Assembly: GCA_014728175.1 (NCBI GenBank)
Contig: WJMA01000062.1
Coordinates: 6,914-70,913, forward strand
Direction: 5' to 3'
Source of the DNA: Candidatus Fermentibacterota bacterium
GTDB taxonomy: Bacteria > Fermentibacterota > Fermentibacteria > Fermentibacterales > JCC-6
DNA length: 64,000 nt
Shown: in pieces, positions 1 through 64,000 of the stretch
Numbering within the stretch: the first letter of the stretch is position 1
Layout of the letters: each line of letters starts with the position of its first letter
Position numbers and translations under genes: made by a program
Notes under the pieces: generated by a model
Seen by the model: the letters and a program-made list of their open reading frames with translations, nothing else
What the model was told of the DNA's origin: nothing
Databases searched by the model: none

Positions 1-1322
1 ATATCGGAAACCACCCGGACGGTGTAGTTGAAGTCCTCGGGCATCACCGGCCTCAGAGCGCTCTCCGCAAGGTAACCGTGACCTATCTCTCTCCTTCCCG
101 GACCCCGGGCGCGTCTCACCTCACCCACGCTGAAAGAGGGGAAGTTGTAATGGAGAATGAAGCATTTGTGGTACTCCCCGAGTAGGGCGTCGATCCTCTG
201 CTCATCCCTGGATCCCCCCAGGGTGGCCGCTACCAGAGCCTGGGTCTCGCCCCGGGTGAAGAGCGCGGAACCGTGTGTTCGGGGCAGCACACCGACCTCG
301 CACGTGACTTCTCTTATCTGTTCCGGCTTGCGCCCGTCTGGCCTCTGGGTATCCTTCAGAAGCTTTTCCCTGACGTACTCCTTCTCCGCTTTCGACGCGG
401 CCTCCGATACCTCGCCGGACCAGTCCTCCTCCTCATCGGGTTGCACGTCGTATTGGTCATGCAACTCTACCACAGCGCGTTCCTTTGCGCTGCTAAGAGC
501 CTCGCTCATCGCGTTCTTGTCGGCGCTTCCGTAGACCCGATCCAGCTCCTCGGCCACCAGCCCTGCCACCGAGTCGAGAAGGCCGTCCCGCGGGGTCGGT
601 GACTCGAAGGGACGCTTCTCCTTGCCGGCCATATTGACCAGCTCCATCTGCATGGAGTTGATCTTGGAGGCATCGCTGACGGCCAGCTCCACCGCCTCCA
701 GAACCACGTCCTCCGGTACCTCCGAGCAGAAACCCTCCATCATGACCACTTCTCCGCCCTTTACGGAGACCACCAAATCCATATCGCTTCTCTCCAGATC
801 CGACGACTTGGGATTGACAATCAACTCGCCGTCCACCCTGCCGATCTTCACCGGAGAAACCGGACCGTCCCAGGGAATGTCGGAGATCATGAGGGAGGCC
901 GAAGCCCCGACCATGGCCAACAGCGCCGGATCATTCTCTCCATCGGAGCTGAGAGCCAGGCAGTATACCTGGGTCTCGAACATGTAGCCTTCGGGAAACA
1001 GGGGTCGGAGCGGCCTATCTATGAGCCTGGCGGTCAGCACCTCTTTCTCCTGGGGTCTGCCCTCCCGCTTGAAAAAGCCGCCCGGGATCTTCCCCGCGGC
1101 GTAGGTTCGCTCTCTGTACTCTATGGTCAGGGGGAAGAACGGCAGGTCCTTGGGCTCTCTCTCCGAGGTTGAGGCAACCAGGACCGCGGAATCCCCGTAC
1201 CTTACGAGTGCCGCGCCGTCGGCCTGCTTGGCCATTCTACCGGTCTCTATCGTCAGCCGTCTTCCGGCTATCGTTTCTTCCAGCTTGCTTATCATCTTCT
1301 CATCCGCTCTTTCTTCTTTCAT
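1..1322 (-). CDS. pnp: Polynucleotide phosphorylase (PNPase), N-terminal ~440 aa; 3' end runs off window start
   Basis: Minus-strand translation from ATG at 1322 (RBS GGAGCGG) gives MKEERADEKMISKLEETIAGRRLTIETGRMAKQADGAALVRYGDSAVLVAST...RPDGRKPEQIREVTCEVGVLPRTHGSALFTRGETQALV, the classic PNPase RNase-PH domain 1. Lies downstream of rpsO as in most bacteria. Not in ORF track because there is no stop in window. Confidence 0.9.
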   Translation of the reverse strand, partial: MKEERADEKMISKLEETIAGRRLTIETGRMAKQADGAALVRYGDSAVLVASTSEREPKDLPFFPLTIEYRERTYAAGKIPGGFFKREGRPQEKEVLTARLIDRPLRPLFPEGYMFETQVYCLALSSDGENDPALLAMVGASASLMISDIPWDGPVSPVKIGRVDGELIVNPKSSDLERSDMDLVVSVKGGEVVMMEGFCSEVPEDVVLEAVELAVSDASKINSMQMELVNMAGKEKRPFESPTPRDGLLDSVAGLVAEELDRVYGSADKNAMSEALSSAKERAVVELHDQYDVQPDEEEDWSGEVSEAASKAEKEYVREKLLKDTQRPDGRKPEQIREVTCEVGVLPRTHGSALFTRGETQALVAATLGGSRDEQRIDALLGEYHKCFILHYNFPSFSVGEVRRARGPGRREIGHGYLAESALRPVMPEDFNYTVRVVSD

Positions 1323-1393
1323 CCGCTCCGGGCTGCCGCCTCGTTGCCGCAGACCCGACCGGAATGCTCCAGGCATCCGGTATTGTTACTATC

Positions 1394-1663
1394 TTACCTT
1401 CTTATGCCCAGTTCCTTGATCAATTCTCTGTAGCGCTTTACGTCCTTATCTCTCAGGTAGTCCAGAAGTCTTCTTCTTTGGCCCACCAGCTTCAAGAGCC
1501 CCCTCCGGCTGTCGTGATCATTCGGAGAGCGTTTACTATGAGCGGTAAGCTCGCTTATCCTCTCGGTTAACAGGGCTATCTGTACCTCGGTCCTTCCCGT
1601 ATCCTTTTCGTTCGAGCCGAACTGGGAAACCAGCTCAGCCATCCTATCGCTATCGATCGTCAT
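1394..1663 (-). CDS. rpsO: 30S ribosomal protein S15
   Basis: 89-aa ORF ...[68 protein letters not shown] matches the S15 consensus. Confidence 0.95.
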
Positions 1664-2505
1664 TCCTCGGCTACCTCCATTACTTTCCGTACATCCGTCT
1701 TTATGAGCGCAGCCAGATGCTCATCGTCAAGGCCACGCTCAGGTTCTCTTAAAAACTCGACAAACTCCACTTCCACGACTGTACCGTAGGGGAAACTGCG
1801 CCCGTGGGGAGAGTGGGCTTCCACCAGGCCTTTTCGGGTCCGGGGAACGAACACGGCCATGGGTGAACGGCCCAACAGGCCGGCGTAGCTTCCCGCCGGG
1901 GGCAGCAACTTGCAACCGGGCACTCGTACGTTCATGGTGGGAAAGCCCAGTCGCTTTCCTACTCCCCTTCCCCTGGAGACCGGACCCAGGGCCGAGTACC
2001 GTCTACCCAGAAGCCTGGCCGCCTTCTCCAGATCTCCCGCATCGATCAGATCTCGTATCCTCTCGCTCTTGACATCCTTATCTCCGAGCATAACAGGCCC
2101 AACTATAACAACTTCTATGTCTCTATGACGACACCAGGACTGGAGCGTATCCACTCCACCCTCCCTGCGGCGCCCGAAATGGTAGTCGTATCCCACTACG
2201 ATTCTGCGCACGGCGCCGTCTCCGGTGAGCTCGGAGAGGAAATCCCCGGAATCCCTTTCCTGGACCTCCTCATCGAAGCAAAGTACCTCTATGGAGCCGA
2301 CTTCCAGCTCTCCCAGCCTGTTCGCCCTTTCCTGGGGCGTGGTAAGCCTGCGATGCCATTCCGGATAACCGAAGTACTGACGGGGCACCGGCTCGAAGCA
2401 AACCACGGTTGCCTCGGGGTCCCTTCGGAGAGCCTCCCGCACCACCTCGGCATGTCCGAGGTGTATACCGTCGAAGCTTCCCATTACCAGCGTTTTGCCC
2501 GTCAT
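1660..2505 (-). CDS. ribF: Bifunctional riboflavin kinase / FMN adenylyltransferase
   Basis: [21 protein letters not shown]... (FAD synthetase nucleotidyltransferase motif) plus C-terminal riboflavin-kinase region. The ATGA overlap with the truB stop at 2502-2505 was verified in sequence (tcat on + strand). Confidence 0.9.
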
Positions 2506-3371
2506 AGGGGCCTTAGCACACATATGGGCTTCACCGTAGTGCCGTCTCCCCGGCCTATGGCCAGCAACCTGTCGGCCTTGTCCAGAAGACTAACGAAGCC
2601 CTGAGCCTTACCGGGCAGGGCCCTGCCGTGCCTGGCGCTGACCGCGTTTATGCCTCCCAAACTCATGTTGGGGTATCCACGCATGGCTTCGGCCATGGGT
2701 CTCAGCGCCGACGGATCGTCGACCGCAGAGGAGCATTCCTCCACCCGGAACCGACCCACGGACAACCTTCTAATCGACTCGGCGCAACCTCCCGTTTTCA
2801 GGGTGTCGCCGATGTCCCTGGCCAGAGCTCTCACGTAGGTCCCCTTGGATACCCTTACCTCCACCACCGCTCTGCCGAGCGAGTAATCGACCAGAGTCCA
2901 TTCGGTTGCGGTGACCTCCTTGGTGGGCATATCCAGGGGCTCTCCCTTTCTCGCGGCCTTGAAGGCTCTTCTGCCTTCGATACGGACCGCGGAGAACCTT
3001 GGTATACGCTGCTGAAAGGTTCCCGTGAAATCAGCGAGCGCTTCCTCGACCTGGTCCGCGGTTACATGCTCCGCGGAGGTTCGAGAAAGTACCCGGCCGG
3101 AGGAGTCGCACGTATCCGTGGTCACCCCCAGCCGAACGGTGAACCTGTACGTCTTGTCGTGAACCGCCACGAACCGGCTGAGACGGGTAGCCTTTCCCAA
3201 AAGCGCTATAAGCACTCCGGTCGCATCGGGATCGAGAGTGCCCGCATGCCCCCTCTTACCGTAACCCCAGGCCTCGGCGACCAGATCGGCCGCTTCCCGC
3301 GAGGTTACTCCCTCCCTCTTGTCGAGAAGGTAAACGGCGCCATCGGGATGATCCAGGCCGGTAGAGGTCAA
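2502..3371 (-). CDS. truB: tRNA pseudouridine(55) synthase
   Basis: GHAGTLDPDATGVL catalytic-Asp motif. Sits between rbfA and ribF. 4-nt overlap with rbfA stop. Confidence 0.92.
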   Translation of the reverse strand: MTSTGLDHPDGAVYLLDKREGVTSREAADLVAEAWGYGKRGHAGTLDPDATGVLIALLGKATRLSRFVAVHDKTYRFTVRLGVTTDTCDSSGRVLSRTSAEHVTADQVEEALADFTGTFQQRIPRFSAVRIEGRRAFKAARKGEPLDMPTKEVTATEWTLVDYSLGRAVVEVRVSKGTYVRALARDIGDTLKTGGCAESIRRLSVGRFRVEECSSAVDDPSALRPMAEAMRGYPNMSLGGINAVSARHGRALPGKAQGFVSLLDKADRLLAIGRGDGTTVKPICVLRPL

Positions 3372-3712
3372 TCCTCGTTCAGCTCTCTGATCAGGCGGAG
3401 AACCCTATTGCCGTCTTCGATGGAGGTGTCATGTACGAACGACAGGGCGGGAACGGTTTTCAACCGGATCCTATCGGCCAGCAGGCTGCGTATGTAGCCG
3501 TGGGAGGAATCCACTGCCTCCATGGTCTCGGCGCGTTCCTCGTCAGTGCCCATGGTGGAGAAGAAAATGGTGGCATGGGAGCAGTCGGAGGAGAGCTTGA
3601 CCCGGGTGACGGTAACGAATCCGAGACGGGGATCCGATATCTCCCTCTCCAGAATGGAGGCTATCTCCCTGTGTATTATCTCCCTGATTCGGGCGATCCT
3701 TCTGTGGTCCAT
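3368..3712 (-). CDS. rbfA: Ribosome-binding factor A
   Basis: MDHRRIARIREIIHREIASILEREISDPRLGFVTVTRVKLSSDCSHATIFFS is RbfA-like. Start chosen at the internal Met (ORF extends to 3760). Confidence 0.85.
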   Translation of the reverse strand: MDHRRIARIREIIHREIASILEREISDPRLGFVTVTRVKLSSDCSHATIFFSTMGTDEERAETMEAVDSSHGYIRSLLADRIRLKTVPALSFVHDTSIEDGNRVLRLIRELNED

Positions 3713-3723
3713 ATACGTATCCG

Positions 3724-5877
3724 TTAGAGTTCCCTGGAGATCTCCACGATCTTGTAGCACTCGATTATGTCACCCACCTTCAGGTCCTGGAAACCTTCCA
3801 GGCCGATGCCGCACTCGAAGCCCGCGCTTATCTCCTTTCGGTCCTCCTGGAAGTGCTTGAGGGAAGCTATTCTGCCGTTCCATACCTCAACGCCGTCGCG
3901 GACCAGCCTGGCCATGGCGTTCCTGCTTACGGTCCCTCCTACCACGTAGCAGCCGGCAATGTTGCCCACGTTGGGAACCTTGAATATCTCCCGCACTTCC
4001 GCCGAGCCCAGGAACTCCTCCTTTTCCACCGGTTTGAGAAGGCCGGAGAGAGCCTTCTTTATAGTTTCCTCCACGTCGTAGATGACGTTGAACGTGTTGA
4101 TCTCCACTCCCATGGAGTTGGCCTTCTCTCTGGCCCTTATGTCGGGCCTGACCCTGAATCCTATTATCACCGCGTCGGAGGCCGCCGCCAGCATCACGTC
4201 CCCTTCGGTAACTCCGCCCACGCCGCTGTGCACTATCTCCACAGATACCTCGTCGGAGCCCATCTTGGTCAGCGTGTCGACTATGGCCTCTGCCGACCCC
4301 TGGACATCGGCCTTGACTATCAGATTAAGAACACCCTCGCCTTCCTCGGAAGCTTTCCAGAAATCTTCCAGGGTGACGTGCCTTCTCGTCTGTAGGTCAC
4401 GTTCCCTCTCCACGACCTGCCTTCTACGGCTGACCTCCTTGGCCTCCTGCTCGCTGTCTACGGCCGTGAAAGAATCGCCGGCCTCCGGCACTCCGGAAGC
4501 ACCCAGTATCTGCACGGGGAAGCTGGGCTTAACCGAGGCAAGCTGGTTGTCGTTCTCGTCGTACATCGCCCTTATCCTGCCCCGATACTGCCCGGCTACG
4601 AAGTAATCGCCTTCGTGCAGAGTACCGTCTTGGATCAGAACGTTTACCACGCTACCTCGGCGTGAATCGATCTTCCCCTCCAGAACCGTTCCCATGGCCG
4701 GACGGTCGGGGTAGGCGGTGAGCTCCAGCAACTCGGCCTGCAGGAGGATCTTCTCCAGAAGATCGTCAACTCCCTCGCCGGTAATGGCGGAAACCTCGGC
4801 ACAGAGAACCTCTCCACCCCATTCTTCCACCAGGATCTGCCGTCCGGCCAGGTCCTGCTTTATCCGATCCGGATTGGCCGTCGAGAGGTCCATCTTGGAT
4901 ATGGTGACCAGTATGGGAACCCCGGCGGCCCGGGCGTGGTCTATGGCTTCCTCGGTCTGGGGCATCACCCGGCTGTCGGCAGCAATCACCAGAACCACGA
5001 TATCGGTTACCTGGGCCCCTCTGGTCCTCATTGCGGTGAATGCCTCGTGGCCGGGGGTGTCGATGAACGTAATCCTGTCGCCCTCGTCTCCTACCTCGGC
5101 AACGTACGCGCCAATGTGCTGGGTTATCCCTCCGGACTCGCTGGCGATGACGTTGGTGGACCTTATGCGATCCAGAAGGGCCGTTTTCCCATGGTCGACA
5201 TGCCCCATTACGGTCACCACCGGAGGCCGGGTAACCTTTCTCTCGCTCTTCTCCTTGCGTTTTTGCTCCAGCTCCTCGGCCCCGTACTCGCTTACTTTTT
5301 CCACCTCGTAGCCGAACTCGGCACCGAGAAGGGTGAGGGTATCTATATCCAGCCGCTGGTTGGCAGTCGCCATGACACCCAGCTCCAGGCACTTGGAGAT
5401 CACCTTGTTAAGATTCACTCCCATCATGTCGGCCAGCTCGGAGGGGCTGGTAAACTCGGTTATCTTGAGTACGTCCTCCTCGGCGGTCGTAACCTGTTTC
5501 TCGTGCCTTTCCTGCTTCTCCTCCTTGTACTTGCGCCGCCTTTTCTTCCTGGTTCTCGACTTGCTGCTGTCTATCTTGGCCAGCGTATCCTTTACGATCT
5601 TCTCGGCCTCGGCCGTACTGGGAACGCTCTTCTTCTTTTTCTTTCTGCGCCTGCGCTTCTTGCTCCGCGCGGCTCGACTTCTCGCCTTCTGCTTCTCCCT
5701 CTCGAAACGCTCCCTTACCTGGTCCGCCTGCTCGGAGGTGAGGGTGCTCATGTGGCTCTTCACCGTTATCTGCATTCCCGCCAGTACCTTGAGCAGGGCT
5801 TCGCTGGAGAGGTTAAGCTCTCGCGCCAACTCGTAAACTCTCTTTTTCTCGCCCTCTCCCTGAGCCACGTCGATCAC
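3724..5877 (-). CDS. infB: Translation initiation factor IF-2
   Basis: 717 aa with N-terminal MIDVAQGEGEKKRVYELARELNLSSEALLKVL, a K/R/E-rich linker, a GTPase G-domain (GHVDHGKT, DTPGHEAF) and the C-terminal beta-barrel domains. Confidence 0.95.
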   Translation of the reverse strand: MIDVAQGEGEKKRVYELARELNLSSEALLKVLAGMQITVKSHMSTLTSEQADQVRERFEREKQKARSRAARSKKRRRRKKKKKSVPSTAEAEKIVKDTLAKIDSSKSRTRKKRRRKYKEEKQERHEKQVTTAEEDVLKITEFTSPSELADMMGVNLNKVISKCLELGVMATANQRLDIDTLTLLGAEFGYEVEKVSEYGAEELEQKRKEKSERKVTRPPVVTVMGHVDHGKTALLDRIRSTNVIASESGGITQHIGAYVAEVGDEGDRITFIDTPGHEAFTAMRTRGAQVTDIVVLVIAADSRVMPQTEEAIDHARAAGVPILVTISKMDLSTANPDRIKQDLAGRQILVEEWGGEVLCAEVSAITGEGVDDLLEKILLQAELLELTAYPDRPAMGTVLEGKIDSRRGSVVNVLIQDGTLHEGDYFVAGQYRGRIRAMYDENDNQLASVKPSFPVQILGASGVPEAGDSFTAVDSEQEAKEVSRRRQVVERERDLQTRRHVTLEDFWKASEEGEGVLNLIVKADVQGSAEAIVDTLTKMGSDEVSVEIVHSGVGGVTEGDVMLAAASDAVIIGFRVRPDIRAREKANSMGVEINTFNVIYDVEETIKKALSGLLKPVEKEEFLGSAEVREIFKVPNVGNIAGCYVVGGTVSRNAMARLVRDGVEVWNGRIASLKHFQEDRKEISAGFECGIGLEGFQDLKVGDIIECYKIVEISREL

Positions 5878-7229
5878 CTACCTTCGTTTTCTGATTCCTC
5901 CGGCTGATCTTCTTGAGACAAACTGGCTTCCACGGCGCTCCTCCTGGCTTCTACCAGCTTCTCTGCTTCTTCTCTCACCTTCTTCTGAAGCACGGGCCCT
6001 ATTCCCTTTACCTCCAGAAGCTCCTCCTCGGAGGACTCCGCAATGCTGTTGGCAGATCCCAGGCCGGCCAACCTCAGCCGCTCACCCAGCTTTTCGCTGA
6101 CCGAGCTCATCTCCGAGAGGTCGACCATCAGCATCTTCTCGCGCTGTTTCCGTTCCTCCCATGAGGTCTGGGTGACCACGTCAACCCTGGCCCCCACCAG
6201 TCTTCCGGCGAGCCTTACGTTATGACCGTGCTTTCCTATGGCCAGGGACAGCTCGTCGTCGGGGACCACAGCTATCATGTACAGGGGCTCCTGGCCCTCT
6301 TCCGGCTCCTCTATTCTCTCGGTCTCAACATGCATCACCGTTGCCGGCAACAGGGCGTGTGAGACCAGTACGGTCTTATCCAGAGTCCAGGGAAGCACGT
6401 CTATTCTCTCCCCGTTGAGCTCTCTCATCACCGACTGGACCCTGGTTCCCCTCATTCCCACGAAAGTTCCTACCGCGTCCACCCTGAAATCGTTGCTGGC
6501 TACCGCGATCTTGGTCCGTACCCCGGCCTCCCTGGCGATGCCCCTTATCTCGACCACTCCCTCCTCGATCTCGGGTGCCTCTCTTTCGAATAACCTCTGC
6601 ACCAGAAGAGGAGTGGCTCTGGATAGAATCAGCTGGGGCTCGTTGGACTCGGGAGGTTTCACCTCTACAAGTACGGGGGTGATGGGATCGCCCTGGTCGT
6701 ACCTCTCTCCCCTGGCTCTCTCCTCGACGGGAACTACTCCCTCTATGCTGCCGGCTACCTGGACCAGCACCCTGCTTCTGTAAACCTGCTGTACGACGCA
6801 CCTGGGTATTATCTGACCCACTCTCTCCGAGTACTCCTCGTAGACCTGCTCCCTTTCCGCACCCTTCACCAAGGACAGGAACTCCCGACGGAACATGTTG
6901 ACCGCACCGCGGCTGAACTCGTCGATGCGGATGGGCTGGGGAACCTTGCTTCCCAGCTCGGCGTCCGGGTCTATCTTTTTGGCAGCCCTCTTGCTTATCT
7001 GCAGGTGCCCCTCCCCCGGAGTTACCTTGTTCACCACTTCCTTCAGCGCCTGTATGACTATGTCACCGGTCTTCTCGTTCCAGGTGACCCTCACTTCCTG
7101 CGGGCTCCCGTATTCCTTCTCGGTAGCCTTCAACAGGCCATGATGAAGGCTTTCCAACAGTATCTCCCTGTTGACCCGCTTCTCGCGGACCAGCCTGGCC
7201 AGAGCATCTATTCTCTCGAAATTCGGCAC
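5874..7229 (-). CDS. nusA: Transcription termination/antitermination factor NusA
   Basis: 451 aa with S1 and KH domains and an acidic C-terminal tail. 4-nt overlap with infB. Confidence 0.93.
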   Translation of the reverse strand: MPNFERIDALARLVREKRVNREILLESLHHGLLKATEKEYGSPQEVRVTWNEKTGDIVIQALKEVVNKVTPGEGHLQISKRAAKKIDPDAELGSKVPQPIRIDEFSRGAVNMFRREFLSLVKGAEREQVYEEYSERVGQIIPRCVVQQVYRSRVLVQVAGSIEGVVPVEERARGERYDQGDPITPVLVEVKPPESNEPQLILSRATPLLVQRLFEREAPEIEEGVVEIRGIAREAGVRTKIAVASNDFRVDAVGTFVGMRGTRVQSVMRELNGERIDVLPWTLDKTVLVSHALLPATVMHVETERIEEPEEGQEPLYMIAVVPDDELSLAIGKHGHNVRLAGRLVGARVDVVTQTSWEERKQREKMLMVDLSEMSSVSEKLGERLRLAGLGSANSIAESSEEELLEVKGIGPVLQKKVREEAEKLVEARRSAVEASLSQEDQPEESENEGR

Positions 7230-7255
7230 TTTTCAGCTCCCTGATTCTCAGACGC

Positions 7256-7677
7256 CTAGAGCACCTCTACGGCGTTCTTGACCATGTTCACATGGACGAT
7301 CCTGCCGTCGGGAAAGGACAGGCAGGAACCGTCGTAGTCCGTAAGCTCCGCCTCGAACTGCTCGTCGTTTTTCATCCGTACTCTCAACGTCCGACCCACC
7401 GATCGACGCCAATCGACGTCGGTGCTTAGCTCTCGTCCCACGCCGGGAGAGCTGACCTCCAGAATGTAAGGCTCCTCCAGTATCAGGTCGGAGTCCAGTC
7501 GTTCGGAGATCTCTCTCGAAAGATCCGCGCACTCGTCTACCGTAATCCTTCCGGGACGGTCGACCAGGACCCTTACGATACGTCGCCTTCCGGCCCTCGC
7601 CGTGTTGACCTCCACCAGCAGAAAACCCGCCTGGTCAATCACGCTGGCCACGGCTTTCCTCACCGGTTCGAGATCCA
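7256..7677 (-). CDS. rimP: Ribosome maturation factor RimP
   Basis: MDLEPVRKAVASVIDQAGFLLVEVNTARAGRRRIVRVLVDRPGRITVDECADLSREISERLD is RimP-like. Start placed at the Met preceded by GGAGGTG. Upstream neighbour of nusA as usual. Confidence 0.85.
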
Positions 7678-7721
7678 TACAACACCTCCGCCCCGTCGGG
7701 GCAGATCTCATCCAGATTGCC

Positions 7722-7748
7722 ATATAAAACAAAAGCGGGGCACGCCCC
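7722..7748 (-). terminator. Intrinsic-terminator-like hairpin in the rimP leader (attenuator candidate)
   Basis: Minus-strand GGGGCGTGCCCC stem followed by CTTTTGTTTTAT. It sits between the candidate promoter and the rimP start. A second GC hairpin GCCCCGACGGGGC at 7690-7702 abuts the RBS. Confidence 0.45.
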
Positions 7749-7785
7749 ACCTGTCAACACGGGACAATCGATTAACGTGCACAGA

Positions 7786-7814
7786 ATTCTATTGTCTGCC
7801 GGGCCGGATGACAA
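7786..7814 (-). promoter_or_regulatory. Candidate sigma70-type promoter for the rimP-nusA-infB operon (minus strand TTGTCA-17nt-TAGAAT)
   Basis: Reverse complement of 7786-7814 reads TTGTCAtccggcccggcagacaaTAGAAT, about 100 nt upstream of the rimP start. Confidence 0.45.
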
Positions 7815-7870
7815 GTGCTCCGGAAGGGGCGGTCGCAGGTTTTAGTTTACCTCCGGAAGGCCTCGGAGGT

Positions 7871-10840
7871 CTACATGTGATCGGGTAGGGTTATGGCCAT
7901 TTCCTCGCCGTCTATCAGCGCCGATCTCACACTTTGCAGGAACGGGGAGAAGGCGCTTTCCTCCCGGTAATAGAGGTCCTCCTGCATTCGCTCCAGGGAT
8001 CTCTGTACTTCGTACGAGGCTTGCTCGCCCCCCGCCAGCTCGGTCAGGGCTTGCCTGGATTCCTGCATACGATCCACGAGCAGCTCCACGGCCGATGACG
8101 CTTCGGGAGGCATTCCCCAGCACAGGGAGGAGAGAAACAGGTAGTACAGCTCCACCCTGAGAAGCTGAACGTTAGCATCTTCGGAATACTCCCGCGCATA
8201 GCTCTCCACGGTGGACACGGCAAACTCCAGCATGCTTCCCTCCAGCCAAGGCAGCCGTCCGTTATCCGCCAACGCGTAGGTGGGGCCTCCGATTTCGATC
8301 CTGCTCTGGCGCAACGACCTGACCAGACTGTCGGGAACGCTGGGGCTGAAATCCCCTACGGCCATCGAGACCAGTGATGCGAGCCTCCGGTCCATGTCCA
8401 GGAGAGATGTTACGGCGGTAAGGTATCCCGTATGCCATTCGCCTTGGAATGCCTGGGAACGCGCACCCGATATTATTACCCGCAAATGGTTTAGGTTGCC
8501 CGGCCAATGCCCAATATGGGAGTAACCGTCGTAGTAAGCGAAATTGTTGTATTGCAAGAGAGTCCGGAGGCCCTCCAGCTCGCCCCTGCGAGTTCTGATA
8601 ACTCCCGTGACGTACTGAAGGGTAACCGGATTGTGCTCCACTCTGGATGCCAGCTCCCGAGCGTCATCCAGCAGGCCTAGGGTATCACCTTGGTGCAGGC
8701 GTTCCACCAGCTCCGCCGACTGGAGGGTTACGTCCGCGTACAGATGCAGCGAGGAGTCGGACAGCAGCGGCCGGTTGGGGAGGACATCGGCGGCGTAGTC
8801 GGAAAGAATCTCGACCACCTCGTCCGCATTCTCCCGGCCGCGGTACAGGGTGAAGATGAAATGGTTTGCGATTGCCCGTCTTACGGCCGGGCCTTTGTGC
8901 AGGCGGCCGCTCTCGATACTACGCTTGTAGTGATTCAGATAGCCCAGCCACAGAATTATGCGGGCGTCGGAGAAATCCATTATCGGCCCGAACATGAGCA
9001 TTTGCTTGTGGTACTCCCGTGCTCGGTGACCGTACAGCTCGTAAGCCCTCAATAGGGCGTCCACGGACTTGTCCAGCCTGCCGAGTCTGGTATAGGCCAG
9101 GGCGATGTTGTTATGGACCTCCGCATAATCCGGAGCCCTGGCTCTAAGTGAATCGTAGCAGGCCAAAGCCAGGACGGTGAGGCTGTCCGACAGCCTTTCG
9201 TTATCGGATTCCGCGCCTACCCTTTCCAGGAAGGTCTTGATTATCTCGCTGGACGGCTTGGCGGTTATGGCCCTGGTTATGTAAGCGCTGCCCAGGGCGT
9301 ACCATCCGCCCAGGTTGTCAGAATCGACCTGCACGCACATCCTGCAGTTCTTTATGGCGCTGTCGGCCGCGCCCACCGCGTTCTGCCAATGATACAGCGC
9401 CTCCCGAACATGCTCTCGGTTGCCCGTCTCCAGCGCCCGCGAGGCCGCGACCTCCGCGTTGCTCATCTCGGGCTTGGTGTGTACCAGATGTACGTCCTTT
9501 CCCCTGAATAGAAGTCTTCCCGAACGCATGCCGGCCAGGTAATGTGGAATCGTCAACACCGCCAGAACGGCCACCGGAACGATTGCGGCGATCCCCATGC
9601 CCCTGGGTATCGGCCTCGACGAGCGTTCATCGTTTACCAGAATAAGGCCTACGAGCAAGGCCGTCAGGAACTGGGTTGGAGGCCACCTGAGGGCCACCGA
9701 TACCGTCCCCTCCAGCAGTATGCCAGCCAGTGCGGCCAGCAGCCCGATCCTGCAGATGGACCAATCGGTCTTCCTCCTGACGGTTCGCCATACCATCAAT
9801 GCCGCTGCCAGCCATAGCAGGGCCCCTACCATCCCGGTGTCGCTCAGGATCTCCAGGTACTCGCAATGAGCGTGAAGAGTATTGTGACTGACGCCGAGTA
9901 GATGATAGGAGGGGTTTCTGTACCTGGGAAAGACGATCTGGAACGAGCCCGGACCCCAACCGGTGAGGGGCTTGTCCGCGAACATCCCAACGGTACCCGA
10001 CCAAATGAGCTTCCTTACCCTGAGCGTGCCCTGGTCGCTGGTATCGAGCTCGGCCAGGCGGTTGCGCATCAGGTAGACTCCCAAACCCATAACGCAGATC
10101 GCTACGAGTAGGACGGGTACCAGTGATTTGGCCGAGAACTTCTTTCTGAACAGCCCCCACAGCAGGACTGCGAGCCCCCCGAACAGCCCAATAAGGCTAC
10201 CCCTGGTTCCGCTGGCCACGATCGCCACCACGGCCAGAAGACAAAGCACCACCATTAGAACGGCCTTCAGCGCAGTTCTGATCTTCCTGCCCAGAAGAAA
10301 ACCCAGGCCCAGGGGAACGCTTGCCGCGGCGAAGCTGCCCAGAAGGTTGGGGTTTCCCAGGGATCCGGAAACCCGACCGCTCTTGGCCAGAGCCTCATCC
10401 CAGGGCATCAGGCTTACGCCCCGCCATTGCAAAAGGGAGTAAACGAAGAGCAGCAGGCAAGAGCCCAGTATCACCCAGACCACGCGGTCCCTGTCTTTCT
10501 CGGTAAGCATGATGGAAACGCATAGGGCGAGAGCACCCAGGGCGATAAGAGAGAAGATGGCTCCGGGGCCGTTCACGGACTGCGCTCCCAGAAAATGGGT
10601 CAGTACGCTCCAGCCTGCGATGGCCAGGCCAATCATCCCTATGGGGAGAAGCGTTTTGACCGGTATCCCGGATATCTTTCCCCCCAGAATCCCGCCCGCC
10701 AGGATCAGCAGGCACAGCAGGGATCCCGTTACGGCGGCGAACTCCTTCACCAGTATGCTGGAGCGGCTGTTGGGCTCCACAACGAATACCACAACCAGCA
10801 GGATGATTGATAGCAGAGCGATCAAGACCTTGCGTTCCAT
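7871..10840 (-). CDS. O-antigen ligase (Wzy_C/WaaL-like) family membrane protein fused to a large C-terminal TPR-repeat domain
   Basis: About 12 TM helices with the SGTRGS motif typical of O-antigen ligase-like proteins, followed by ~550 aa of TPR-like repeats (ALAYTRLGRLDKSVDALLRAYELY...). Start taken at MERKVLIALL. Overlaps the 3' end of the wecA-like gene. Confidence 0.75.
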   Translation of the reverse strand: MERKVLIALLSIILLVVVFVVEPNSRSSILVKEFAAVTGSLLCLLILAGGILGGKISGIPVKTLLPIGMIGLAIAGWSVLTHFLGAQSVNGPGAIFSLIALGALALCVSIMLTEKDRDRVVWVILGSCLLLFVYSLLQWRGVSLMPWDEALAKSGRVSGSLGNPNLLGSFAAASVPLGLGFLLGRKIRTALKAVLMVVLCLLAVVAIVASGTRGSLIGLFGGLAVLLWGLFRKKFSAKSLVPVLLVAICVMGLGVYLMRNRLAELDTSDQGTLRVRKLIWSGTVGMFADKPLTGWGPGSFQIVFPRYRNPSYHLLGVSHNTLHAHCEYLEILSDTGMVGALLWLAAALMVWRTVRRKTDWSICRIGLLAALAGILLEGTVSVALRWPPTQFLTALLVGLILVNDERSSRPIPRGMGIAAIVPVAVLAVLTIPHYLAGMRSGRLLFRGKDVHLVHTKPEMSNAEVAASRALETGNREHVREALYHWQNAVGAADSAIKNCRMCVQVDSDNLGGWYALGSAYITRAITAKPSSEIIKTFLERVGAESDNERLSDSLTVLALACYDSLRARAPDYAEVHNNIALAYTRLGRLDKSVDALLRAYELYGHRAREYHKQMLMFGPIMDFSDARIILWLGYLNHYKRSIESGRLHKGPAVRRAIANHFIFTLYRGRENADEVVEILSDYAADVLPNRPLLSDSSLHLYADVTLQSAELVERLHQGDTLGLLDDARELASRVEHNPVTLQYVTGVIRTRRGELEGLRTLLQYNNFAYYDGYSHIGHWPGNLNHLRVIISGARSQAFQGEWHTGYLTAVTSLLDMDRRLASLVSMAVGDFSPSVPDSLVRSLRQSRIEIGGPTYALADNGRLPWLEGSMLEFAVSTVESYAREYSEDANVQLLRVELYYLFLSSLCWGMPPEASSAVELLVDRMQESRQALTELAGGEQASYEVQRSLERMQEDLYYREESAFSPFLQSVRSALIDGEEMAITLPDHM

Positions 10841-10869
10841 TGGATCCCTTCGCTGAGCGACGCGGCGCT

Positions 10870-11946
10870 TCAACCGCTTCGGCTCTTCTCGCCCTTCCGT
10901 ATGAAGAAGGTAACCAGCCACACGACTCCCAGGGCGTGCACGAATATCAAGGCCGCCTGGTAAGGAGCCAGTGTCGGCAGAAGCAGAGCCAGAACGCCCA
11001 GAAGAAAAGCCATTACGTAGAGGAGCACCACGGCTTCCCTATGGGTAAGGCCTATTCTCATAAGTCTGTGCGCCAGGTGGTTCCGGTCCGCCTTCATCAG
11101 CGGGGCGCCCTTCGCCTTCCTGTATACAACCACCAGCAGCGTATCCACTATGGGCACGGCCAGTACGAGGACCGGGGTAAGCACGGCCAGCTCCCTTATC
11201 GACCCAGCAGGGGTATACACCCCGAGGACCGCTATCAAGCCCAGCATGAAACCCAGAAGGTTGCTGCCGCAATCACCCATGAACACCGACGCGGGGTTGT
11301 AGTTGTAGACCAGAAAGCCCAACGACGCGCCTCCTACGGCGGCCGCTATAAAGCCCACGGCGAAGTTTCCGTTAAGCATGTTTACCATTGTGAAGAACAA
11401 AGCGGCGATGGCGGCGGTGCCCGCAGCCAGACCGTCGGCATGATCCAGGAGATTGAAGGAATTGGTTATCCCCACCAGCCAGAATACGGTGACCGGAACC
11501 GCCAGCCAAGCCAGGCCTCCCCCGTGCAGGAACAACCTCAGCTGGGCTCCCTTTATCACGAAGTATATGCCTACTAACAGAGCGGATACCGTGTGCAGAA
11601 CCAGCTTCCATCTGGGCTTGATATCCATCAGGTCGTCCACCAGGCCGGTAAGCATCATCAAAAACCCCCCGGCAAGCACCATCACCCCCAGCGACTGCCA
11701 GTTCAGGGGAGTATCCGCTATACGGCCCTCGGATATGTTCGGCCACAGCAGCAGGCCGGTGACTATCGCAGCCGAGAAGGCCACGAAAATGGCCACTCCG
11801 CCCAGCAAGGGCGTCTCCAGGCGGTGTTTCTTTCTATCGCCCGGAACGTCTACCAGGTCCACCCTGAGGGAGAGCATTCTCATCAAGGGAGTCAGTAGGA
11901 TCGAGAACAGCAGCGATATCAGAAACGCCGAGGCGACGATGATCAT
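10870..11946 (-). CDS. wecA: Polyprenyl-phosphate N-acetylhexosamine-1-phosphate transferase (GT4 MraY/WecA family)
   Basis: Multi-TM protein with the DDxxD-like LVDDLMD motif, NSFNLLDHADGLAAG and VFMGDCGSNLLGF motifs of the MraY/WecA family. ATGA overlap with the upstream ABC ATPase. Confidence 0.85.
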   Translation of the reverse strand: MIIVASAFLISLLFSILLTPLMRMLSLRVDLVDVPGDRKKHRLETPLLGGVAIFVAFSAAIVTGLLLWPNISEGRIADTPLNWQSLGVMVLAGGFLMMLTGLVDDLMDIKPRWKLVLHTVSALLVGIYFVIKGAQLRLFLHGGGLAWLAVPVTVFWLVGITNSFNLLDHADGLAAGTAAIAALFFTMVNMLNGNFAVGFIAAAVGGASLGFLVYNYNPASVFMGDCGSNLLGFMLGLIAVLGVYTPAGSIRELAVLTPVLVLAVPIVDTLLVVVYRKAKGAPLMKADRNHLAHRLMRIGLTHREAVVLLYVMAFLLGVLALLLPTLAPYQAALIFVHALGVVWLVTFFIRKGEKSRSG

Positions 11947-12998
11947 ACAGCGACCCTCCGTCCGTCGGGGTCGAACAGGTGAGCTCTGGCAATATCCACG
12001 TCGAATCGTACCTTCTCTCCCAGCTTGGTTTCCGTAGTCGGCCCGCAACGCATGACAAGCTGCTCGTCGCCCACGCTCAGATACACGATCTTCTCGTTGC
12101 CCAGGGTCTCCACAACCTCGATCCCCCCCGTCAAGCTTCCGTCCGACCTCAGGTTAAGATCCTCGGGTCTGACTCCGAACGTATAGCCTTCTCCCTCCCT
12201 CGCCGTCCACCTCGAAGGCAACCTGTCACCCGTGGATAGGACTATCTCCGAGCCCCGGAGGGCGACATCCAGCAGGTTCATGGCCGGGCTGCCTATGAAT
12301 CCGGCCACGAACCGATTGCACGGCTTTTCGTAAAGCTCCGAGGGGATAGCTACCTGTTGGATGCGTCCTTCTCTGAGGACCACAATTCTGTCCCCCATGG
12401 TCATGGCTTCCGCCTGATCGTGGGTAACGTATATCATTGTAGCGCCCAAACGGTTATGTAACCTTATGAGCTCACTGCGCATCTGGACCCTCAGCTTGGC
12501 ATCCAGGTTAGACAACGGTTCGTCGAAGAGGAAAACCTGCGGATGTCTTACTATCGCCCTGCCTACGGCCACCCGTTGCCGCTGCCCTCCCGAAAGCTCC
12601 TTGGGCCTGCGTTCGAGATAGCCCTCCATGTCCAGTATCTCGGCGGCCTCCCTTACGTACTCTCCTATATCATCCTTGGGTGCCTTCCGCATTTTAAGGG
12701 AGAAGGCCATGTTGTCGTACACCGTCATGTGTGGGTAAAGGGCGTAGTTCTGGAAGACCATGGCTATGTCCCTCTCCTGGGGACTCGTCTCCGTTACGTC
12801 CCGGCCGTCTATCAGCATCTTCCCCTCGGTGGGCTCTTCCAATCCGGCAAGGAGCCGCAGGATGGTGGATTTCCCGCACCCGCTGGGTCCGACCAGTACC
12901 AGGAACTCTCCGTCTCTCACCGTAAGGTCGAAGTCCTCCAGAGCCAGGACCTCGCTCCCGTAGACCTTTCGAATACCTTCGAACGTTACCGAAGCCAA
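11943..12998 (-). CDS. Sugar ABC transporter ATP-binding protein (MalK/UgpC/MsmK type, with C-terminal TOBE/MalK regulatory domain); no cognate permease or SBP in window
   Basis: Walker A GPSGCGKST, signature LSGGQRQRVAVGRAI, Walker B VFLFDEPLSNLD, then a ~120-aa MalK-type C-terminal domain. Confidence 0.88.
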   Translation of the reverse strand: MASVTFEGIRKVYGSEVLALEDFDLTVRDGEFLVLVGPSGCGKSTILRLLAGLEEPTEGKMLIDGRDVTETSPQERDIAMVFQNYALYPHMTVYDNMAFSLKMRKAPKDDIGEYVREAAEILDMEGYLERRPKELSGGQRQRVAVGRAIVRHPQVFLFDEPLSNLDAKLRVQMRSELIRLHNRLGATMIYVTHDQAEAMTMGDRIVVLREGRIQQVAIPSELYEKPCNRFVAGFIGSPAMNLLDVALRGSEIVLSTGDRLPSRWTAREGEGYTFGVRPEDLNLRSDGSLTGGIEVVETLGNEKIVYLSVGDEQLVMRCGPTTETKLGEKVRFDVDIARAHLFDPDGRRVAV

Positions 12999-13019
12999 GC
13001 CAGATCAACCTCTCCGCGT

Positions 13020-13379
13020 CTACTCGACCACCAAAAGGGATACCACCCAGTCCCCGAAGCGCGCTCTCTCGGGATTCATCGGGTCCGCGACCAGCTCTAC
13101 CCCGTCGACCAGGAATCCGTACCTGTACCTTCCGCGGGGTAGCTCCACTTGCAGGATCCAGTTACCGTCGCCCACCGGCTCCATCCTACCGACCTCGGGA
13201 TTGACCGTACCACCGGCATCCACCAACCCTCCCCAGTGGTTCCAATCGCCGATCACCTGTACCTTGCAGGCTCCGGGACACCAGAAGCTGAAGCCCTCCG
13301 GAGAGGGCGGCCTTTCCGCCGGCGTCAACATCGTACACCCGAGCATCAAAAGCAGAGCGAAGAACGTGAGCCGACGCAC
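13020..13379 (-). CDS. Small secreted lipoprotein with CBM48 / glycogen-binding (isoamylase N-terminal-like) domain
   Basis: Signal peptide and lipobox (LLLMLGC). VQVIGDWNHWGG...YRYGFLVDG pattern is typical of the E-set/CBM48 fold. Confidence 0.6.
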   Translation of the reverse strand: MRRLTFFALLLMLGCTMLTPAERPPSPEGFSFWCPGACKVQVIGDWNHWGGLVDAGGTVNPEVGRMEPVGDGNWILQVELPRGRYRYGFLVDGVELVADPMNPERARFGDWVVSLLVVE

Positions 13380-14620
13380 TATCTGAGCACTCCTTTCAGT
13401 CCGATCCGGAGCCGCACATCATCTCCGTCCCAGCCGACCTCCATCATCCCGTAGATCGAGCGCACGGAAGCTATCACGGTCAATCGGCCCCTGGGGTCCA
13501 GATCGTCCGATGGGCTGCCGGATAGCTCCAGCCGGGCGTGAACGTCCCTTCGAGGGGAGTATCCGGCCCGACCACCAACCCTCCAGTCATCCTCCATGAT
13601 CTCCACCCAGCCCCCGGCCTGCTGCATCCTGCGTTGGAAGATTGCTGAGATCTTGCCGCTGCAGTCCTCCCATTCGGCCAGGTCGAGGCTGCCCTCCAGC
13701 AGCATCGAGGCCTCGGTAATGGTGGACAGCCCCACCGAGAAGCTGTCCGCCTTGTCCGTTCTCCATTCCCTGCTTCCGTAAAGCCACCCCGAGAGAAGCC
13801 TTTCGGTGCTCCTTACCATCAGCTTGCCTCCAGCCTGCCTTTGGCCGGGCCGCAGGGCGCCGCTCTCCAGACTCAGGCTGTCTCCTGCCATCGCGATCAG
13901 GGGTACCAGCTCCACGCTTACCCGATGGTTGCGGCGCAGCCGCAGGCTCCTGATCTCACCGATCACACCCCAGGAGGATCCTCTATCCGGATCGCCGACA
14001 ACGATCAGGTGGGGGCTGGCGACGGGCAGATCGGTCCAGGCCTTGAGTACATCCAGCCTGTCCGACGCGTCTCCGGGGCCCTCCGTTCTGTAGCTCTCCA
14101 GCGCAAAACTCCCGAATCCCAACCAAGGCGCTCTTACGTTGGTAACCCTCAGGCTGTCTTCCTCCGCCTCCGAAGCCACCAGGTAGCTGGCTTTGAACCC
14201 GAGAAGCCCGCCGGCGGCAAGTCTGGCTCCGACCAGGGAGTCGACCTCGGTACGGTACCAGTCCACCACGGGCACGGACATACCCCACGAGAACGGTTGA
14301 TGATCGGCCAGGAAAACGCCGCCTCCCATCCAGGGGGTTCCAGGCCAGGAGAGATCCAACCGGGCACGGCGGAGGAAGGCGGAGCTGGCGGAGTCCCTTC
14401 TGAAGGCCGGAACCGCCAGAAAATCTACGGTCTTGGGCATCGAGGCGAGCAGCGAGCACTCCAGGTCGACCGAGGAGCTGTCCAGATGCGGCGAGCCGCC
14501 CACCATGGTCAAACCGGCCTCGGCCGAAAGCAGCGGCACGGCATCGAAGCTCCAGCCTTCCGCAGAGTCGGGCTCCGCGGCGATCAAAGCCAATAGAAGG
14601 GATAGACCTACCAGGTCCAT
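13379..14620 (-). CDS. Hypothetical secreted protein (signal peptide; possible beta-barrel)
   Basis: ORF with an N-terminal signal-like MDLVGLSLLLALIAAEP and alternating amphipathic strands. No recognised catalytic motifs. Translationally coupled to neighbours. Confidence 0.5.
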   Translation of the reverse strand: MDLVGLSLLLALIAAEPDSAEGWSFDAVPLLSAEAGLTMVGGSPHLDSSSVDLECSLLASMPKTVDFLAVPAFRRDSASSAFLRRARLDLSWPGTPWMGGGVFLADHQPFSWGMSVPVVDWYRTEVDSLVGARLAAGGLLGFKASYLVASEAEEDSLRVTNVRAPWLGFGSFALESYRTEGPGDASDRLDVLKAWTDLPVASPHLIVVGDPDRGSSWGVIGEIRSLRLRRNHRVSVELVPLIAMAGDSLSLESGALRPGQRQAGGKLMVRSTERLLSGWLYGSREWRTDKADSFSVGLSTITEASMLLEGSLDLAEWEDCSGKISAIFQRRMQQAGGWVEIMEDDWRVGGRAGYSPRRDVHARLELSGSPSDDLDPRGRLTVIASVRSIYGMMEVGWDGDDVRLRIGLKGVLR

Positions 14621-15435
14621 TCGCCCGTTCTGTAACCCACTGAGATCATATGACCTGCCTTCTGCTCCGTAAGACGGATACCGTAATCTACGTTGACCCT
14701 GGATATCGAGAGTCTCGCACCGGCGGACCAAGAGTCCCAGTCGCTGCCCGTTCTCACCGATACCCCCGGACCCAGGCGAAGGTCCGCTCCCACCGCAACC
14801 TCGCCTTCTCTCCCGGAGAGATGCCCTCTGAGGTTGCGGTTGAACACGTAACTGAACGCGTAATTGAATTCCACCTCGCTGGAGGGACCGAATCCCGGAT
14901 CACCGCTGCCGGCCAAACCCGATCCCTCTACCCCTATCCCGGCACAGAAAGTGGGAAACATCGCTATCTGAAGGTTTCCGGCGGCTTCCAATCCCGTGAA
15001 GCTGAGATCTTCTTCCTGGATGTGCCTTAACCCGGCCCTTACCCCCAGCGATACACTGGGACCGAAGAACCCCTCGAGGAAGGCCACAGGGTCACCTGTC
15101 AGCACCCGGGCCGCGCATAGCGTGGCCAACGTGGTGTCGGCAGTGTCAGCCATCCTACCGCGATAAACGCCTCCCCCGGTGAATATCCCACCCAGAGGGC
15201 CTCCGGCGAAGGCTCCCACGGAGAGATCCGTGCTTCCGCCCTCCTCCACCCACTCCTCATGTCCCCAGCCGATGAGGCCCAGCTCCCAGCTTTCCAGACG
15301 TACCAGACCGGCGGGAGCGCTGATGCAGGCGGGTCCGGAAGCCGAGTAGGCTGTCGGCTCTACCGAAAGACCGTAAGACTCGGCGTCAAAAGCACCGGGG
15401 GCACACAGGATGACCAGCGCCAGCAGAGGGGTCAT
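14608..15435 (-). CDS. Hypothetical outer-membrane beta-barrel-like protein
   Basis: Signal peptide MTPLLALVILCAPGAFDA, Gly-rich alternating beta-strand pattern, C-terminal aromatic residues (…GYRTGEWTW). Confidence 0.5.
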   Translation of the reverse strand: MTPLLALVILCAPGAFDAESYGLSVEPTAYSASGPACISAPAGLVRLESWELGLIGWGHEEWVEEGGSTDLSVGAFAGGPLGGIFTGGGVYRGRMADTADTTLATLCAARVLTGDPVAFLEGFFGPSVSLGVRAGLRHIQEEDLSFTGLEAAGNLQIAMFPTFCAGIGVEGSGLAGSGDPGFGPSSEVEFNYAFSYVFNRNLRGHLSGREGEVAVGADLRLGPGVSVRTGSDWDSWSAGARLSISRVNVDYGIRLTEQKAGHMISVGYRTGEWTW

Positions 15436-15501
15436 TCCGCTTCCGACGGGATCGGATACCGGGAGAGACGAGGTGGACAAGCAAGCATTCGGTGATCCTC
15501 C

Positions 15502-16191
15502 TCAAAGGCGCTGCATTATCTCTTCGGGGCTCAAGTGACCGACCCTTCCTCCGGTTACGGTGACGGTAAGGTTGGACTCGATGTCGTCCTCCAGACCCTC
15601 GATAAGGCGCTTGGCGGCCGTCTTCGCGTTCTCCGCCGAGGTCTCTGGGAGTATTATGAGCAGCGCCCCGTAAGAGACCCTGCACAGGTGATCGGACAAC
15701 CGCATGTTTATAAGCAGATCGAGCACCGTTCTATGGGGAATCTCCGTATCCTCGCCGGCCGGAGCCATCAGTATGAAGCTCAGAGGGGTGTCGTAACGCT
15801 TGGACCAGGCCAGCATGCTTCTGATCAAATGTCTGGCGGTCACGGCGTCGCCCAGACGGTAAACGCTGTTGGCCAGCAGGCTCTCGGCTCTGAAACGCAT
15901 CTCCTTGCGCGAGGTGGGCCTGAAGACCACTTCCGATACCCCGGCCTGCCAGGCGAGTTGCCCCTCCTCTCGGGAACCGACAACTCCTATCAGAGGAAGA
16001 AACGGGGTTTGCCAAAGGGCCATGGTCCGGGTGGCGCTCTCCACGCTTTCGATGCCGTCGGCGACTATTATCGATGGCATCTCTTCCCCGCCCGACGGCA
16101 GCCCGGCCTGCGCCTTCTCCCCTCCGGCGCCCTGCAGCATGTCCACCAGTCGTCTGGTCTCGTCTTCATCGGTGCCCAGAACACGAATCAT
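15502..16191 (-). CDS. Hypothetical regulatory protein with degenerate GGDEF-like (nucleotide-cyclase fold) C-terminal region
   Basis: PLSFILMAPAGEDTEI...DHLCRVSYGALLIILPETSAENAKTAAKRLIEGLE resembles a GGDEF domain lacking the GG(D/E)EF active site. N-terminal half resembles a receiver/GAF-less sensor. Weak assignment. Confidence 0.4.
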   Translation of the reverse strand: MIRVLGTDEDETRRLVDMLQGAGGEKAQAGLPSGGEEMPSIIVADGIESVESATRTMALWQTPFLPLIGVVGSREEGQLAWQAGVSEVVFRPTSRKEMRFRAESLLANSVYRLGDAVTARHLIRSMLAWSKRYDTPLSFILMAPAGEDTEIPHRTVLDLLINMRLSDHLCRVSYGALLIILPETSAENAKTAAKRLIEGLEDDIESNLTVTVTGGRVGHLSPEEIMQRL

Positions 16192-16290
16192 GACCGGTAC
16201 GCCCCTCTTCCGATACCGACCTCAGGCTCCACACCAACCTCCCATGAATAACCCTTGAGAGCCCCGTTGAAAAGAGAAACGAAGAGAAGC

Positions 16291-17129
16291 GGGACGTTCA
16301 TAAAGAAATTGGTTCTTCTCCGGAAAAGTGAGTTGATGTAGTAGCTGGTAGATAAGTGACATCGGTACATCCAATCTGTATCTAATTCAAAAGCCGTGAG
16401 TTAGATCACAGAGAGGAGCACCGATGTCGTTGTTGAGTATAGCGAAGTACTTTCCCTGGAGTCGAGTGGTGGTTACGGGTCAGAAGTTGGAGGCTTCATC
16501 CGTGGTCACAGCGATGCGCCCGGATCGGCGTTACAGAATTGTTTGCAGTCGCTGTGGTGGTAATGTGACGAGGACGAGTTCGCACCACGGTAGGAGGGTC
16601 AGGGATTTGGATCTGGGCGGTTGTCGGTCCGCGATAGAGCTCACCTACTGCTAGGCATACTGCCGGGATCGTGGATGTGTAGTGGTGGAGGATCCTGGAG
16701 TGGTAGTTCCCCGGAGGCGGGTAACCCGGCGGTATGCGATATACATCCATGAGTGATGCAGGATGATGACTGTATCAGACGTATCCCGTCACCTGGGTTT
16801 GGACTGGAAGACGGTGAAGGAGATCGATAAGGCCTTCCTTGAATAGGAGTACGGTAAGACGGACTATTCCAATCTTCGTCTGCTTGCGGTGGATGAGATA
16901 TCGAACCTTCGGCGCCACAACCACATGACGGTGGTGTTGGACTACGACAGCGGGCGTGTGGTATGGATGGGTCTGGGGCGTCGCACCGAGACGCTTGAGG
17001 CCTTTTTCGCTGGCATGACGCAGTCTCAGCGAGAGTCTATCGAAGCTGAGGATCAAGTTTTCTTTAGTTTCTTTGTAAACGTCCCGCAATATCTCAAGTA
17101 GATAACTTTAATTGCTTTATGAACGCCCC
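16291..17129 (+). mobile_element. Decayed, internally deleted ISL3-family insertion sequence bounded by 15-bp inverted repeats (GGGACGTTCATAAAG / CTTTATGAACGCCCC)
   Basis: IR-L at 16291-16305 and IR-R at 17115-17129, with 14/15 complementary. Lower GC than surroundings. Encloses ISL3-type transposase fragments. Abuts the wbaP stop codon. Confidence 0.75.
16424..17101 (+). pseudogene. ISL3-family transposase pseudogene (N-terminal zinc-finger and HTH regions; in-frame TAG at ~16842; DDE catalytic domain missing)
   Basis: Fragments RIVCSRCGGNVTRTSSHHGRRVRDLDLGG (zf-ISL3), VSRHLGLDWKTVKEIDKAFLE*EYGKT and LLAVDEISNLRRHNHMTVVLDYDSGRVVWMGLGRRTETLEAFF are hallmark ISL3 transposase segments. Total coding length ~225 aa versus ~400+ aa in intact members. 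Confidence 0.75.
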
Positions 17130-17133
17130 GTAG

Positions 17134-18560
17134 TTAATAGGCACCCCTGCCTTTGAATATGGTCAGAACGGTTCTAATCAGTATGACGAAGTCCAGCATC
17201 AGCGACTGGTTTCGGATGTAGTAAAAGTCGTACTCGATATTCTCGTGCAGCGGCAGGTCCTTCCTGCCCATCACCTGCCACAGGCCGGTCATGCCGGGCT
17301 TGGCGTCCAGGCGGTGCATCTGCCATCGCGCGTAACTCTTCACTATGAACGTCATCTCCGGCCTGGGCCCCACCAGGCTCATGCTGCCGCTCAAGACGTT
17401 GAACAGCTGGGGCAACTCGTCCAGGCTGGTCTTGCGCAGGATCCTGCCGATGAACGTGACCCGGGGGTCGCCCTTCTCCAAAGGCGCCACCTCGTACTCG
17501 TCCGCCTCCGGTTTCATGGTGCGGAACTTATAGAGCGTGAACTCTTTGCCTTTAAGGCCGACTCTCTTCTGCTTGAATATGGGGCTGCCCTTGGTCGTCA
17601 GCAGCAGGATGAGGTAGATCACCACCAGCAGGGGCAGTAGAAGCAGTATCAGAAAGGCCGAGCAGAGCAGGTCCATCGTTCTCTTGAGGAACCGTTGAAA
17701 GAGCGAGGGTCTTCCGTATCCGATCTCGATTATCGGAATCCTGGAGAGATCGTCCAGATCGGTCTTGCCGGTGGCGATCTCGAAGAGGTCGCTCACCAAT
17801 CTGAAGTGTACGTCCTTCTTCCTCACGGTGGATATGATCCCCAGCATCTTCGACCTCTCCAGCTCCGGTGAGGCGAAGAAGACCTCGTCGGCGTCGTGGC
17901 TCTCCACCAGCCGGTGAACGTCGGCCAGGGTTCCGATGACCGGGGCGCCCTCGAACTCCTCCAACTCATCGTCCGGCCGCAGGGTAAGCACTCCGGCTAT
18001 CTCCGGGGCCGGTTCCGGTAGCTGTCTGATCTTCCTTATCACCCGGCGGGCCACATCACCCGTCCCCACCACCAGAATCCTGGGAGCTATGCGAATGGGC
18101 GCTATGAGCTGGGCCAGCTTCTTCGCCCCCGCCCTGGCCATGACGGTCAAGGGCAGGGAGATGATTATGAACATCAGCATCATCAGCCGGGAGTAGTCCT
18201 TCTTGACCAGGTAGCTCGCAGCCATCAGGGAGACGCCCAGGATCAGTAGGGCCTTGATTATCCGCTGCATTCTCCTGACGCTTCCCCCGTACCGACGAGG
18301 TCGATACAGACCGTTTACGCCGAAGCATACCAGCCACAAAATCACTATCACCGGAAGCGTCGGCAGGTACACCGATAGATCGTGGTGGAAGTAATGAAGC
18401 AGGTCCCTCAGAATGGTGTTCCTCAGCCAGAACGTTACTAAAAGGGCCACCGGGGCGGCTATCACGTCGGCAAAGACCAGGAGAACCGCCAGTACCCTGT
18501 CGGCTCTTCTTGCCGGAGCTAGCAAGATTTCCTCCAGAAACGAACGAGTCCCATCGTCAT
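17134..18560 (-). CDS. wbaP: Polyprenyl-phosphate hexose-1-phosphate transferase (WbaP/CpsE-type initiating sugar transferase)
   Basis: N-terminal TM helices, a central Rossmann-like region, and a C-terminal bacterial sugar-transferase domain ([18 protein letters not shown]). True start is unclear (no ATG). A TTG/CTG start near 18530-18560 overlaps the upstream GT2 stop. The ORF-track N-terminal extension to 19029 is rejected. Confidence 0.82.
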
Positions 18561-19481
18561 CCCGGCCAACAGGGCCGCCCCCCGACAGAGTGCGAACGCC
18601 GGGACCATCGGCGCCACGGCCGTATCGACTGCCAGCGTCACCCGCACCAGAGGCAGAGTGGTTATCACGAATGCCGCCAGCCACATCAGTGATAGATAGG
18701 GCATCATCGCCGAGGAGACCAGTACCGGCAGCAGCAGAGATATCAACACCAGCTGCACCTTGAGCATCGCCGGAGTGTACGAATCCGAGGCCGCCTTTCC
18801 CGGGAAACTCCGCACCACTTTCATCCTCCACTTCCCCCGAGACAGTTTCATCCTGAGATATGCGATCCAGGTAGGCTGGTGGCGATGCGCCACCCGCGCC
18901 GGCCGATGGAAGACCAGCCTGTATCCCGCAGTCTTCAGTCGGTAGGAGAGATCCACGTCCTCGTGATCCGGAAGGGGAAAGGACTCGTCGAACCCTCCCA
19001 CCGATTCCAGGGCCTCCCGGGTGAAGCATGCCGAGTAGGTGTCGACCAGATCTACATCTTCGCTCCGGGAAAGCAGCCTATACCGCTCCTCGAACTCCAC
19101 CTGGGCCAGCCGCTGGATCGTTCTCCGGCCTCCGCGGCTGTAACTTCCCTTGACTCCTCCCACTCCGGTCCGCATGGCCCTAAGCATCTCTTCAGCCCAC
19201 GAAGGCTCCGGAACGCAGTCGGCGTCGGTGAACATGACGTAGGGCAGCTCGGATGCCCTCCATCCCCTGTTTCTGGCCGCGGCCGGCCCAGAACCGGGCC
19301 CCGTGAGTACCAGGTCGACCAACCGCCTCACGCCCTCCGGGGGCTCCCCACGTCCGTCTATGGAAACCACTATCCGCAGCTTTCCTCTGATCGTTTGGGC
19401 ATTCAGCGCCTCCACGCAGTCCCGAAGGTTGGGATCGTCGGGCAACGAAGGCACCACCACGGCCGCTACTTGCTCCGACAT
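18519..19481 (-). CDS. Glycosyltransferase family 2 with C-terminal transmembrane helices (HpnI-like architecture)
   Basis: GT-A fold motifs (VVVPSLPDD, FTDADCVPEPSW, DxD-like DHEDVD) and ~3 C-terminal TM helices. Confidence 0.82.
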   Translation of the reverse strand: MSEQVAAVVVPSLPDDPNLRDCVEALNAQTIRGKLRIVVSIDGRGEPPEGVRRLVDLVLTGPGSGPAAARNRGWRASELPYVMFTDADCVPEPSWAEEMLRAMRTGVGGVKGSYSRGGRRTIQRLAQVEFEERYRLLSRSEDVDLVDTYSACFTREALESVGGFDESFPLPDHEDVDLSYRLKTAGYRLVFHRPARVAHRHQPTWIAYLRMKLSRGKWRMKVVRSFPGKAASDSYTPAMLKVQLVLISLLLPVLVSSAMMPYLSLMWLAAFVITTLPLVRVTLAVDTAVAPMVPAFALCRGAALLAGMTMGLVRFWRKSC

Positions 19482-19483
19482 CG

Positions 19484-20926
19484 TCAGCCCCTGTCCGTAA
19501 GCAAGTGCTTCCAGAACGTTCCCAGGGCCTTGAGAATGGTGTGGCGCTCGTCACGGTCGCTGATCACCCGCCACAGCTTGGACGCCAGGTATGAAGGGCG
19601 GAGGTAGAACCTCCTCCGGGCGTAGTTGCAGAACTCGACCAGCTCTCGACCGGAGAGAGACTCCGTTCTGACAACGCAGTTGTGGGTCCCGTCCTCTCCT
19701 AGCCATTCCCGCCAGGAGTCGGCGGTTATCCGGCCGGTTCCCAGGGCCTCCCTGTAAGCCTGGGTCCCCGGGTAGACCATCAGAGGGTAGAACTGGGCAG
19801 TGTCCGGATCCAGGCGCAGAGCGAAATCCAGGGTTCGCTGCATGGTCTCCTTGGTCTCTCCCGGCAGACCAACCAGGAAGCAGCCGTGCACCAATACCCC
19901 CGCCTTCCTGGCGTCCTCGGCGAACCGGAGCATGGTGGCGATATCTATTCCCTTGCGCATGGCATTCAAAAGCTGGTCTTCACCGCTCTCGTAACCGACG
20001 CACACCGTTCTCAGGCCGGCCTTCCGGCACAGCGTCAGAGTCTCGAGGTCCACGTCGGCCCGCATGTTGGCGGTCCATGACAAGTTCACTCCCGAAGAGA
20101 TGACCTCCCGGGCCAGGCTCCTCAGCCGCTCTCGGTCGACCGAGATGGTATCGTCCTCGAAGAACACCGCCCTGACCCGGGGAAGGTTCTCTTCCACCCA
20201 CAGCATCTCCTCCACAACGTTCCTCACCGAGCGCTGACGGAGCTTTTTTCCATGCAGGGTCTGGGGAAACACGCAGAAAGTGCAGCCGTGCGGACATCCC
20301 CTGCCGCCCATTATCATCACCTGAGGATACAGGGCGTTGGGATTGCTGTAGTCGTTAATCCGTAGATGCCTCTTGTAGACCTTGCTTACGAAGGGCAGGG
20401 AGTCCAGGTCCTCCAGGAGGGGGGCCTCTCCGGTGGAAACAGTCTCCAAACCTTCCCTCAGGCAGAGACCGGGGACCTCCGTCAGGTCAGCTTCCCTTTC
20501 GATCGATTCGGCCGCCAAAAGCAAAGGCTTCTCGTACTCCCCCACCACCACTCCGGTGAAGTCGTTTCCCAACCCCACTGTACGCTCCGGGAGCGCCGAG
20601 GGATGGGTTCCCACCAGCAGGACGTTCTCCACCACTTCCGACAGCCGGTCGGCCAGCTCTACATCCGATTCTATGGATGGAGTAGAGGTCTCCAGAACCG
20701 CCATCTCCGGAGAGAAGCCTTCCACCCTCTCGATAACCTCCGGCTCGGACAGCCCGGCCGCAGGGGCGTCCAGGAACAGAACGTCGTGACCGGCCTGCTC
20801 CAGGGCTCCGACCGCGTACGATATCCAAATGGGATAGTACAGAGTTCCGCTGCGGGTCACGGCCGGGCTTCTTTGTCCCCGGCTGTAGTGGGGCAAAAAC
20901 GGCGGGTTAAGAACCGCTATTCTCAT
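19484..20926 (-). CDS. B12-binding-domain radical SAM protein (HpnJ-like family)
   Basis: Start MRIAVLNPPFL. N-terminal cobalamin-binding-like domain. Radical SAM cluster motif GCPHGCTFC. Conserved blocks DLDSLPFVSKVYKRHLRINDY, VGYESGEDQLLNAMRKG and LVGLPGETKETMQRT resemble hopanoid-associated HpnJ proteins (from recalled sequence, not a search). Confidence 0.8.
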   Translation of the reverse strand: MRIAVLNPPFLPHYSRGQRSPAVTRSGTLYYPIWISYAVGALEQAGHDVLFLDAPAAGLSEPEVIERVEGFSPEMAVLETSTPSIESDVELADRLSEVVENVLLVGTHPSALPERTVGLGNDFTGVVVGEYEKPLLLAAESIEREADLTEVPGLCLREGLETVSTGEAPLLEDLDSLPFVSKVYKRHLRINDYSNPNALYPQVMIMGGRGCPHGCTFCVFPQTLHGKKLRQRSVRNVVEEMLWVEENLPRVRAVFFEDDTISVDRERLRSLAREVISSGVNLSWTANMRADVDLETLTLCRKAGLRTVCVGYESGEDQLLNAMRKGIDIATMLRFAEDARKAGVLVHGCFLVGLPGETKETMQRTLDFALRLDPDTAQFYPLMVYPGTQAYREALGTGRITADSWREWLGEDGTHNCVVRTESLSGRELVEFCNYARRRFYLRPSYLASKLWRVISDRDERHTILKALGTFWKHLLTDRG

Positions 20927-21950
20927 CCAGCTCTTCCTTAAGCGCTGACCAGACCTGGTCCACGGATATCCTTTCCATGCAATCGCCTCTCCGGCGGGAG
21001 CATCCGGGGAACACGGAGTTGGAGTAGCAGGGCGCGCATTCCGCATCGGTACCGACCGCGACGATGGCCCGTGGATCGTAGAGGCTGTCGGGGTTGGTGG
21101 GACCGAAGAGCAACACCGGTCTTACCCCCACCGCCACGGCCAGATGGGCCGTACCGGTGTCTACGCCCAGAAAGCCCCGGCACCTGGATATCACCGCGGC
21201 CGTTCGACCCCAATCGGTGGTACCGGTCAGATCCAACGGATCGCAGCTGCTCCTATTGGACACCGAAGCCGATATCCCCACATCTCCCCTACCTCCCAGC
21301 AGGACCACGCTGAAGCCGGTCTCGAAGAGACGGTCCACCAACGCCGCGAATCTTTCCGGCGGCCAGCGTTTCTGGGGCACGGTATCCCGCGGGTTGCAGG
21401 CTCCTCCCGGAGCCACCGCCACCCAGGGGCGCCCGGATGGCAGACGTTTGGCGGCGAAGGATTCCTCCTCGGCCCTCAGAGGGAAGATAGGGCGGTATTG
21501 GGAAGGATCGACCCCGGCTATATCGGCGTACGTCCTACCGGCGAACGCCCAAGGATCGAATCCCACGCATCGCTCCCACTCCCCCAGAGGCTCGCTGCCT
21601 CCACTGCGCATGACCGATCCGGTCAGGAATCTGACCCATCTCCTGGTAAAACCGGATTCTGCAAACACGACAGACCTCTCCACCGCCCGCAGATCCTTCC
21701 GCTTGCCCAGCGACCACAACCCAAGCCTCAGAAGCCCTGCTGGGCCCCGGAATGGAAAGGGAGCCACCAGTACCCTCTCCAGGCCCGGCAAACGCTCCCA
21801 TACCGCCGCGGCGGAGGGACCGCACAGGGCCCACCACCGTCCGCCCCGCCGAACCAGCTCCGTGGCCGCCGGGGTGGCCAGAAGGGAGTCACCGAAGGCA
21901 TGGGTCTTTACCAACAGGCCTATCCCGCTCAAGGATCGCCTCCGGCCCAT
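20907..21950 (-). CDS. Glycosyltransferase family 9 (heptosyltransferase-like)
   Basis: GIGLLVKTHAFGDSLLATPA N-terminal motif and a C-terminal GT-B region (LLGGRGD..., GVDTGTAHLAVAVG) typical of ADP-heptose:LPS heptosyltransferase family. Confidence 0.8.
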   Translation of the reverse strand: MGRRRSLSGIGLLVKTHAFGDSLLATPAATELVRRGGRWWALCGPSAAAVWERLPGLERVLVAPFPFRGPAGLLRLGLWSLGKRKDLRAVERSVVFAESGFTRRWVRFLTGSVMRSGGSEPLGEWERCVGFDPWAFAGRTYADIAGVDPSQYRPIFPLRAEEESFAAKRLPSGRPWVAVAPGGACNPRDTVPQKRWPPERFAALVDRLFETGFSVVLLGGRGDVGISASVSNRSSCDPLDLTGTTDWGRTAAVISRCRGFLGVDTGTAHLAVAVGVRPVLLFGPTNPDSLYDPRAIVAVGTDAECAPCYSNSVFPGCSRRRGDCMERISVDQVWSALKEELDENSGS

Positions 21951-21987
21951 GGATAAGTGACAAGCGCGGATCGGTAAGCGAGAGGTA

Positions 21988-22722
21988 TCAGCCCGACTGC
22001 TTCTCTATCCAATTCCCGAACCATTCGGACATCATCAGCTCGAGTTCCCTGGGCTGCGAGTCGCTCCATACCGGCTCGGTGGAGGGATGCATTACCAGCT
22101 CCACTTCGCCCGGGGGCAACTTGCCCTCGAAGCCCCTCAGGTAATCGCGGTCGACGCTTCCGCTGCGACCGAAACCGAGTATGCAGCTGGTGGTCCTCAT
22201 TCCCAGCTCGGAAGCTTTGGCCGAGAACGATTTGGCGTATCTGTTCAGCACGAAGCCGGTCGGTCTGCGCAGTCTGTCGGGTATGTGGGCGGCCCTGATG
22301 TTCCTAATGCCGTACTGGGTGGCCAATTCCAGGATTACCTCCTGCAGCGCGGGCATGTGATGGAGATGCCTGTGACTGTCCAGGCGGGTGACCATTACAC
22401 CGTTGGAGAGGAGCCTCTCTATCTGCAAGCTCCATTCCTTCTTGGCGTCTTCGGTATACTTTCCTCCCACCAGAAGCCAAGCGGCCAGGGAATCGGGGAA
22501 GGTCGCCTCACTGAGGAAAGGGGACTCGATGCAGTTGAGATGGGCGGATACGGTCTTGTCGGAAGCGGCGATTATTCGGAATGCATGTTCGGACTCGCTC
22601 CCGCTGGCCATTACGCTGAGGCAGTCCACCGTTCCCGCCTTGATGCACTGCTCCACCGCGTCGTTGATCGGTTTGGCCCGACCCACGTCATCGATCGTAA
22701 CCAGAATACGGCGGTCCCTCAT
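21988..22722 (-). CDS. ChbG/HpnK (YdjC) family carbohydrate deacetylase
   Basis: ILVTIDDVG...LDSHRHLH motif pattern of YdjC-like polysaccharide/chitooligosaccharide deacetylases. Confidence 0.8.
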   Translation of the reverse strand: MRDRRILVTIDDVGRAKPINDAVEQCIKAGTVDCLSVMASGSESEHAFRIIAASDKTVSAHLNCIESPFLSEATFPDSLAAWLLVGGKYTEDAKKEWSLQIERLLSNGVMVTRLDSHRHLHHMPALQEVILELATQYGIRNIRAAHIPDRLRRPTGFVLNRYAKSFSAKASELGMRTTSCILGFGRSGSVDRDYLRGFEGKLPPGEVELVMHPSTEPVWSDSQPRELELMMSEWFGNWIEKQSG

Positions 22723-22818
22723 TCTACACTCTCCCGGCCTTTGGGTGTTCTACGGCCCCTCCTCGACCCCAAGCATACAACCACACGTCCGGTGCGCCCA
22801 ACCCGAATCCGGGGGCCA

Positions 22819-24027
22819 TCATTCGCGACATTCCCATTTGGCCTGTCGCAGGACCACCGGTCTTTCCTTCCTCTCTCCCAGCAGGGTAATCCGGAAGCGG
22901 TAATCCAGCCAATGGTAGTCCCGATTCCTGGCCGGATCGGTCAGAGCCAGGCCCATTAGGTACTCCCCGGGCTCGGCGATCTGCAGGTCTATGCTCAGAG
23001 TAGCCTTAAGCCTGTCATCCACCTTCAGAAGCGGCCGGTTGAGCTCCAGGTTGTTCGTGCCCAGCACAGTTTGACCATCCGGCCGATGTAGCGAGAAACC
23101 GAAGACGATCCCGTCCGTAGTTCCCCGAAGACTGCTTACGATGTCCGCGTCCACCACTATGGGCTGCCCCGGTCGGAACCTTCTGCTGGGGACGCCGCTC
23201 TCGTTCCGTACCTCCACGGACTCGAAACGTACTTCCCTGGTACCCCATTCGCTCCTGTCGACGGTTCCGGTGGAAGCCGGGCGGCTGGTCTGCGAAACGT
23301 AGGAGCCGATAACCTCGTCCGGACCTCCATCCATTACCACCCTACCGTCATTAAGCCAGATCACCCTCTCGCACAGCCTGGAGACGGCTTCCATGTCGTG
23401 GGAGACGAAGATTATGGTCCTGCCGGTACCCTGGAAGCCCATTATCCGGTCGTAGCACTTCTGTTGGAAGGACGCGTCACCCACCGCCAGAACCTCATCG
23501 ATGAGAAGGACGTCCGGGTCCACCGATGTAGCCAGGCTGAACCCCAGCCTCATGAACATCCCCGACGAGAAGTATTTCACGGGAATATCCATGAACCTCT
23601 CCAGCTCGGAGAACTCGGCTATGGATGGAAGCAGCTCCCTCATCCGCTGCCGGTCCAGACCCAGGAGAGCCCCGTTGAGAAACACGTTCTCCGCCCCGGT
23701 AAGCTCGGGATGGAAACCCACCCCCAGATCGAGAAGCGAAGCCTTCCTTCCCACCGACTCCACCACTCCCGAGGTGGGACGGTAAATGCCCGCCAGCAAC
23801 TTGAGGGTAGTAGACTTTCCGGCCCCGTTGGGCCCCACGATGCCCACCGACTGCCCGGGCTGCACCCTGAACGTCACGTCGTCCAGCGCCCTGAACAGCT
23901 CCACCCTGGTTCTACGGTTGAACAGGTTGAGAAAGGTCTCCATCAGGCTGACCGTACGGTCGTGGTAGAGCCTGTAATCGAGGCTCACGCCCTCGAAGCT
24001 CACCGTTCCCCTGGCCGGCACGTTCAT
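22819..24027 (-). CDS. wzt: Polysaccharide/O-antigen ABC exporter ATP-binding protein (Wzt/TagH-like) with C-terminal carbohydrate-binding beta-sandwich domain
   Basis: Start MNVPARGTV. Walker A GPNGAGKST, signature FSSGMFMRLGFS, Walker B LLIDEVLAVGD. ~170-aa C-terminal extension typical of Wzt. ATGA-type overlap with wzm. Confidence 0.88.
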   Translation of the reverse strand: MNVPARGTVSFEGVSLDYRLYHDRTVSLMETFLNLFNRRTRVELFRALDDVTFRVQPGQSVGIVGPNGAGKSTTLKLLAGIYRPTSGVVESVGRKASLLDLGVGFHPELTGAENVFLNGALLGLDRQRMRELLPSIAEFSELERFMDIPVKYFSSGMFMRLGFSLATSVDPDVLLIDEVLAVGDASFQQKCYDRIMGFQGTGRTIIFVSHDMEAVSRLCERVIWLNDGRVVMDGGPDEVIGSYVSQTSRPASTGTVDRSEWGTREVRFESVEVRNESGVPSRRFRPGQPIVVDADIVSSLRGTTDGIVFGFSLHRPDGQTVLGTNNLELNRPLLKVDDRLKATLSIDLQIAEPGEYLMGLALTDPARNRDYHWLDYRFRITLLGERKERPVVLRQAKWECRE

Positions 24028-24803
24028 AACTCCTTGACCACGGCTGGCTCGGCCCTTCTGAACACCGCTATGCCCAGGAAGAACAGAACCACGCTCCATA
24101 CGATCAGGGAGGCCCAGCACCATGGCTCGGGCCAAGCTCCCTGGTGCAGAATGCTGTGGAATATCTCCATTAGCCCCGAGAGAGGATTCAGCCTGAGCAC
24201 GGACTCCAAGCCCTCAGGCACTATTCCCCGGCCCAGCGGATATATGACCGGGGATGCGTAGAACCAGGCCAGCAGAAGCACGTCCATCAGCTGCGACACG
24301 TCCCGGTAGTAGATGTTCCAGACCGACAGCATCATGCATATCCCAGAAGTCATAAGGATGAACATCAGCATGGCCACGGGCAGGACCAGGAGGGAGAACC
24401 CGGGGGTATGGCCGAAGGCTATAAGGGCCGTCTCCAACACGATCAGGGAGAGGAGTAGATTGACCGCGTTCGCCGCCACGTTGGCCATGGGAAGGGATAC
24501 CCGGGGGAAGTACACGCTGCGTATCAGCCGGTGATTGTCCAGAAGGCTCTTGGTGGATGCCGAAAGGGACCCCGAGAAGAAGTTCCAGGGCAGGAGGCCG
24601 GTAAGCAGAAAGAGCGAGAAGTGCCTTATCTCTCCCCCGAACCTAATTATCTGGGTGAAAACTATGGTGTACACCACCATGCTGAACAACGGCTTGAGCA
24701 GGAACCAAAAGAAGCCCAGAACGGACCTCTTGTAACGCACCTTCAGCTCCTTGCTTACCAGGCTCTGCATCAAAAGCAGCAGCCTGGACAACCTTCGCAG
24801 CAT
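24024..24803 (-). CDS. wzm: ABC-2 type polysaccharide exporter permease (Wzm/TagG-like)
   Basis: 6-TM ABC-2 permease with characteristic YKRSVLGFFWFLLKPL N-terminus. Confidence 0.88.
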   Translation of the reverse strand: MLRRLSRLLLLMQSLVSKELKVRYKRSVLGFFWFLLKPLFSMVVYTIVFTQIIRFGGEIRHFSLFLLTGLLPWNFFSGSLSASTKSLLDNHRLIRSVYFPRVSLPMANVAANAVNLLLSLIVLETALIAFGHTPGFSLLVLPVAMLMFILMTSGICMMLSVWNIYYRDVSQLMDVLLLAWFYASPVIYPLGRGIVPEGLESVLRLNPLSGLMEIFHSILHQGAWPEPWCWASLIVWSVVLFFLGIAVFRRAEPAVVKEL

Positions 24804-25408
24804 CAGCTATCAGCCCCGGATTCCAGCTTGTGTTCCTCCCGTTTCAGCAGGCGGACTATATTGCTCCTGTGCCTTGCCACCACCACCGCAGCCACCACGC
24901 AACATACTACCCTGACCGGCACCATCCCCGGCCCCGTCTGCAGTAGGAATACTGAGGGAACCAGGGCCAGGGCGGCAAGTACCGAGGACAGCGACACTAT
25001 TCGAAAGACGGCCAGAGTCACCGCGAAAACCCCCAGAGCGGTCAGTACCGGAACCGGGGTCAGAACCACCAGCGAGCCCAGGGCGGTAGCTACTCCCTTG
25101 CCCCCCCGGAAGCCCAGCCAGGGAGTGAATACGTGCCCCGCCACCGACAGGACCGCGCTGATCGACTCCACCAGCACCGTAGAACCCAATAAGCCCGCCA
25201 GAAGGACGGCGCCGGCACCCTTGGAGATGTCCAGAAAAAGTCCGGCAAGGCCCAACGGTATCCCGCATTCCCGCAGTAGGTTGGTCGCTCCCACGTTGCC
25301 CGAGCCGACCTTCCGCAGATCGCTGCCCGCCCACCGGCCTAGTATCCAGGAGAAAGGGATAGAACCCAGAACGAAGGCAATCAGCAGGGCCGCGGCAGTG
25401 CTCATCAA
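24803..25408 (-). CDS. plsY: Glycerol-3-phosphate acyltransferase PlsY
   Basis: LGSIPFSWILGRWAGSDLRKVGSGNVGATN...GGKGVATALG motifs. Confidence 0.92.
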   Translation of the reverse strand: MMSTAAALLIAFVLGSIPFSWILGRWAGSDLRKVGSGNVGATNLLRECGIPLGLAGLFLDISKGAGAVLLAGLLGSTVLVESISAVLSVAGHVFTPWLGFRGGKGVATALGSLVVLTPVPVLTALGVFAVTLAVFRIVSLSSVLAALALVPSVFLLQTGPGMVPVRVVCCVVAAVVVARHRSNIVRLLKREEHKLESGADS

Positions 25409-26703
25409 TGCTTCCTCTTGCGGTACAATATCTTCAATGGAACTCCAGAAAGGTCCAGGGCTTCCGTCAGGCAGTTCCTGAGGTAGCGTCTGTAGCTCTC
25501 GGGGGCATCATCCGGACGATTGGCGAATATAAGCACCTTGGGGGGCCTGGTTCCCACCTGGGTGGCGTAGAAAAATTTGACCTGCCTGCCCCCCGGAGAC
25601 GGCGGCTGGTTCCTCTCCACGGCTTCCTGCAGCACCCGGTTCAGCATCGGGGTAGGCAGCTTGGCCGCCCTCCTCTCCGCCACCCTCCAGGCGGTGGAAA
25701 GGATATCCTCCACTCCCTCCCCGGTCAGCGCGGAATGGAAAAGCACGGGGATCCATCTGGCGGGGCTGAACCGCTGCTCGATCGCCCGCCTCCACAGCTC
25801 ACGGTCCAGGCCCAGATCGATCTTGTTGACCCCGAAAACCACACCTTTGCCTATATCCCAAGCCTTGCCCGCGATTCGCAGGTCCTGGTGGGTAGGATAC
25901 TCGGAGGCATCCAGCATGACATGGACCACGTCGGAAACGCTCATCGACCGCCAGGCCCTTACCGTGCTGTAGTACTCCACGTCGGCCATCTTTCTGGATT
26001 TCCTGCGTAGACCAGCGGTATCCACAATCCTTATGTTGTGCCCTTCCCACCGGATCAGCATGTCCGTGGAGTCCCTGGTGGTTCCGGCCTCCGGCCGAAC
26101 CAGGCTCCTCTCGTGCTTGCATAACATGTTCACTATTGAGCTCTTACCCACGTTGGGCCTTCCCACCACGGCCAGAAGCATCTGCTCGAACTCCGCCTCG
26201 CCGCTGGGGGGAAGAACCTCGACCAGGGCGTCCAGGAAATCTCCCAGACCTCTGCCATGCGTGGCGCTAACCGGCCATGGATCTCCCAGGCCCAGCTCGT
26301 AGAAGTCTCCCACCAGGCCTTCCCGTTTCTCGTTGTCGACCTTGTTTACTGCCAGCAGGACGGGAAGACCAGATTTGCGGGCCACTTCGGCGGCACTGAG
26401 GTCGAAGGGGTGAACACCGGCTGTCACGTCCACCAGCAGGATGAGTACGTCCGACTCGTCTATCGCCAGCCTTACCTGGTTCTCTATGGCCTCCTGCAGG
26501 GGATCTTCGCTTCCTGGAGCCAGACCTCCAGTGTCTATGACGAAGAAGTCACGGTCCCGCCAGGATGCCGTTGCCACGTTTCTGTCGCGGGTAACGCCGG
26601 GCTGGCTGTCTACAATGGCATTCCTTCGGCCAACCAAACGATTGAAGAAGGCCGATTTACCGACGTTAACACGCCCCACGACGGCCACCGTAGGCAAGAG
26701 CAA
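25405..26703 (-). CDS. der: Ribosome-biogenesis GTPase Der (EngA), tandem GTPase domains + KH-like domain
   Basis: Two G-domains (GRVNVGKS; GRPNVGKSS) and a C-terminal KH-like domain. der-plsY adjacency is widely conserved. Confidence 0.93.
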   Translation of the reverse strand: MLLPTVAVVGRVNVGKSAFFNRLVGRRNAIVDSQPGVTRDRNVATASWRDRDFFVIDTGGLAPGSEDPLQEAIENQVRLAIDESDVLILLVDVTAGVHPFDLSAAEVARKSGLPVLLAVNKVDNEKREGLVGDFYELGLGDPWPVSATHGRGLGDFLDALVEVLPPSGEAEFEQMLLAVVGRPNVGKSSIVNMLCKHERSLVRPEAGTTRDSTDMLIRWEGHNIRIVDTAGLRRKSRKMADVEYYSTVRAWRSMSVSDVVHVMLDASEYPTHQDLRIAGKAWDIGKGVVFGVNKIDLGLDRELWRRAIEQRFSPARWIPVLFHSALTGEGVEDILSTAWRVAERRAAKLPTPMLNRVLQEAVERNQPPSPGGRQVKFFYATQVGTRPPKVLIFANRPDDAPESYRRYLRNCLTEALDLSGVPLKILYRKRKH

Positions 26704-26854
26704 GGTATCACCCCCAACCTGATTAGGAACTGCATTATACGCAGGTTCGGGGGACGGGAACAGGCGGCGAAAGCAGTCGAGCTTAACCGAACAAAGCGTG
26801 TAGCGTGTATTTGACGCCTTACAAGAGGTATTTATTCAACCCATTGGAAGTAAA

Positions 26855-27289
26855 TCAGCTACGGTTACCATTCTCTTCGGGCTGGTCTCTGATTCCCCTA
26901 TCCCATGGGTCCCTATTCCTTCCGAACCTTGCCCCGCCCCTTCTTCCATGTCCCCTTCCCCTTCCCGGGCCTCCGGGCCTTCTGGGGGGCATAGAAGCGT
27001 TCGCCACCGCGCTGGAGGGGTCCACCGGCTCGGAGGAAACGATACGGATGCCCGCGTTGTGGAGCATCCAGGCCAGGGGGCGTGATACCCTACCGCAAAC
27101 CAGGGCCTCCACCTTTCTGTCGATCAGCATAGGCACCAGCAGCGACTTGAAGGGCATCTCACGCAGGTCGACCCTTTCCAGCTCGTCGTAGGACCCGTTT
27201 CCGGGCTGTAGCTCGTATATGACCATCTCCTCAGCGAAGTCGAGTACGGGGGCCACTTGCCCCGAGCAGACGGAGACCGCGACTCTCAC
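26855..27289 (-). CDS. NifX/NafY/NifB-C-like (dinitrogenase FeMo-cofactor-binding fold) small protein with C-terminal Arg/Gly-rich tail
   Basis: [27 protein letters not shown]...ALVCGRVSRPLAWMLHNAGIRIV matches the Nitro_FeMo-Co family. Tail PPRRPGGPGRGRGHGRRGGARFGRNRD is RGG-like. Confidence 0.7.
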   Translation of the reverse strand: MRVAVSVCSGQVAPVLDFAEEMVIYELQPGNGSYDELERVDLREMPFKSLLVPMLIDRKVEALVCGRVSRPLAWMLHNAGIRIVSSEPVDPSSAVANASMPPRRPGGPGRGRGHGRRGGARFGRNRDPWDRGIRDQPEENGNRS

Positions 27290-28617
27290 TGCTTCTTCCC
27301 CCTCCGGGGAACGTCGAGCCCCAGCCGTTTTATCTTTCTGTAGAGGGTTGATTTATGTATACCCAACTCTCTGGCGGCGGCCGTCTTGTTCCAGTCGTTC
27401 CTTCTTAGAACGCTCATTATGTAGGACGCCTCCAGCTCTCTCAGACCGCCGGTGCCACCAGCGGTAGGTAAACCAGTGGTGAGCTTCCTGGGAAGGTGCT
27501 CCGTCGATATCCTGTCGCGCTTGCATAGTACGAAGGCTCTCTCTACAAGATTCTCCAGCTCCCTCACGTTTCCCGGGAAATCGTAGGACATAAGCGCGGC
27601 CAGGGCATCGTCCGTCACCCCCTGCACGCTTCTGTTCTCCCTACTGTTGAACTTGGATACGAAATGCTCCACCAACAGGGGAAGGTCTTCCATCCGCTCC
27701 CGTAGCGGGGGCAGATGTATGTTTATCACGTTTATCCTGTAGTACAGGTCGGATCTGAACTCGCCCTTCTCCATCATGGCCTCGATATCCCGGTTGGTAG
27801 CGGCCAGAACGCGGGTGTCGGTTTGCTGCTCCCCCGTGGATCCCAGGGCCTGGTACACGCCGTCCTGAAGCACCCGAAGCAGCTTGGCCTGGATTGCCGG
27901 CGATACCTCGGCTATCTCGTCGAGGAAGATAGTCCCCCCGTCGGCCATGGCGAACCTCCCCGGCTTGTCCCGGTCCGCTCCGGTGAAGGCCCCCCGCACG
28001 TAGCCGAACAGCTCCGACTCCAGAAGGGTGTCCGGAATCGCCGCACAGTTGACGGTGACGAACGGTCCTTCGCTGCGCTTGCTTAGTTGGTAAATTGCTC
28101 TGGCCACCAGCTCTTTGCCGGTTCCGCTCTCCCCGCTGATGAGTACGGTGCTGTTACTGCGGGCAACCAGGGGAAGCAGCTCGAAGATCCCCAGCATGAC
28201 CCGGTTTGTACTTATCAGGCCTCCCAGGGACCTCGCCCTGGTCGCAGGCCTTTCCATGCTGGCGAGGTCGCGAAAAACCTCCACCGCGTACTCTCCATCC
28301 TTACCCGCATCGTCGACCCATCCCGCCGCTATGCTGAGGAGCTTTCTGTTGCCCATGGCGTCGACAGCCTCCGCGTGGCGGGTTCTTACAACGTTTCCGG
28401 TTCTTCTGGCCTCGTCCAGAAGGCAGTCCTCCGTACACCTCTCCGAGCCCAGCACGGTATCGCAACGGCTGCCCGCGGCGTTCTCTCTATTCACTCCGGT
28501 AATCCGCTCGGCCGCCGAGTTCATGAAGACTATCTCCCGCCGCTCGTTCAGCACCAGCACGCCCTCCTCCAGTAGATCGAGGGTTTTCCTCAGCACGGTC
28601 ACATCTGGCTTTGGCAT
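27286..28617 (-). CDS. Sigma-54-dependent transcriptional activator (PAS sensor – AAA+ sigma54 interaction domain – Fis-type HTH)
   Basis: GESGTGKE Walker A, GAFTGA sigma54-contact motif, ESELFGY, C-terminal HTH. N-terminal PAS-like region contains a Cys cluster ([16 protein letters not shown]). Confidence 0.92.
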
Positions 28618-28625
28618 CAGTGCCT

Positions 28626-30077
28626 CTATCTCTCTTCAGGCATTCTCTTGCGATCCACAACGTGCAGCATCGCCAAAAGGCAGGCCCACAGGGCCGAGAA
28701 GCGGTAACCTATTATGGGAGGACCGGTTATGGAGGCCGTAAACAGGACGACCAGAGAGCAGAAGATGCCCAGACACAAGGATGCATCCTCCGGGCCGGGG
28801 CAAACCAGGAACAGCTTCGCGGCTTTCCACAGCGCCAGAACGTACAGCGACCCCAGCGCGGCCACCCCCAAAAGACCCAGGTTCAGCAATGCTTGAAAGA
28901 ACGAGCCATCTACCCATCCCAGGGTTCGTTGCCCACCCGCACTCGGCCGGTAGCAGGAGTAGGTCTCACCCAGACCGTGCCCCACCACCAAGGCGGTTCC
29001 CTCCGCCTTCTCCAGCACCGCCCCCCACGCGATAAACCTGGCTAGAATCGCCGAATCCAGAAGGTAGGATCCGGTCTCGGCCCCCGCTCGGGATGCCACC
29101 TGCTCCGTGGTAAGGACCCCCGCCAGGGAAAGCACGCCCAGGCCCACCAGCACGATTAGCACCAGAGAGAGTGTGGGACGAATTCTGGGCAAGCCTCCCT
29201 TCCTTCTGGCCAGACCAAGAATCAGCGCCATTAGACCGGCCAGGGCAATACCCAGCCACAACGCTCTGCTCTGGGAGATAACTATCCCGGCCAACATCAG
29301 GGCCCCTCCCCCCAGGGCAATCAGCCAGTACGTGGTCCTTCTCCGGGTCCACAGCGTGGATACCAACAACATCAGTATCACCGCCATGGCGTTGGGTTGC
29401 CGCAGTGCAATCCTCAATCCCGTTGAGCGGTAGTAGAGACCGAGCCCCTCGCCGGCAACTCCCCTCAGGAGGAAGACCAGGCCCGAGACGGCTCCCGCCA
29501 GGAAGAGGACGTACAGGAATGCTTTCCTTCTCTCTGCGCTCGCCAGAACCTCGACGGCCGGAAAGAATACCACGTATCCGCCCAGGGTGAACAGGAACCA
29601 GGTTGCGGTTCGCGGATCCCCGTCCGTCGCAATACCATGGAAGAAACCCCCGACCGTTAGCAACAGAAGGGCCGTGATCAGGCCGCCTAAGTAACCGATG
29701 GAGCCATATCTCTTCCCCGGCTCTCTGGTGGCCGCCCAGGCAAAAACAACCCAGGCCATCAGCATCATGTCCGCCCGCAAGAGGAACGGTCCCACCCAGA
29801 ACCCAGCCTCGTATAGCTCGGTCGCGGAGAACACCACCTGCAGCGACAGAGCCAGCAACAGCGTGCGGAAGGGAGACCCTGCGACGACTACCAATGCGCA
29901 GACGGATAGAATCAGGGCAACCGCCAGGACGGCCTCCTGCACCAGCATACCTAGCAGAAGAACCAGTCCGGCTACGGTCAGGGCATAACCGTAGGAGCGC
30001 GTCAGCGGCCCCTCCGCAGGCGACAGCGGGAGGACCCTCGACCTTCCCTCCCCCGAAGGCGTTGGAAGGTCACTCAT
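28626..30077 (-). CDS. O-antigen ligase family (Wzy_C) integral membrane protein
   Basis: About 11 TM helices with a periplasmic-loop motif (VISQSRALWLGIALAG) typical of O-antigen ligase/polymerase-like proteins. Confidence 0.75.
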   Translation of the reverse strand: MSDLPTPSGEGRSRVLPLSPAEGPLTRSYGYALTVAGLVLLLGMLVQEAVLAVALILSVCALVVVAGSPFRTLLLALSLQVVFSATELYEAGFWVGPFLLRADMMLMAWVVFAWAATREPGKRYGSIGYLGGLITALLLLTVGGFFHGIATDGDPRTATWFLFTLGGYVVFFPAVEVLASAERRKAFLYVLFLAGAVSGLVFLLRGVAGEGLGLYYRSTGLRIALRQPNAMAVILMLLVSTLWTRRRTTYWLIALGGGALMLAGIVISQSRALWLGIALAGLMALILGLARRKGGLPRIRPTLSLVLIVLVGLGVLSLAGVLTTEQVASRAGAETGSYLLDSAILARFIAWGAVLEKAEGTALVVGHGLGETYSCYRPSAGGQRTLGWVDGSFFQALLNLGLLGVAALGSLYVLALWKAAKLFLVCPGPEDASLCLGIFCSLVVLFTASITGPPIIGYRFSALWACLLAMLHVVDRKRMPEER

Positions 30078-30081
30078 ATTC

Positions 30082-30624
30082 TCAGGAAGACGCCGCCAGG
30101 TCGGCCACCCGCTCGGACGATGCCTCCGCCACCCATTTCAGCAGCTCGGTATCCCCGTCGCCGAACGCGCCGGGCGTTTCGGAATCCACGTCCAACTCGC
30201 CCACCAGAGCCCCCTCGTGCTCCACCGGCACCACGATCTCCGCTCTCACGTCGGGGCTGCATGAGAGGTAGTTGCTTTCCGTAGTTACATCATCGATGAC
30301 CAGGGTATCGCAGCTCTGGGCGGCCCTACCGCATACTCCCTTTCCGAACGGAATATGAATGTGCTCCGTAGGCTTTCCGGAGTAGGGTCCCAGTACCAGA
30401 TGGTCGGGGCTCTGTTCGGAAACCAGGTAGTACCCGACCCAGTCGCAGCTTTCGGAGTTCTGTCGCAGGTAATCGCACATCATCTGAAGAAGCTCCTCGC
30501 TGGTGAGATCCTTGCGAACCAGGATGCTCTCCAGACCACCTTTGAGAACTTGCCTGCGCAGCTTTTTCCTCAAGTTCGATCTTCCTTTCCGGATGCACAT
30601 GTCCAACCGTTGGCCAACGTCCAT
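30082..30624 (-). CDS. Stand-alone GAF-domain protein (fRMsr/YebR-like)
   Basis: DWVGYYLVSE...IPFGKGVCGRAA...EIVVPV pattern of small GAF proteins. Start uncertain (ORF extends to 30681). Confidence 0.7.
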   Translation of the reverse strand: MDVGQRLDMCIRKGRSNLRKKLRRQVLKGGLESILVRKDLTSEELLQMMCDYLRQNSESCDWVGYYLVSEQSPDHLVLGPYSGKPTEHIHIPFGKGVCGRAAQSCDTLVIDDVTTESNYLSCSPDVRAEIVVPVEHEGALVGELDVDSETPGAFGDGDTELLKWVAEASSERVADLAASS

Positions 30625-30670
30625 AATGATTAGTGGAAATGGAGCGTAACGCAACATGGCCCATCCGGCT

Positions 30671-32911
30671 CTACCGTGCATCGACCGATAACACCAGAAG
30701 CGTCATGTCGTCGCGCTGGGGATCACCGCCCCTGAAGGAGTCTACAAGCTCGAATATGCGCTCTGCCAGCTCCGTTGCGCCCAGCTCGATATGGTTCCTC
30801 ACCACCCCCCTCAGCCTGTCCCTTCCAAATTCCTGCTCCCCATCTTCCTCGACGGTCTCGGTTATCCCATCGGTATACAAGACCAGTTTCGAACCCGGGC
30901 TCAGGACGATCCCACCGGTACGGTAAGCCACGTCCCTCATCACGCCTATTACCAGGCCGCCATTCTTCAACTCGAGGTATTCGCCGCCGGGCTCAACCAG
31001 TATCGGGGGATTGTGCCCGGCGTTGCAGTAACTCATGCGTCTGCTTTTCGGATCCAGAAACGCCAAGAAGCAGGTGACGAACTTGTCCGCGGGCATTCGA
31101 CTCTCCAAATGCCGGTTCAGCCTGGCAACCAGCTCGTCTATTTCAGTACCCTCGGCCAGGAGGGTGGACAGGGTTGCCTGCAGTGCGGACATCAACAGAG
31201 CGCCTCCGGCACCTTTACCGGCTACGTCCGCAACCGTTATCGCGTACCTGCCGTCGGAGAGGGGAATCACGTCGTAGTAATCTCCCCCCACCTGATTGCT
31301 GGAGACGCTGGCCGCGTACATATCGAAACCTTCAATCTCCGGCAGCTCGCTGGGCAGAAGGCTTTGTTGGATTCTACGGGCCAGGTTGAGCTCCTCCCTG
31401 TACCTCTCCCTCTCTATGCTGGCCTCCACCAGACGGGCGTTCTCCAGCGCGGCGGTCACCTGGCGGCAAAAGCTGGCGAAAAGCGCCCTCTGCTCCTCCA
31501 TGAAGCTGAATTTCTTTCTGGAGGCTCCCATGAGAATGCCCATGCTCTCACCGCCGGTTGACAGACGACCGGCCATCAGGGAGCCGATCTGGTCCACCCC
31601 TTCGGTGGCAGGTAGACCTATCTCACTTCGGGAAAGATTGTTGAGCAGCACCACTCCGTCTTCACCCTTCAGAGAATCGTCGAGCCTCCCTACCCATTCC
31701 GATTCAGGTGCCGACCTACCTCCGGCCGACCCCCACCTCTCGAAGCCGTCTTTGGCCAGATAGAGCCAGCTACGCTCGGCCCCCGTAAGCTGGCGGCACA
31801 GCTCGGTGGCCCTGGAAGCGATGAGCTTTTCGTCGAAAGTTGAGTACACCACCTTCGAGAGACTCTGCAGGCTCCTAAGCTCCTTCAGTTTGGCGTCGAG
31901 CAACTTGGCGGTCGGAAGATGCAAAAGAATGGCCAGCAGGGACATGCCCGAATAGATCAGCATGACGGTCGCCACCGAGCCTGCCAGGGCTCCCATGGAG
32001 GCCGAGCAGACGGTAAGCTGCCCACCTTGGTACATCTGCTGAACGCCCAGACTCAGAAACACCCCCCCGACAGAGCCGACCGCAGCCAGGTACTTGCCGC
32101 CCCGACTCAGGTAATGGATCCATTTGTTGCGGAAGCCGTTCACCACTCCCCACAGCACGACCAGAATGTAGGGAACGCTGATGGCCATCTGGTGGACGGA
32201 GTCAGCCAGGTCGAAGGTGACGATCTGGTTGTATCTCTCCAGCCCGAGAGCCACGTAGGCCACGTGGATGAAAACCAGAACGATCAGGGTATGGTACATC
32301 CTCAGAGTGCCCCGCCTGCGTTCGGTTAGAACGAGTCCCCTCATGTTCGCCACCAGAAGAACGGAGATGGCGGCCGCCAGAATCGTAAGCAGTATCCCGG
32401 GAAGGCTTTCGGTGGTTCTTACTCTTATCGCCGGATGGTACACCCGCCGATCCATGCCCAGGCTGCTGGCCCTGGAAACCGACTCCAGAAACGTCCCCGC
32501 AACCGCTCCGGAGGATTCGGCTATCCCTCCCAGAGTGCGGACCAAAGGGTTGGAGGATCGGTCGAGACCGGCTTCCCGCACCGATCTGCTGGTGTAACCA
32601 CGCACCATCTCGTAAACCGTGCCCGAGTCGGCCAGCACCGAGCCGACCTCACCGTTAGAGGATGCTTGTTGGCTGGGGGGGCGCAGCACCAGCCGCAGAA
32701 GCATCGAATCGGCGAACAACGCTCCCAGTAGAAGCAGAATCAGCAGGAGCCTTCTCACCAGGGTCAGGGTAGCGAACAGGCGGCGAACTGCGACGTAGAG
32801 AAGGGCCATGGCGACCAGGTAAACAACGTCCGACCCGACGAATCCCTCGCCGAGTATCGAGCCGATCAAGATCAGAAAGGCCGCTGCAACTGCGGTTATC
32901 GGCTTGAGCAA
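30671..32911 (-). CDS. Membrane sensor protein: N-terminal multi-TM (7TM-receptor-like) domain – GAF – PP2C-type (SpoIIE/RsbU family) Ser/Thr phosphatase
   Basis: About 8 predicted TM helices, then GAF-like, then PPM motifs (YAASVSSNQVGGDYYDV; ITVADVAGKGAGGALLMS; LVLYTDGITE; DDMTLLVLSV). Confidence 0.85.
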   Translation of the reverse strand: MLKPITAVAAAFLILIGSILGEGFVGSDVVYLVAMALLYVAVRRLFATLTLVRRLLLILLLLGALFADSMLLRLVLRPPSQQASSNGEVGSVLADSGTVYEMVRGYTSRSVREAGLDRSSNPLVRTLGGIAESSGAVAGTFLESVSRASSLGMDRRVYHPAIRVRTTESLPGILLTILAAAISVLLVANMRGLVLTERRRGTLRMYHTLIVLVFIHVAYVALGLERYNQIVTFDLADSVHQMAISVPYILVVLWGVVNGFRNKWIHYLSRGGKYLAAVGSVGGVFLSLGVQQMYQGGQLTVCSASMGALAGSVATVMLIYSGMSLLAILLHLPTAKLLDAKLKELRSLQSLSKVVYSTFDEKLIASRATELCRQLTGAERSWLYLAKDGFERWGSAGGRSAPESEWVGRLDDSLKGEDGVVLLNNLSRSEIGLPATEGVDQIGSLMAGRLSTGGESMGILMGASRKKFSFMEEQRALFASFCRQVTAALENARLVEASIERERYREELNLARRIQQSLLPSELPEIEGFDMYAASVSSNQVGGDYYDVIPLSDGRYAITVADVAGKGAGGALLMSALQATLSTLLAEGTEIDELVARLNRHLESRMPADKFVTCFLAFLDPKSRRMSYCNAGHNPPILVEPGGEYLELKNGGLVIGVMRDVAYRTGGIVLSPGSKLVLYTDGITETVEEDGEQEFGRDRLRGVVRNHIELGATELAERIFELVDSFRGGDPQRDDMTLLVLSVDAR

Positions 32912-32954
32912 TCTAGCACGACTCCCGGGCTTTTCGTTTTCGAACCTGCAGGCC

Positions 32955-34277
32955 CTACGTATCCCTATCCGAGTCTTTACAGAAAGCCTTGACTCGGTCG
33001 GGCAACTCGTCCGCCTTCACCTCTTCCTGGGAGCTACTCTCCATATCCTTAAGCCCCACCGTTCCGGAAGCCGCCTCGTCCGGGCCTACCACCGCGGTCA
33101 ATGGAACGCCGCGCTTGCCGGCCAGCTTGAACTGCCGGGACAGGTTGCGCCCGCTCATGTCCATCTCCACGCTGACGCCGGCCGATCGCAGCTTTTCGGC
33201 CAGACGGAGAGCATAGCCTCTTTGCTGGTCGGACATCACGGTCATGAAGAGCGTGGTGGGAGAGGATTCTTTAACCCCTTGCGGAATAAGATCGTAGCTT
33301 TCCAGAAACAGACGAAGGGTAAGCATTCCCAGGCCGAAGCCCACCCCGGAGATCCTCTTGCCTCCGAACAATCCCACCAGATCGTCGTACCTGCCCCCTC
33401 CACAAAGGGCCCTTCTGTTTCTTCCGCCCGTGTCGGCCACCTCGAACACTACCCCCGTGTAGTAGTCCAGGCCTCTGACCACCGAGGCGTCGAAGACCGC
33501 GGGCGCCACCCCCACCTCTTCCAAAAGCCGGTTGAGCTCGACGATCTCCTCGTAGGCTTCGGTATCACCCACCGCGTCTTCCAGCCAGGGATCCTCGACG
33601 TCCCGACATCTGGCAAACCTTAGAAGCGCCCTGGACCGATCATCGTCGCCCACCTCCTCGACCACGTACTCCTCCCATTCCTCGGCGGGCATCTTCTCCC
33701 TGCGATCCACCAGATGGAAGGCCCCCAGCATCTCGTCCTCGGAGAAGCCGGAGGCTACCAGCGCGGCCGCAGCCAGCCTTCTGCTGGAGTAGGCTATCTC
33801 GTAGATATCATCACCGACGCCCAGGCCTTCCATCGACCGCCTGAGCAGCAGAAACATCTCCAGCTCGGCCTGCAGGGAATCACAGCCCAGGATGTCGCAG
33901 TTGAACTGCCTGAACTCCCTGGCCCTGCCCCGCTGGGGGCGCTCGTACCGGTAGCACAGGGGGAACGACATCCACTTGACCGGCCACAACAGCTCGCCGG
34001 CCGAGGCCACCATTCGAGCCAGGGATGGGGTCAGCTCGGGTCTCAGAATCAGCTCCCGCCCGGACTTGTCCTGGAAGTGATAGCTCTGTTCAACCGCCAG
34101 CTCGTTGCCCGATTTGGCCAGAAACAGGTCCAGCGGCTCGATCACCGGCGCGTCGAACTCCTCGAAGCCGTAAGCCTCACCCGCGCTGTGAAGGGCGTCG
34201 AGTACGTACCGGTCCACCCGCATGTCTTCGGGGTAAAGCTGTCGCATGCCCTGGAGAGGCTTTTTCCTCAGGTCCAT
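32955..34277 (-). CDS. hisS: Histidine--tRNA ligase
   Basis: Class II aaRS motifs (ELILRPELTPSLAR; FRQFNCDILG; GGGRYDDLVGLFGGKRISGVGFGLG) and a C-terminal anticodon-binding domain. Confidence 0.93.
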   Translation of the reverse strand: MDLRKKPLQGMRQLYPEDMRVDRYVLDALHSAGEAYGFEEFDAPVIEPLDLFLAKSGNELAVEQSYHFQDKSGRELILRPELTPSLARMVASAGELLWPVKWMSFPLCYRYERPQRGRAREFRQFNCDILGCDSLQAELEMFLLLRRSMEGLGVGDDIYEIAYSSRRLAAAALVASGFSEDEMLGAFHLVDRREKMPAEEWEEYVVEEVGDDDRSRALLRFARCRDVEDPWLEDAVGDTEAYEEIVELNRLLEEVGVAPAVFDASVVRGLDYYTGVVFEVADTGGRNRRALCGGGRYDDLVGLFGGKRISGVGFGLGMLTLRLFLESYDLIPQGVKESSPTTLFMTVMSDQQRGYALRLAEKLRSAGVSVEMDMSGRNLSRQFKLAGKRGVPLTAVVGPDEAASGTVGLKDMESSSQEEVKADELPDRVKAFCKDSDRDT

Positions 34278-34314
34278 AGATCACTCCTGGAGGGGGATAA
34301 GGGCTGGTCGGGGC

Positions 34315-35235
34315 TCAGCTGACCTCCACCCTGTCCTTGCCCTTTTGCTTGGCGCTGAACAGCAGCGAGTGGGCCCGTTCCACTACCGTGTCGGGATCCT
34401 CACCCGGCCTGGCGGCGGTGGCTCCCGCCGAGATCTTAACCTTGATCGGCTGGTCCTCGTAGACGGTGGAAGAAGCCTCCACGATCTTCTTAATCCTTTC
34501 GGTAACCTTGCCGATCTGATCCTTCTCGATGTTCTGAAGTACGATCAGAAACTCTTCGCCGCCCCACCTGGAAACCGCATCGAAGGGCCTGACCGTTCCC
34601 ATCAGGGACCTGGCTACCGTCCGGAGAACCCGGTCACCTGCGTCGTGACCGAAACTGTCGTTCACCTTTCTGAAGGAGTCGATGTCCATGAAGACCACAC
34701 CGTACTTCCTTCCGTACCTTTCCTTCTCCGCCGCCCGTTGCTTCAGAATCTCCTCGACGTACCTGCGGTTACCAACGCCGGTAAGGGTGTCGACCAGGGC
34801 GACCTCCTGCAGGTCCCGCAGTCGCTCTCGCAAAGCGTGCAGAGCGAGGTCTTCCCTGAAGAACTCGATCACGCCGCATACCCGGTCATCCTTGAACAGG
34901 GGAACGGATATAACCGCGACGGGCACCCGGTGGCCGTTCCGGTGGCGAAGGTACATCTTGGATCGTCCAACCTGGCCCGTGCTCATGGCTTCCTCCGCCG
35001 GGCAGTTGGACTCGCAAAGGCTGTTTCCCTCGCTGTCCAGATGCATGAGCAGGTTGTTCGAGCATACCGTTCCCACCGTCTCCGAGGATTTGTGTCCCGT
35101 TATTCGTTCGGCAGACTCGTTCCAGTACATGACCTTTCGGTCGCGATCGAGAACGTACGCTCCCTCGAAGAGGTTGTCGAGCAACTGCTTATCGTACGGC
35201 AAACCGGTAATGGCCTCTTCATTCATAATGAGCAC
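34315..35235 (-). CDS. PAS-domain diguanylate cyclase (GGDEF)
   Basis: N-terminal PAS-like region. An active-site RWGGEEF with an upstream I-site-like RxxD context indicates a catalytically competent GGDEF. Confidence 0.9.
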   Translation of the reverse strand: MLIMNEEAITGLPYDKQLLDNLFEGAYVLDRDRKVMYWNESAERITGHKSSETVGTVCSNNLLMHLDSEGNSLCESNCPAEEAMSTGQVGRSKMYLRHRNGHRVPVAVISVPLFKDDRVCGVIEFFREDLALHALRERLRDLQEVALVDTLTGVGNRRYVEEILKQRAAEKERYGRKYGVVFMDIDSFRKVNDSFGHDAGDRVLRTVARSLMGTVRPFDAVSRWGGEEFLIVLQNIEKDQIGKVTERIKKIVEASSTVYEDQPIKVKISAGATAARPGEDPDTVVERAHSLLFSAKQKGKDRVEVS

Positions 35236-35409
35236 CTCTTCGCCCGAATTCCTTGTCAGCCATCCAAGCCTGGGTGAGACTCACGATAATCCCGGCAGTA
35301 ATAATGTCAAGAATCCCGTAGAATGGAAATCCCGAGCTTGAGGATTCCTCCCCACCCGTCTAGGTTAGGCCTGTGGAATTCTGTCGCCATTACCTGAGGA
35401 GGAGACCCG

Positions 35410-35943
35410 ATGAAGGTTAGGGAAATCTGGTTCCCGTCGCTGGTGGCGCTGATGCTTCTGCTGGGCGGCTGCGGCGAGGACGACCCGTTCGGCCCGGGCG
35501 ACTGGCACAGCGCCCAAAGTTCCGGAATAGCCCTGGAATGGAAGGTCGACGGCGACGATCTGGCAGTAAGGCTGACCGCCCCGTCCACCGGCTGGATAGC
35601 CGTGGGCTTCGACCCCGAGTCCGGAATGAGAAACGCCAATATCATAATAGGTTACGTCGATGACGATGGTCACCATCTGCGGGATGACTTCGGTACGTCC
35701 CAGAGCTCTCACATGTCCGACCTCAGCCTCGGAGGCTTCGACGATGTAACCCACGAGGATGGCTACGAGGAAGGCGACGAGACCCAGATAGAGTTCGTGA
35801 TTCCCCTGGACTCCGAAGACATCTACGACAAGCCCCTGTCGGAGGGGCTAACCTACACCGTGCTTTTGGCCTACGGAGAGGACGGAGCAGACGACTTCGA
35901 GTCCCAGCACGAGCTATGTACCAGCATGGAGATAGAGATATAG
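35410..35943 (+). CDS. DOMON-like (putative heme/sugar-binding beta-sandwich) lipoprotein, paralog 1 of 4
   Basis: Lipobox LLLGGC. Conserved blocks shared with the three paralogs at 45.3-48.0 kb: TGWIAVGFDP, M..AN(I/L)IIGY, RDDFGT, SH, LGG, YDK, LLAYGEDG.DDF, H. The fold assignment comes from the motif pattern, not a search. Confidence 0.65.
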   Translation: MKVREIWFPSLVALMLLLGGCGEDDPFGPGDWHSAQSSGIALEWKVDGDDLAVRLTAPSTGWIAVGFDPESGMRNANIIIGYVDDDGHHLRDDFGTSQSSHMSDLSLGGFDDVTHEDGYEEGDETQIEFVIPLDSEDIYDKPLSEGLTYTVLLAYGEDGADDFESQHELCTSMEIEI

Positions 35944-35957
35944 GTGAAAGGAGCCCC

Positions 35958-36473
35958 ATGGAAAGAGACTTCCAGGAGATCGATCCCAGAAAGCTTGATG
36001 ACAACGTCTTCGAGCTCATTGCCGACCAGTGGATGCTGGTTACGGCCGGCGAGACGGACGGTTACAACACCATGACCGCCAGTTGGGGCGCCATGGGTGA
36101 GCTCTGGAGCAGGAAGATATGCGTGGCCTTCGTGCGCCCCCAGCGGTACACGTACGGATTCATGAACCGCATGGAACGCTTCACCCTCTCCTTCTTCGAC
36201 GAGGGCCATAGGGACAAGTTGGAATTCTGCGGAACCCATTCGGGAAGAGACGTGGACAAGGCGGCCCGAACCGGACTGATGCCCTTCCCCCCCACCGACG
36301 ACACCGTCGCCTTCCGCCAGGCCAGGCTGATCATGGTCTGCAAGAAGATCTACACCCACGACCTCGATCCGGACAACTTCCTGGAGCCGGACATAGAGGA
36401 CTGCTACCCGGAGAAGGGCTACCACCGCATGTACGTCGGGCGGTTGGAGCGGGCACTACGGGCCATCGACTGA
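35958..36473 (+). CDS. Flavin reductase-like (FMN-binding split-barrel) family protein
   Basis: MERDFQEIDPRKLDDNVFELIADQWMLVTAGE...YNTMTASWGAMGELW...FTLSFF fits the flavin_reduct family. 15 nt downstream of DOMON paralog 1. Confidence 0.78.
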   Translation: MERDFQEIDPRKLDDNVFELIADQWMLVTAGETDGYNTMTASWGAMGELWSRKICVAFVRPQRYTYGFMNRMERFTLSFFDEGHRDKLEFCGTHSGRDVDKAARTGLMPFPPTDDTVAFRQARLIMVCKKIYTHDLDPDNFLEPDIEDCYPEKGYHRMYVGRLERALRAID

Positions 36474-36489
36474 TCTCTGCATAAACGAC

Positions 36490-36517
36490 GAGGGGGAGGG
36501 CGGCCGCCCTCCCCCTC
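36490..36517. terminator. Bidirectional intrinsic-terminator hairpin between convergent genes
   Basis: Perfect 14-bp inverted repeat GAGGGGGAGGGCGG/CCGCCCTCCCCCTC between the flavin reductase (+) and the C25 peptidase (-). Confidence 0.6.
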
Positions 36518-36535
36518 TCCCGGTATTTCCGAACC

Positions 36536-38938
36536 TTACCTCAGGACCATCACCGAGCGGGTATCGGTGAAGGCGGGAGCGGACACCCTGACGTGATAAA
36601 CACCTGCGGGCACTCTGGCCCCGCTGGCGTCGGTCAGATCCCATGCCAGGCTGTGGTTTCCGCTCTGCAGCTCGCCCTGGTGGATGGTGGCGACCTTGCG
36701 GCCGGTCAGGTCGAAGACCTCCACCCTGGCATCGCCAGTCGATTCCAGGCCGAACCTGAGCACGGCCGCCTGGTAGGCCGGGTTGGGAGCGATCGAGTAG
36801 ACCGCGCTACGTGGTATCGGTGACTGGAAGTCCTCCGTACCTACGCCGGTAACATCGATCGTCCCCTGGTCGGTGATGAAGTTCCTGGCCCAAACGGCGA
36901 TATCCAAGGTACCGATCGTCTCGGGCTCCACGAAAATATCGATCTCGCCAGACGCATCGGTGTAGTCGATCTCGTAGACCTCTCCGGTCTGCCAGTTACC
37001 CTTTTGCAGGCATACCCTGGCATTCTCCACCGGCGCGCGGCCATCGTCCACCGTCACGTGGACCCAGGTGCTACCGGTTATGGACGCGGGATGGGTTACC
37101 TGGAGATCGCCGGCCTCCTCGGTCCACATGGGCAGCTCGGGATCACCGAACAGGTTGTACTCCTTCATGCACCAGTCCATGTACGTGCTGCAGGGGGGCA
37201 CGAAGAAGTCCATGCTGGTGCCGTGACAGATACCGAGGTTGTAGAGGTCGTTCTCCCAGTGATCCTCGTAGAACCTTATACACAGCCTCTCGCTGGGGCC
37301 CTTGCAGGCTCCGGCGAAGTTGCCGAATCCGTAACGGCTGTTGAAGCAGCCGAAGCCGGCTCCCTCCGGGGAAGCGATCCAGGCGTCGCCGCAGCACTCG
37401 TAGCCGTCCAGCTGCCCGATGTTGCAGGCTATGGACTGCCACAGGGCCGGCAGGTTGCCCGAAGAGATGTTGGTCTGGGCCATTATGTGGTCCACCGTGT
37501 AGTTGCTTCCGTAGGAGGTGTACATGTAGGTCTGGCTGCCGTGGCTGGCATGGAACACGTGGTGGGGCCCGGCATCGATCATCTCTCTGGTGAGGTCGGA
37601 GTTGTTGGTTCCTCCGGACTCGTAGAGCTTTTCCTCTTCCCACTGGGCGTTGGGCACGAACGTGGAGATTGACTCCGCGTCGGCGCTGCCGGGAATGTAT
37701 GGCGAGCTCCACAGGATTCCCGTGGTGTAGCCCATCCGCAGCTCTATGGGCGAGGTCTCGAAGTAATCGTAGGACTGGACCTGCTCGTAGATGAGAACCT
37801 TGTCCACGAACAGCTCGGCCTCGGAGACCGAGTTGACGCTGGCTCTTCCCACCCAGAGATCGGGATGGTAGTCGACCTGGTCCCAGCCGGCCGGCTGGGG
37901 ATACTCGTAGGGATAGGGCACCTCACCGTAGACCTGATCGCAGTTGGCGTCCCACAGGTCCACGCCCGGGGAGGTGTCGTTGATGTCCGCGTAGTAAAGG
38001 TCTCCGGGAGCTTCCTCGGTGTACGATGAGCTTCCCACCAGCATGACGTCCCGACACTCGACCTTGTCGTCGTCGCCGTATATGAGCACGTAGTCGGCAC
38101 CCTCATCACGGCAGTCGGTCAGGAACGCGCGCATGTCCTGCTGGAGGTCGACACAGGAATACTCGCCGTCCACCCAGGTGGTCGTGTACACGTTTGCCGG
38201 TATGCCCTTGGCCGTCTTCCAGTCGGCCAGCTCCTGGGCCTGGGTCTCGTACTCGTCTGCGGTGATTATGACGTACCGGCCGTAGGCCAGCTCGCGCTCC
38301 GACACCAATGTGGCGCCGGAAGGGCTTACGTCCTGCGGGTTGACGACCAGCCTTCTGGCGATTTCCATCGCCTTTTCCTCGCTGGACGCCGCCCTGCGGC
38401 TGACCAGACGCACCGAAGGGTCCTCCTCGTAGGTAACCCTTACGGTCATATCGGAAAGAACCTGCAGGGTCCTGCTGGCCGGGTTCCACCGTACCGGGAA
38501 GACGTTCATGTAGGCCATTGGTATCCCCCAGTAGACGCTGGAGCTGTGCAGAGCCGCCATGGATCTGGGGAAGTAAGTGCTCCGGTCGTAGATCTCCGGA
38601 TTAGGGAGGGCCTGAACGTAATCCATCTCCACCGAGAGAGGGACGGGCTCGTTGGCCGGAAGGATATCGTAGCAACCGTGCATGTCTTCGTAACGGGCCT
38701 CCACCACCTCGACACCGGTAGCCTTGCAACCGGTGGGAAGGGCCACCCTGACCGGCATGACCGGCAGGTAGGGCGAGCCTTCCTTCACGATGTTGGGCAG
38801 ATTGCCGACGGTTACTACGGTGTAGATCCCATCCTCGGTGAGCTCTACATCGGACCGATCGAAGGGTACGGTAACCGTCAGCTCGCCCGCCGCAGCCGCA
38901 ACGACGCAGACCAGCACGAGCATAGCTGTCAAGCGCAT
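36536..38938 (-). CDS. Peptidase C25 (gingipain-like) family cysteine protease with C-terminal T9SS sorting domain
   Basis: Signal peptide MRLTAMLVLVCVVAAAAG. Propeptide-like N-domain. Caspase-like catalytic region (…HASHGSQTY…, …IACNIGQLDGYECCGDAW…). Ig-like domains. ~80-aa C-terminal CTD (…VYSIAPNPAYQAAVLRFGLE…GVYHVRVSAPAFTDTRSVMVLR). Confidence 0.8.
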   Translation of the reverse strand: MRLTAMLVLVCVVAAAAGELTVTVPFDRSDVELTEDGIYTVVTVGNLPNIVKEGSPYLPVMPVRVALPTGCKATGVEVVEARYEDMHGCYDILPANEPVPLSVEMDYVQALPNPEIYDRSTYFPRSMAALHSSSVYWGIPMAYMNVFPVRWNPASRTLQVLSDMTVRVTYEEDPSVRLVSRRAASSEEKAMEIARRLVVNPQDVSPSGATLVSERELAYGRYVIITADEYETQAQELADWKTAKGIPANVYTTTWVDGEYSCVDLQQDMRAFLTDCRDEGADYVLIYGDDDKVECRDVMLVGSSSYTEEAPGDLYYADINDTSPGVDLWDANCDQVYGEVPYPYEYPQPAGWDQVDYHPDLWVGRASVNSVSEAELFVDKVLIYEQVQSYDYFETSPIELRMGYTTGILWSSPYIPGSADAESISTFVPNAQWEEEKLYESGGTNNSDLTREMIDAGPHHVFHASHGSQTYMYTSYGSNYTVDHIMAQTNISSGNLPALWQSIACNIGQLDGYECCGDAWIASPEGAGFGCFNSRYGFGNFAGACKGPSERLCIRFYEDHWENDLYNLGICHGTSMDFFVPPCSTYMDWCMKEYNLFGDPELPMWTEEAGDLQVTHPASITGSTWVHVTVDDGRAPVENARVCLQKGNWQTGEVYEIDYTDASGEIDIFVEPETIGTLDIAVWARNFITDQGTIDVTGVGTEDFQSPIPRSAVYSIAPNPAYQAAVLRFGLESTGDARVEVFDLTGRKVATIHQGELQSGNHSLAWDLTDASGARVPAGVYHVRVSAPAFTDTRSVMVLR

Positions 38939-39068
38939 CTCACACTTCCTCTCATGAGAGTATTTCAGTAAGCGAGGTAAATCAAGTAGACGACTAATAA
39001 GCCATTCATACAAAAACTTACTACAAAATTACATGCACAATCCAACGACCAAAGGCAAGATTCACCCG

Positions 39069-39127
39069 AGGGACGTTCCTAGCTTTCTGGGCTTTTTCGG
39101 GGTTTTTGAGTTTTTTGAAAACGTTCC
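39069..39127 (+). repeat. Solo-TIR remnant related to the MITEs at 50.5/52.0 kb
   Basis: AGGGACGTTCCTAGCTTT followed by a T-rich stretch and AAAACGTTCCG. The first 14-18 nt are near-identical to the left TIR of both MITE copies. Confidence 0.5.
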
Positions 39128-39237
39128 GCAGTCGGGTTTGCCCGCGGGGGGAAAGGTTTGTATCCTTTAGCGCGTAGGCAGCTATCGCGGTTTTGGACGA
39201 TTGAGATCGGGGATGATAATCTGGGAGGGGGCACGGC

Positions 39238-39711
39238 ATGGATGCCGAGCTGGAGAAGATAGCCCTTCAGGGAAGCTGGACGGACCGGGACTCCGACACC
39301 TTATCCGACGAGGCCAAGGAAGACACCATCGGCGACAGGCGGAAGTACATATTCTACTGCCCGTACTGCGACCAGGAGTTCGTCACCGATAAGCGTTACC
39401 GGGTCACCGGAAACGTGATCAGCGAATCCGTGAAGACCGGATGCTTCTGGAAGATGCAGGAACTCATCTGGGAGACCTTCTACCGGATTCCTCTCATCGG
39501 CCATTACCTCGGAGAGCGGGCCGAGCGCAAGGTGGACGAGAGGGAGGACCGCATGGAGGACAAGAAAGACCGCAAGACCCTCCTCGAGGCTTTCGAAGAG
39601 GTCAAGGGCAACTTCGTCCAGTGCTCGAAGTGCGGCCGGTACACCTGCGAGTCCTGCATGCAGGAAGCTGTCTGTGGCTTCTGCCGAGACGGCTTCTCCC
39701 CCGAGGAATAG
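39238..39711 (+). CDS. Hypothetical protein with two zinc-ribbon-like Cys clusters
   Basis: CPYC…(N-terminal) and CSKCGRYTCESC…CGFC (C-terminal), a charged central linker and a good RBS (GGGAGGGGG). No recognised family. Confidence 0.55.
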   Translation: MDAELEKIALQGSWTDRDSDTLSDEAKEDTIGDRRKYIFYCPYCDQEFVTDKRYRVTGNVISESVKTGCFWKMQELIWETFYRIPLIGHYLGERAERKVDEREDRMEDKKDRKTLLEAFEEVKGNFVQCSKCGRYTCESCMQEAVCGFCRDGFSPEE

Positions 39712-39723
39712 CTCCTTTAACGT

Positions 39724-40653
39724 CTAGTCAGTCGAAGCCGGAACCTTTTCGCCTTCCACCATCTTCATCTGGAATGGCTTGCTGGCCTCGCCGAAGTAAA
39801 GCGTCTGGTGGGGGAACGGTATCTCTATGCCCCGCTCGTCGAAGGCCTTCTTTATCCGGCGCAGGAACTGACGACCCACCTCCCATTGCTTTACCGGCTT
39901 GGTCTTCATTCGGGCCTTTATCACCACCGCGGAGTTAGCGAACTTGTCCACCCCGAAGATCTCCAGGTCTTCCAGTATCATCCTGCCGTAGTAGTCGTCG
40001 GCCCGCATTTCGGCCCCCACCTCCTCCATGATCCTGACCACCTCGTCGGTGTCCTCCTTGTAGGCGACCCCTATCTCGAACATGTATGCCGACCAGTCGT
40101 GGGTCATGTTGCTGAGGCTGTTTATGCTGCCGTTGGGGAACACGTGCACCACTCCGGCCAGGTCGCGCAGCACTATGGTCCTGAAGTTGACCTGTTCCAC
40201 CAACCCGCCTGTACCGTTGATGATCGCCACGTCACCAACCCGGACCTGGTTCTCCAGTAGAAGGAACAGCCCGGATATGACGTCCTTGACCAGATTCTGG
40301 GCACCGAAGCCTACCGCCAGACCGATGATGCCCGCGCTGGCCAGGATCGGGCCGATATCCACGCCTATCTCCCCCAGCAGTATCAGGGAGACGATGCCCC
40401 AGAAAGCGACGGAGACCGCCTGACGAATCAGCTTCATGATTGTCTCTACCCTCTTGGTCGCCTCGGAAGGGGCCTCTCCATCCGTCTGGTGCCTCTTTTC
40501 CAGCCTGCGCTGCAACCCATTAAGCAACCTCCGCAGACCCATCCTGCTAATCCAGGCCAGTACCAGGATGAAAACGATCCTCAACAGGCCAAGCAGCTTC
40601 TCCTGCCACATTATTTCCCCCAAGAATTCTTCAAGAGAACCCATTCCTTCCAT
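39724..40653 (-). CDS. mscS: Small-conductance mechanosensitive channel (MscS family)
   Basis: 3 TM helices, then the MscS beta-domain (GDVAIINGTGGLVEQVNFRTIVLRDLAGVVHVFPN). Confidence 0.88.
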   Translation of the reverse strand: MEGMGSLEEFLGEIMWQEKLLGLLRIVFILVLAWISRMGLRRLLNGLQRRLEKRHQTDGEAPSEATKRVETIMKLIRQAVSVAFWGIVSLILLGEIGVDIGPILASAGIIGLAVGFGAQNLVKDVISGLFLLLENQVRVGDVAIINGTGGLVEQVNFRTIVLRDLAGVVHVFPNGSINSLSNMTHDWSAYMFEIGVAYKEDTDEVVRIMEEVGAEMRADDYYGRMILEDLEIFGVDKFANSAVVIKARMKTKPVKQWEVGRQFLRRIKKAFDERGIEIPFPHQTLYFGEASKPFQMKMVEGEKVPASTD

Positions 40654-40711
40654 CCTCTCTGCTTGGAGTTCCAGATATGAAGTCGCCCGGTCCTATATTG
40701 GCAAAAAAGTC

Positions 40712-41412
40712 TCAGGAATGCTCTTTCGTAGCGTACGCGGCAATCGCTCTGCAATGGATATCGGTCGTATCCAGAAACGGAACGCCCTTGTACGGCCCCC
40801 GAAGGATCATAGGCAACTCCGTGCATCCCAGAATGAGGCCGTCGATGTCGCTTTTCTCGATCATCCTCGATACGATTTCAAGCAACCCCGTCCGCGTACC
40901 ATCGACTACCTCTCCGTGGCGCAACTCGGTCATCAAGGCGTTGTCTACGTAATCCCGATCTTTCTCGTTCGGCACGATCACGGTGATACCGAGGTCGGAA
41001 GCGGCCTCTTCGTAGAATCCCCCATGGTGAACCTCGTACCCATCAGACCGACCTTCCTTACACCCATCCGGTCCGCTTTCCGCAAGGTTTGCTGCACTAT
41101 GCTGATCATTGGAAGCGGGGATTGCTTTTCGATCTCGACAAAATACACGTGCGGCGTGTTTGCGCTGATGGCGGCGAAGTCGGCACCCGCCCTCTCCAGG
41201 CGACGCACCATGCCCAGGAACCACTCCACCGCCGAGGAAGAGTCGGAATCCCTGAGAAAGTCGAACAAAATGCTTATGTCCGCACTGTATATTACCATCT
41301 CAGGATTAGATAGCTCATCGAAGCAATTAGGCTTGCAGTAGCGGATAATTCTGTCGTAGTACAGCTTAGTGGCCTCGGGGCCCAGTCCACCGATCAGACC
41401 GATCCTTTTCAA
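40712..41412 (-). pseudogene. Aspartate/glutamate racemase family gene interrupted by a -1 frameshift in a C5/G5 homopolymer (41029-41033); authentic pseudogene or sequencing error
   Basis: N-terminal frame MKRIGLIGGLGPEATKLYYDRII...GLMGTRFTM (ends 40978). C-terminal frame GGFYEEAASDLGITVIVPNEKDR...GLILGCTELPMIL... Inserting one G at the G5 run restores a continuous ~235-aa Asp/Glu-racemase-like protein. Confidence 0.75.
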
Positions 41413-41927
41413 TGCTCGCTATCTTTCTCGGGCTTTACGAGATCCAGCTCCCAGTACACTACATCCGGCAGAGGATTGTCGTAGTACGGCTCCACCCGCT
41501 GAAAACCCATCGACTCGTACAGACCCATAGCCTCCCTCAACGAAGATAACGTATCGAGTCGCATCCTGCTGTATCCCATCCTACGGGCCCTTCGGATTAT
41601 CGACTCCGATAGCGCTCTGCCCAGGCCCATCCCCCTGTACTCGGGCCTTACGTACAGCCTCTTCATCTCGCAAATGCCCTCACCCAGGCTCTTGAGGGCC
41701 ACACAACCCGCTGCTCTACCTTTTGGGTACGCAATGAGGATGGCTCCCCCGGGCGGTCCGTACTCCCCCGGCAGGTTCCTCACCTCCCGGTCGAAATCTT
41801 GAAAAGAGAGGTCCAGCCCCAGGTAGCTCTCGTACTCCAGGAACAGGAGCCTTGCGTCCTCCAAACGCTCGGAGGTGTCGGCAGCAAATATCCGAGTTCC
41901 TGATGAGTCCCGATCCTCTGTGGCCAT
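41409..41927 (-). CDS. GNAT family N-acetyltransferase
   Basis: Acetyl-CoA binding motif region RLYVRPEYRGMGLGRALSE and C-terminal YESMGFQRV. Start at MATEDRD, overlapping the upstream OMP stop. Confidence 0.8.
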   Translation of the reverse strand: MATEDRDSSGTRIFAADTSERLEDARLLFLEYESYLGLDLSFQDFDREVRNLPGEYGPPGGAILIAYPKGRAAGCVALKSLGEGICEMKRLYVRPEYRGMGLGRALSESIIRRARRMGYSRMRLDTLSSLREAMGLYESMGFQRVEPYYDNPLPDVVYWELDLVKPEKDSEH

Positions 41928-42412
41928 CAGATGAGAGCGGAAAGGGAAAGCCCGGTCCATACTCCTTCGAAGTTGATTACGTTGAATCTGCAGGAGAGAT
42001 CGAAGAGCAGAGGGTTTACTCCGAAGCATTTGCCCAACTGGACGTACATGCCACCAAAGGAACCCTCCCAGTACGACTCAAGGCCCTCTCCCAAATCCTT
42101 GCGGGCCTCTACGTGGTACAGGGCGGGACCGCCGGAGAAGCTAAGGCCTATGGCATCCTTCCTGATGCCCGCGGTAAGGGCAACCAGGGAATAATCGTAC
42201 CCCTGGGAGGAATCCGGATCGATCTGCAGCGGCGACAGCTGGAAATCGCCTTCCAGGTCGAAGACGGGTAATTGATAAACGCCCCGGATCCCCAGAAGGA
42301 AGCTTACCCGCCAGGGATCGTCGTCCTCCTGTATCGGAACAAGTGCGCCCAGAGTAGGGCCTACATCGAACCCCTCCAACACCGCCAGAAGCACTAAGAC
42401 ACAACTCATCAT
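41927..42412 (-). CDS. Small outer-membrane beta-barrel-like protein (hypothetical)
   Basis: Signal peptide MMSCVLVLLAVLEG, alternating beta-strand pattern, ~160 aa. Start uncertain. Confidence 0.5.
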   Translation of the reverse strand: MMSCVLVLLAVLEGFDVGPTLGALVPIQEDDDPWRVSFLLGIRGVYQLPVFDLEGDFQLSPLQIDPDSSQGYDYSLVALTAGIRKDAIGLSFSGGPALYHVEARKDLGEGLESYWEGSFGGMYVQLGKCFGVNPLLFDLSCRFNVINFEGVWTGLSLSALI

Positions 42413-42850
42413 GATGGCAATAACCTCCGGTTTTGCGATCAATCCGATCCGCATACGCTACCGGCTCAATATGCTCCGATGACCGTGAACCGCAAGCGCC
42501 GGCTACGGCCCTTCCTGGTACTCCTCCAGGCTCAACCCTCCCGTGGTGAACGGACGGGCGTAGACCAGCCAAAGCGGGGCCCCGGACAGGCTCTGCCAGT
42601 CGGGGATCCACAGATAACCGGATTCCAGGCCCACACTCTCCGAGAGATTCCGGGATCTCTCGTTTGCAGCACCTCGGGGACGGGGGAATGATAAACTGGA
42701 TATAAACAGTAGATCGAGCCGCCCAGGCGGTCATTATGTTGTAGGCGATACTCCCTTGCACTAGATTATCGCTATTGGGGTTCTTATCTATCGTTTCTAG
42801 AGATTGGATAAGAAACTCGCGTTGATTGACCAACTAGCCGGAAATTAATA

Positions 42851-45340
42851 ATGAACGAAGACATCGAGCAACTCAAAGCCCGGATAGAACAGGAGTCTGA
42901 GCCCTGTAACCGCGTCGAGCTCATCGCCATGCTGGCCTGGACAACCAAGTATTCCGATCCCGGCCGAGCCGTCGAGCTGGGCGAGCAGGCCCTCGAGCTA
43001 GCCCAGGAGCACGGTTGTCGAGACGGTGTGGGTATGGCCTACCTGGCCGCGGCTATGGGAAACCTCCACCAGAGCCACTTCGAGACCTCCGAGAAGTTGG
43101 CTAGATCCGCCCTTGACATCTACGAGAAGCAGGAAAAACAGGAGGGTTTGAGGAGCGCTCACAACGTTATAGGCTCGGTCTATCTGAGATGGGGAAAGCA
43201 TGCCGATGCCTTATCTCATTTTCTGGCCTCTCTCAGGATTGACGAGCAGCTGGGCGAAGGTGCCGACCCGGGTATAACCAGCAACCTGGGACAGGTCTAC
43301 ATGCATCTCGGCGATTATGAGAACGCGCTCGATTACTTTCTGAGAGCAAAGTCGCAGTCGGACGGCATGACCGGTCCCGCCGACCTGAAGGCAGTCGTTT
43401 TCATAAACCTGGGTAGCGTTTACAAGGCCTTGGACGATCCCAGAACCTCACTGGACTTCTTCTCACAGGGACTGGAGATATGCGAGGCGAACGACATGCT
43501 TCAGGCCACAGCCTCCACCTACTCGGAGATGGGACACGCCGAGGGCATGCTTGGCCGGTTCGAAGACGCGCGGGAAAGCCTTCTGCATTCCTTAGAGATG
43601 TTCGAGCAGATGGGCGACGCAAAGGGAGCGGCGGACACCCTGGTAAGGCTGGGCGACCTGGAGATGAAGGCCGGGGCCGTCGATAAGGCTCTTACTTACT
43701 ACCAGGAGAGCATAGATACCTACGCCCAACTCGAGGATCTGCACGGAACGATAGAGGCCATGTTGGGCAAAGCCACCGGCCTGATACGCGGCAATCCCAA
43801 GGGCGCCCTGAAGATTCTGCAGAGCATCAGGGAACAAGCATCGGGGCACAGGTCTCTGTCACAGCTTCACCGCCTTCATAAGCTCCTCTCCGAAGCCAAC
43901 GAGAAGGTCGGTAATGCCGAGGAGGCTCTGGCGAGCTACAAGGAACAGCACAGGCTGGAGCTGGAGATACGCTCAGAGCGCACGCAGAAGAGGCTCCAGA
44001 GCCTCAAGATGTCCAACGAGGTCGACAGGGCGCACAAGGAAGCGGAGATCTACAGGCTCCAAACCCAGGAGCTCTCCCGCAGCAAGGAAGAGCTGGAGGA
44101 GCTGGTGAGAAAGAGGACCCAGGAGCTGGAATCGGAGATAAGGATCAGGCAGCTCTCCGAGGACTTCCGACGACAGCTGGAGATGGAGTTCGGGCGGGAC
44201 CAGAGGCTGGCCAGCCTGGGCGAGCTGGCCGGCGGCATAGCGCACGACTTCAACAATGTTCTTACCGTAATAAGCGGAAACGCCGAGATGGCCAGGCTGG
44301 AGACAGATCCGGATTCGATTCACGAACGCATAGACGCCCTTCTCAAGGCCACTGCAAACGGAGCTGCCCTAACCGGGCAACTTTTGGCCTTCAGTAGGCA
44401 TAGACCGATAAAGAGGGAACCCGTAGACATAGGCAAGGTGGTCCGGGAAACCACGACCATGCTCAAGAGGACCATGGGGCGTCGGGTGACAGTAAACCTT
44501 GAGCTTCCCGAGGAGTCGCTCTACGTTCTGGGTGACCGTCAGCAGCTTCAGCAGGTTCTGATGAATCTGGTGCTCAACGCCAGGGATGCAGTCGAAGAAG
44601 GCGGTACGATCACCATCTTTACGTCCCGTCCGGCCCTGGATCGGATAAAGGTGCCGGCGAACAGATCCGCTGCGGAATACGGCTACGTGATACTGGCGGT
44701 CTCCGATGACGGGATGGGAATCCCCCGGGAGATACAGGACAGAATCTTCGATCCTCTGTTCACTACAAAGGAATCCGGTCAGGGAACGGGACTGGGATTA
44801 TCGGTTGTGCACGGGATCGTAACCCAGCTGGACGGCTGGATAGATATCGAGAGCGAGGTTGGACACGGAACCACTTTCAGGGCCTACCTTCCCCAAGCCG
44901 CGGTCCGACCGTCCGGAGCAGAAGTGGAGGACGAAGCCACCGCGAAGGGCTCCACGGGCCACGGGGAAAAGATCCTGCTTGTGGAGGACAACCAGGACGT
45001 TCTCGATTTCGTGGCCGCGGTACTGCAGACCAGAGGATACCGGGTGATCAAGGCTCTGACGAAAAAACAGGCCCTGAATCTCTACGAACAAGAGAGCGGT
45101 GAGATAGACCTGTTGTTCATAGACGTGATGCTCCCCGACGGCTCGGGCATCGATCTGGCCCGGGAGCTGACTTCAGAGAAGCCGGAGACTCCGGTAATCC
45201 TCGGCAGCGGTTTCACACCCTCCAAGGACGCCTGGGATTACGTGGAGTCCAACGCGGTTCCCTTCCTGGAGAAACCCTACAGCGTAGCCAGCTTGTTCGA
45301 CGCGGTATCCAACTCACTGCGCGGGGCTGAGCAGCTCTGA
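42851..45340 (+). CDS. Hybrid sensor histidine kinase: N-terminal TPR repeats – coiled coil – HisKA/HATPase_c – C-terminal receiver
   Basis: ~330 aa of TPR-like repeats. Coiled coil. H-box GELAGGIAHDFNNVL. N/G1/G2 boxes (LVLNARDAV, DDGMGI, GTGLGLS). Receiver with phospho-acceptor Asp in LLFIDVMLPDGSG. Confidence 0.9.
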   Translation: MNEDIEQLKARIEQESEPCNRVELIAMLAWTTKYSDPGRAVELGEQALELAQEHGCRDGVGMAYLAAAMGNLHQSHFETSEKLARSALDIYEKQEKQEGLRSAHNVIGSVYLRWGKHADALSHFLASLRIDEQLGEGADPGITSNLGQVYMHLGDYENALDYFLRAKSQSDGMTGPADLKAVVFINLGSVYKALDDPRTSLDFFSQGLEICEANDMLQATASTYSEMGHAEGMLGRFEDARESLLHSLEMFEQMGDAKGAADTLVRLGDLEMKAGAVDKALTYYQESIDTYAQLEDLHGTIEAMLGKATGLIRGNPKGALKILQSIREQASGHRSLSQLHRLHKLLSEANEKVGNAEEALASYKEQHRLELEIRSERTQKRLQSLKMSNEVDRAHKEAEIYRLQTQELSRSKEELEELVRKRTQELESEIRIRQLSEDFRRQLEMEFGRDQRLASLGELAGGIAHDFNNVLTVISGNAEMARLETDPDSIHERIDALLKATANGAALTGQLLAFSRHRPIKREPVDIGKVVRETTTMLKRTMGRRVTVNLELPEESLYVLGDRQQLQQVLMNLVLNARDAVEEGGTITIFTSRPALDRIKVPANRSAAEYGYVILAVSDDGMGIPREIQDRIFDPLFTTKESGQGTGLGLSVVHGIVTQLDGWIDIESEVGHGTTFRAYLPQAAVRPSGAEVEDEATAKGSTGHGEKILLVEDNQDVLDFVAAVLQTRGYRVIKALTKKQALNLYEQESGEIDLLFIDVMLPDGSGIDLARELTSEKPETPVILGSGFTPSKDAWDYVESNAVPFLEKPYSVASLFDAVSNSLRGAEQL

Positions 45341-45345
45341 CAGGG

Positions 45346-45906
45346 CTATTCGGCCGACTTAATGCCGGCCCAGGTAAGGCCGTCGAAGGACAACGCCCAT
45401 ATCTCTATTTCCGTGCTGGTTACAAACTCGTGCTTGGTTGTGAAGTTGTCCTCGCCGTCGGCCCCCCGAGCCAGCAGCACCGTGTAGGTGTTTCCCGGGA
45501 CCAGCTGCTTGTCGTACTGGTCTCCAGAATCCAGGGGAATGGTGAAACGAACCTCCGTCTCCCCACCGCTCTCCGAGCCTCCGTCGAGAAGAACATCATG
45601 AGTTCCGCCCAAGGACGTGTCGGCATCGTGCGAGAAAGTCTGATAGCCGTAGTCGTCCCTGATCTCGGTGCTTTCCGTGGTTACGTACCCGATAATCATG
45701 TTTGCACCGAGCATCATGGACTCGGGATCGAAACCAACGGCTACCCAGCCGGTGGTGGGGCCGGTGAGCTCCACGGCAAGCGAGTCCCCGGGTTGAGTGG
45801 TCCATCTAAGCGTAAAACCCTCAATCTCGAGCCCTTGCCATCCTTGGCCTAATGCGCTGCAGGGTAAAAGACAAAACAGAAATATCAACAGGTAGAGCTT
45901 CTTCAT
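45346..45906 (-). CDS. DOMON-like lipoprotein, paralog 2 of 4
   Basis: MKKLYLLIFLFCLLPCSALG lipobox. Conserved blocks TGWVAVGFDPESMMLGANMIIGYV…RDDYGYQTFSH…LGG…YDK…LLARGADGEDNF…H. Confidence 0.65.
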   Translation of the reverse strand: MKKLYLLIFLFCLLPCSALGQGWQGLEIEGFTLRWTTQPGDSLAVELTGPTTGWVAVGFDPESMMLGANMIIGYVTTESTEIRDDYGYQTFSHDADTSLGGTHDVLLDGGSESGGETEVRFTIPLDSGDQYDKQLVPGNTYTVLLARGADGEDNFTTKHEFVTSTEIEIWALSFDGLTWAGIKSAE

Positions 45907-46033
45907 AAAAACACCTCGAATTTTCGGATTGTAATTCACGACCCCGACACTAGGAACATATCGGTTTGGGTTTGGCAATCCAATACCGCTCTCATGCGAA
46001 AGCACCATCCCCGAATCTTCTGCGGAGGTCTGA

Positions 46034-46795
46034 TCAGAATGAGAACATCCTGCGAATCGAGAAGCCGAGGAAAAGCCCATCGTGGGCCGTTCCGCTGAGC
46101 TGATCCGCCATTCCGATGCCTTGGCTGTTGCTAAGAGCGACGATGAACTGATGCCCCCACGTAGTCGCTCTTATACCGAACGAGAACGCATCCTCCGCGA
46201 GAATATCACTCGGAGTGCCTTCTTCCTCACGATCCAACACCGGGAAGAACTCCCCCGTCACGCTCAACTTATCCACAAGCTCAACGTCCAGACCGATGCC
46301 GGGGCCGCCCCTGTCGGAGTATCCGTCGTAGCAGTAACCAACAATGGGCACCAGCCTATTCCAGAACGGACCCGAGGTAAGGGTAATCAGGCCCACAAAA
46401 TCACCCTCACGTCCCTTAACCGGGTCGATTTCCAACGACTTGAATCCCAGATATGCGTAGGTCTCCATCCCCCGGAACGGAAGGGTCTGAGACCAACCGA
46501 TCCCTCCCAAGTAACGGCTTCCGGACCTTACGTGGCCCAACCTAACGTCCAACCGGCGCCAGGGAAATAAACGTAGATCAACTCCCACGTTCGCACCAAC
46601 ATCCATGCCGAAGAAATCTTCGAAAGGATCCTCACCGAAGGCCTCCCCGTAGAACCTGTGGTCAACCCGCAGCTCCAGGCTCCCCGTCTCCACCTCCGTG
46701 TAGGGCACTCTCAGGTTAAGCATCCCCCTCTCGAAGCACGTAGCTACGGCCGGAAAGACCAAAAGAATCAGCATTATTCGCATTACGTTGCCCAT
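46034..46795 (-). CDS. Outer-membrane beta-barrel protein (C-terminal Phe; DUF5777-like) embedded in the DOMON-like lipoprotein cluster
   Basis: Signal peptide, 250 aa of alternating strands, C-terminal …FLGFSIRRMFSF OMP-type terminus. 5-8 nt from the upstream paralog stop, so co-transcription is likely. Confidence 0.55.
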   Translation of the reverse strand: MGNVMRIMLILLVFPAVATCFERGMLNLRVPYTEVETGSLELRVDHRFYGEAFGEDPFEDFFGMDVGANVGVDLRLFPWRRLDVRLGHVRSGSRYLGGIGWSQTLPFRGMETYAYLGFKSLEIDPVKGREGDFVGLITLTSGPFWNRLVPIVGYCYDGYSDRGGPGIGLDVELVDKLSVTGEFFPVLDREEEGTPSDILAEDAFSFGIRATTWGHQFIVALSNSQGIGMADQLSGTAHDGLFLGFSIRRMFSF

Positions 46796-46802
46796 GGCCG
46801 AG

Positions 46803-47369
46803 TCAAATTTCCAGGGAGACGGATTCTGCGTAGACATGCCCGGAGCTGAAGTCGTCTGCACCGTTAGACCCGTAGGCGAATATCACCGCGTAGGTCGTTC
46901 CCTCGACCAGGGCTTTATCGTAATCGTCGCCCGAATCCATCGGTATGCGAAACTCTATCTGCGTCTGGATTGGATCGCTGCCTTCCGAACCCTTCACCAA
47001 CACGATATCATGGGTGCCGCCCAGGGTGGTGTCCGCGTCGTGTGAGGTCTGCCCGGTTCCGAAATCATCCCTGATCGATGTGGAGCCAGCAGAGACGTAG
47101 CCGATTATCAGGTTGGCTTCGCTCATGAAGGATGTGGGATCGAAGCCCACCGCGACCCAGCCCGAGGTCGGAGCGGTTATCCTTGAGTTCAATTCGGCCA
47201 GGGAATCATCGACCATCCACTCGAAGGTGACGTCGTCTACGGAATACTGATTCCAGCCCTCCTCGTTCTCGGAGGGCCCAGTCGAATCGCCACAGCCGGC
47301 TAGCACAATACCAGCCGCTGCGATAAGGACCGTCACTCTCGAAACCAATAGCCTGCTCATGATATCCAT
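46803..47369 (-). CDS. DOMON-like lipoprotein, paralog 3 of 4
   Basis: MDIMSRLLVSRVTVLIAAAGIVLAGCGD lipobox. Conserved blocks SGWVAVGFDPTSFMSEANLIIGYV…RDDFGTGQTSH…LGG…YDK…IFAYGSNGADDF…H. Confidence 0.65.
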   Translation of the reverse strand: MDIMSRLLVSRVTVLIAAAGIVLAGCGDSTGPSENEEGWNQYSVDDVTFEWMVDDSLAELNSRITAPTSGWVAVGFDPTSFMSEANLIIGYVSAGSTSIRDDFGTGQTSHDADTTLGGTHDIVLVKGSEGSDPIQTQIEFRIPMDSGDDYDKALVEGTTYAVIFAYGSNGADDFSSGHVYAESVSLEI

Positions 47370-47394
47370 CCTTCCCATCTTCCCTTCGGGGGAG

Positions 47395-47961
47395 CTAAAG
47401 CTCGATCTCGACCTTGACCACCCAAACGTGGTACTCGTCGAAATCGTCCGAACCGTCCTCCCCGTACGCCAAAAGCACCTCGTGGAGGCTCCCGGGTACC
47501 AGTTCGGTATCGTATTCGTCCCCCGATGACAGCAGCTTGGTGAAGGAGATGGTGGTTCTGCCATCCTCTTCAGATCCGGTAACGTCGATCAAATCACTGG
47601 TTCCACCCAGCTCGGTATCGGCCCGGTGAGACGTGTGGCCGGTTCCATAATCGTCCCTCAGGAATACCTCCCCGCCAGAAAAGTAGCCTATCATAAGGTC
47701 CGCATCCTTCATGGCTGCCGTTGGGTCGAATCCGATAGCCACCCATCCAGTGGTAGGAGCGGCCATGGTGACCCTGAGACTGTCACCCCTTGGATAAAGT
47801 GATAGCTCGAAACCATCCATGGTAATATCATGGTTTTCAACTACTTCCGGCTCGCTTTCCGGCTCCGATCCCTCTGCGGGGCGTCCCGAAGCCGCTCCTC
47901 CGCAACTCCCAAATGCCGCCATTAGACCCAGCAGTAGCAGGATCAACGAAATTCTTGCCAT
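47395..47961 (-). CDS. DOMON-like lipoprotein, paralog 4 of 4
   Basis: MARISLILLLLGLMAAFGSCGG lipobox. Conserved blocks TGWVAIGFDPTAAMKDADLMIGYF…RDDYGTGHTSH…LGG…YDT…LLAYGEDGSDDF…H. Confidence 0.65.
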   Translation of the reverse strand: MARISLILLLLGLMAAFGSCGGAASGRPAEGSEPESEPEVVENHDITMDGFELSLYPRGDSLRVTMAAPTTGWVAIGFDPTAAMKDADLMIGYFSGGEVFLRDDYGTGHTSHRADTELGGTSDLIDVTGSEEDGRTTISFTKLLSSGDEYDTELVPGSLHEVLLAYGEDGSDDFDEYHVWVVKVEIEL

Positions 47962-48117
47962 CGTAACCTCCGTTTCAACGATAATATCATATGATTCTAC
48001 TCTAGTTAAGGCGGACTTTGGCCACCTCTTCGCTCAAACTCATCGGTCCTATATCGAGAGGTGGATTATATTCGCCTTCGTATGCGCTTGCTCGAACTGC
48101 AACCGGAGGAATCTTCC

Positions 48118-50523
48118 ATGGTCTTACTCGTGATCCTGGCTTTGCCCTTGGCAACATCCTCGGCCCCCGCCCAAACAACCTACATGGAACCCGACTCAGG
48201 GCTGGTAAAGATAGTGGATGCTCAGCTCGCTCCCTGGATCAGTATCTCGCCCGACTGCAGATACTGGGCCCTTAGAACGCCATTACGCCATCCCTCCATA
48301 GCCGAGCTGGCCCGGGAAGAGCTGAAGCTGGCCGGGTTGCGCTTCAGCCCTGCGACCTACGCACCCACCAGAAGAACCAGGTACATTGGCATTGAGCTTA
48401 TGGAATACCCCGGTCTCGAGGTTCACAGCGTATCCGGACTGCCGGATAACCTTCGAAGCCTGAGCTTTCGCTGGTCTGCGGACGGCGCGAAGCTGGCCAT
48501 GACGAACGAGACCTCCGAGGGAGTCGAGTTGTGGGTCCTAGATGCCGAGAAGGCGGAGTCAAGAAGGATTCTGGGGCCACACGTCAGCCTCGCGGCTTAC
48601 GAGATGCCCCTGTGGCTTCCCGATGGCTCGGGTCTCGTTTGCTGCACCGTACCGGAGGAACGAAGCGGCCCTCCGGGTGAAGATCCGGTACCCGCCGGAC
48701 CGGTGATCCGGGAGACCTTCGGTGAGGAGGCGCCGGTAAGAACCTTACAGGACCTGTTGGAGGACCCACACGACAAGGACCTATTCGAGTATTACCTAAC
48801 CTCGCAATTGTCCATCGTGCGCCTGGACGGGACTGTTGAGCGCATCGGCCGACCGGGGATGATCTGGGCTTATCTCCCATCGCCCAACGGCGAGTACCTC
48901 CTGGTCGAGCGGCTCCACAGGCCCTTCTCCTACTCCGTCAACGCCTGGAGGTTCCCCACCACCATCGAGGTGTGGGACATGGAAGGCAACGTGGTCCTCG
49001 AGCTGGCCGACCTTCCCCTGAGAGAGGAGATACCGATAGCCCGGGGCAGTACCTACAAGGGACCCAGAAGCGTTGATTGGCGGAGCAACACCGATGCGAC
49101 CCTGTGCTGGGTGGAGGCGCTGGACGAAGGCGATGCAGGTTCGGAGGCCGAGCTGCGCGACCGGGTGTTCTCTCTACAGGCTCCGTTCGACTCCGAGCCC
49201 CGCCAGCTCATGGACCTGGAGTACAGGTTCGGGGGCATAGACTGGGGGAACGATTCACTCGCATTGGTCTCCGAATGGTGGTGGGTAAATAGAAGGTACA
49301 GGACCTGGCGGATAAGGCCCGGCCGGGATCGATGCCGACCGGAGCTGGTTCTGGACTACGTGTGGGAGGACAGGTACAACCATCCCGGCAATCCTCTGCG
49401 GAAGCGCAACGACCGCGGTCATCTGGTCCTGGTAGTCTCTGCGGACGGTGGATCGATCTACCTTCAGGGTAGAGGTGCATCGCCCGAAGGGAATAGGCCC
49501 TTCCTGGACCGTCTCGATCTGGCCACCCTGCAAAAAGAGCGGCTCTTCCGATCCCGGCCCCCATTCTACGAGCAACCGATCAGACTCGTCGACGACAGTT
49601 ATACCGAGCTCCTGTTGCGGCGGGAGTCCCCCGAGCAATACCCGAACTACTACGTCAGGAATCTGGAAAATGATACGGAGAGCCAGGTTACCTTCTTCGA
49701 AAATCCATTCACTCAACTCCAAGGCATGCACAAAGAGCTTCTCACGTACGCTCGAGGAGACGGCATCGAGCTATCCGCCATGCTCTACCTTCCCCCCGGT
49801 TACGATCCCGGCGAAGGCCCTCTTCCTCTGATAATGTGGGCCTATCCCCAGGAATACAGGTCCTCCGCCGCCGCCAGCCAGGTGAGCGGGTCGCCCTACG
49901 AGTTCGATTACCTCGACTGGTGGTCCCCGCTGATCTGGCTTACCCGCGGTTATGCCGTTCTCGAAAACCCGGCCATGCCCATAGTCGGCGAAGGCGACCG
50001 AAAGCCCAACGACGATTTCGTGCCCCAGCTGGTGATGAGTGCCAGAGCGGCCGTAGACAAGGTGGTCGATATGGGCGTAGCCGACCCCGATAGGATAGTT
50101 ATCAGCGGGCATTCGTACGGTGCGTTCATGACCGCCAACCTGCTGGCGCACTCCGACCTGTTCTGCGCAGGTATTGCCAGGACCGGTGCGTACAACCGGA
50201 CCCTCACCCCATTTGGCTTCCAGAGCGAGGACAGGTCGCTGTGGGAGGCGACAGACGTCTATGTGGAAATGTCTCCCTTCATGAACGCAGACTCCATAGA
50301 GGAGCCCATTCTATTGATCCATGGGGAGGAAGACCGCAACTCCGGTACCTTTCCCATGCAGAGCGAACGGATGTACGAAGCGCTGAAAGGGCTGGGCGGC
50401 ACCGCCAGGCTGGTTATGCTTCCGCTGGAGGGCCATTGGTACGAGGCCAGGGAGTCGGTTCTGCACGTGGTCTGGGAGACCCAGCAATGGCTGGACGAGT
50501 ACGCATCCCAGGGACGTTTCTAG
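48118..50523 (+). CDS. Prolyl oligopeptidase family S9 peptidase (beta-propeller + alpha/beta hydrolase; acylaminoacyl-peptidase/DPP-like)
   Basis: C-terminal catalytic domain with nucleophile elbow GHSYGAF, downstream Asp/His regions (…HGEEDRN…; …EGHWY…) and an N-terminal propeller. Start could be GTG 48061, ATG 48082 or ATG 48118 (signal-peptide-like MVLLVILALPLATSSAPAQ). Confidence 0.85.
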   Translation: MVLLVILALPLATSSAPAQTTYMEPDSGLVKIVDAQLAPWISISPDCRYWALRTPLRHPSIAELAREELKLAGLRFSPATYAPTRRTRYIGIELMEYPGLEVHSVSGLPDNLRSLSFRWSADGAKLAMTNETSEGVELWVLDAEKAESRRILGPHVSLAAYEMPLWLPDGSGLVCCTVPEERSGPPGEDPVPAGPVIRETFGEEAPVRTLQDLLEDPHDKDLFEYYLTSQLSIVRLDGTVERIGRPGMIWAYLPSPNGEYLLVERLHRPFSYSVNAWRFPTTIEVWDMEGNVVLELADLPLREEIPIARGSTYKGPRSVDWRSNTDATLCWVEALDEGDAGSEAELRDRVFSLQAPFDSEPRQLMDLEYRFGGIDWGNDSLALVSEWWWVNRRYRTWRIRPGRDRCRPELVLDYVWEDRYNHPGNPLRKRNDRGHLVLVVSADGGSIYLQGRGASPEGNRPFLDRLDLATLQKERLFRSRPPFYEQPIRLVDDSYTELLLRRESPEQYPNYYVRNLENDTESQVTFFENPFTQLQGMHKELLTYARGDGIELSAMLYLPPGYDPGEGPLPLIMWAYPQEYRSSAAASQVSGSPYEFDYLDWWSPLIWLTRGYAVLENPAMPIVGEGDRKPNDDFVPQLVMSARAAVDKVVDMGVADPDRIVISGHSYGAFMTANLLAHSDLFCAGIARTGAYNRTLTPFGFQSEDRSLWEATDVYVEMSPFMNADSIEEPILLIHGEEDRNSGTFPMQSERMYEALKGLGGTARLVMLPLEGHWYEARESVLHVVWETQQWLDEYASQGRF

Positions 50524-50647
50524 CTTTTTTAGCTCTTTTGGCTTTTCTTCAAACCCACTTCCGTATGAAAGTCTTGAGTTTCATATAGTAAAGGCAGATT
50601 AGGAGTTAGCGAGGTGCTTTAACTTCTTTAGGAACGTCCCGGAGTTA
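50504..50647 (+). mobile_element. MITE-like element copy A (~144 bp) with terminal inverted repeats GGGACGTTTCTAGC / GGAACGTCCC and an internal hairpin
   Basis: Left TIR 50511-50524, right TIR 50631-50640 (exact reverse complement of GGGACGTTCC). Internal hairpin TATGAAA…TTTCATA at 50564-50585. ~90% identical to copy B. Overlaps the last codons and stop of the S9 peptidase gene. Confidence 0.7.
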
Positions 50648-50649
50648 CG

Positions 50650-51954
50650 CTAGATGTAGGCCATGTCTTTGAACCACTTTGCTTTATGATCTCCAACCTC
50701 CACGGGATCCGGTATGGCTACGGGAACCGTGGCCCAGTACGTCCGCACATTCTCAACCTGGGTTCTGTCGGGAGCTAGCCTGCTATCCTCGTCCTCAAAT
50801 CCCTGGGACAGATCGTACCCCCACGCTGAGTCAGCATCAGCATCCCACAGGACTTTGGCATCACCGAAACGAACCGCCGCTCTCTGCTTCAAGCCCGTGT
50901 TTACACCACTGGAGGGAACACCTTCGTGCCCGACGCCGTCAGTAGGAAGAAGAGAGACGCCCTGAACGTAATCAGGAACAGAACCCTCAGTCAGGTGCAT
51001 TAGGGTAGGAAGGATATCGTACTGGCCCACTACGTCATCAACCACTGAATCCTCGGGAATCCCGGGACCGCTCATGATGAGGGGAACGTGGATGGTTTCT
51101 TGGAAGAACTGCCGGCCATGGAACATCATTCCGTGATCAAGGAATTCTTCGCCGTGATCGGCCACCACCACGATTATGGTGTTCTCATCCAACCCTCTCT
51201 GCCTTAAACCCGCAAACAGCCTGCCCAACTCGCGATCACAGTAGCGAATCTCCATGTCGTAGCAGCTCATCATATCGTGCATCTCGCGCACCGTGATCCG
51301 GCCGTTCGCGTTCCGTCTTCGGATCGAAGAGGCCGATACGTTGGCCAGATCCTGCGGACCATCAGGTGCCGTATACGGCCAGTGGGGATCGAAGAAATGG
51401 GCAACGATGAAGAAGGGTTGCTCTATATCGCCGTCTACCCACTCGAAGATTCTATCTACGACCACCTCGGCATCGACCGTCTCCCTGCATCCCTCCACGT
51501 CGTAGCTTTGACAACCCCGGGTAAAACCGTACTCCACGTCCATGACCGGAGCGTTGAATATGCCGAAGGTAGCGTAATCCATCTCCGAGAAGAGATCGGG
51601 TAGGGTACTCAGCTCTCTTCCTATTCCGTACAAATGTTCCCCCCTGGTACCGGCCAAATGGGCCCTCTCTGTGACGCCAGTAAAAATCGAGGTCATGGAG
51701 GGAAGGGTCCAGGAGCTCTGTGCCTGGCAGCAGCTCCATCTTACGCCCTCCGAAGCAAGGCTATCCAGATGATCGGTTATCTTCCCATCGTATCCATAAC
51801 AATGAAGATGGTCCGCTCTGAGGGTATCGATGAGAACTAGGAGTACGTTCGGTCTTTTGCCGTCGCTCGAGCAGCCGACGAGCAACGCGGTCAGAAAAAG
51901 AATAGAACATCTGAGCACGCGGTGATTAGAACCAACGATGTAATGGGTGATCAT
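50650..51954 (-). CDS. Sulfatase-like hydrolase (alkaline phosphatase superfamily); canonical CxPxR formylglycine motif not evident
   Basis: N-terminal metal-binding PNVLLVLIDTLRADHLHCYGYD. Core sulfatase-domain blocks (…GRQFFQETIHVPLIMSGPGIP…YDILPTLMHL…). The position expected for C-x-P-x-R reads SSWTLPSMTSIFTG. Confidence 0.75.
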   Translation of the reverse strand: MITHYIVGSNHRVLRCSILFLTALLVGCSSDGKRPNVLLVLIDTLRADHLHCYGYDGKITDHLDSLASEGVRWSCCQAQSSWTLPSMTSIFTGVTERAHLAGTRGEHLYGIGRELSTLPDLFSEMDYATFGIFNAPVMDVEYGFTRGCQSYDVEGCRETVDAEVVVDRIFEWVDGDIEQPFFIVAHFFDPHWPYTAPDGPQDLANVSASSIRRRNANGRITVREMHDMMSCYDMEIRYCDRELGRLFAGLRQRGLDENTIIVVVADHGEEFLDHGMMFHGRQFFQETIHVPLIMSGPGIPEDSVVDDVVGQYDILPTLMHLTEGSVPDYVQGVSLLPTDGVGHEGVPSSGVNTGLKQRAAVRFGDAKVLWDADADSAWGYDLSQGFEDEDSRLAPDRTQVENVRTYWATVPVAIPDPVEVGDHKAKWFKDMAYI

Positions 51955-52028
51955 GTCCTACCTAAAAATTCCCTCATCAAGTGGATGATTCAGGTCACAA
52001 CCTTGGCTCACCTTGCCGCTCGGTCAAC

Positions 52029-52171
52029 CATCCCTCAGGGACGTTCCTGGCCTTTTTAGTTTTTTTGGCTTTTCTTCAAACCCACTTCCGTATGGAAACC
52101 TTGAGTTTCATATAGTAAAGGCAGATTAGGAGTTAGCGAGGTACTTTAACTTTGAGAACGTCGCGGAGTTA
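52029..52171 (+). mobile_element. MITE-like element copy B (~143 bp), same orientation as copy A
   Basis: Left TIR GGGACGTTCCTGGC 52038-52051. Degenerate right TIR GAGAACGTCGC 52154-52164. Internal hairpin TATGGAAAC…GTTTCATA. Terminal GGAGTTA supplies the TAA stop of the adjacent OMP gene. Confidence 0.7.
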
Positions 52172-53299
52172 GAAGTAGTACGATGTGGTGACGTAGTAGA
52201 CGTCCGCGTATGAGCCCAGGTCTTCGCTATCGGAGCCGAAGCTGAGCTGTGAGCCCACCCCCAGGAAGACGTTCTGGGCAATGCTGTAGTCGACGGAGAG
52301 CATACCGTAGGCGGACGGTTCCTCCAGATTGACGAACCCGCTGGGAGTTACGGTCAGCAGAGGGGAAGCCTGCCAGCTCAGACCGTGGATCAAGTATTGG
52401 CTTCCGTTCAGGTAGACGTTCGGCCCCTGCCCTAGCTCGCGTGCTCTGTGAGACGAGTAGTGGTACTCGATCTGGCCGTAGAGGTCTGCAGCCAGCCTGT
52501 AGTCGGCTCCCAGGCTTGCCCTTAGCATGGTCTCCCCCGCCCGTCGTGACATCCCCCCGAGGAAGGTGCACGTTCCGTCGAACCAGACGCTGGCTCCTCC
52601 CGCCGCCCTCGACGCGTTGCAGCCCAATACGATGTCCCGCCTGTGGACGCCCACTATCAGGTCGATGTCCGATCGGGCTACGTAGTTGTGCAGTCGGGCG
52701 TAGATCGCGCTGCTGTCGGGAGCTGCGTGGTACCCCGAGACTACTCCCAAATCCAGTTCCGAGAAGAGCCCGAGCGGTACCCTTGCTCTCAGCGCATCGA
52801 CTCCCTGTCTGTTCTCGCTCTCCAGCTGGTTGAACGGGTAGGGTGCAAGGAAATCGCTCGGAGACACGAAGTGGGCGGTACCCCATGAGACGGCCTGTCT
52901 ACCTGCGATGACATCGGCAAACGAGAGCCTCAGTGTGGCGTTGAGTCTGTCGATGTTGGACAGAACGGCGAAACTCGTGGCGCTGTCGACATGCTCCGGG
53001 TGAAGGTAGAGGTCTGGGTCGGAGACCCGCAGCCCAGTTCTCCCCGAGTCACCCCAGAGTCTTCCGTCGCGAACGGTAGGCAAGAGGACGTACGCCCCCT
53101 CCAGCCGCAGGGTTCTCGAAATCCTGATACCGGATTCAAGGCGCAGAATACCTTGCCACGAGCCCGCCTCGCACAGGCTATCGTTTGGAAGGAGAGTATA
53201 TAGGGCGTAGCTCTTCCAGTGTCCGGCCAACCCTACCGGCGCGGCAAGGGCCGGAGCGAAGCAGAGCAGAAGAGCTAGTGCGCTAAGCCTTCCTCTCAT
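52169..53299 (-). CDS. Hypothetical outer-membrane beta-barrel protein (C-terminal …TTSYYF)
   Basis: Signal peptide MRGRLSALALLLCFAPALAAP. 376 aa with strand-like periodicity and a C-terminal Phe. Last gene of the TetR/LolA-like/ABC operon. Confidence 0.5.
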   Translation of the reverse strand: MRGRLSALALLLCFAPALAAPVGLAGHWKSYALYTLLPNDSLCEAGSWQGILRLESGIRISRTLRLEGAYVLLPTVRDGRLWGDSGRTGLRVSDPDLYLHPEHVDSATSFAVLSNIDRLNATLRLSFADVIAGRQAVSWGTAHFVSPSDFLAPYPFNQLESENRQGVDALRARVPLGLFSELDLGVVSGYHAAPDSSAIYARLHNYVARSDIDLIVGVHRRDIVLGCNASRAAGGASVWFDGTCTFLGGMSRRAGETMLRASLGADYRLAADLYGQIEYHYSSHRARELGQGPNVYLNGSQYLIHGLSWQASPLLTVTPSGFVNLEEPSAYGMLSVDYSIAQNVFLGVGSQLSFGSDSEDLGSYADVYYVTTSYYF

Positions 53300-53978
53300 C
53301 CTCCGCTATCCTGCCATCCCTGAGGATCACCACTCTGGTCGCACGCTCCATCACTATCTCGTCGTGGGTGGAGAAGAGGAACGTCATTCCAGTGCTGCGG
53401 TTCAGCTCGCGCATCATATCCAGCAGCTCCCCGGACGTCTCGGAGTCCAGATTGGCGGTGGGCTCGTCGGCCATAACCAACGATGGTTTCGCGGCCATGG
53501 CCCTGGCGATGGCCACTCGCTGCTGTTGGCCTCCGGAAAGCTTTGAGGGAAGGGTATCGATGTAGTCTTCCAGGCCAACATCCTCCAACATTTCCTCCAC
53601 CCTTTTCCGACGCTCCTCCGCGGACACCCCCTGAAGGAGCATCACGTACTCAACGTTCTCCGCAGTGGTTAGTACAGGAATCAGGTTGTAGGCCTGAAAT
53701 ATGAACCCGATCTTATCCCGCCTGAAATCGGAGAGCTCCCTTCCGGACATCCTGCCGATGGATTTGTCCTCCAGAAAAGCCTGGCCCTTTGAAGGAGTAT
53801 CCAGGCCCGCCATCATGTTAAGGAGCGTGGTCTTGCCGGAACCCGAAGGTCCCACCAGAGCGGTGAACTCCCCCCCGTGTATCTCCAGGTCCACTCCCCT
53901 GACCGCATGGACCGGGACGCCGTCGTCATCGTAAGTCTTGTGCAGGTTCTCGGTCTTGATTACAGCTTGCATTCCCAT
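53283..53978 (-). CDS. ABC transporter ATP-binding protein (MacB/LolD-type)
   Basis: Walker A GPSGSGKTT, Q-loop, signature LSGGQQQRVAIARAM, Walker B LVMADEPTANLD. Confidence 0.9.
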   Translation of the reverse strand: MGMQAVIKTENLHKTYDDDGVPVHAVRGVDLEIHGGEFTALVGPSGSGKTTLLNMMAGLDTPSKGQAFLEDKSIGRMSGRELSDFRRDKIGFIFQAYNLIPVLTTAENVEYVMLLQGVSAEERRKRVEEMLEDVGLEDYIDTLPSKLSGGQQQRVAIARAMAAKPSLVMADEPTANLDSETSGELLDMMRELNRSTGMTFLFSTHDEIVMERATRVVILRDGRIAEDERKA

Positions 53979-53985
53979 CCGCCTC

Positions 53986-55206
53986 TCAGAGGCTCTTGCG
54001 CATCGCATCCGCCGGTTTCAGCCTGGCGGCATGAACCGCAGGATATACGCCGACTATCAAGGTCACGAAGAACACGATTATGGGGTACTTGATGAACTGG
54101 TTCGCGGTACTGATCGTGTAGATGGGTTCGCGGAAGGTCACTCCCGCCGTTTCGATGCCCGTGTAATCGATGCCGATCTCGGCGAACAGAAGGTTCAGAC
54201 CCAGGCCCAGAACGGAGCCCAGCACGATGCTCAGCAATCCCAACCAGGCAGCCTCCATCAGCATCAGCTTGGCGACGTCCGTCGCTCTGGTCCCTATCGC
54301 CTTGAGTACCCCGAACTCGAACATCCGCTCGTATATGGACATGAACAGGGTGTTGATTATGCCGAAGATCACGATACCGAATAGAACAACCCCCACGATC
54401 AGGGTGGACAAATCGCTCATCTCGAACATCACCTGCAGCTGAGGCAGCAGCTCCACCCACGATTCCACGACGTTGCCCGATTCCGCCAGATGGGCTATTT
54501 CTTCCTCCGGCGCGCTTCTCCAATGCTCGGCACCCCGGTAGTCGACCGCTATCTCGTGCACCCCCGACAGGCCCAGCATGGACTGGGCCTTTTCCAAAGA
54601 GACGAACGCCGTGGTCTTGTCGAACTCGGCCGAGCCGAATCTGTAAAGCCCCCCTACCCTGAGCATTTCCTGGTAGAGGTCGCCGGTACCGGCCATCGAG
54701 ATGGTCACCACCACCCGGTCTCCCAGCTCTACGTCCAGCTGATCGGCAAGATCGACGCCTATTACCAGATGAGACTCCCCACCCACGTAAGAGCCTTCGA
54801 CCATCGCTTCGTCCAGCATGGAAACCGAGCGCTCCCTGGATGGATCTATGCCGTACAGAGCAACCATCGACATGTCGGCCGCCGAGCTCAGCATCCCTTG
54901 GGCTACTACCCTTCTGGTGTAGTTCTTCACCCTCGGGTCTGAGGCCAGCGAGGAAAGAACCGAATCCGGCCGCTCGATGGTAAGCTCTGCCGACATGCTC
55001 CTGGAGAAATTCTGGTTATGTATCTGCAGGTCTCCCATCCAGGATGAGGTGGCGGACCTGACCAGCCCGTCGCTCATGCCGATGATCACCGCGTCGGTGA
55101 AAATCAGCGAGGCCAGGCCTATGCCTATGGCGATACCCGCTATAAGCGTACGTCTCTTGTTCCTAAGCAGGTTCCGCCAGGCCACCTTGAGGAACCTCAG
55201 ATACAT
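53986..55206 (-). CDS. ABC transporter permease, FtsX-like (MacB/LolC/E family)
   Basis: N-terminal TM, large periplasmic MacB_PCD-like domain, and a C-terminal 3-TM FtsX domain. Confidence 0.85.
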   Translation of the reverse strand: MYLRFLKVAWRNLLRNKRRTLIAGIAIGIGLASLIFTDAVIIGMSDGLVRSATSSWMGDLQIHNQNFSRSMSAELTIERPDSVLSSLASDPRVKNYTRRVVAQGMLSSAADMSMVALYGIDPSRERSVSMLDEAMVEGSYVGGESHLVIGVDLADQLDVELGDRVVVTISMAGTGDLYQEMLRVGGLYRFGSAEFDKTTAFVSLEKAQSMLGLSGVHEIAVDYRGAEHWRSAPEEEIAHLAESGNVVESWVELLPQLQVMFEMSDLSTLIVGVVLFGIVIFGIINTLFMSIYERMFEFGVLKAIGTRATDVAKLMLMEAAWLGLLSIVLGSVLGLGLNLLFAEIGIDYTGIETAGVTFREPIYTISTANQFIKYPIIVFFVTLIVGVYPAVHAARLKPADAMRKSL

Positions 55207-55218
55207 CCCGTCCCTCCT

Positions 55219-56433
55219 CTAGTAGGTGCGCATCGCTTCTGCGGGTCTGGTCCGGGCCGCCTTAAGTGCGGGTACCAGGCAGACCAGCATGGCGGTGAGC
55301 AAGACGGTCAGGGTGGGCAGGTACAGGCTACGGGGGGTAAAGGCAGCACGCATCTCCTGAAAGGACATGCCTCCGTAAGTAACCTCTTGAGATAGGCTTA
55401 TGCCAGTTTCCGAAAGGATGTGTATGCCCAGCAGACCCAAGGGTACACCTACCGCTACGGCGACTACGGAAAGTATGAGGGTCTCGATGACCACCATGGA
55501 GACTATCCCGGAGGGACGGGTACCCAGGGCCCTGAGGACACCGTACTCCCTGCGCCTCTCCAGAACGGACATTAGAACGGTATTAAGTACGCCCACCGCT
55601 ACCACGATCATTATTACCAGAAGCATAACCCACATGCCGGCCATGTCTGCCTTCATCGCCCTGTAGAAGTCCTGTGCGAACACTTTCCAGGTTACCACCT
55701 CTACATCTCCTCGTTCCACGGCCTCTGCTATCCCGGCCGCGATACCGTCCAGTCCCTGCATGGTCTCCGTCATGACGGCTATCTCGTGCGCGCTTCCCTG
55801 TAATACCAGTAACTCCTGTGCATCGCTTATGTGCAGGTACATGTTTGCCCGGTCCGACATCATGTCACCGGTCTCTATCAGGCCTACTACCACGTACCCT
55901 TCGTTGGCTATGGAGCCGTCCGCCCCTTGCGATAGAACCGCTACGGTATCTCCGATGCCTGCCTGCAGTCTCTCGGCCAGGCCCTCTCCCAAGACAGCTT
56001 CCCGTCTCGGTACGCCGCTCAGTGTCTCTCCTTCCACCAGCTGCTTGGATAGGGCGGTGGCCTCTTCCTCCAGAGCAGGATCGATACCCACCAGTTTTCC
56101 GGCTGCACTCTGGTCCCGTACCGATAGAAGACCTCCGGAGTAGATTCTGGGAGCCCAGGCTCTTACCCGGTCCAGGTCATCGATAGTACTCCCGAGTTGT
56201 TCGTAGTTAGAGATTTTGTCGTACAGTGAGGGGTCTTCCCTGTAGCCTTTGTGGTGCAGCTGGATCTGTCCGGTTCTGGTGTCGGTAAAGAGCCTTATGA
56301 TGTCATTGTAGGTTCCGTCCGCCCATCCGATGGAAAGCGCGCAAAGAAAGAAGCCGCCGGTCATGGTGAGAATCGTAAGCAGGGACCGTCTTCTCTGACG
56401 AAGCACGTTCCTAAAGGACAGCTTGAGCAGCAT
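55219..56433 (-). CDS. ABC transporter permease, FtsX-like (second paralog)
   Basis: Same architecture as the preceding gene. Tandem FtsX-type permeases, as in LolC/LolE. Confidence 0.85.
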   Translation of the reverse strand: MLLKLSFRNVLRQRRRSLLTILTMTGGFFLCALSIGWADGTYNDIIRLFTDTRTGQIQLHHKGYREDPSLYDKISNYEQLGSTIDDLDRVRAWAPRIYSGGLLSVRDQSAAGKLVGIDPALEEEATALSKQLVEGETLSGVPRREAVLGEGLAERLQAGIGDTVAVLSQGADGSIANEGYVVVGLIETGDMMSDRANMYLHISDAQELLVLQGSAHEIAVMTETMQGLDGIAAGIAEAVERGDVEVVTWKVFAQDFYRAMKADMAGMWVMLLVIMIVVAVGVLNTVLMSVLERRREYGVLRALGTRPSGIVSMVVIETLILSVVAVAVGVPLGLLGIHILSETGISLSQEVTYGGMSFQEMRAAFTPRSLYLPTLTVLLTAMLVCLVPALKAARTRPAEAMRTY

Positions 56434-56441
56434 GTCCTACC

Positions 56442-57179
56442 CTAGTTCTGGGATCTCAGATTGCGCATGCTGAAGATGTTCGGATCAACGCCTATGTCGA
56501 AATCCGCTTCCAGAAACGTCAAGGTGGTCGAGCCCTCCTCGTCCTGCGGAACCAGCTCCATAACGGTGGGGATGGTCCTACCCCCCATCTCGGCGTACTC
56601 CCCGTAGTTCATTACCCGCATCAGATCTCCGTCCTCGTCGTAGTACCTCATCCAGACCGGAAGGAGGTCCTTCTCGCGGACGCAACAGATCACCTTGCCC
56701 CAGACCACGGGAGCATCGGAATGCGGGGTGAGCTCTATGTAGAGCATTCCCTCCCTGGAGTCCCCTATCCGGGTCCAGGCGTAATCGTAATCATCGAAGA
56801 AGGTGGTCTCGCGAACCAGATCGTCGTTAGTGAAGTCCGACCCCATCCAGGAGCCCATCATCATTGACGGAGGTATCCTCATGATACTGTTGGTGTTGGG
56901 GAGATAGTTCCACATCTCGTTACCTATCCTGAGGGTGGCCATTCCGGCCTCTCTGGGCGGCGAAACTATGCGGATGAAAGTCTTGTCCATGCCCTCGGTC
57001 CAGACCTTCATCTCCAGGGTTCGTTCCCAGTTGGGGGTGGTTATGTGCATCTTCATCTCGGAGTAGCTGCTCTCACTACGGTAAAGGCTGTCCAGGAAAC
57101 TGATCGTTTGCTCCAGCGATGGGCCGGAGGCTAGAGCGAGACCAACCGAAACCAGGATAGGAGACAAAAGCCATCGCAT
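56442..57179 (-). CDS. Outer-membrane lipoprotein-sorting (LolA-like fold) protein
   Basis: Signal peptide. ~230 aa resembling the 'outer membrane lipoprotein-sorting protein' family that co-occurs with FtsX-type ABC systems. Confidence 0.6.
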   Translation of the reverse strand: MRWLLSPILVSVGLALASGPSLEQTISFLDSLYRSESSYSEMKMHITTPNWERTLEMKVWTEGMDKTFIRIVSPPREAGMATLRIGNEMWNYLPNTNSIMRIPPSMMMGSWMGSDFTNDDLVRETTFFDDYDYAWTRIGDSREGMLYIELTPHSDAPVVWGKVICCVREKDLLPVWMRYYDEDGDLMRVMNYGEYAEMGGRTIPTVMELVPQDEEGSTTLTFLEADFDIGVDPNIFSMRNLRSQN

Positions 57180-57181
57180 CC

Positions 57182-57787
57182 CTAACCGTTTCCCTTCAGG
57201 TTGCCTCTAAGAACGGTCTTGACTGACTCTCTCAGGGAATCTTTCAAGAGTTTCTCGGTTCGGTGGGGGTCGAAGGTAAGCAAAATCAACTCGGTCATCA
57301 GCAAGGAGTAACATATCCAGGCCAGCCTCGACGAATCGGCGCCGGGTAACAGACTACCACTTCTGCGCTGATTCTGGAACAACTCCGTAAGCTTGCCTAC
57401 GAAGCGCCAGTCCATCTCCATCATCTCCACACCCATCTCGGAATGAGCCTCGGCGATACTGGCTATCACCAACTCACGAACCAGGTCTCGGCCGTAACCG
57501 AGTGTGAAGTCGACTACCCTGCAGAGGTACTCGTAAACGGCATCGAACGGATCTTTACCGGTGGGCATCGGTGACTCGTAGAGGGACTCCGCATCCTCAC
57601 GGACAACCGCCAGCATCAGCCGTTGCTTGGAGCTGAAGTAGTTGTACAGGGTACCAACGCTGACGTCGGAGCGCGCGGCGATACCCTGCATGCTAGTCGC
57701 GGCGTAGCCGTTATGTACGAACAGTTGCTTGGCGGCGGCTAGTATTCCCCTGCGCCTTTGCTTCTTGTGTTTTTCTCTCAGTCCCAT
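57182..57787 (-). CDS. TetR/AcrR family transcriptional regulator
   Basis: N-terminal HTH AAAKQLFVHNGYAATSMQGIAARSDVSVGTLYNYFSSK. Confidence 0.9.
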   Translation of the reverse strand: MGLREKHKKQRRRGILAAAKQLFVHNGYAATSMQGIAARSDVSVGTLYNYFSSKQRLMLAVVREDAESLYESPMPTGKDPFDAVYEYLCRVVDFTLGYGRDLVRELVIASIAEAHSEMGVEMMEMDWRFVGKLTELFQNQRRSGSLLPGADSSRLAWICYSLLMTELILLTFDPHRTEKLLKDSLRESVKTVLRGNLKGNG

Positions 57788-57885
57788 AATTGAACCTCTT
57801 CAATCTTGAACAGGATCAATTATGTAACGGATTCAAACTATGTCAATACGAATTCATCTCTACTGGGACTTTGAACGAATCCTCC

Positions 57886-60126
57886 CTATCTACCGATCAG
57901 CACCAGCTTCCTGGCGTCGCTCCTCTGACCCGAACGGGCGACGAGAACGTAGACGCCCATTGGTACGGACTCGGAGAGCATAAGATCGGTATCCATGCGG
58001 GTTGCGGAGCCACCAGGAACGAAGGACGAGGTCACCTTTCTTCCGGCCATATCGTACAGGAATATCTCACAGGGCTCGTTTCCACCCAATCCGGTTACGG
58101 ATACCGGTATCGAGCGGTCTGTCGGATTGGGCGCAGATATCACAATCCTCTCTGCCGCCTCGCTGTTGCTCTCTTCTTCAATCCCCACGGGTTCCCATTG
58201 GATGGTCACCTGGTGGCTTCCCCCGGAAAGACCGTCTGCATCCACAAAGACCCTGTTGCCGTCGTGAACCTCCCAAGTGGCCGGCTGCCCATCCACCATA
58301 GCGGATATGTCTGTGACCGATTCGGGGAGCTTAGCCACCACCGTCTGGCCGTAACTGGTCGAACCTGTGAAGTACAGGCTGGCCGACGTCCAGGTGGAGC
58401 GGACGCTGTCTACGGTCGAGACGTAGAGCTCGTCCATGAGCTCCGCGTAATCCACAGGGAGCAGCCACCCGAAATGTGGGTAGTCCTGCTCCAGGGACGT
58501 GCACAGACTGTCTATTCTGTCGTATGCGGGTTGTCCTCCGAAGATCGCTATTGGGTGGCCTCCCAGCAGACCGTGCTTTCCGCGCTCCATGACCCTGCTC
58601 AGGTAGTCGTAGTTCATCATCTGATTGTAGTCGGCCCACCATACGGTGTTCGCTCCCCACATCCGCCCGTAGGGTGTCTCGTACTTGGATAGATAGAGGT
58701 CCCAGAACCACTCCCCCGCCATCCATTCGTTCCATCGGGCACCGTTGCTGTAATAACGGAAGCCGTGGTCGACCAAGGCCCAGAGAGCGCTGAGACTCAC
58801 CCTGTTGCCGGGAGGCCTGAGGGTTCTCATAGCTTCCTGCGCATCCAGTCCAATATCGGTGTAATCACTCCGTATCATGTCGAAGCGCTCCTGGTGCTCC
58901 TCCAGTTCGTAGGTGATGAATTCGTGGTATGGATCCCAGGCCGAATCCGGGCACGGGGTGTGATGGTAGCCGTGACACCCGAGGTTAACCCTTTCGGACC
59001 ATGGGTAAACGTCGTTCTGGATGTTGATCAGCCACTGCTTGTAGTCCGCCGGAGCCTCGGTAGAGATTCTCCACGTGCAGTGCCAGTGCGACCAGCTGTC
59101 CTGGTGTCCCGGTTCGTACCACATGGAATCGCAGTTGCCTTGCAGAATACCATCTCCGAGAATCAGTATGTTCATATTCATTTGTGGATGATCCTCGAGA
59201 ATTCTTATCAATGTGGCACTTACCCACTCGTCACCGGATGAGGTCTCGGAAAAGCCCCACATGTAGCCCTGAGCGGGATGAAGAAGAGGAATCTCGTCCA
59301 TTATCCAGCTGGCAGTTCTCTCGTACATATCGGGATGGTACGAGAAGTAGATCGGTGTATGATCGTCCTCGACGAACATCCGTACGTAGTAGCTGCTGCT
59401 GCTTCCAGGGCCCAACCGGGAGTGAAGATCGGGGCCTGCGCAGTTGTCCCGAGGCGGCTCGACGTCAAAAAATCTTATGCTAAGGTACTCGTTGTCCGGA
59501 TACTCCTCGCCCGAGACGGTCAGCATTGCTTTCGACGGATTGGGGAAGTTGAACCAGGTGTCGATCTCGCATCCCGGGCCGTAAAGCTCCACCTCCTGAT
59601 CACCGGATACACGGAAGGTCTCGTGTGTCCCGTTAAGGGCGTTGCGTCTGTCCACTTCTATCGTTTGGTTATGGAACTTGACAAAACCACCCACGTAGGG
59701 CTTGAGCCCGAAGTCCGCTTCCAGAGGTAAGGATATCTCGGCCGTATCGGTTGCCGACACCTGGTAGGTTACCTCCAATCCCCTTCCGACCAGCCTGTAG
59801 GTAACGGAGAGGCTTATGGGGAGCTCCTCCATCGTGGAGTGATCGATCATCCCCGAGGAAGAGAAAGTGGCGGAGGCAGTACCATGCATTGCCACCGTTC
59901 CGTCCATTGGAACGAAGTCACCGGAATGAACGCTTCCGTAATCTCCACCTTCGGCGAGATCTACGCCGGTTTGGAGATCCAAGAGCTCCAGTAAGGAACC
60001 AGCACGGGAATCGGTTGTCTGAACCGGCGAGACAACCGCCCTCATGTAACCGTTCCATAGAGTATCACTCTGGTCAGGGCTGCCTGCGACCAAACACAAA
60101 GTGAGAAGAAAAGGCGACAACACGGC
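57886..60126 (-). CDS. Large secreted hypothetical protein with C-terminal T9SS sorting domain
   Basis: Start reassigned to GTG at 60126 (RBS GAGGAAGGAG; signal peptide VLSPFLLTLCLVAGS). His/Cys/Trp-rich central region (…WSHWHCTWRI…GCHGYHHTPCPD…). C-terminal ~80-aa CTD (…IVISAPNPTDRSIPVSVTG…YVLVARSGQRSDARKLVLIGR). Confidence 0.6.
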   Translation of the reverse strand, partial: AVLSPFLLTLCLVAGSPDQSDTLWNGYMRAVVSPVQTTDSRAGSLLELLDLQTGVDLAEGGDYGSVHSGDFVPMDGTVAMHGTASATFSSSGMIDHSTMEELPISLSVTYRLVGRGLEVTYQVSATDTAEISLPLEADFGLKPYVGGFVKFHNQTIEVDRRNALNGTHETFRVSGDQEVELYGPGCEIDTWFNFPNPSKAMLTVSGEEYPDNEYLSIRFFDVEPPRDNCAGPDLHSRLGPGSSSSYYVRMFVEDDHTPIYFSYHPDMYERTASWIMDEIPLLHPAQGYMWGFSETSSGDEWVSATLIRILEDHPQMNMNILILGDGILQGNCDSMWYEPGHQDSWSHWHCTWRISTEAPADYKQWLINIQNDVYPWSERVNLGCHGYHHTPCPDSAWDPYHEFITYELEEHQERFDMIRSDYTDIGLDAQEAMRTLRPPGNRVSLSALWALVDHGFRYYSNGARWNEWMAGEWFWDLYLSKYETPYGRMWGANTVWWADYNQMMNYDYLSRVMERGKHGLLGGHPIAIFGGQPAYDRIDSLCTSLEQDYPHFGWLLPVDYAELMDELYVSTVDSVRSTWTSASLYFTGSTSYGQTVVAKLPESVTDISAMVDGQPATWEVHDGNRVFVDADGLSGGSHQVTIQWEPVGIEEESNSEAAERIVISAPNPTDRSIPVSVTGLGGNEPCEIFLYDMAGRKVTSSFVPGGSATRMDTDLMLSESVPMGVYVLVARSGQRSDARKLVLIGR

Positions 60127-60475
60127 GACTCCTTCCTCTATCAATACGAAAAGGGTGTGGATTTTCGAAGACAATAACTCATTTCAATTATAATTCTCGA
60201 TCTTCCAACCGCAAGGCTACAAACTAGTAAGTTCACTCGTATTCCCCGCCCTCGATGGAACGCATTTCCTGACGGCTAGGGCCTTCCGCCACCCGTCGCC
60301 GCGATGCGCATCCCAGGATCTCCCGGAGATACGTAGAAGGAACGCGGGAGGGTTTTCGCAGAAAATGCTGATTCTCGCATACGTTTAACTATCTTTAAGT
60401 TACAAACATTTGTTTGCCGTTGACTCCACAATTGCCTATTCTATGAGAAAAAGATAATGCTGGTAGGGAGATATC

Positions 60476-62653
60476 GTGCAAGCTTTTTTGCTTCTGTCGA
60501 TCCTGCTCACATCCAATCCGCAGCCCGAGCTGGTAGCCGTTCGGGTCGAAGAGGGACCCTCGATTGACGGTCTTCTGGACGACCCCGCCTGGCAACGGGC
60601 ACAGACCGTCCACTGCACCCTCCTGCAGTATAGCCCGGACTACGGCATGCCCATGACCGAGCCCACGGAGATCTCCATCCTCTACGACGAGAAGCACATC
60701 TACTTCGGCTTCCAGATGGACGACCCCGACCCGGCGACCATGATGGAGGGGTTGACCCCCAGAGACAACTACGTGACCGGTGAGTGGATCGCCGTTCTGC
60801 TGGATACCTGGGGCGACGGCAGGGAGGCGACCAGCTTCGAGATCAGCCTGGCCAACTCGCAAATGGACTCCAAGGTAACCCCTTACGGTCACTGGGACTA
60901 CAGCTGGGATTCCGTCTGGGAGAGCGGTACCCATGCCAACGAGCAGGGCTGGTCGGCCGAGTTCGCCATACCCTTCAGCTGCCTGCGATTCGATCAGACC
61001 CACGAGAGCCAGGTCTGGACGGTCAACTTCCAGCGCATTCTGGGCAAGACGCGGGAGAACGGCTGGTTCATCCTGTCAGAGGCCCGGCAGATGGCCCAGC
61101 TGGAGGCGTTCGCTCCCATCAATGGTATACATGGGATCAGGGGCTCCCTGGGCGCCGAGATACGACCCTACGGTGCCTCCAGCTTCTACCACAGCGAGGA
61201 TCCCGACGACTGGGACTCCGACCTGGATGCCGGACTGGACGTCAAGCTGGGCATAACCAGCGGTGTGGCCGCTGATCTCGCCCTTAATCCCGACTTCGGC
61301 CAGGTGGAGGCGGACGAGGCGGAGATGAACCTGTCGCATTTCGAGCTCTTCCTGGACGAGCGAAGGCCCTTCTTCCTGGAGTCGCAGAGCCTCTTCGAGA
61401 TGCCCTTCGAAATGTTCTACTCCAGGCGGATAGGTGCCGTGGCGCCCAACGGCGAGGTCATACCCATACTCGGCGGAGCGAAGATCTCGGGGTCGTCGGG
61501 AAACGGCCTGCGCTTCGGATTCTTGGACGCGGTTACCACGAGGATAACCGAGGATACCCTCACCGTAACCCCTGCGGCCAATTACGGGGTCTTCAGGGCC
61601 GTAAAGGAATTCGGACCCTACGACTACGTCGGCCTTTCGGCCACGAGCAGAGAGGTCTGGGAGCAGGGCGACTTCGACTGCGGCTACGACAGGGCGTTCG
61701 CGCTGGATGGAACGCTCCTGGTGCCCGGCAACCACGTGGTGGACGGAGCAGCGGCCAGATCGTACCTCGACGGCAACGTAAACGACGGGGCCTACAGGGT
61801 CGGCCTCTGCAAGGTGAGAAGCACGTTCACCTACAACGCCGGGGTGCAGTATGTGGGAGAAAACTTCGACGTCAACGGGACCGGGTATACCACGGTCACG
61901 GGCTATTGGGAGAGCTGGGCCGGCCTGCACCGGACAGTCATGCCTGAGGAGACCTTCAGCCAGATCAACTACGGCCTGCAAGGACATTACTCCGAGCTGA
62001 TCGACGGCGAACCGAGGGTTAGGAACCTGCACGCCAACGCCAATCTCACCCTGAAGAGCGGCGCCTACTTCGGCGCCGACCTCAACTACGCCGCCAAGAG
62101 CTTCGATCCCTACGAGGGCCCTGAGGGGCACACCTACGGCGACAGGCCGAGCTTCCACATTCATGCCGGTACCAACCACTTCAACGACTACTACATCACC
62201 GGCGGCGCGGGGGGTGGCGTGTTCGACGACGAGGGGAGCTTTCAGAACTACGACGTGACTCTGAGGGCCAAGCCCGCCCAGGCCCTGGAGCTGAGGCTCT
62301 CGGGGAACTGGTTCTCTACGAAGGATACCGAGAACTACAACTGGGAGGTCGGGGAGTGGGATAATAGGCGGACCAACTGGAAATCCCTGATCCTCAAGGC
62401 GGGCTATATGTTTACGCCCAGGGTCAACCTTCGGTTGTTCTCGCAGTACTCGAGGTTCGCGATGGACTACTCGCTCAGTGAGGAATCCGAAAGCAGCGAG
62501 ATAACCGCGAACCTCCTGTACAGCTGGCAGTACATGCCCGGAAGCATGTTCTACCTTCTGGTCGAGAACCTCTTCCAGGAGAAGGAAGACGGCGGCTTCG
62601 AGAATCCCGACGTCGGTCTGTACGGCAAACTGACCTGGTATCTCCCGGTCTGA
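60476..62653 (+). CDS. DUF5916-like secreted protein with N-terminal CBM9-like domain (family of unknown function common in FCB bacteria)
   Basis: Signal peptide. N-terminal carbohydrate-binding-like block (VRVEEGPSIDGLLDDPAWQRA…HIYFGFQMDDPDP…). Long C-terminal beta-rich domain ending …GKLTWYLPV. Confidence 0.55.
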   Translation: MQAFLLLSILLTSNPQPELVAVRVEEGPSIDGLLDDPAWQRAQTVHCTLLQYSPDYGMPMTEPTEISILYDEKHIYFGFQMDDPDPATMMEGLTPRDNYVTGEWIAVLLDTWGDGREATSFEISLANSQMDSKVTPYGHWDYSWDSVWESGTHANEQGWSAEFAIPFSCLRFDQTHESQVWTVNFQRILGKTRENGWFILSEARQMAQLEAFAPINGIHGIRGSLGAEIRPYGASSFYHSEDPDDWDSDLDAGLDVKLGITSGVAADLALNPDFGQVEADEAEMNLSHFELFLDERRPFFLESQSLFEMPFEMFYSRRIGAVAPNGEVIPILGGAKISGSSGNGLRFGFLDAVTTRITEDTLTVTPAANYGVFRAVKEFGPYDYVGLSATSREVWEQGDFDCGYDRAFALDGTLLVPGNHVVDGAAARSYLDGNVNDGAYRVGLCKVRSTFTYNAGVQYVGENFDVNGTGYTTVTGYWESWAGLHRTVMPEETFSQINYGLQGHYSELIDGEPRVRNLHANANLTLKSGAYFGADLNYAAKSFDPYEGPEGHTYGDRPSFHIHAGTNHFNDYYITGGAGGGVFDDEGSFQNYDVTLRAKPAQALELRLSGNWFSTKDTENYNWEVGEWDNRRTNWKSLILKAGYMFTPRVNLRLFSQYSRFAMDYSLSEESESSEITANLLYSWQYMPGSMFYLLVENLFQEKEDGGFENPDVGLYGKLTWYLPV

Positions 62654-62719
62654 ACGGGATCACAGCCGGGCTTAACGATTCCGACGAATTAGAGCCACCG
62701 GTATCCATGTCATGCAAGC

Positions 62720-63253
62720 TTGCCGCGGCAACGGCTTTCCGCCAGGTCGGACTTTTCCCATATAAGGATCTGGAAAACGGCACCCGACATCCAAGCAAAA
62801 AGGGAGCCAGTGAAGACTGCGATCATCGTTCTAGTGGCAGCCGTGGCCCTCGCAGCAGCCGTGGAGGTCCTCGTAACCGAGGAAGAGCTGAAGTCGGCTT
62901 TCGACCAATTCGAGCTCGCCTCCAACGTTACTTCGATGCAGGTGGAAATCGGTACGCGGAGGATTCTGTTGGACGTGAGTCGCGTCAACTTCCTCTCGGG
63001 TTGGGAGACAAAGCTTCACATGGAGGTACGCCTGGTAGCGAGATACGACCTCTTGACGCCGATCATTCTTGACGTCTCCTCGAACGGTACCGGAACCGCC
63101 TACGGCAGGACCGACCTGTGGAGCTACCGGATCATCCGGGCAGTCGAGCAGTTCTACAACCCCGGCGAGGTTTTCTTGAAGAGCTTTACGTTGGGCAACG
63201 ACGAGATAAGGCTGGAGTTCGACTCACTTCCCTCCGAGCTCGGAACGGACTAG
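62720..63253 (+). CDS. Hypothetical secreted/membrane-anchored protein
   Basis: ORF with a hydrophobic segment VKTAIIVLVAAVALAAAVEVL (possible GTG start ~62813). No recognised domain. Confidence 0.4.
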   Translation: MPRQRLSARSDFSHIRIWKTAPDIQAKREPVKTAIIVLVAAVALAAAVEVLVTEEELKSAFDQFELASNVTSMQVEIGTRRILLDVSRVNFLSGWETKLHMEVRLVARYDLLTPIILDVSSNGTGTAYGRTDLWSYRIIRAVEQFYNPGEVFLKSFTLGNDEIRLEFDSLPSELGTD

Positions 63254-63339
63254 GCGGCCGATCGAAAATGGTTCGAATAGGGTCCATCCAACTTGCTGCA
63301 CCCGCTTCATACGCTCCTACAAGGGAATCGGAGGACACC

Positions 63340-64000
63340 ATGATGACACCCACTGAACGCATCGGTAGGAAAAGACCGCAAGTAGTAGCAACAGCCTTAA
63401 CCGTGGGAATTCTGCTCATCGGGGCATGCGGCAGAGGAGGTGGCTCGGGCCCGTCATCTATAGAGATAAACGAGGAGCCGGGAACGCTCATCGGCGGCAG
63501 CATGGCCTTCGACGGAACCCACATCTGGACCATGAGCATCACCCAGGGATTCGATACGAATGCCGTCAGGAAGATCATCAAGATCAACATGAACGGTGAG
63601 ATAGTCGATTCCTTCCAGCCCGACGAAAACATCTCCGGGGATCTGTGCTTCGACGGAGAGACCCTGCGGACCGGCTACGCTTTCGGCTGGGAGGCGGGCG
63701 CCGTGTACGCCGATCACAAGGCCATCTATGCGATCGACCCGGAGACGAAGGAGCTCACGAACGAGTTCAGCCTTCCCGAGTTTTTCGATGACCTCGATGG
63801 TCTTACTGCTACTCCGGGTACTCTGTGGGCGATGGTGATGAAACGCGATGAAGAAAGGGTAAGAGTCGAGTACCTCTACAAGATCGACCTGGTAACCAGA
63901 AGAACCCTGGAGAAGTACGAGTTCACGGAATTCAACAGCTGCACCGGAATCGCCTTCCTCGACGGGGACATCTGGGCCCTCACCGGAACCTTCTCCAAAG
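63340..64000 (+). CDS. Hypothetical lipoprotein (5' partial view; runs off window end)
   Basis: ATG at 63340 preceded by GGAGGACACC. Lipobox ILLIGACG. Open reading frame continues to window end without a stop (not in ORF track). Confidence 0.5.
   Translation, partial: MMTPTERIGRKRPQVVATALTVGILLIGACGRGGGSGPSSIEINEEPGTLIGGSMAFDGTHIWTMSITQGFDTNAVRKIIKINMNGEIVDSFQPDENISGDLCFDGETLRTGYAFGWEAGAVYADHKAIYAIDPETKELTNEFSLPEFFDDLDGLTATPGTLWAMVMKRDEERVRVEYLYKIDLVTRRTLEKYEFTEFNSCTGIAFLDGDIWALTGTFSK

Follow-up and report, generated by a model that had tools for sequence, protein, structure and literature searches.

Genes and repeats at the edge of the glycan cluster

The final gene of the glycan-synthesis cluster in the window (by which we mean the whole 64,000-nucleotide stretch of DNA that was analyzed) encodes a polyprenyl glycosylphosphotransferase (Table 1). 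Its homologs are uniformly 462-465 aa long and are named Aegiribacteria or Fermentibacteraceae. The protein passes the cut-off of TIGR03025, the general EPS polyprenyl glycosylphosphotransferase model, and fails the WbaP-specific model; the general model gives it the best score, and the gene, named wbaP in the sequence-only reading of this DNA, is here called wbaP-like. The maximal ORF at this position (631 aa, 17134-19029) over-extends the gene by 168 low-complexity codons. Across the spacer lies a gene of 229 aa with no Pfam match and a weak match to NCBIfam DgcR (E = 0.0055). It had been described as a divergent GGDEF-like gene; it is indeed divergent from the transposase relic described below, it shares the strand of the wbaP-like gene, and the GGDEF label is weak.

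The spacer between these genes is largely occupied by remnants of mobile elements. Their placement at the 3' end of the wbaP-like locus was read correctly from the sequence, the right-hand tip lying 4 nt from the stop codon at 17134-17136. On the other side, a block upstream of the 229-aa gene (16242-16280) is conserved in the related contig L016 and lies outside the debris. A promoter and terminator scan of 15900-17400 returned counts equal to the shuffle expectation, and we therefore claim no regulatory effect of the relic.

Table 1. Features of the spacer, its flanking genes and related repeats elsewhere in the window
Feature	Position	Strand	Remarks
229-aa gene	15502-16191	-	identical to GF402_10975 of Candidatus Fermentibacteria bacterium
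Left B-type terminal repeat CGGGACGTTCATAAAGAAATT of the GGGACGTT MITE-like family	16290-16310	+	aligned with the B-ends at 50640 and 52164
ISL3-family IS, 5' part	16311-17046	+	blastn against L001 and L004
True ISL3 left terminal inverted repeat GGTTCTTCTCCGGAAAAGTGAG	16311-16332	+	17-21/22 against IRL/IRR of L001, L004 and L014
Transposase pseudogene	16424-17046	+	codons 1-208 of about 396
In-frame stops of the pseudogene	16652-16654 (TAG), 16754-16756 (TGA), 16844-16846 (TAG)		
R1, second B-type end fragment, reverse complement GGGACGTTTACAAAGAAACTAAAG...	17047-17087	-	tip 17087
R2, third B-type end, reverse complement CGGGGCGTTCATAAAGCAATTAAAGTTATC...	17088-17130	-	tip 17129/17130
Polyprenyl glycosylphosphotransferase, wbaP-like, 463 aa, TTG start	17134-18525	-	final gene of the glycan cluster
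MITE-like copy 3, short, about 59 bp	39070-39128		A-type left end
MITE-like copy 1, 130 bp	50511-50640		A-type end left, B-type end right
MITE-like copy 2, 127 bp	52038-52164		92% identical to copy 1 over 115 bp

A truncated and decayed ISL3-family element

At the core of the spacer lies an incomplete ISL3-family insertion sequence: its 5' 55% remains (about 736 of about 1330 bp), and the 3' half, together with the right end, is lost to deletion. Nucleotide similarity to full-length relatives is confined to 16311-17046. For comparison we used L001-L003, the Logan DNA of the nearest proteins, and L004, a GTDB MAG contig that was found through the conserved end sequence and in which the element is intact (about 1.33 kb) and its 396-aa transposase spans the whole DDE profile. 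In blastn the relic is 75.7% identical to L001 (738 aligned columns, 4 gaps) and 76.5% identical to L004, and the coding stretch (16424-17049, 626 nt) aligns with L004 free of gaps at 75.7% identity. At the protein level the relic and the intact L004 transposase share about 75% identity across 208 aa, the closest proteins in a large database are 74% identical to it, and sequence resembling the relatives stops after ...SQRESIEA, the final 17 of 225 codons being unrelated. Two ORFs of 76 and 70 aa are pieces of this pseudogene; exact-protein look-ups with these two, with the 631-aa ORF and with the 229-aa protein returned no record.

Profile searches place the relic in the same family. The NCBIfam model transpos_ISL3 (NF033550) matches it with E = 4.8e-31 over profile positions 9-180 of 370, at 108 bits against a full-length cut-off of 180 bits, a shortfall that arises because half of the transposase is missing. 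Both Pfam HTH_Tnp_ISL3 (41 bits) and DDE_Tnp_ISL3 (33 bits) score over their cut-offs; the DDE match covers only profile positions 1-57 of 240, compared with 1-239 in the intact relative, and with three stops in the frame there is no complete, open DDE domain. The zinc ribbon is degenerate: Pfam detects it in the intact relative and not in the relic, which has lost the second cysteine pair (CRDRGC, compared with CSDCDR in the relative). The ISL3 transposase fragments reported between the outer arms from sequence alone are thereby confirmed, with several amendments. The helix-turn-helix is recovered by Pfam and the zinc-finger N-terminus is not; the internal TAG exists and is one of three stops; the truncation is real, with a homologous part of 208 codons in place of about 225 out of 400 or more; and the DDE domain, described there as deleted, has lost most of its length while keeping the first 57 profile positions.

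By the evidence of its sequence, then, the relic is a decayed, truncated ISL3-family member from which most of the DDE domain is missing. It agrees with the family (Pfam Zn_ribbon_ISL3, HTH_Tnp_ISL3 and DDE_Tnp_ISL3; NF033550) in its profile matches and in a left end, GGTTCTTCTCC..., of the type common to its relatives; it differs from functional members in having one end, 208 of about 396 codons, three stops and an incomplete DDE domain, and is in this sense a fossil. Because it retains one end, the first part of the DDE domain and a frame broken by stops, it is unable to move or to make transposase. Neither a second nor an intact ISL3 copy was found within the 64-kb window by blastn, tblastn or pattern search. 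At about 75% amino-acid identity, the nearest relatives are metagenomic copies that have not been catalogued; the relic is itself an uncatalogued member of a well-known IS family.

True ends of the ISL3 element

Full-length relatives define where this IS begins. L001, L004 and L014 share on both ends the consensus GG(T/A)TCTTCTCC(S)(R)AAAAGT, and further metagenomic ISL3 copies have ends with the same GG(T/A)TCTTCTCC start and flanks that are unrelated from locus to locus. Target duplications of 8 bp are typical of the ISL3 family in ISfinder descriptions. In L001 the ISL3 ends are flanked immediately by such a duplication, perfect over its 8 bp (AGCCGGGA); in L004 and L014 a clean 8-bp duplication is absent or eroded. 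The window contains a single match to this kind of end with three or fewer mismatches (chance expectation 0.02), at 16311-16332, so the relic has a left end and no partner for it. We place the true left end at 16311, and regard the 20 nt outside it as foreign to the IS, because the full-length relatives end there.

Those 20 nt read GGGACGTTCATAAAGAAATT and belong to the B-end family of MITE-like repeats described below. The ISL3 tip is written GGTTCTTC below.

The flanks of the IS elsewhere show one likeness of their own. The left-end flank in L004 (3108-3130, TTGCATTATGTATAAGTATTG) resembles the right-end flank in L011 (495-516, TTGCATTTCATAAGTATTT) over about 20 nt, and the two loci differ further out from the ISL3 ends; this points either to a target that the IS favors or to a further small repeat in which it landed.

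The outer arms are ends of a MITE-like repeat family

The inverted pair that brackets the relic, GGGACGTTCATAAAG (16291-16305) and CTTTATGAACGCCCC (17115-17129), matches at 14 of 15 positions, and the match extends to 21 nt (19/21, 90%; 16290-16310 and 17110-17130). A 19/21 inverted repeat on its own arises in 4% of shuffles of the surrounding 2.5-kb region; we take the pair as real because its arms belong to a repeat family (alignment A1). A repeat finder also returned a second right-hand arm at 17068-17087 (20 nt, 90%), which brings the ends to three, one pointing rightward and two leftward. Between R1 and the ISL3 interior lies a deletion junction, 17046/17047. R2 is uninterrupted, lies 4 nt from the wbaP-like stop and occupies the same position as ends in L005 and L006. 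The left arm, R1 and R2 all align with ends that L005, L006 and L016 have at this locus.

When all GGGACGTT-type ends are aligned they fall into two classes. Class B has the consensus (C)GGGACGTTCNTAAAGNAATTAAAG, with tips at 50640, 52164, 16291, 17087 and 17129; class A, GGGACGTTCCTAGC..., comprises left ends at 39070, 50511 and 52038. The arms around the relic resemble the MITE B-ends for about 24 nt, well beyond the 9 nt recognized earlier. Intact B-ends continue as ...AATT-AAAG, and at 16310|16311 the sequence is ...AATT-GGTTCTTC instead; since AAAG is here replaced by the ISL3 tip, the ISL3 end interrupts a B-end. The right-hand arms are without any ISL3 right end, and there the sequence goes on as MITE-type AAAG.... 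No target duplications were found outside the GGGACGTT arms.

The sequence-only reading had described 15-bp inverted repeats as the ends of the IS itself, with a tip shared by MITEs elsewhere in the window. The repeats are where it put them, matching at 14 of 15 positions, although there are three ends rather than one pair, and the shared tip is real: GGGACGTTC tips the repeats at 39070, 50511/50640 and 52038/52164. What does not hold is their attribution to the IS. End mapping on full-length copies, which had been set beforehand as the test that could refute it, did not reproduce the 15-bp repeat; these copies end at GG(T/A)TCTTCTCC, and homology begins at 16311.

MITE-like repeats elsewhere in the window

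The GGGACGTT elements are short, have inverted ends and are present in at least three copies in the 64 kb. The MITE label is provisional, because target duplications around the repeats were not seen and a transposase gene for GGGACGTT ends was not found in the window. It had also been proposed that the MITEs derive from this ISL3 family and are mobilized by an intact copy. ISL3 ends agree with MITE ends at 9-11 of 22 positions, compared with 17-21 of 22 among ISL3 ends, and outside the outer arm nothing in the IS resembles the MITE interiors; an ISL3 origin of the MITEs is therefore unsupported, as is their mobilization by an intact ISL3 copy, given the same low likeness of the ends. If they are mobilized at all, the MITE-like repeats would be served by another transposase that recognizes GGGACGTT ends.

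Wider searches gave nothing further: a 24-nt MITE core had no exact matches in the genome contig collection or in JGI metagenomes, the B-end pattern returned nothing from viral contigs, Rfam recognized no family anywhere in the window, and the literature on ISL3-derived MITEs and on Fermentibacteria transposases yielded nothing useful. When the MITE copies and the stretch 17040-17140 were folded as RNA, none did better than shuffled sequence save one copy, which was modestly better (z = -2.9 for 50505-50650); the idea of a terminator or structured RNA was therefore dropped.

The repeats overlap or adjoin stop codons (50511-50523, 52165-52171 and 17130-17136). The TAG of the ORF at 48061-50523 sits within the A-end CTAG of copy 1, and a conserved flank outside the B-ends, TAACT(C/A)C, provides the TAA stop both of the ORF at 52169-53299 (minus strand) and of the wbaP-like gene. 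The Correia/NEMIS elements of Neisseria are bacterial MITEs found at gene ends. Like these, the GGGACGTT elements are 60-130 bp long, have terminal inverted repeats and no ORF, and lie in short intergenic spacers at stop codons; unlike them, they show no target duplication, no parent transposase and no Rfam match.

The same locus in related genomes

Two relatives with 76-77% nucleotide identity to the window, L006 and L016, carry GGGACGTT-type ends at this locus with no adjoining ISL3 sequence. On the wbaP side, a B-like end (GGGACGTTTATAAAAAAG...) begins 2 nt past the stop in L006; on the side of the downstream gene, L016 has the inverted partner (...TTTTTTTATAAACGTCCC), which is separated by 17 nt from the block conserved upstream of the 229-aa orthologue, compared with 11 nt in the window. 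Since these ends occur without ISL3, a GGGACGTT-ended element held the spacer independently of the IS, and it was probably there before the IS arrived. In each case the assembly runs out about 130 nt into the element, which is what a multi-copy repeat would lead one to expect; when the tail of L006 was matched to the head of L016, agreement was limited to the 18-nt tips. The contig breaks suggest that the element in these relatives is longer and multi-copy, and it is possibly the autonomous parent of the MITEs. The terminal stretches of the two contigs (L006 6395-6526 and L016 1-132) also share a subterminal similarity, GGGCATTT..TTTC.CGGAGT.

More distant relatives within the Fermentibacterota, to which the host belongs, have no such element at the locus; these are L018 and L019 (wbaP-like protein 61-62% identical). 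In these, a PAS-domain gene of 505 or 508 aa (L018 4393-5910; L019 4392-5918) directly follows the wbaP stop and is itself followed by the 227- or 229-aa orthologue. No homologue of the PAS-domain gene was found in the window, where its position (16192-17133) holds mobile-element debris only.

A closer relative, L005, can be followed collinearly along the window between 21338 and 17110 (91.6% identity). Its homology ends exactly at the ...AATT of the wbaP-proximal arm and is followed by GGTTCTTC, where the window has AAAG; the contig ends 8 nt into ISL3. The junction, ...TAAAGTAATT|GGTTCTTC, is the same arm/ISL3 junction as in the window, in the opposite arm. Such a recurrence in a relative is mildly unusual and suggests either site-preferring insertion or inversion. 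Between the wbaP stop and the B-end of L005 (4196-4214) there is also a tandem 8-bp duplication, CGTACTAA CGTACTAA, of the size of ISL3 target duplications, which may be an excision footprint.

A probable nested insertion and its alternatives

We consider the interval to be nested mobile-element debris rather than one IS with its own inverted repeats, with a probability of about 80%. From the observed boundaries, homology, decay and family membership of the arms we infer the following order of events. A GGGACGTT-type element would have come first, entering the spacer between the wbaP-like and 229-aa genes and leaving the inverted ends now at 16290-16310 and 17110-17130. An ISL3 element of about 1.33 kb, encoding a 396-aa transposase, would then have landed 20 nt into the left arm, just after ...AAGAAATT, presumably by ordinary transposition, for which an 8-bp duplication of AAGAAATT would be expected. 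A later deletion would have removed everything from codon 209 through the right end, fusing the IS interior to the 41-nt B-end fragment at 17047-17087, and the remaining frame would afterwards have been degraded by three nonsense mutations and by the loss of a cysteine from the zinc ribbon.

The original interpretation, in which a single ISL3 element carries GGGACGTTCATAAAG as its own terminal repeats and the MITEs are its deletion derivatives, mobilized by an intact copy, can point to an inverted pair that is real and brackets the relic, and to the repetition of arm plus ISL3 junction in L005. We nevertheless judge it highly improbable: the full-length relatives lack the 20-nt extension and in L001 the duplication lies directly at the GG(T/A)TCTTCTCC ends, neither of the two right-hand arms is joined to an ISL3 right end, L006 and L016 carry the arms at this locus without ISL3, and ISL3 and MITE ends agree at only 9-11 of 22 positions. 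The L005 junction could also mean that GGGACGTT arms and an ISL3 passenger form a composite unit, moved together by a transposase of the GGGACGTT family, with copies in the window and in L005. The same arm/ISL3 junction is seen in two arrangements (16310|16311 in the window, the opposite arm in L005), and the break of the L005 contig 8 nt into ISL3 is as expected at a repeat. Such a unit is very unlikely, given that both junctions lie at one chromosomal locus, in arms whose position is conserved across relatives, that the 64-kb window holds no second copy, and that no target duplication is found outside the arms.

A different relation between the two arrangements, compatible with nested debris, would be inversion, in which the GGGACGTT arms at 16290-16310 and 17110-17130 recombine and L005 represents the flipped state. 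Inversion predicts what is seen, the ISL3 left end lying at the wbaP-proximal arm in L005 and at the distal arm in the window. Arms of 20 nt with 2 mismatches are, however, short for homologous recombination, no recombinase gene was noted nearby, and L005 offers 8 nt of the IS only. In addition, the AT-rich flanks of ISL3 are alike in L004 and L011 (...ATAAGTATT|) and at the wbaP locus (...ATAAAGAAATT| and ...TTAAAGTAATT|), and the similarity of ATAAGTATT to ATAAAGAAATT favors independent insertions at a preferred target; we therefore regard inversion as unlikely. Within the nested reading, these observations raise a tentative idea, to which we give a minor but real chance: the ISL3 clade may favor ...TAAAGNAATT^AAAG in GGGACGTT arms, both arms having been hit independently in two Fermentibacteria lineages, or else the arms may be inversion sites beside the glycan locus. 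IS1397 and ISKpn1 land in REP/BIME sequences, and IS110-family elements in REPs. The present case is like these in that an IS lies at a defined position inside a short-repeat arm and the junction recurs in a second lineage; it is unlike them in consisting of two observations at one locus, where the AT-rich flanks may mean no more than a general AT-rich preference. To our knowledge, repeat-specific targeting has not been described for the ISL3 family.

For annotation, nested debris means that 16311-17046 should be entered as an ISL3 pseudogene fragment amid the ends of an unrelated repeat family, and that the interval is unsuitable as evidence on the origin of the MITE-like repeats. More generally, where shared inverted repeats bracket a transposase relic, they can be those of a host element that the IS entered. 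The edge of the glycan-synthesis cluster is also a spot that mobile DNA has hit repeatedly.

Possible frameshifting in ISL3 homologues

More distant ISL3 homologues, at 42-50% identity (P0006-P0120), are mostly ORFs of 231-297 aa with recurring lengths that end just past ...DMWDPFIKAVKKN. A run of A8 is absent from the element in the window, from L001 and from L004. It is present in L017 (ENA ERZ21862645 ctg38575l, 2160-2230), which reads GTT AAAAAAAA CTT, and there a -1 shift at the run restores the canonical KKLPQAAIVFDMFHVV into the next ORF, which likewise matches DDE_Tnp_ISL3. Production of full-length transposase in a large ISL3 subgroup thus seems to depend on frameshifting or on transcriptional slippage.

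What the first reader, a model, noticed from the sequence alone, without database searches (positions are those of the whole stretch)
18519..22722. HpnI/HpnJ/HpnK-like trio (GT2 – B12-radical-SAM – YdjC deacetylase) inside a Wzm/Wzt glycan export locus, with no hopanoid cyclase nearby
The GT2 with C-terminal TM helices, the B12-binding radical SAM protein, and the YdjC-family deacetylase mirror the three enzymes that build the cyclitol-ether head group of bacteriohopanepolyols. There, HpnI adds GlcNAc, HpnK deacetylates, and HpnJ performs ring contraction. Here they are co-transcribed with a GT9 heptosyltransferase-like gene, a WbaP-type initiating transferase and a Wzm/Wzt exporter. No squalene-hopene cyclase is in the window. 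This suggests a carbocyclic/aminocyclitol-type modification on a polyprenyl-linked or lipid-linked glycan rather than on a hopanoid, which would be an unusual envelope glycoconjugate. The HpnJ resemblance comes from recalled sequence blocks, not a database search.
Basis: partly seen in the sequence, partly recalled or inferred. Interest (0 to 1): 0.65.

Follow-up and report, generated by a model that had tools for sequence, protein, structure and literature searches.

The report
HpnJ-like radical enzyme in glycan operon
A Fermentibacteria surface-sugar operon carries an uncharacterised sister of the hopanoid ring-contracting enzyme HpnJ, always paired with a membrane glycosyltransferase, so it probably makes an unusual radical-modified sugar on the cell envelope rather than on a hopanoid.

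Summary
The genes are real and lie at the stated coordinates, in one packed minus-strand operon: der-plsY-wzm-wzt-YdjC-GT9-B12 radical SAM-GT2-polyprenyl-phosphate glycosylphosphotransferase. No squalene-hopene cyclase or other hpn gene was found in the 64 kb.

Only the radical SAM protein has a specific link to the hopanoid trio.
- **rSAM:** HpnJ is its best curated match by far (343 bits, next is BchE at 151; 35% identity to a real HpnJ). It is below the family cut-off (577.6) and outside the HpnJ clade (96/100 bootstraps).
- **GT2:** unrelated to HpnI beyond the fold.
- **YdjC:** only a weak HpnK match (82 vs 232.6).

The firmer result is a conserved module. This rSAM family occurs in about 513 species genomes, mostly anaerobic diderms. 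It is usually followed by, and is sometimes fused to, an orthologous membrane-anchored GT2. GT9 and LPS-type genes often flank it. YdjC joins the module only in Fermentibacteria.

Best reading: a tailoring step on a lipid-linked aminosugar of an exported envelope glycan. HpnJ-type ring contraction is favoured but unproven. C-methylation is a serious rival. I rate it an uncharacterised new variant of a known kind, of moderate interest.

The parts
24024..24803 (-). Wzm, the ABC-2 type permease of the glycan exporter
   Evidence: PF01061, 58.4 bits. Its stop overlaps the wzt start.
22819..24027 (-). Wzt, the exporter ATPase, with a C-terminal carbohydrate-binding Wzt_C domain. The true start is the ATG at 24027, not the 438-aa ORF start.
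   Evidence: PF00005 71.5 bits and PF14524 61.9 bits. Orthologues are 399 aa. AAGGAG lies upstream of the ATG.
21988..22722 (-). YdjC-family carbohydrate de-N-acetylase. HpnK is its best curated match, but it is not a member.
   Evidence: PF04794 116.9 bits. TIGR03473 HpnK 82.1 bits (cut-off 232.6) and ChbG 55.5 bits. The DD, H and HxH motifs align with HpnK. Orthologues were found only in Fermentibacteria.
20907..21950 (-). Divergent GT9 (heptosyltransferase-fold) glycosyltransferase
   Evidence: PF01075 81 bits. HepII TIGR02195 62.7 bits (cut-off 134.6). Present upstream of the rSAM in 40/40 Fermentibacteria loci and 17/29 loci of other phyla.
19484..20926 (-). Cobalamin-binding-domain radical SAM enzyme of an uncharacterised sister family of HpnJ (called rSAM_J here)
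   Evidence: PF02310 + PF04055, with C211/C215/C218 invariant. HpnJ TIGR03471 343 bits (cut-off 577.6). 35% identity to a real HpnJ. Outside the HpnJ clade. AF2 pLDDT 91.4; the nearest solved fold is AprD4.
18519..19481 (-). Membrane-anchored synthase-like GT2, the obligate partner of the rSAM. It is not HpnI.
   Evidence: Pfam GT2 families including PF13506. Best NCBIfam matches are MftF 104 and EpsD 79, with no HpnI hit. E=1.3 against HpnI. About 3 C-terminal TM helices, DAD86, HEDVD, SRGKWR. AF2 pLDDT 95.7; best folds are hyaluronan and cellulose synthases. A natural rSAM-GT2 fusion, P0122, exists.
17134..18525 (-). Polyprenyl-phosphate glycosylphosphotransferase (WbaP/WcaJ type), the initiating enzyme. 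It starts at TTG 18525; the 631-aa ORF is an over-extension.
   Evidence: TIGR03025 404.6 bits (cut-off 295.55). PF02397 + PF13727. GGAGGA lies before the TTG. Orthologues are 463 aa.
24803..26703 (-). der (EngA GTPase) and plsY, housekeeping genes heading the same packed gene array
   Evidence: Pfam. The overlaps are -4 and -1 nt. The order der-plsY-wzm-wzt is conserved across the phylum.
7871..16191 (-). Conserved downstream part of the phylum-wide locus: four proteins without a clear family, a MalK-like ABC ATPase, a GT4/MraY-family transferase, and a 1016-aa Wzy_C (O-antigen-ligase-like) + TPR protein
   Evidence: Pfam. The same order is seen in 26-34 of 40 Fermentibacteria loci.

Best explanation
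This is an operon for an ABC-transporter-exported, lipid-linked envelope glycan (O-antigen or LPS-core type) of a Candidatus Fermentibacteria bacterium.

Its core is a conserved two-gene tailoring module: a cobalamin-domain radical SAM enzyme from a sister family of HpnJ, and a membrane-anchored, synthase-like GT2. The module is flanked by a GT9. In this phylum a YdjC deacetylase is added.

Proposed sequence of steps:
1. The phosphotransferase primes a polyprenyl phosphate (shown by family membership).
2. The GT2 adds an N-acetyl-hexosamine to a membrane-bound acceptor (inferred).
3. YdjC removes the acetyl group (inferred from family and intact motifs).
4. The rSAM abstracts a hydrogen from the lipid-linked aminosugar and rearranges it without methyl transfer. 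The most likely reaction is an HpnJ-type contraction of the pyranose to a five-membered carbocycle (inferred from closest homology and shared gene logic only).
5. GT9 extends or attaches the unit.
6. Wzm/Wzt export the product. The Wzt carbohydrate-binding domain may read the modified terminal residue.
7. A Wzy_C-type ligase attaches it to its final acceptor.
For: - **Operon:** the anatomy and domain assignments are solid.
- **Closest characterised family:** HpnJ leads by about 190 bits over the next model, with 35% identity over the full length.
- **Same gene logic as hpnI-hpnJ-hpnK**:
  - The rSAM is immediately followed by a GT2 with TM helices in 37/40 Fermentibacteria loci and 15/29 loci of other phyla (22/29 anywhere in the locus).
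  - The same holds in 27/42 loci of intermediate HpnJ-like families.
  - A natural fusion protein carries both parts, and its GT2 half is orthologous: 47% to the Thermodesulfovibrionales GT2 and 37% to the window GT2.
- **YdjC:** it co-occurs in every Fermentibacteria locus that reaches that position. It is kept in the window's sublineage even though the two GT-C genes and the second rSAM were lost.
- **GT2 fold:** closest to membrane-embedded synthases (TMq 0.70-0.75), which fits a membrane-bound acceptor.
- **rSAM fold:** the nearest solved structure is AprD4, a non-methylating rSAM that acts on a glucosamine ring.
- **Glycan/LPS context elsewhere:** GT9, an LpxL/PatA-like acyltransferase, Wzy_C and Wzm/Wzt.
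- **Organism:** Fermentibacteria are inferred to be diderms with LPS (PMC5030696).
Against: - The ring-contraction step rests on about 35% identity to an enzyme known only from a knockout phenotype (PMC13459092).
- In a published similarity network HpnJ co-clusters with the C-methylases Fom3 and MoeK5 (PMC9204698). This level of similarity therefore does not fix the chemistry.
- The rSAM fails the HpnJ cut-off and lies outside the HpnJ clade. Deeper tree nodes are unresolved, at 12-37% bootstrap.
- The GT2 is not HpnI, and YdjC is only weakly HpnK-like.
- YdjC is absent from the module in all other lineages. There, class I methyltransferases often accompany or are fused to related rSAMs.
- The sugar, the acceptor and the order of steps are all inferred.
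- 40/40 other Fermentibacteria loci carry PMT_2 GT-C genes that the window lacks, so the window version may not carry out the whole ancestral pathway.
Confidence: 0.4

Rival explanations
1. The operon and the module are the same, but the rSAM is a cobalamin-dependent C-methyltransferase. It would put a methyl branch on a sugar of the lipid-linked glycan, as MoeK5 does on the lipid-linked moenomycin saccharide or as GenK/GenD1 do on aminoglycoside sugars.
For: - Most characterised Cbl-domain rSAM enzymes are methylases.
- HpnJ co-localises with Fom3 and MoeK5 at a stringent network threshold (PMC9204698).
- Relatives of this rSAM are fused to class I SAM methyltransferase domains (P0124, P0171).
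- The Lawsonia plasmid homologue sits among several annotated class I methyltransferase genes.
- A methyltransferase gene lies in 16/42 loci of intermediate families.
- Solved folds ranking just after AprD4 are methylases: MgmA, TsrM, CysS and TokK.
Against: - Every curated methylase model scores far below HpnJ: PhpK 122, MCR Gln-MT 102, HpnR 75, against 343.
- A Streptomyces clavuligerus pSCL4 B12-rSAM scores only 149 bits and falls with the outgroups. It may be MoeK5-like, but I did not verify that.
- An adjacent O- or N-methyltransferase says nothing about the rSAM's own chemistry.
- The presence of a deacetylase has no obvious role in a C-methylation step.
Confidence: 0.3
2. The rSAM carries out another radical sugar transformation on the deacetylated aminosugar. 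Candidates are AprD4-like 1,2-diol dehydration (deoxygenation), oxidation or epimerisation. The cobalamin-type domain would then be structural.
For: - The closest solved structure by both sequence and fold is AprD4, a diol dehydratase bound to the glucosamine-containing paromamine. Sequence E is 1.4e-24. The fold match has TM 0.72/0.76 and 24% identity.
- In other phyla the module is flanked by a DUF362-ferredoxin protein and a molybdopterin oxidoreductase. These could supply or remove electrons.
Against: - The AprD4 family model scores only 95 bits, against 343 for HpnJ.
- No AprD3-like partner reductase was seen in the window operon.
- AprD4 tops the fold list partly because no HpnJ, BchE or Fom3 structure is in the PDB.
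Confidence: 0.15
3. This is an Arn/Lgm-type lipid A or core aminosugar decoration. The GT2 would make polyprenyl-phosphate-HexNAc. YdjC would deacetylate it. After flipping, a GT-C (PMT_2) enzyme would transfer it in the periplasm. In the window the GT-C genes have been lost, so the remaining genes are a rewired or partly relict version.
For: - 40/40 other Fermentibacteria loci carry one or two PMT_2 (ArnT-like) genes interleaved with YdjC, GT9 and the rSAM.
- The lgmABC system of Bordetella is a precedent for adding GlcN to lipid A (PMC4993483). The assignment of steps to each Lgm protein is from my memory.
- LPS-type neighbours occur in other phyla: an LpxL/PatA-like acyltransferase and a GT9 scoring close to the heptosyltransferase cut-offs.
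Against: - The GT2 does not match the window's expected type: it has no ArnC, GtrB or DPM1 hit at E<=0.01. Its Nitrospirota orthologue matches ArnC only at E 9e-6.
- Its fold is closest to processive synthases.
- The window and its relative with an 81%-identical rSAM have no PMT_2 remnant, yet all the other genes are intact and tightly coupled. That argues for a functional pathway without GT-C.
- This rival concerns the acceptor and route, not the rSAM chemistry, so it can coexist with the other readings.
Confidence: 0.12
4. These are true hopanoid side-chain genes (hpnI/J/K orthologues). They would act on bacteriohopanetetrol made by an shc pathway encoded elsewhere in the genome.
For: - HpnJ and HpnK are the top curated matches for two of the three proteins.
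- The rest of the genome could not be searched.
Against: - All three proteins fail the curated cut-offs, and the GT2 is unrelated to HpnI.
- The rSAM lies outside the HpnJ clade.
- The genes are translationally coupled to a polyprenyl phosphotransferase and follow wzm/wzt.
- There is no hpn gene in 64 kb.
- At curated cut-offs HpnI and HpnJ occur only in SHC-positive genomes (bioRxiv 10.1101/2025.07.29.667474). This family is sub-threshold.
Confidence: 0.03

Closest known systems
HpnI-HpnJ-HpnK (bacteriohopanetetrol cyclitol ether head-group pathway; TIGR03472/03471/03473)
   Same: - It uses the same three enzyme classes, encoded side by side: a membrane GT2, a Cbl-domain rSAM and a YdjC deacetylase.
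- The rSAM is homologous to HpnJ over its full length (35% identity), and HpnJ is its best curated match.
- The substrate is presumably a sugar attached to a membrane lipid.
   Different: - All three proteins fail the family cut-offs.
- The GT2 is not homologous to HpnI beyond the GT-A fold, and its TM topology differs. It has three C-terminal helices; HpnI has one N-terminal and two C-terminal.
- Gene order differs, and a GT9 is inserted.
- The context is wzm/wzt plus a polyprenyl phosphotransferase, not shc/hpnH.
- YdjC belongs to the module only in Fermentibacteria.
Calditol synthase Cds of Sulfolobus (radical SAM ring contraction of a lipid-linked hexose; PMC13459092)
   Same: It is the proposed precedent for a radical SAM enzyme turning a lipid-linked hexose into a five-membered carbocycle without a hopanoid.
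   Different: It is archaeal and acts on a tetraether lipid. Homology to the window protein was not tested here, because no sequence was available. It is not linked to a glycan exporter.
ABC-transporter-dependent O-antigen or S-layer-glycan pathways with a Wzt carbohydrate-binding domain (for example E. coli O9a; Geobacillus slg locus, from my own knowledge)
   Same: - Wzm and Wzt with a Wzt_C domain.
- An initiating phosphotransferase.
- Cytoplasmic glycosyltransferases.
- Wzy_C-type ligase candidates in the window.
   Different: - No recognisable chain terminator (kinase or methyltransferase).
- Only two glycosyltransferases.
- It contains a Cbl-domain rSAM and a YdjC deacetylase, which are not part of the described systems.
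AprD4 (radical SAM diol dehydratase of apramycin biosynthesis, PDB 6FD2)
   Same: It is the closest solved structure. It has an N-terminal Rossmann-type domain plus an rSAM barrel, acts on a glucosamine ring, and is non-methylating.
   Different: Identity is only 24%. The AprD4 family model scores 95 bits, against 343 for HpnJ. AprD4 acts on a soluble secondary-metabolite substrate and needs AprD3, which was not seen here.
MoeK5, GenK and Fom3 (Cbl-dependent rSAM C-methylases)
   Same: They belong to the same superfamily. MoeK5 and GenK modify sugar carbons. HpnJ co-clusters with Fom3 and MoeK5 in a published network (PMC9204698).
   Different: No direct comparison was possible, because no sequences were held. 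Curated methylase models all score far lower than HpnJ.

Membership tests
HpnJ (TIGR03471, equivalog) | Whole-protein score at or above the curated cut-off of 577.6 bits | tested here: not met
   343 bits, full-length alignment. The Lawsonia homologue scores 375.8.
HpnJ (TIGR03471, equivalog) | Groups inside the clade of HpnJ proteins from hopanoid producers | tested here: not met
   In the NJ tree the HpnJ clade (Mycetohabitans, Methylobacterium and 6 representatives) is monophyletic in 96/100 bootstraps and excludes the window protein. Identity to HpnJ is 35%, against 48-69% within its own family.
HpnJ (TIGR03471, equivalog) | Cobalamin-binding domain plus a radical SAM CxxxCxxC core | tested here: met
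   PF02310 44.7 bits, PF04055 84 bits, with C211/C215/C218 invariant.
HpnJ (TIGR03471, equivalog) | Encoded in a genome, and usually a locus, with shc and hpnH | tested here: not met
   No SHC or hpn domain in any scanned ORF of the 64-kb window. The rest of the genome was not available, so genome-wide absence is untested.
HpnJ (TIGR03471, equivalog) | Converts a lipid-linked glucosamine to a cyclitol (ring contraction) | not testable with these tools
   This needs biochemistry. Even for HpnJ it is inferred from a knockout (PMC13459092).
HpnI (TIGR03472) | Sequence membership | tested here: not met
   No HpnI hit at E<=0.01; the best matches are MftF 104 bits and EpsD 79 bits. BLASTP against Mycetohabitans HpnI gives E=1.3.
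HpnK (TIGR03473) | Score at or above 232.6 bits | tested here: not met
   82.1 bits. 23% identity to Mycetohabitans HpnK.
YdjC/ChbG carbohydrate deacetylases (PF04794) | Domain match and conserved Asp/His active-site motifs | tested here: met
   116.9 bits against a cut-off of 29.7. DD11-12, H61 and HxH117-119 align with HpnK.
Cobalamin-dependent (class B) radical SAM methyltransferases | Membership of a curated methylase family | tested here: not met
   PhpK 122/600, MCR Gln-MT 102/360, HpnR 75/650, KedN5 38/700. Methyl-transfer activity itself cannot be tested here.
LPS heptosyltransferases (GT9: WaaC/WaaF/WaaQ equivalogs) | Score above the equivalog cut-offs | tested here: not met
   HepII 62.7/134.6, HepIII 42.7/170.2, HepI 41.6/185.3. 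The GT9 domain PF01075 is met at 81 bits.
ABC-transporter-dependent glycan export (Wzm/Wzt) | ABC-2 permease plus an ATPase with a Wzt_C domain, next to an initiating transferase | tested here: met
   PF01061, PF00005 + PF14524. TIGR03025 404.6 against 295.55.
ABC-transporter-dependent glycan export (Wzm/Wzt) | A dedicated chain terminator that creates the cap read by Wzt_C | tested here: inconclusive
   No kinase or methyltransferase terminator was found in the operon. The rSAM/YdjC-modified residue could serve as the cap, but that is conjecture.

The most novel reading that the evidence does not exclude
The rSAM+GT2 module (with YdjC in Fermentibacteria) makes a carbocyclic aminocyclitol-type residue by radical ring contraction of a lipid-linked hexosamine. 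This residue would be built into an exported surface glycan or LPS. HpnJ of hopanoid producers would then be one specialised offshoot of a much larger, glycan-directed enzyme radiation. That radiation is present in hundreds of anaerobic diderm species: Fermentibacteria, Nitrospirota, Desulfobacterota, anammox Planctomycetota, Riflebacteria and Lawsonia.
Probability: 0.3. Interest if true: 0.8.

Novelty: new variant of a known kind. Interest (0 to 1): 0.5.

Why it matters
**HpnJ chemistry.** HpnJ is one of the few cobalamin-domain radical SAM enzymes thought not to methylate. Its chemistry has never been reconstituted. A sister family would give enzymologists alternative substrates and many orthologues to try. 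It acts next to an ordinary polyprenyl-phosphate pathway, and natural rSAM-GT2 fusions exist.

**Envelope glycobiology.** If the product is carbocyclic, it would be an acid- and glycosidase-resistant residue in the envelope of abundant anaerobic-digester and sediment bacteria, and possibly of the pig pathogen Lawsonia. That bears on envelope stability, phage and immune recognition, and lipid or glycan biomarkers.

**Annotation.** The result shows that sub-threshold 'HpnJ/HpnK' hits should not be read as evidence for hopanoid production.

Tried and rejected
- **True hpnIJK.** Rejected on cut-offs, pairwise comparisons with Mycetohabitans HpnI/J/K, and the tree.
- **Remnants in the window.** I looked for PMT_2, the second rSAM, the LpxL-like acyltransferase, DUF362, the u351 protein and HpnI by tblastn. 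Only the rSAM itself cross-hit.
- **YdjC relatives outside Fermentibacteria.** The word-indexed search returned only 22 phylum-internal orthologues. phmmer with YdjC and HpnK found none in 71 loci of other lineages.
- **Diagnostic residues.** I looked for residues shared by HpnJ and the sister radiation but absent from other B12-rSAMs. Only five weak positions emerged (Y184, P249, R306, F335, G348), too few to argue mechanism.
- **PDB sequence search.** It returned only AprD4 and MgmA.
- **Literature searches.**
  - 'HpnJ-like' or 'HpnJ homolog' found nothing.
  - Bradyrhizose plus radical SAM found nothing.
  - Cbl-rSAM with O-antigen and heptosyltransferase found nothing relevant.
  - The Kuenenia S-layer glycan search found no paper that combines it with radical SAM.
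- **Paper not held.** The Zeng et al. calditol paper could not be read.
- **Source contig.** I could not retrieve the window's own NCBI contig, so shc elsewhere in the genome could not be checked.
- **First metagenome query.** It failed because no stretch was conserved enough. I repeated it with three sequences.
- **Promoter/terminator scan.** It gave nothing above chance.
- **S. clavuligerus pSCL4 and Methylobacterium records.** Neither had annotation. The 'MoeK5-like' label for the pSCL4 protein remains unverified.

Full report
**1. What is in the sequence**

On the minus strand between 17.1 and 26.7 kb lies one tightly packed array of genes:
- der, 25405-26703
- plsY, 24803-25408
- wzm, 24024-24803
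- wzt, 22819-24027
- YdjC, 21988-22722
- GT9, 20907-21950
- Cbl-domain radical SAM, 19484-20926
- GT2, 18519-19481
- a polyprenyl-phosphate glycosylphosphotransferase (PGT), 17134-18525

Spacings are -4, -1, overlap, 96, 37, -20, 2 and -7 nt.

The long ORFs of 520 aa (rSAM), 631 aa (PGT) and 438 aa (Wzt) are over-extensions. The starts used here have Shine-Dalgarno-like sites and match the lengths of orthologues.

Domain calls:
- GT2: PF00535, PF13641, PF13632, PF13506
- rSAM: PF02310 + PF04055
- GT9: PF01075
- YdjC: PF04794
- PGT: PF02397 + PF13727, and TIGR03025 at 404.6 bits, above its cut-off
- Wzm: PF01061
- Wzt: PF00005 + PF14524

The GT2 has about three C-terminal TM helices. No squalene-hopene cyclase or other hpn domain occurs in any scanned ORF of the window.

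**2. Source organism**

A protein 100% identical to the GT2 is deposited as 'glycosyltransferase [Candidatus Fermentibacteria bacterium]'. Homologues of the rSAM at 59-93% identity all come from Fermentibacteria, Aegiribacteria or Sabulitectum. This phylum is made up of anaerobic fermenters, inferred from their genomes to be diderms with LPS (PMC5030696).

**3. Test of the HpnI/J/K resemblance**

Real hpnI-hpnJ-hpnK genes from Mycetohabitans rhizoxinica pBRH01 were fetched for comparison.
- **rSAM:** its best NCBIfam match is HpnJ at 343 bits over the full length. Next come BchE 151, PhpK 122, the ladderane rSAM 120 and AprD4 95. The HpnJ cut-off is 577.6. Against real HpnJ it is 35% identical over 444 residues, E 2e-88.
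- **GT2:** it has no HpnI hit. MftF and EpsD are its best matches. It aligns to HpnI only at E=1.3.
- **YdjC:** its best match is HpnK, but at 82 bits against a cut-off of 232.6 and 23% identity. The catalytic Asp/His motifs are conserved.

I built an NJ tree of 100 sequences. It included 50%-identity cluster representatives from an exhaustive search of 1.8 billion proteins. The HpnJ clade is monophyletic in 96/100 bootstraps and excludes the window protein. Deeper nodes are unresolved.

The rSAM is therefore a member of an uncharacterised family whose nearest characterised relative is HpnJ. It is not an HpnJ. The other two proteins share only the enzyme class with HpnI and HpnK.

**4. The conserved unit is rSAM + GT2**

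A scan of one genome per species (185,579 species) found 513 loci encoding this rSAM family.
- Fermentibacteria: 59-69% identity.
- Nitrospirota/Thermodesulfovibrionales, Desulfobacterota (Smithella, cable bacteria), anammox and other Planctomycetota, and Riflebacteria: 47-52% identity.
- Plasmid 1 of Lawsonia intracellularis: 45% identity, in a cluster annotated with GT2s, GalE, a SIS-domain protein, a GHMP kinase, a HAD hydrolase and several class I methyltransferases.

I searched six-frame ORFs of the fetched loci with phmmer.

In Fermentibacteria the order is essentially invariant: der-plsY-wzm-wzt-PMT_2-(second B12 rSAM)-YdjC-PMT_2-GT9-rSAM-GT2-PGT-unknowns-ABC ATPase-GT4/MraY-Wzy_C+TPR. 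Counts among 40 loci with enough flanking sequence:

| Feature | Loci |
|---|---|
| GT2 adjacent | 37/40 |
| GT9 | 40/40 |
| PMT_2 | 40/40 |
| PGT | 39/40 |
| YdjC | 36/40 (the other four contigs end before that position) |

In other phyla the common order is: one to three further B12 rSAMs, an LpxL/PatA-like acyltransferase, an alpha/beta-hydrolase-like protein, GT9, a DUF362-ferredoxin, the rSAM, the GT2, then a molybdopterin oxidoreductase. Counts among 29 loci:

| Feature | Loci |
|---|---|
| GT2 adjacent | 15/29 |
| GT2 anywhere in the locus | 22/29 |
| GT9 | 17/29 |
| Acyltransferase | 17/29 |
| YdjC | 0/29 |

A metagenome scan for intermediate HpnJ-like families gave the same picture. 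A module-type GT2 is adjacent in 27/42 loci and present in 35/42. Methyltransferase genes occur in 16, GT4 genes in 21, and YdjC in none.

Natural fusions exist. P0122 (842 aa, 49% identical to the window rSAM) carries the rSAM followed by a GT2. That GT2 is orthologous to the module GT2: 47% to the Thermodesulfovibrionales protein and 37% to the window protein, including the TM tail. Other relatives are fused to class I methyltransferases or to a GT4.

The functional coupling of this rSAM radiation to a membrane GT2 is therefore well supported. It parallels hpnI-hpnJ. The deacetylase is a Fermentibacteria-specific addition.

**5. The window is a reduced version**

The window lacks both PMT_2 genes and the second rSAM, which are otherwise universal or common in the phylum. 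No remnants are detectable. A relative whose rSAM is 81% identical has the same reduced layout on two independent contigs. The reduction is therefore real. The retained set YdjC-GT9-rSAM-GT2-PGT, together with wzm/wzt, is presumably self-sufficient.

**6. Structural hints**

The GT2 model (pLDDT 95.7) is closest to membrane-embedded synthases. These are Chlorella virus hyaluronan synthase (TMq 0.70-0.75) and BcsA (TMq 0.56-0.70), followed by an archaeal membrane mannosyltransferase.

Together with its DAD, HEDVD and SRGKWR motifs, this suggests a GT2 that works at the membrane on a lipid-bound acceptor, or processively. It does not look like an ArnC/GtrB-type enzyme.

The rSAM model (pLDDT 91.4) is closest to AprD4. 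AprD4 is a non-methylating diol dehydratase bound to the glucosamine-containing paromamine (TM 0.72/0.76). After it come the methylases MgmA, TsrM, CysS and TokK, and the ring-contracting OxsB. No structure of HpnJ, BchE or Fom3 is available for comparison.

**7. Most likely mechanism, and what is shown versus inferred**

*Shown:*
- The operon exists with the stated enzyme families.
- The rSAM-GT2 coupling is conserved.
- The context is glycan export.
- HpnJ is the nearest characterised relative.

*Inferred:*
- The PGT primes a polyprenyl phosphate.
- The GT2 adds a HexNAc at the membrane.
- YdjC de-N-acetylates it.
- The rSAM performs a radical rearrangement of that lipid-linked aminosugar.
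- GT9 extends or attaches it.
- Wzm/Wzt export it. The Wzt_C domain possibly recognises the modified terminal residue.
- One of the two Wzy_C proteins in the window (7871-10921, 28626-30077) ligates it to its final acceptor.

I favour HpnJ-type ring contraction to a carbocycle, at about 0.3-0.4. My reasons are the large margin of HpnJ over all other models and the shared GT2/deacetylase logic.

This step is weak, for three reasons:
- HpnJ's own reaction is known only from a knockout (PMC13459092).
- HpnJ co-clusters with the C-methylases Fom3 and MoeK5 in a published network (PMC9204698).
- Methyltransferase fusions and neighbours are frequent in the radiation.

C-methylation (about 0.3) and other radical sugar chemistry such as AprD4-like deoxygenation (about 0.15) remain open. 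An Arn/Lgm-type route through GT-C enzymes fits the canonical Fermentibacteria locus but not the window, which has lost those genes. A cryptic hopanoid role is very unlikely.

**8. Novelty and verdict**

I found no paper describing HpnJ-like enzymes outside hopanoid synthesis. A survey using the curated cut-offs finds HpnI and HpnJ only in SHC-positive genomes (bioRxiv 10.1101/2025.07.29.667474). This sub-threshold family has therefore gone unremarked.

It is best classed as a new variant of a known kind: a sister family of HpnJ wired into ABC-transporter-dependent envelope glycan and LPS-type loci.

Interest is moderate (0.5). The conserved module and its fusions are a solid, testable lead, and a possible route to the unsolved HpnJ chemistry. 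The attractive claim, a carbocyclic sugar in a surface glycan, is not established by any computation available here.

Noticed in passing
window 20907-24027, compared with loci L002-L052: All 40 other Fermentibacteria loci with enough flanking sequence carry one or two PMT_2 (ArnT-like GT-C) genes, and 25 of them a second B12 radical SAM, between wzt and GT9. The window and a relative with an 81%-identical rSAM (L086, L087) lack them, with no remnants. A sublineage has shed the periplasmic-transfer branch but kept YdjC-GT9-rSAM-GT2-PGT.
   Followed up: partly
L066:1453-18385, also L062, L071 and L085: In Nitrospirota, Desulfobacterota and Planctomycetota the rSAM-GT2 pair sits in a recurrent cluster of unknown function. 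The cluster has 1-3 further B12 rSAMs, an LpxL/PatA-like acyltransferase, a DUF362-ferredoxin protein directly upstream of the rSAM, and a ~705-aa molybdopterin oxidoreductase directly downstream of the GT2. A phosphodiesterase and CysD/CysN sometimes follow.
   Followed up: partly
L004:9531-10994 (Lawsonia intracellularis plasmid 1, NC_008012.1): The 27-kb plasmid of this obligate intracellular pig pathogen encodes a 45%-identical homologue (HpnJ model 375.8 bits). It lies in a glycan cluster annotated with a SIS-domain protein, a GHMP kinase and a HAD hydrolase (which I read as heptose-like biosynthesis), several class I methyltransferases, a second radical SAM, GT2s, and DUF2142 and DUF6077 proteins.
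   Followed up: no
P0134, P0135, P0148 (relatives of window 19484-20926): Several members of the HpnJ-like radiation carry intein or LAGLIDADG insertions that split the protein between the B12 domain and the radical SAM core.
   Followed up: no
window 13020-16191: Four co-oriented genes (229, 290, 450 and 119 aa) lie between the PGT and a MalK-like ABC ATPase. They are conserved in order across the phylum. They have no Pfam family, except for a weak CBM48/AMPK-CBM-like match in the smallest.
   Followed up: partly
window 16192-17133: This ~940-bp stretch has only short ORFs and lower GC (0.557 in the 16001-18000 bin). Some relatives carry a 508-aa PAS-like gene at this position. tblastn finds no remnant of it.
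   Followed up: partly
window 26855-32911: A second Wzy_C (O-antigen-ligase-like) gene (28626-30077) lies next to a PAS/sigma-54 activator, a GAF protein and a GAF-SpoIIE phosphatase. The same arrangement occurs in the relative L086. This suggests regulated envelope glycosylation.
   Followed up: no
window 36536-39013 and 57886-60174: There is a gingipain-type C25 peptidase with a C-terminal FlgD_ig domain, and a 762-aa protein with a weak, sub-threshold match to the Por secretion (T9SS) tail. These hint at a type IX secretion system in this organism.
   Followed up: no
window 45346-47564: Two DOMON-domain proteins flank a DUF5777 membrane beta-barrel protein. Their function is unknown.
   Followed up: no

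Follow-up and report, generated by a model that had tools for sequence, protein, structure and literature searches.

A DOMON lipoprotein gene paired with a flavin reductase gene in Fermentibacterota points to a possible route for electrons into the cell envelope

What is known of extracytoplasmic electron transfer in bacteria concerns chiefly multihaem c-type cytochromes, flavinylated lipoproteins and systems of the MsrQ type. In E. coli, the fre gene lies outside the msrPQ operon. Its product, the cytosolic reductase Fre, feeds the membrane haem protein MsrQ, by way of which periplasmic MsrP is reduced (PMC12525009). The gene pair described here, from a 64-kb stretch of DNA of an uncultured anaerobe of the Fermentibacteria (the window), resembles this "two-component NOX-like" system in that a predicted cytoplasmic flavin reductase and a predicted extracytoplasmic acceptor are separate polypeptides. 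Fre is, however, a member of the FNR-like family, unlike the Flavin_Reduct protein encoded by the second gene of the pair and unlike the FMN_red proteins found in relatives, and the acceptor is a molybdoenzyme in E. coli but a DOMON protein here. The genes for reductase and acceptor are linked in our case, which is not so for E. coli fre, and while the membrane component MsrQ is known in E. coli, a transmembrane b-haem counterpart was not found in the window and is seen only in relatives.

For the eukaryotic cytochrome b561-DOMON and ferric-reductase-DOMON proteins, electrons are supplied from the cytoplasm by ascorbate, or by NADPH on the same chain. In these proteins, an extracytoplasmic DOMON domain is placed next to a di-haem transmembrane cytochrome, and the combination is seen as an electron-transfer module (PMC3591440); ferric-reductase domains and MtrA are described as fusion partners of DOMON domains (PMC3591440, PMC8805035). 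As for CYBDOM and AIR12, the DOMON family of the window includes b561-fused members, but the window protein itself is a stand-alone lipoprotein without a transmembrane cytochrome domain, and a separate flavin reductase as donor, as proposed below, has no counterpart in the eukaryotic b561-DOMON systems. The MtrA-DOMON proteins of mtrCAB clusters have the DOMON domain within a trans-envelope electron conduit that includes an outer-membrane barrel (PMC8805035). These are multihaem c-type cytochrome fusions of Proteobacteria, whereas no c-type cytochrome is involved here, and the barrel is MtrB in mtrCAB but DUF5777 or DUF5916 in the present case.

To our knowledge, no characterised flavoenzyme other than cellobiose/pyranose dehydrogenase reduces the Met/His haem b of a DOMON-type β-sandwich. 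Its cytochrome-b domains (6jt6, 1pl3 and 1d7b) are among the best Foldseek matches of our DOMON protein, but in the dehydrogenase the domains touch within one secreted polypeptide, whereas here the proteins are separate and predicted to be kept apart by the inner membrane. The flavin domain of the dehydrogenase has a GMC fold, which is unrelated to the split barrel of our reductase. The closest solved relative of the reductase is flavoredoxin (Desulfovibrio, Methanosarcina, Thermus), which represents small FMN split-barrel proteins of anaerobes. Flavoredoxins are not known to be linked to DOMON proteins, and our literature searches brought up no such link; searches covering bacterial DOMON, haem/periplasm, DUF5777, flavin reductase and Fermentibacteria gave no description of the DOMON-reductase pairing. 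The pair points to an undescribed route that moves electrons into the cell envelope.

The gene pair and its predicted products

Both reading frames of the pair lie within 35410-36473, exactly where the sequence-only reading had placed them (Table 1). That reading gave a gap of 15 nt between the genes; the close spacing stands, but the distance from the stop codon of gene 1 to the ATG of gene 2 is 14 nt. Judged by its layout, the region looks like a co-transcribed bicistronic operon. No terminator was found between the DOMON and reductase genes, and the promoter-like arrangement TTGAG-18-TAGTTT/TAGGTT is kept upstream of orthologous DOMON genes in five loci (L001, L002, L003, L008 and L010). 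The hairpin downstream of the reductase gene likely marks the end of the operon.

Table 1. Coordinates of features discussed in the text (positions in the window)
Feature	Coordinates	Strand	Basis
Candidate sigma-70-like promoter, CTTGAG-N18-TAGGTT	35337..35369	+	Pattern only; conserved upstream of orthologues
Shine-Dalgarno GAGGAGGAG of DOMON gene	35396..35404	+	Sequence reading
DOMON-domain lipoprotein, paralog 1, 177 aa (gene 1)	35410..35943	+	Pfam, AF2 model, fold matches, residue conservation
Signal peptide and lipobox (LLGG↓C21) of paralog 1	35410..35472	+	Sequence reading
Shine-Dalgarno AAAGGAG of reductase gene, within intergenic gap	35947..35953	+	Sequence reading
171-aa flavoredoxin-like split-barrel flavin reductase (Flavin_Reduct) lacking a signal peptide (gene 2)	35958..36473	+	Pfam, NCBI identity, fold
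GC-rich hairpin, 12-bp stem, between convergent reductase and C25 peptidase genes	36490..36517	.	Sequence
DOMON paralog 2	45346..45906	-	phmmer 1e-48; Pfam DOMON 1.5e-18; tree
DUF5777 predicted outer-membrane beta-barrel	46034..46861	-	Pfam PF19089 3.8e-13
DOMON paralog 3, lipobox LAGC	46803..47366	-	phmmer 6e-45; Pfam DOMON 6.3e-17
DOMON paralog 4 (lipoprotein), first gene of paralog cluster	47395..47961	-	phmmer 1e-34; Pfam DOMON 4.5e-18
DUF5916 protein, 725 aa	60476..62653	+	Pfam PF19313 2.1e-38

The match of paralog 1 to the Pfam DOMON family (PF03351; E=1.3e-18, 67.9 bits against a cut-off of 32.7) extends over profile positions 4-124 of 124. The N-terminus, MKVREIWFPSLVALMLLLGG followed by C21, reads as a signal peptide with a lipobox; the lipobox Cys and the acidic linker that follows it are kept in orthologues, and the protein is predicted to be extracytoplasmic. 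The AlphaFold (AF2) model (pLDDT 91.6) is a β-sandwich with 11 strands, and the best PDB fold matches include the DOMON domain of dopamine β-hydroxylase (4zel, 2.6e-5). In addition to the dehydrogenase cytochrome domains noted above, Foldseek matches the γ subunit of ethylbenzene dehydrogenase (2ivf_C). Neither the DOMON protein nor its family profile gave a meaningful match when searched against PDB sequences, and NCBIfam has no model for this protein or for the reductase.

Gene 2 belongs to the split-barrel flavin-reductase family, in agreement with the initial assignment; its Pfam Flavin_Reduct match (PF01613; E=4.4e-10, 40.3 bits) is above the cut-off of 27, and the fold matches are flavoredoxin-like. 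Because the product is 100% identical to a 171-aa NCBI protein (P0001, [quoted passage not shown]), the start codon is assigned to position 35958 and not to the upstream ATG at 35916. The AF2 model (pLDDT 83.9) is a split barrel with fold matches to 3e4v (8e-9), 3hmz, 3bnk, 2d5m and 1usf, and the nearest structures are FMN-bound NADH:FMN oxidoreductase-like proteins and flavoredoxins. When compared with structures, the gene 2 profile matches flavoredoxins only (2D5M, 1USC and 3BNK), in weak and partial alignments with E values of 2e-7 to 3e-4. The protein is predicted to be cytoplasmic, and would be a flavoredoxin-type FMN split-barrel NAD(P)H:flavin oxidoreductase, for which we infer the activity with NAD(P)H and flavin.

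The description of gene 1 as one of four paralogs holds, as phmmer identifies three further DOMON proteins on the minus strand (E 1e-48 to 1e-34, 41-51% identity), grouped together with a DUF5777 β-barrel at 45.3-48.0 kb. DUF5777 is the commonest neighbour of this DOMON family and lies beside a DOMON gene in 35 of the 80 genome loci; a homology search with the DUF5777 protein of the window returned 3 matches only, and no informative architectures. The DUF5916 protein of the window may also belong to the module.

Conservation and neighbourhood of the pair

An NJ tree built from 143 DOMON domains places all reductase-linked genes in one clade, composed of Fermentibacterota only, and among the approximately 110 domains outside this clade none is linked to a Flavin_Reduct reductase. 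Since ORF calling gave antisense artefacts (clusters c6, c14 and c71) in these GC-rich loci, both genes were located by searching every ORF directly with HMMs. Co-occurrence of the two genes in relatives, which the sequence-only reading had put forward as a check, is evident from the 17 genome loci of the orthologous clade: the reductase gene is located 3-75 nt downstream of the DOMON gene in 13 of them and after an inserted cassette in two; in one locus the contig ends before the reductase position, and in another the DOMON gene is kept but the reductase is lost, leaving a 59-aa remnant. The adjacency recurs also in further metagenome contigs. Relative to the window, the HisRS sequences of the orthologous-clade loci go down to 55-60% identity. 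The adjacency of the DOMON and reductase genes is more than chance.

Vertical inheritance alone could explain the adjacency, since the syntenic block in which the pair is embedded (rotamase, acetate kinase, Wzy, GAF, SpoIIE and HisRS) is just as conserved. The two genes would then have been joined once in an ancestor of the phylum and never separated since, with no function attached to their proximity, which is also consistent with the insertion of cassettes between them without apparent harm and with the independent loss of either gene (one lineage keeps the reductase without DOMON). Against this, the pair is always co-directional and the gaps remain 3-75 nt even where HisRS identity is 55-60%, though the downstream flank changes (C25 peptidase, PDZ-esterase, Cu/Zn efflux with ArsR, or rubrerythrin), and an FMN_red gene has come independently beside another DOMON orthogroup, so that we regard inheritance without function as quite improbable.

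The inserted cassettes are relevant to a different explanation, in which the two genes are merely neighbours in a stress island that share a promoter and exchange no electrons. The reductase would serve cytoplasmic clients, i.e., photolyase or flavin cofactors, or rubrerythrin and nitroreductase-type systems, and the DOMON protein would do something else in the envelope. Between DOMON and reductase, sister lineages carry one to three genes unrelated to either (Eis-like acetyltransferase, YbgA-like, photolyase), which gives the operon order DOMON, (acetyltransferase), YbgA-like, photolyase, reductase. The reductase is translationally coupled to the photolyase in these lineages, with a 4-nt overlap with the photolyase stop codon in L003, and the operons are flanked by genes for rubrerythrin, nitroreductase, an ECF sigma factor with zf-HC2 anti-sigma, desulfoferrodoxin and ferritin. 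Outside Fermentibacterota, the reductase occurs without DOMON and adjoins LexA or UvrC (UvrC-HTH), and most of its family, with more than 4,400 matches across many phyla, all single-domain, is DOMON-independent. We consider a stress island without electron exchange rather unlikely. It leaves unexplained the non-homologous flavin reductase that is found immediately downstream of a second DOMON orthogroup, as well as the gene for a CBM9-like (CBM9_1, DOMON-superfamily) and DUF5916 envelope protein that directly follows the reductase in four loci (L092-L095), even in the absence of the DOMON lipoprotein. Furthermore, the pair is kept in the window as well as in Aegiribacteria-type lineages although photolyase, rubrerythrin and ECF genes are absent from its vicinity there.

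Redox links and haem ligands of the DOMON family

Separate redox partners for the distant paralogs had been suggested from the sequence. Within the window, only paralog 1 has a reductase neighbour, but members of the paralog 2 orthogroup in relatives precede an FMN_red gene, whose product is non-homologous to Flavin_Reduct. In this separate DOMON clade, positioned next to window paralog 2 in the tree, the FMN_red gene (PF03358, E=1e-39) is immediately downstream in 7 loci. In 2 more loci, FMN_red is tail-to-tail with a DOMON gene; in L047, as in L036, it converges on a third DOMON gene, with a masked stretch in between. An identity of this neighbour as ArsH was rejected, since the NCBIfam equivalog score is 60.8 bits against a cut-off of 292, and the protein is a generic FMN_red member. 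A metalloid-resistance reading based on ArsH and Cu/Zn-efflux/ArsR was also rejected, the efflux and ArsR genes being part of the variable flank outside the pair.

Three proteins of the same DOMON family (P0277, P0271 and P0318; profile E<=1e-53) are fused to a transmembrane cytochrome b561 (Pfam Cytochrom_B561), and retain the Met and His positions of the family. A NOX/FRE-like gene (Ferric_reduct, FAD and NAD) ends a DOMON-DOMON-DUF5777 operon in L036, L047 and L099, and directly follows DOMON in L101; this neighbour is limited to one narrow lineage with at least 79% identity. FRD-type and Flavin_Reduct genes located at most 2 kb apart in L113 and L114 were disregarded, with RNase H, a GNAT acetyltransferase and a small ORF between them. 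Taken with the conservation of the pair and the FMN_red parallel, the b561 fusions and the NOX/FRE neighbour make the predicted electron-transfer role of the DOMON lipoprotein family, as first proposed from the sequence, well supported.

The candidate haem ligands in paralog 1 are Met73 (35626-35628) and His167 (35908-35910), and their spacing and loop positions presumably resemble those of CDH M65/H163. The Met73 position is nearly invariant, with Met in 135 of 143 DOMON domains, as is His101 (35710-35712) across the family. At position 167, the window protein has a His residue in common with 105 of the 111 domains outside both reductase-linked clades, and this His is also kept in all seven FMN_red-linked DOMON domains. 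Judging from residue conservation, Met73 and His167 would most likely ligate a single b-type haem in the DOMON protein. In the reductase-linked clade, Tyr replaces His167 in 16 of 25 members, and a simple Met/His electron carrier is therefore a poor fit.

Tyr ligation is typical of haem-transport proteins, and its apparent resemblance to the His167-to-Tyr replacement would suit a function in haem or iron acquisition, where the DOMON proteins and the DUF5777/DUF5916 barrels would capture haem or ferric iron at the cell surface and the cytoplasmic flavin reductases would free the iron reductively after uptake. Assimilatory ferric reductases are known in both reductase folds: Paracoccus FerA and FerB are members of these two families, and one fold match of gene 2 is the ferric reductase of Archaeoglobus (1I0R). 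Outer-membrane barrels are the commonest DOMON neighbours, and the type IX secretion tails borne by some members of the family place these on the cell surface. We nevertheless find acquisition improbable. Unlike haem uptake systems of the HmuY/HasA/Isd-like kind, the DOMON loci examined (80 genome loci and the metagenome loci) do not have a TonB-dependent receptor, an ABC importer or a haem-degrading enzyme among their recurrent neighbours, and by-eye inspection of the upstream regions of orthologues recognised no operator of Fur, PerR or Rex type. The b561 fusions and the NOX-like neighbour favour electron transfer over transport.

A possible split electron path

Assuming electron transfer, a direct reduction of the DOMON protein by the reductase, as the sequence-only reading envisaged, is not supported, given the predicted locations. 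The reductase has no export signal whereas the lipobox of the DOMON protein is conserved, and because they are in opposite compartments the two proteins cannot touch. No membrane redox protein was identified in the window by HMM search or by Pfam analysis of multi-pass-membrane and other selected ORFs. The cassettes that split the pair, the long syntenic block and the mostly DOMON-independent reductase family also argue against a direct reaction.

We tentatively propose, with somewhat less than even confidence, that the reductase acts as the cytoplasmic input of a split pathway that, in analogy to Fre-MsrQ-MsrP and to the eukaryotic cytochrome b561-DOMON proteins, ends on the DOMON protein. 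In the path that we infer, including its membrane step, direction of electron flow and final acceptor, the reductase would oxidise NAD(P)H and pass reduced flavin on to a b-type cytochrome in the membrane (b561- or FRD/NOX-type), whose gene would lie in another part of the genome; this cytochrome in turn would reduce the DOMON lipoprotein at the outer face of the inner membrane. By its predicted location and fold, the lipoprotein is a plausible periplasmic electron acceptor. DOMON paralogs together with DUF5777 or DUF5916 barrels may pass the electrons further out.

An extension of this proposal, to which we assign a low probability, is that Fermentibacterota and neighbouring candidate phyla of the FCB group have an envelope-spanning conduit made of b-haem DOMON proteins, without multihaem c-type cytochromes. 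Electrons from Flavin_Reduct or FMN_red in the cytoplasm would enter a transmembrane cytochrome b of b561 or NOX type, pass to one or several DOMON lipoproteins, and then reach an external acceptor via a DUF5777/DUF5916 barrel or a T9SS-displayed DOMON protein. If such a conduit exists, obligate fermenters would gain an extracellular electron sink or a periplasmic route for scavenging of oxidants.

The DOMON-reductase pair offers a compact entry point for direct testing, as it consists of two small soluble proteins. If true, a DOMON b-haem route, with small cytoplasmic flavin reductases as its source and the uncharacterised DUF5777 and DUF5916 barrels as associates, would assign roles to several large families that lack one, and would carry the cytochrome b561-DOMON principle of eukaryotes over to bacteria in the form of a split multi-gene system. 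It would also hint at how uncultured fermenters of digesters and sulfidic mats shed electrons or shield their envelope.

The paired genes and their surroundings

The DOMON lipoprotein gene (gene 1) and the flavin reductase gene (gene 2) are co-directional, with a stop-to-start gap of 14 nt that contains AAAGGAG; no terminator was found between them, and a strong hairpin lies downstream of gene 2. The sequence-only reading of a DOMON gene followed by a flavin reductase-like gene is confirmed in every substantive point; for the gap it gave 15 nt.

The gene 1 product carries an N-terminal signal peptide with a lipobox (…LLLGG/C21GEDDPF…) that is kept in orthologues, and the AlphaFold model is an 11-strand beta-sandwich (pLDDT 91.6). 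The best solved fold matches are the dopamine beta-hydroxylase DOMON domain, the cytochrome-b domains of pyranose and cellobiose dehydrogenases, and the ethylbenzene dehydrogenase gamma subunit. At the profile and fold level, gene 1 encodes a bona fide DOMON-domain protein. As proposed earlier, it is one of four DOMON paralogs; the other three are 41–51% identical, and a predicted outer-membrane barrel of DUF5777 (locus tag GF402_11120) sits among them. The gene 2 product lacks an export signal and matches an NCBI entry named Candidatus Fermentibacteria bacterium at 100% identity, in line with the window being a contig of an uncultured bacterium of that name. The model is an FMN-binding split barrel (pLDDT 83.9), closest by fold to FMN-bound "NADH:FMN oxidoreductase-like" proteins and flavoredoxins, and the sequence profile matches flavoredoxins only (2D5M, 1USC, and 3BNK). 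It is a bona fide Flavin_Reduct/flavoredoxin-like protein at both levels.

Elsewhere in the window, two large proteins carry weak type IX tails, so the organism seems to use type IX secretion, which is also used by several DOMON family members (P0289, P0317, and P0349). A 159-aa unannotated ORF occupies the position of the CxxC-containing protein in the related locus L001. The split Asp/Glu racemase is likely a frameshift, pseudogene, or assembly error, and the LolA-like region may encode Lol-type lipoprotein sorting, which would bear on the final location of the DOMON lipoproteins.

Features of the window considered here
Feature	Position	Strand	Remarks
Gene 1, DOMON lipoprotein, 177 aa	35410-35943	+	Pfam DOMON E=1.3e-18, 67.9 bits vs cut-off 32.7
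His167 codon of gene 1	35908-35910	+	
DOMON/reductase junction	35944-35957		Counterpart of cassette insertion site in relatives
Gene 2, Flavin_Reduct protein, 171 aa	35958-36473	+	Pfam Flavin_Reduct E=4.4e-10
C25 (gingipain-type) peptidase	36536-39013	-	Propeptide, FlgD-Ig, weak type IX secretion tail; convergent with gene 2
157-aa protein	39238-39711	+	Two CxxC pairs (zinc-ribbon-like); no significant Pfam match
Asp/Glu racemase, two overlapping ORFs	40712-41412	-	40978-41412 covers profile positions 1-125 of 211; 40712-41224 in other frame
Three further DOMON paralogs	45346-47961	-	
LolA-like protein and neighbours	53283-57179	-	LolA-like protein (56442-57179) adjoins two 4-TM permease-like ORFs and possible ATPase ORF
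Second large protein	57886-60174	-	Weak type IX tail
DUF5916 protein, 725 aa	60476-62653	+	Pfam PF19313 E=2.1e-38

Conservation and interruption of the pair

Closest-homologue look-ups, together with a scan that took one genome from each species, gave 80 DOMON loci from Fermentibacterota (annotated Fermentibacteria, Aegiribacteria, and Sabulitectum), Cloacimonadota, Spirochaetota, WOR-3, Coatesbacteria, and Zixibacteria. When every ORF of these loci was searched with HMMs, a Flavin_Reduct gene turned up in 15 loci, always downstream on the DOMON strand. A neighbour-joining tree built from 143 DOMON domains puts all reductase-linked genes into one clade, with gene 1 inside; across the 80 loci and this tree, no DOMON gene outside the clade, or outside the phylum, has a Flavin_Reduct neighbour. 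The reductase lies 3–75 nt past the DOMON stop in 13 of the clade's 17 genome loci and behind an inserted cassette in two; one locus (L084) retains only a 59-aa N-terminal reductase remnant, and in one the contig ends too early to tell. Co-occurrence in related genomes, which had been suggested as a check, is thus conserved in a specific way. The arrangement is old, since HisRS identity between the window and Aegiribacteria-type loci is only 55–60%.

The pair is embedded in an equally widely conserved block (rotamase, acetate kinase, Wzy-like, GAF, SpoIIE phosphatase, and HisRS genes, all divergent from the DOMON gene), and vertical inheritance alone could therefore keep genes 1 and 2 together. 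We consider it improbable that the pair reflects mere inherited synteny.

In the lineages closest to the window, except L001, unrelated genes separate DOMON and reductase. This variable cassette is inserted exactly at the junction (L002, L003, L008–L013, and L092–L093), and is absent from the window and L001. It consists of a YbgA-like DUF523/DUF1722 gene alone in L092, a small unannotated ORF, YbgA-like gene, and photolyase in L002, and an Eis-like acetyltransferase, YbgA-like gene, and photolyase in L003 and L008–L010; L011 has the Eis-like acetyltransferase/YbgA-like form and ends before the photolyase gene is complete. The cassette genes are all co-directional with tiny gaps, and in L003 the reductase start overlaps the photolyase stop codon. 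Downstream of the reductase, cassette lineages have genes for rubrerythrin, nitroreductase, and an ECF sigma/anti-sigma pair. In one genome (L094) the reductase is kept in the region and the DOMON gene is missing. An SO_0444-like Cu/Zn efflux permease with a CopZ-like HMA domain and an ArsR/SmtB regulator occur 0.2–3 kb downstream of the pair in L006, L061, L068, L078, L084, L088, and L089; the order in L006 is DOMON, reductase, permease, ArsR, all co-directional.

The reductase family is very large (4,492 hits), with members more than 54% identical across Clostridia, Kiritimatiellota, Zixibacteria, and WOR-3, and in one Zixibacteria and one Kiritimatiellales contig the gene adjoins LexA or UvrC without DOMON. 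This DNA-damage context in other phyla, together with photolyase, rubrerythrin, and ECF genes in relatives, would suit a stress island in which genes 1 and 2 share a promoter without exchanging electrons. We regard this as rather unlikely. A parallel association at another DOMON orthogroup speaks against it. In that clade, which adjoins window paralog 2 in the tree, an FMN_red gene (PF03358, flavodoxin-like fold, E=1e-39), unrelated to Flavin_Reduct, is immediately downstream of DOMON in seven Fermentibacterota loci; in two further loci an FMN_red gene and a DOMON gene from a neighbouring clade meet tail to tail. That two non-homologous cytoplasmic NAD(P)H:flavin reductase families each directly adjoin a separate DOMON orthogroup can hardly be put down to chance. 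Assignment of the FMN_red protein as ArsH was rejected (60.8 bits vs cut-off 292).

Downstream of DOMON and FMN_red in L016, L020, L024, L030, and L031 are genes for a 231-aa protein (c27), a radical SAM/SPASM protein, an AIG2-like gamma-glutamyl cyclotransferase, and an EF-G-like GTPase; the divergent side holds DOMON, DUF5777, a small protein, an HI0933-like flavoprotein, and an MFS transporter. Directly after the Flavin_Reduct gene in L092–L095 is a 720–730-aa protein with an N-terminal CBM9-like domain (DOMON superfamily; borderline, E=7e-5) and DUF5916. Given these neighbours, the DUF5916 protein of the window may be an unlinked part of the DOMON–reductase module.

Redox associations and candidate haem ligands of the DOMON family

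An exhaustive profile search returned 1,675 cluster representatives at E<=1e-10, of which 423 reach E<=1e-30. Giant members have up to 12 tandem DOMON repeats; P0244–P0259 are metagenome proteins of up to 2,975 aa. Other domains were sought in ten multi-domain members. Three of these (P0277, P0271, and P0318) are fusions to a transmembrane cytochrome b561, and the P0277 DOMON domain shares the signature of the window proteins, GW[VI]AVGFDP…M…ANLIIGY…RDDFG…H..D…PLDSGD..D…H. Five carry type IX sorting tails, which imply cell-surface display. In one narrow lineage (L036, L047, and L099), the last gene of a DOMON-DOMON-DUF5777 operon encodes a Ferric_reduct + FAD_binding_8 + NAD_binding_1 protein, i.e., a bacterial NOX/FRE-type transmembrane reductase, and in L101 (79% identity) this gene directly follows a DOMON gene. 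DUF5777 is the commonest family neighbour (35 of 80 loci), and FRD-DOMON and MtrA-DOMON architectures have been published (PMC3591440, PMC8805035). Because of these fusions, neighbours, and architectures, the earlier suggestion of an electron-transfer role for the family is supported, with that role placed at the outer face of the cytoplasmic membrane. L054, L079, L086, and L091 (WOR-3 and Cloacimonadota) have, ahead of the DUF5777 and DOMON genes, a gene for a secreted protein of 120 aa that weakly matches desulfoferrodoxin (superoxide reductase-like; E=4.5e-4), and in the WOR-3 loci a small type IX-tailed protein follows them.

Judging from conserved residues, the DOMON proteins probably bind haem. 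The candidate ligand Met73, in the strand 4–5 loop, is nearly invariant, and position 167, where the last strand begins, is His in all FMN_red-linked domains and in 105 of the 111 that lie outside both reductase-linked clades (112 of 118 outside the Flavin_Reduct-linked clade). These positions resemble the Met/His spacing of CDH and AIR12. Gene 1 keeps Met/His. In 16 of 25 members of the Flavin_Reduct-linked clade, the candidate distal ligand His167 is replaced by Tyr and the same members gain a His beside the conserved Met ("YMMHD"), which suggests a ligand-set change specific to this orthogroup. The switch, the outer-membrane barrels, and the surface display of DOMON members could also point to uptake of haem or iron, in which the reductases would serve as assimilatory ferric reductases, but no TonB-dependent receptor or ABC importer was found in the DOMON loci and the family is linked to b561 and NOX; we find this improbable.

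A possible split electron-transfer pathway

The proposed direct NAD(P)H-dependent reduction of the DOMON protein by the reductase cannot occur, because the two proteins lie in different compartments, the reductase inside the cytoplasm and the DOMON protein outside it. In cytochrome b561-DOMON proteins (CYBDOM), the DOMON haem is reduced by a membrane cytochrome. In E. coli, Fre, a flavin reductase of the cytosol, passes electrons to the FMN and haem of the membrane protein MsrQ, and MsrQ in turn reduces MsrP in the periplasm (PMC12525009). From these designs we tentatively propose that the pair is a split version, which fits most of the evidence. The Flavin_Reduct protein would be the NAD(P)H-oxidising cytoplasmic input, with FMN_red as its equivalent for the sister orthogroup; a b561- or FRD-type cytochrome encoded elsewhere would carry electrons across the membrane to the DOMON lipoprotein as periplasmic acceptor, and from there they might reach other DOMON paralogs and outer-membrane barrels.

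The missing membrane component is the weak point of this model: an HMM search, a hydrophobicity scan, and Pfam analysis of selected ORFs found no membrane redox component in the window. The pair thus differs from Fre-MsrQ-MsrP and CYBDOM in lacking the defining membrane cytochrome there, and can work alike only if it is supplied in trans. Literature searches for a DOMON-flavin reductase operon, DUF5777, or DOMON in Fermentibacteria found no description, and the pair is a member of no described system. As a conserved, unexplained genomic association with a testable mechanism it is solid. The tandem-DOMON giants of the same family, if haem-binding, would be "wires" of b-type cytochrome domains.
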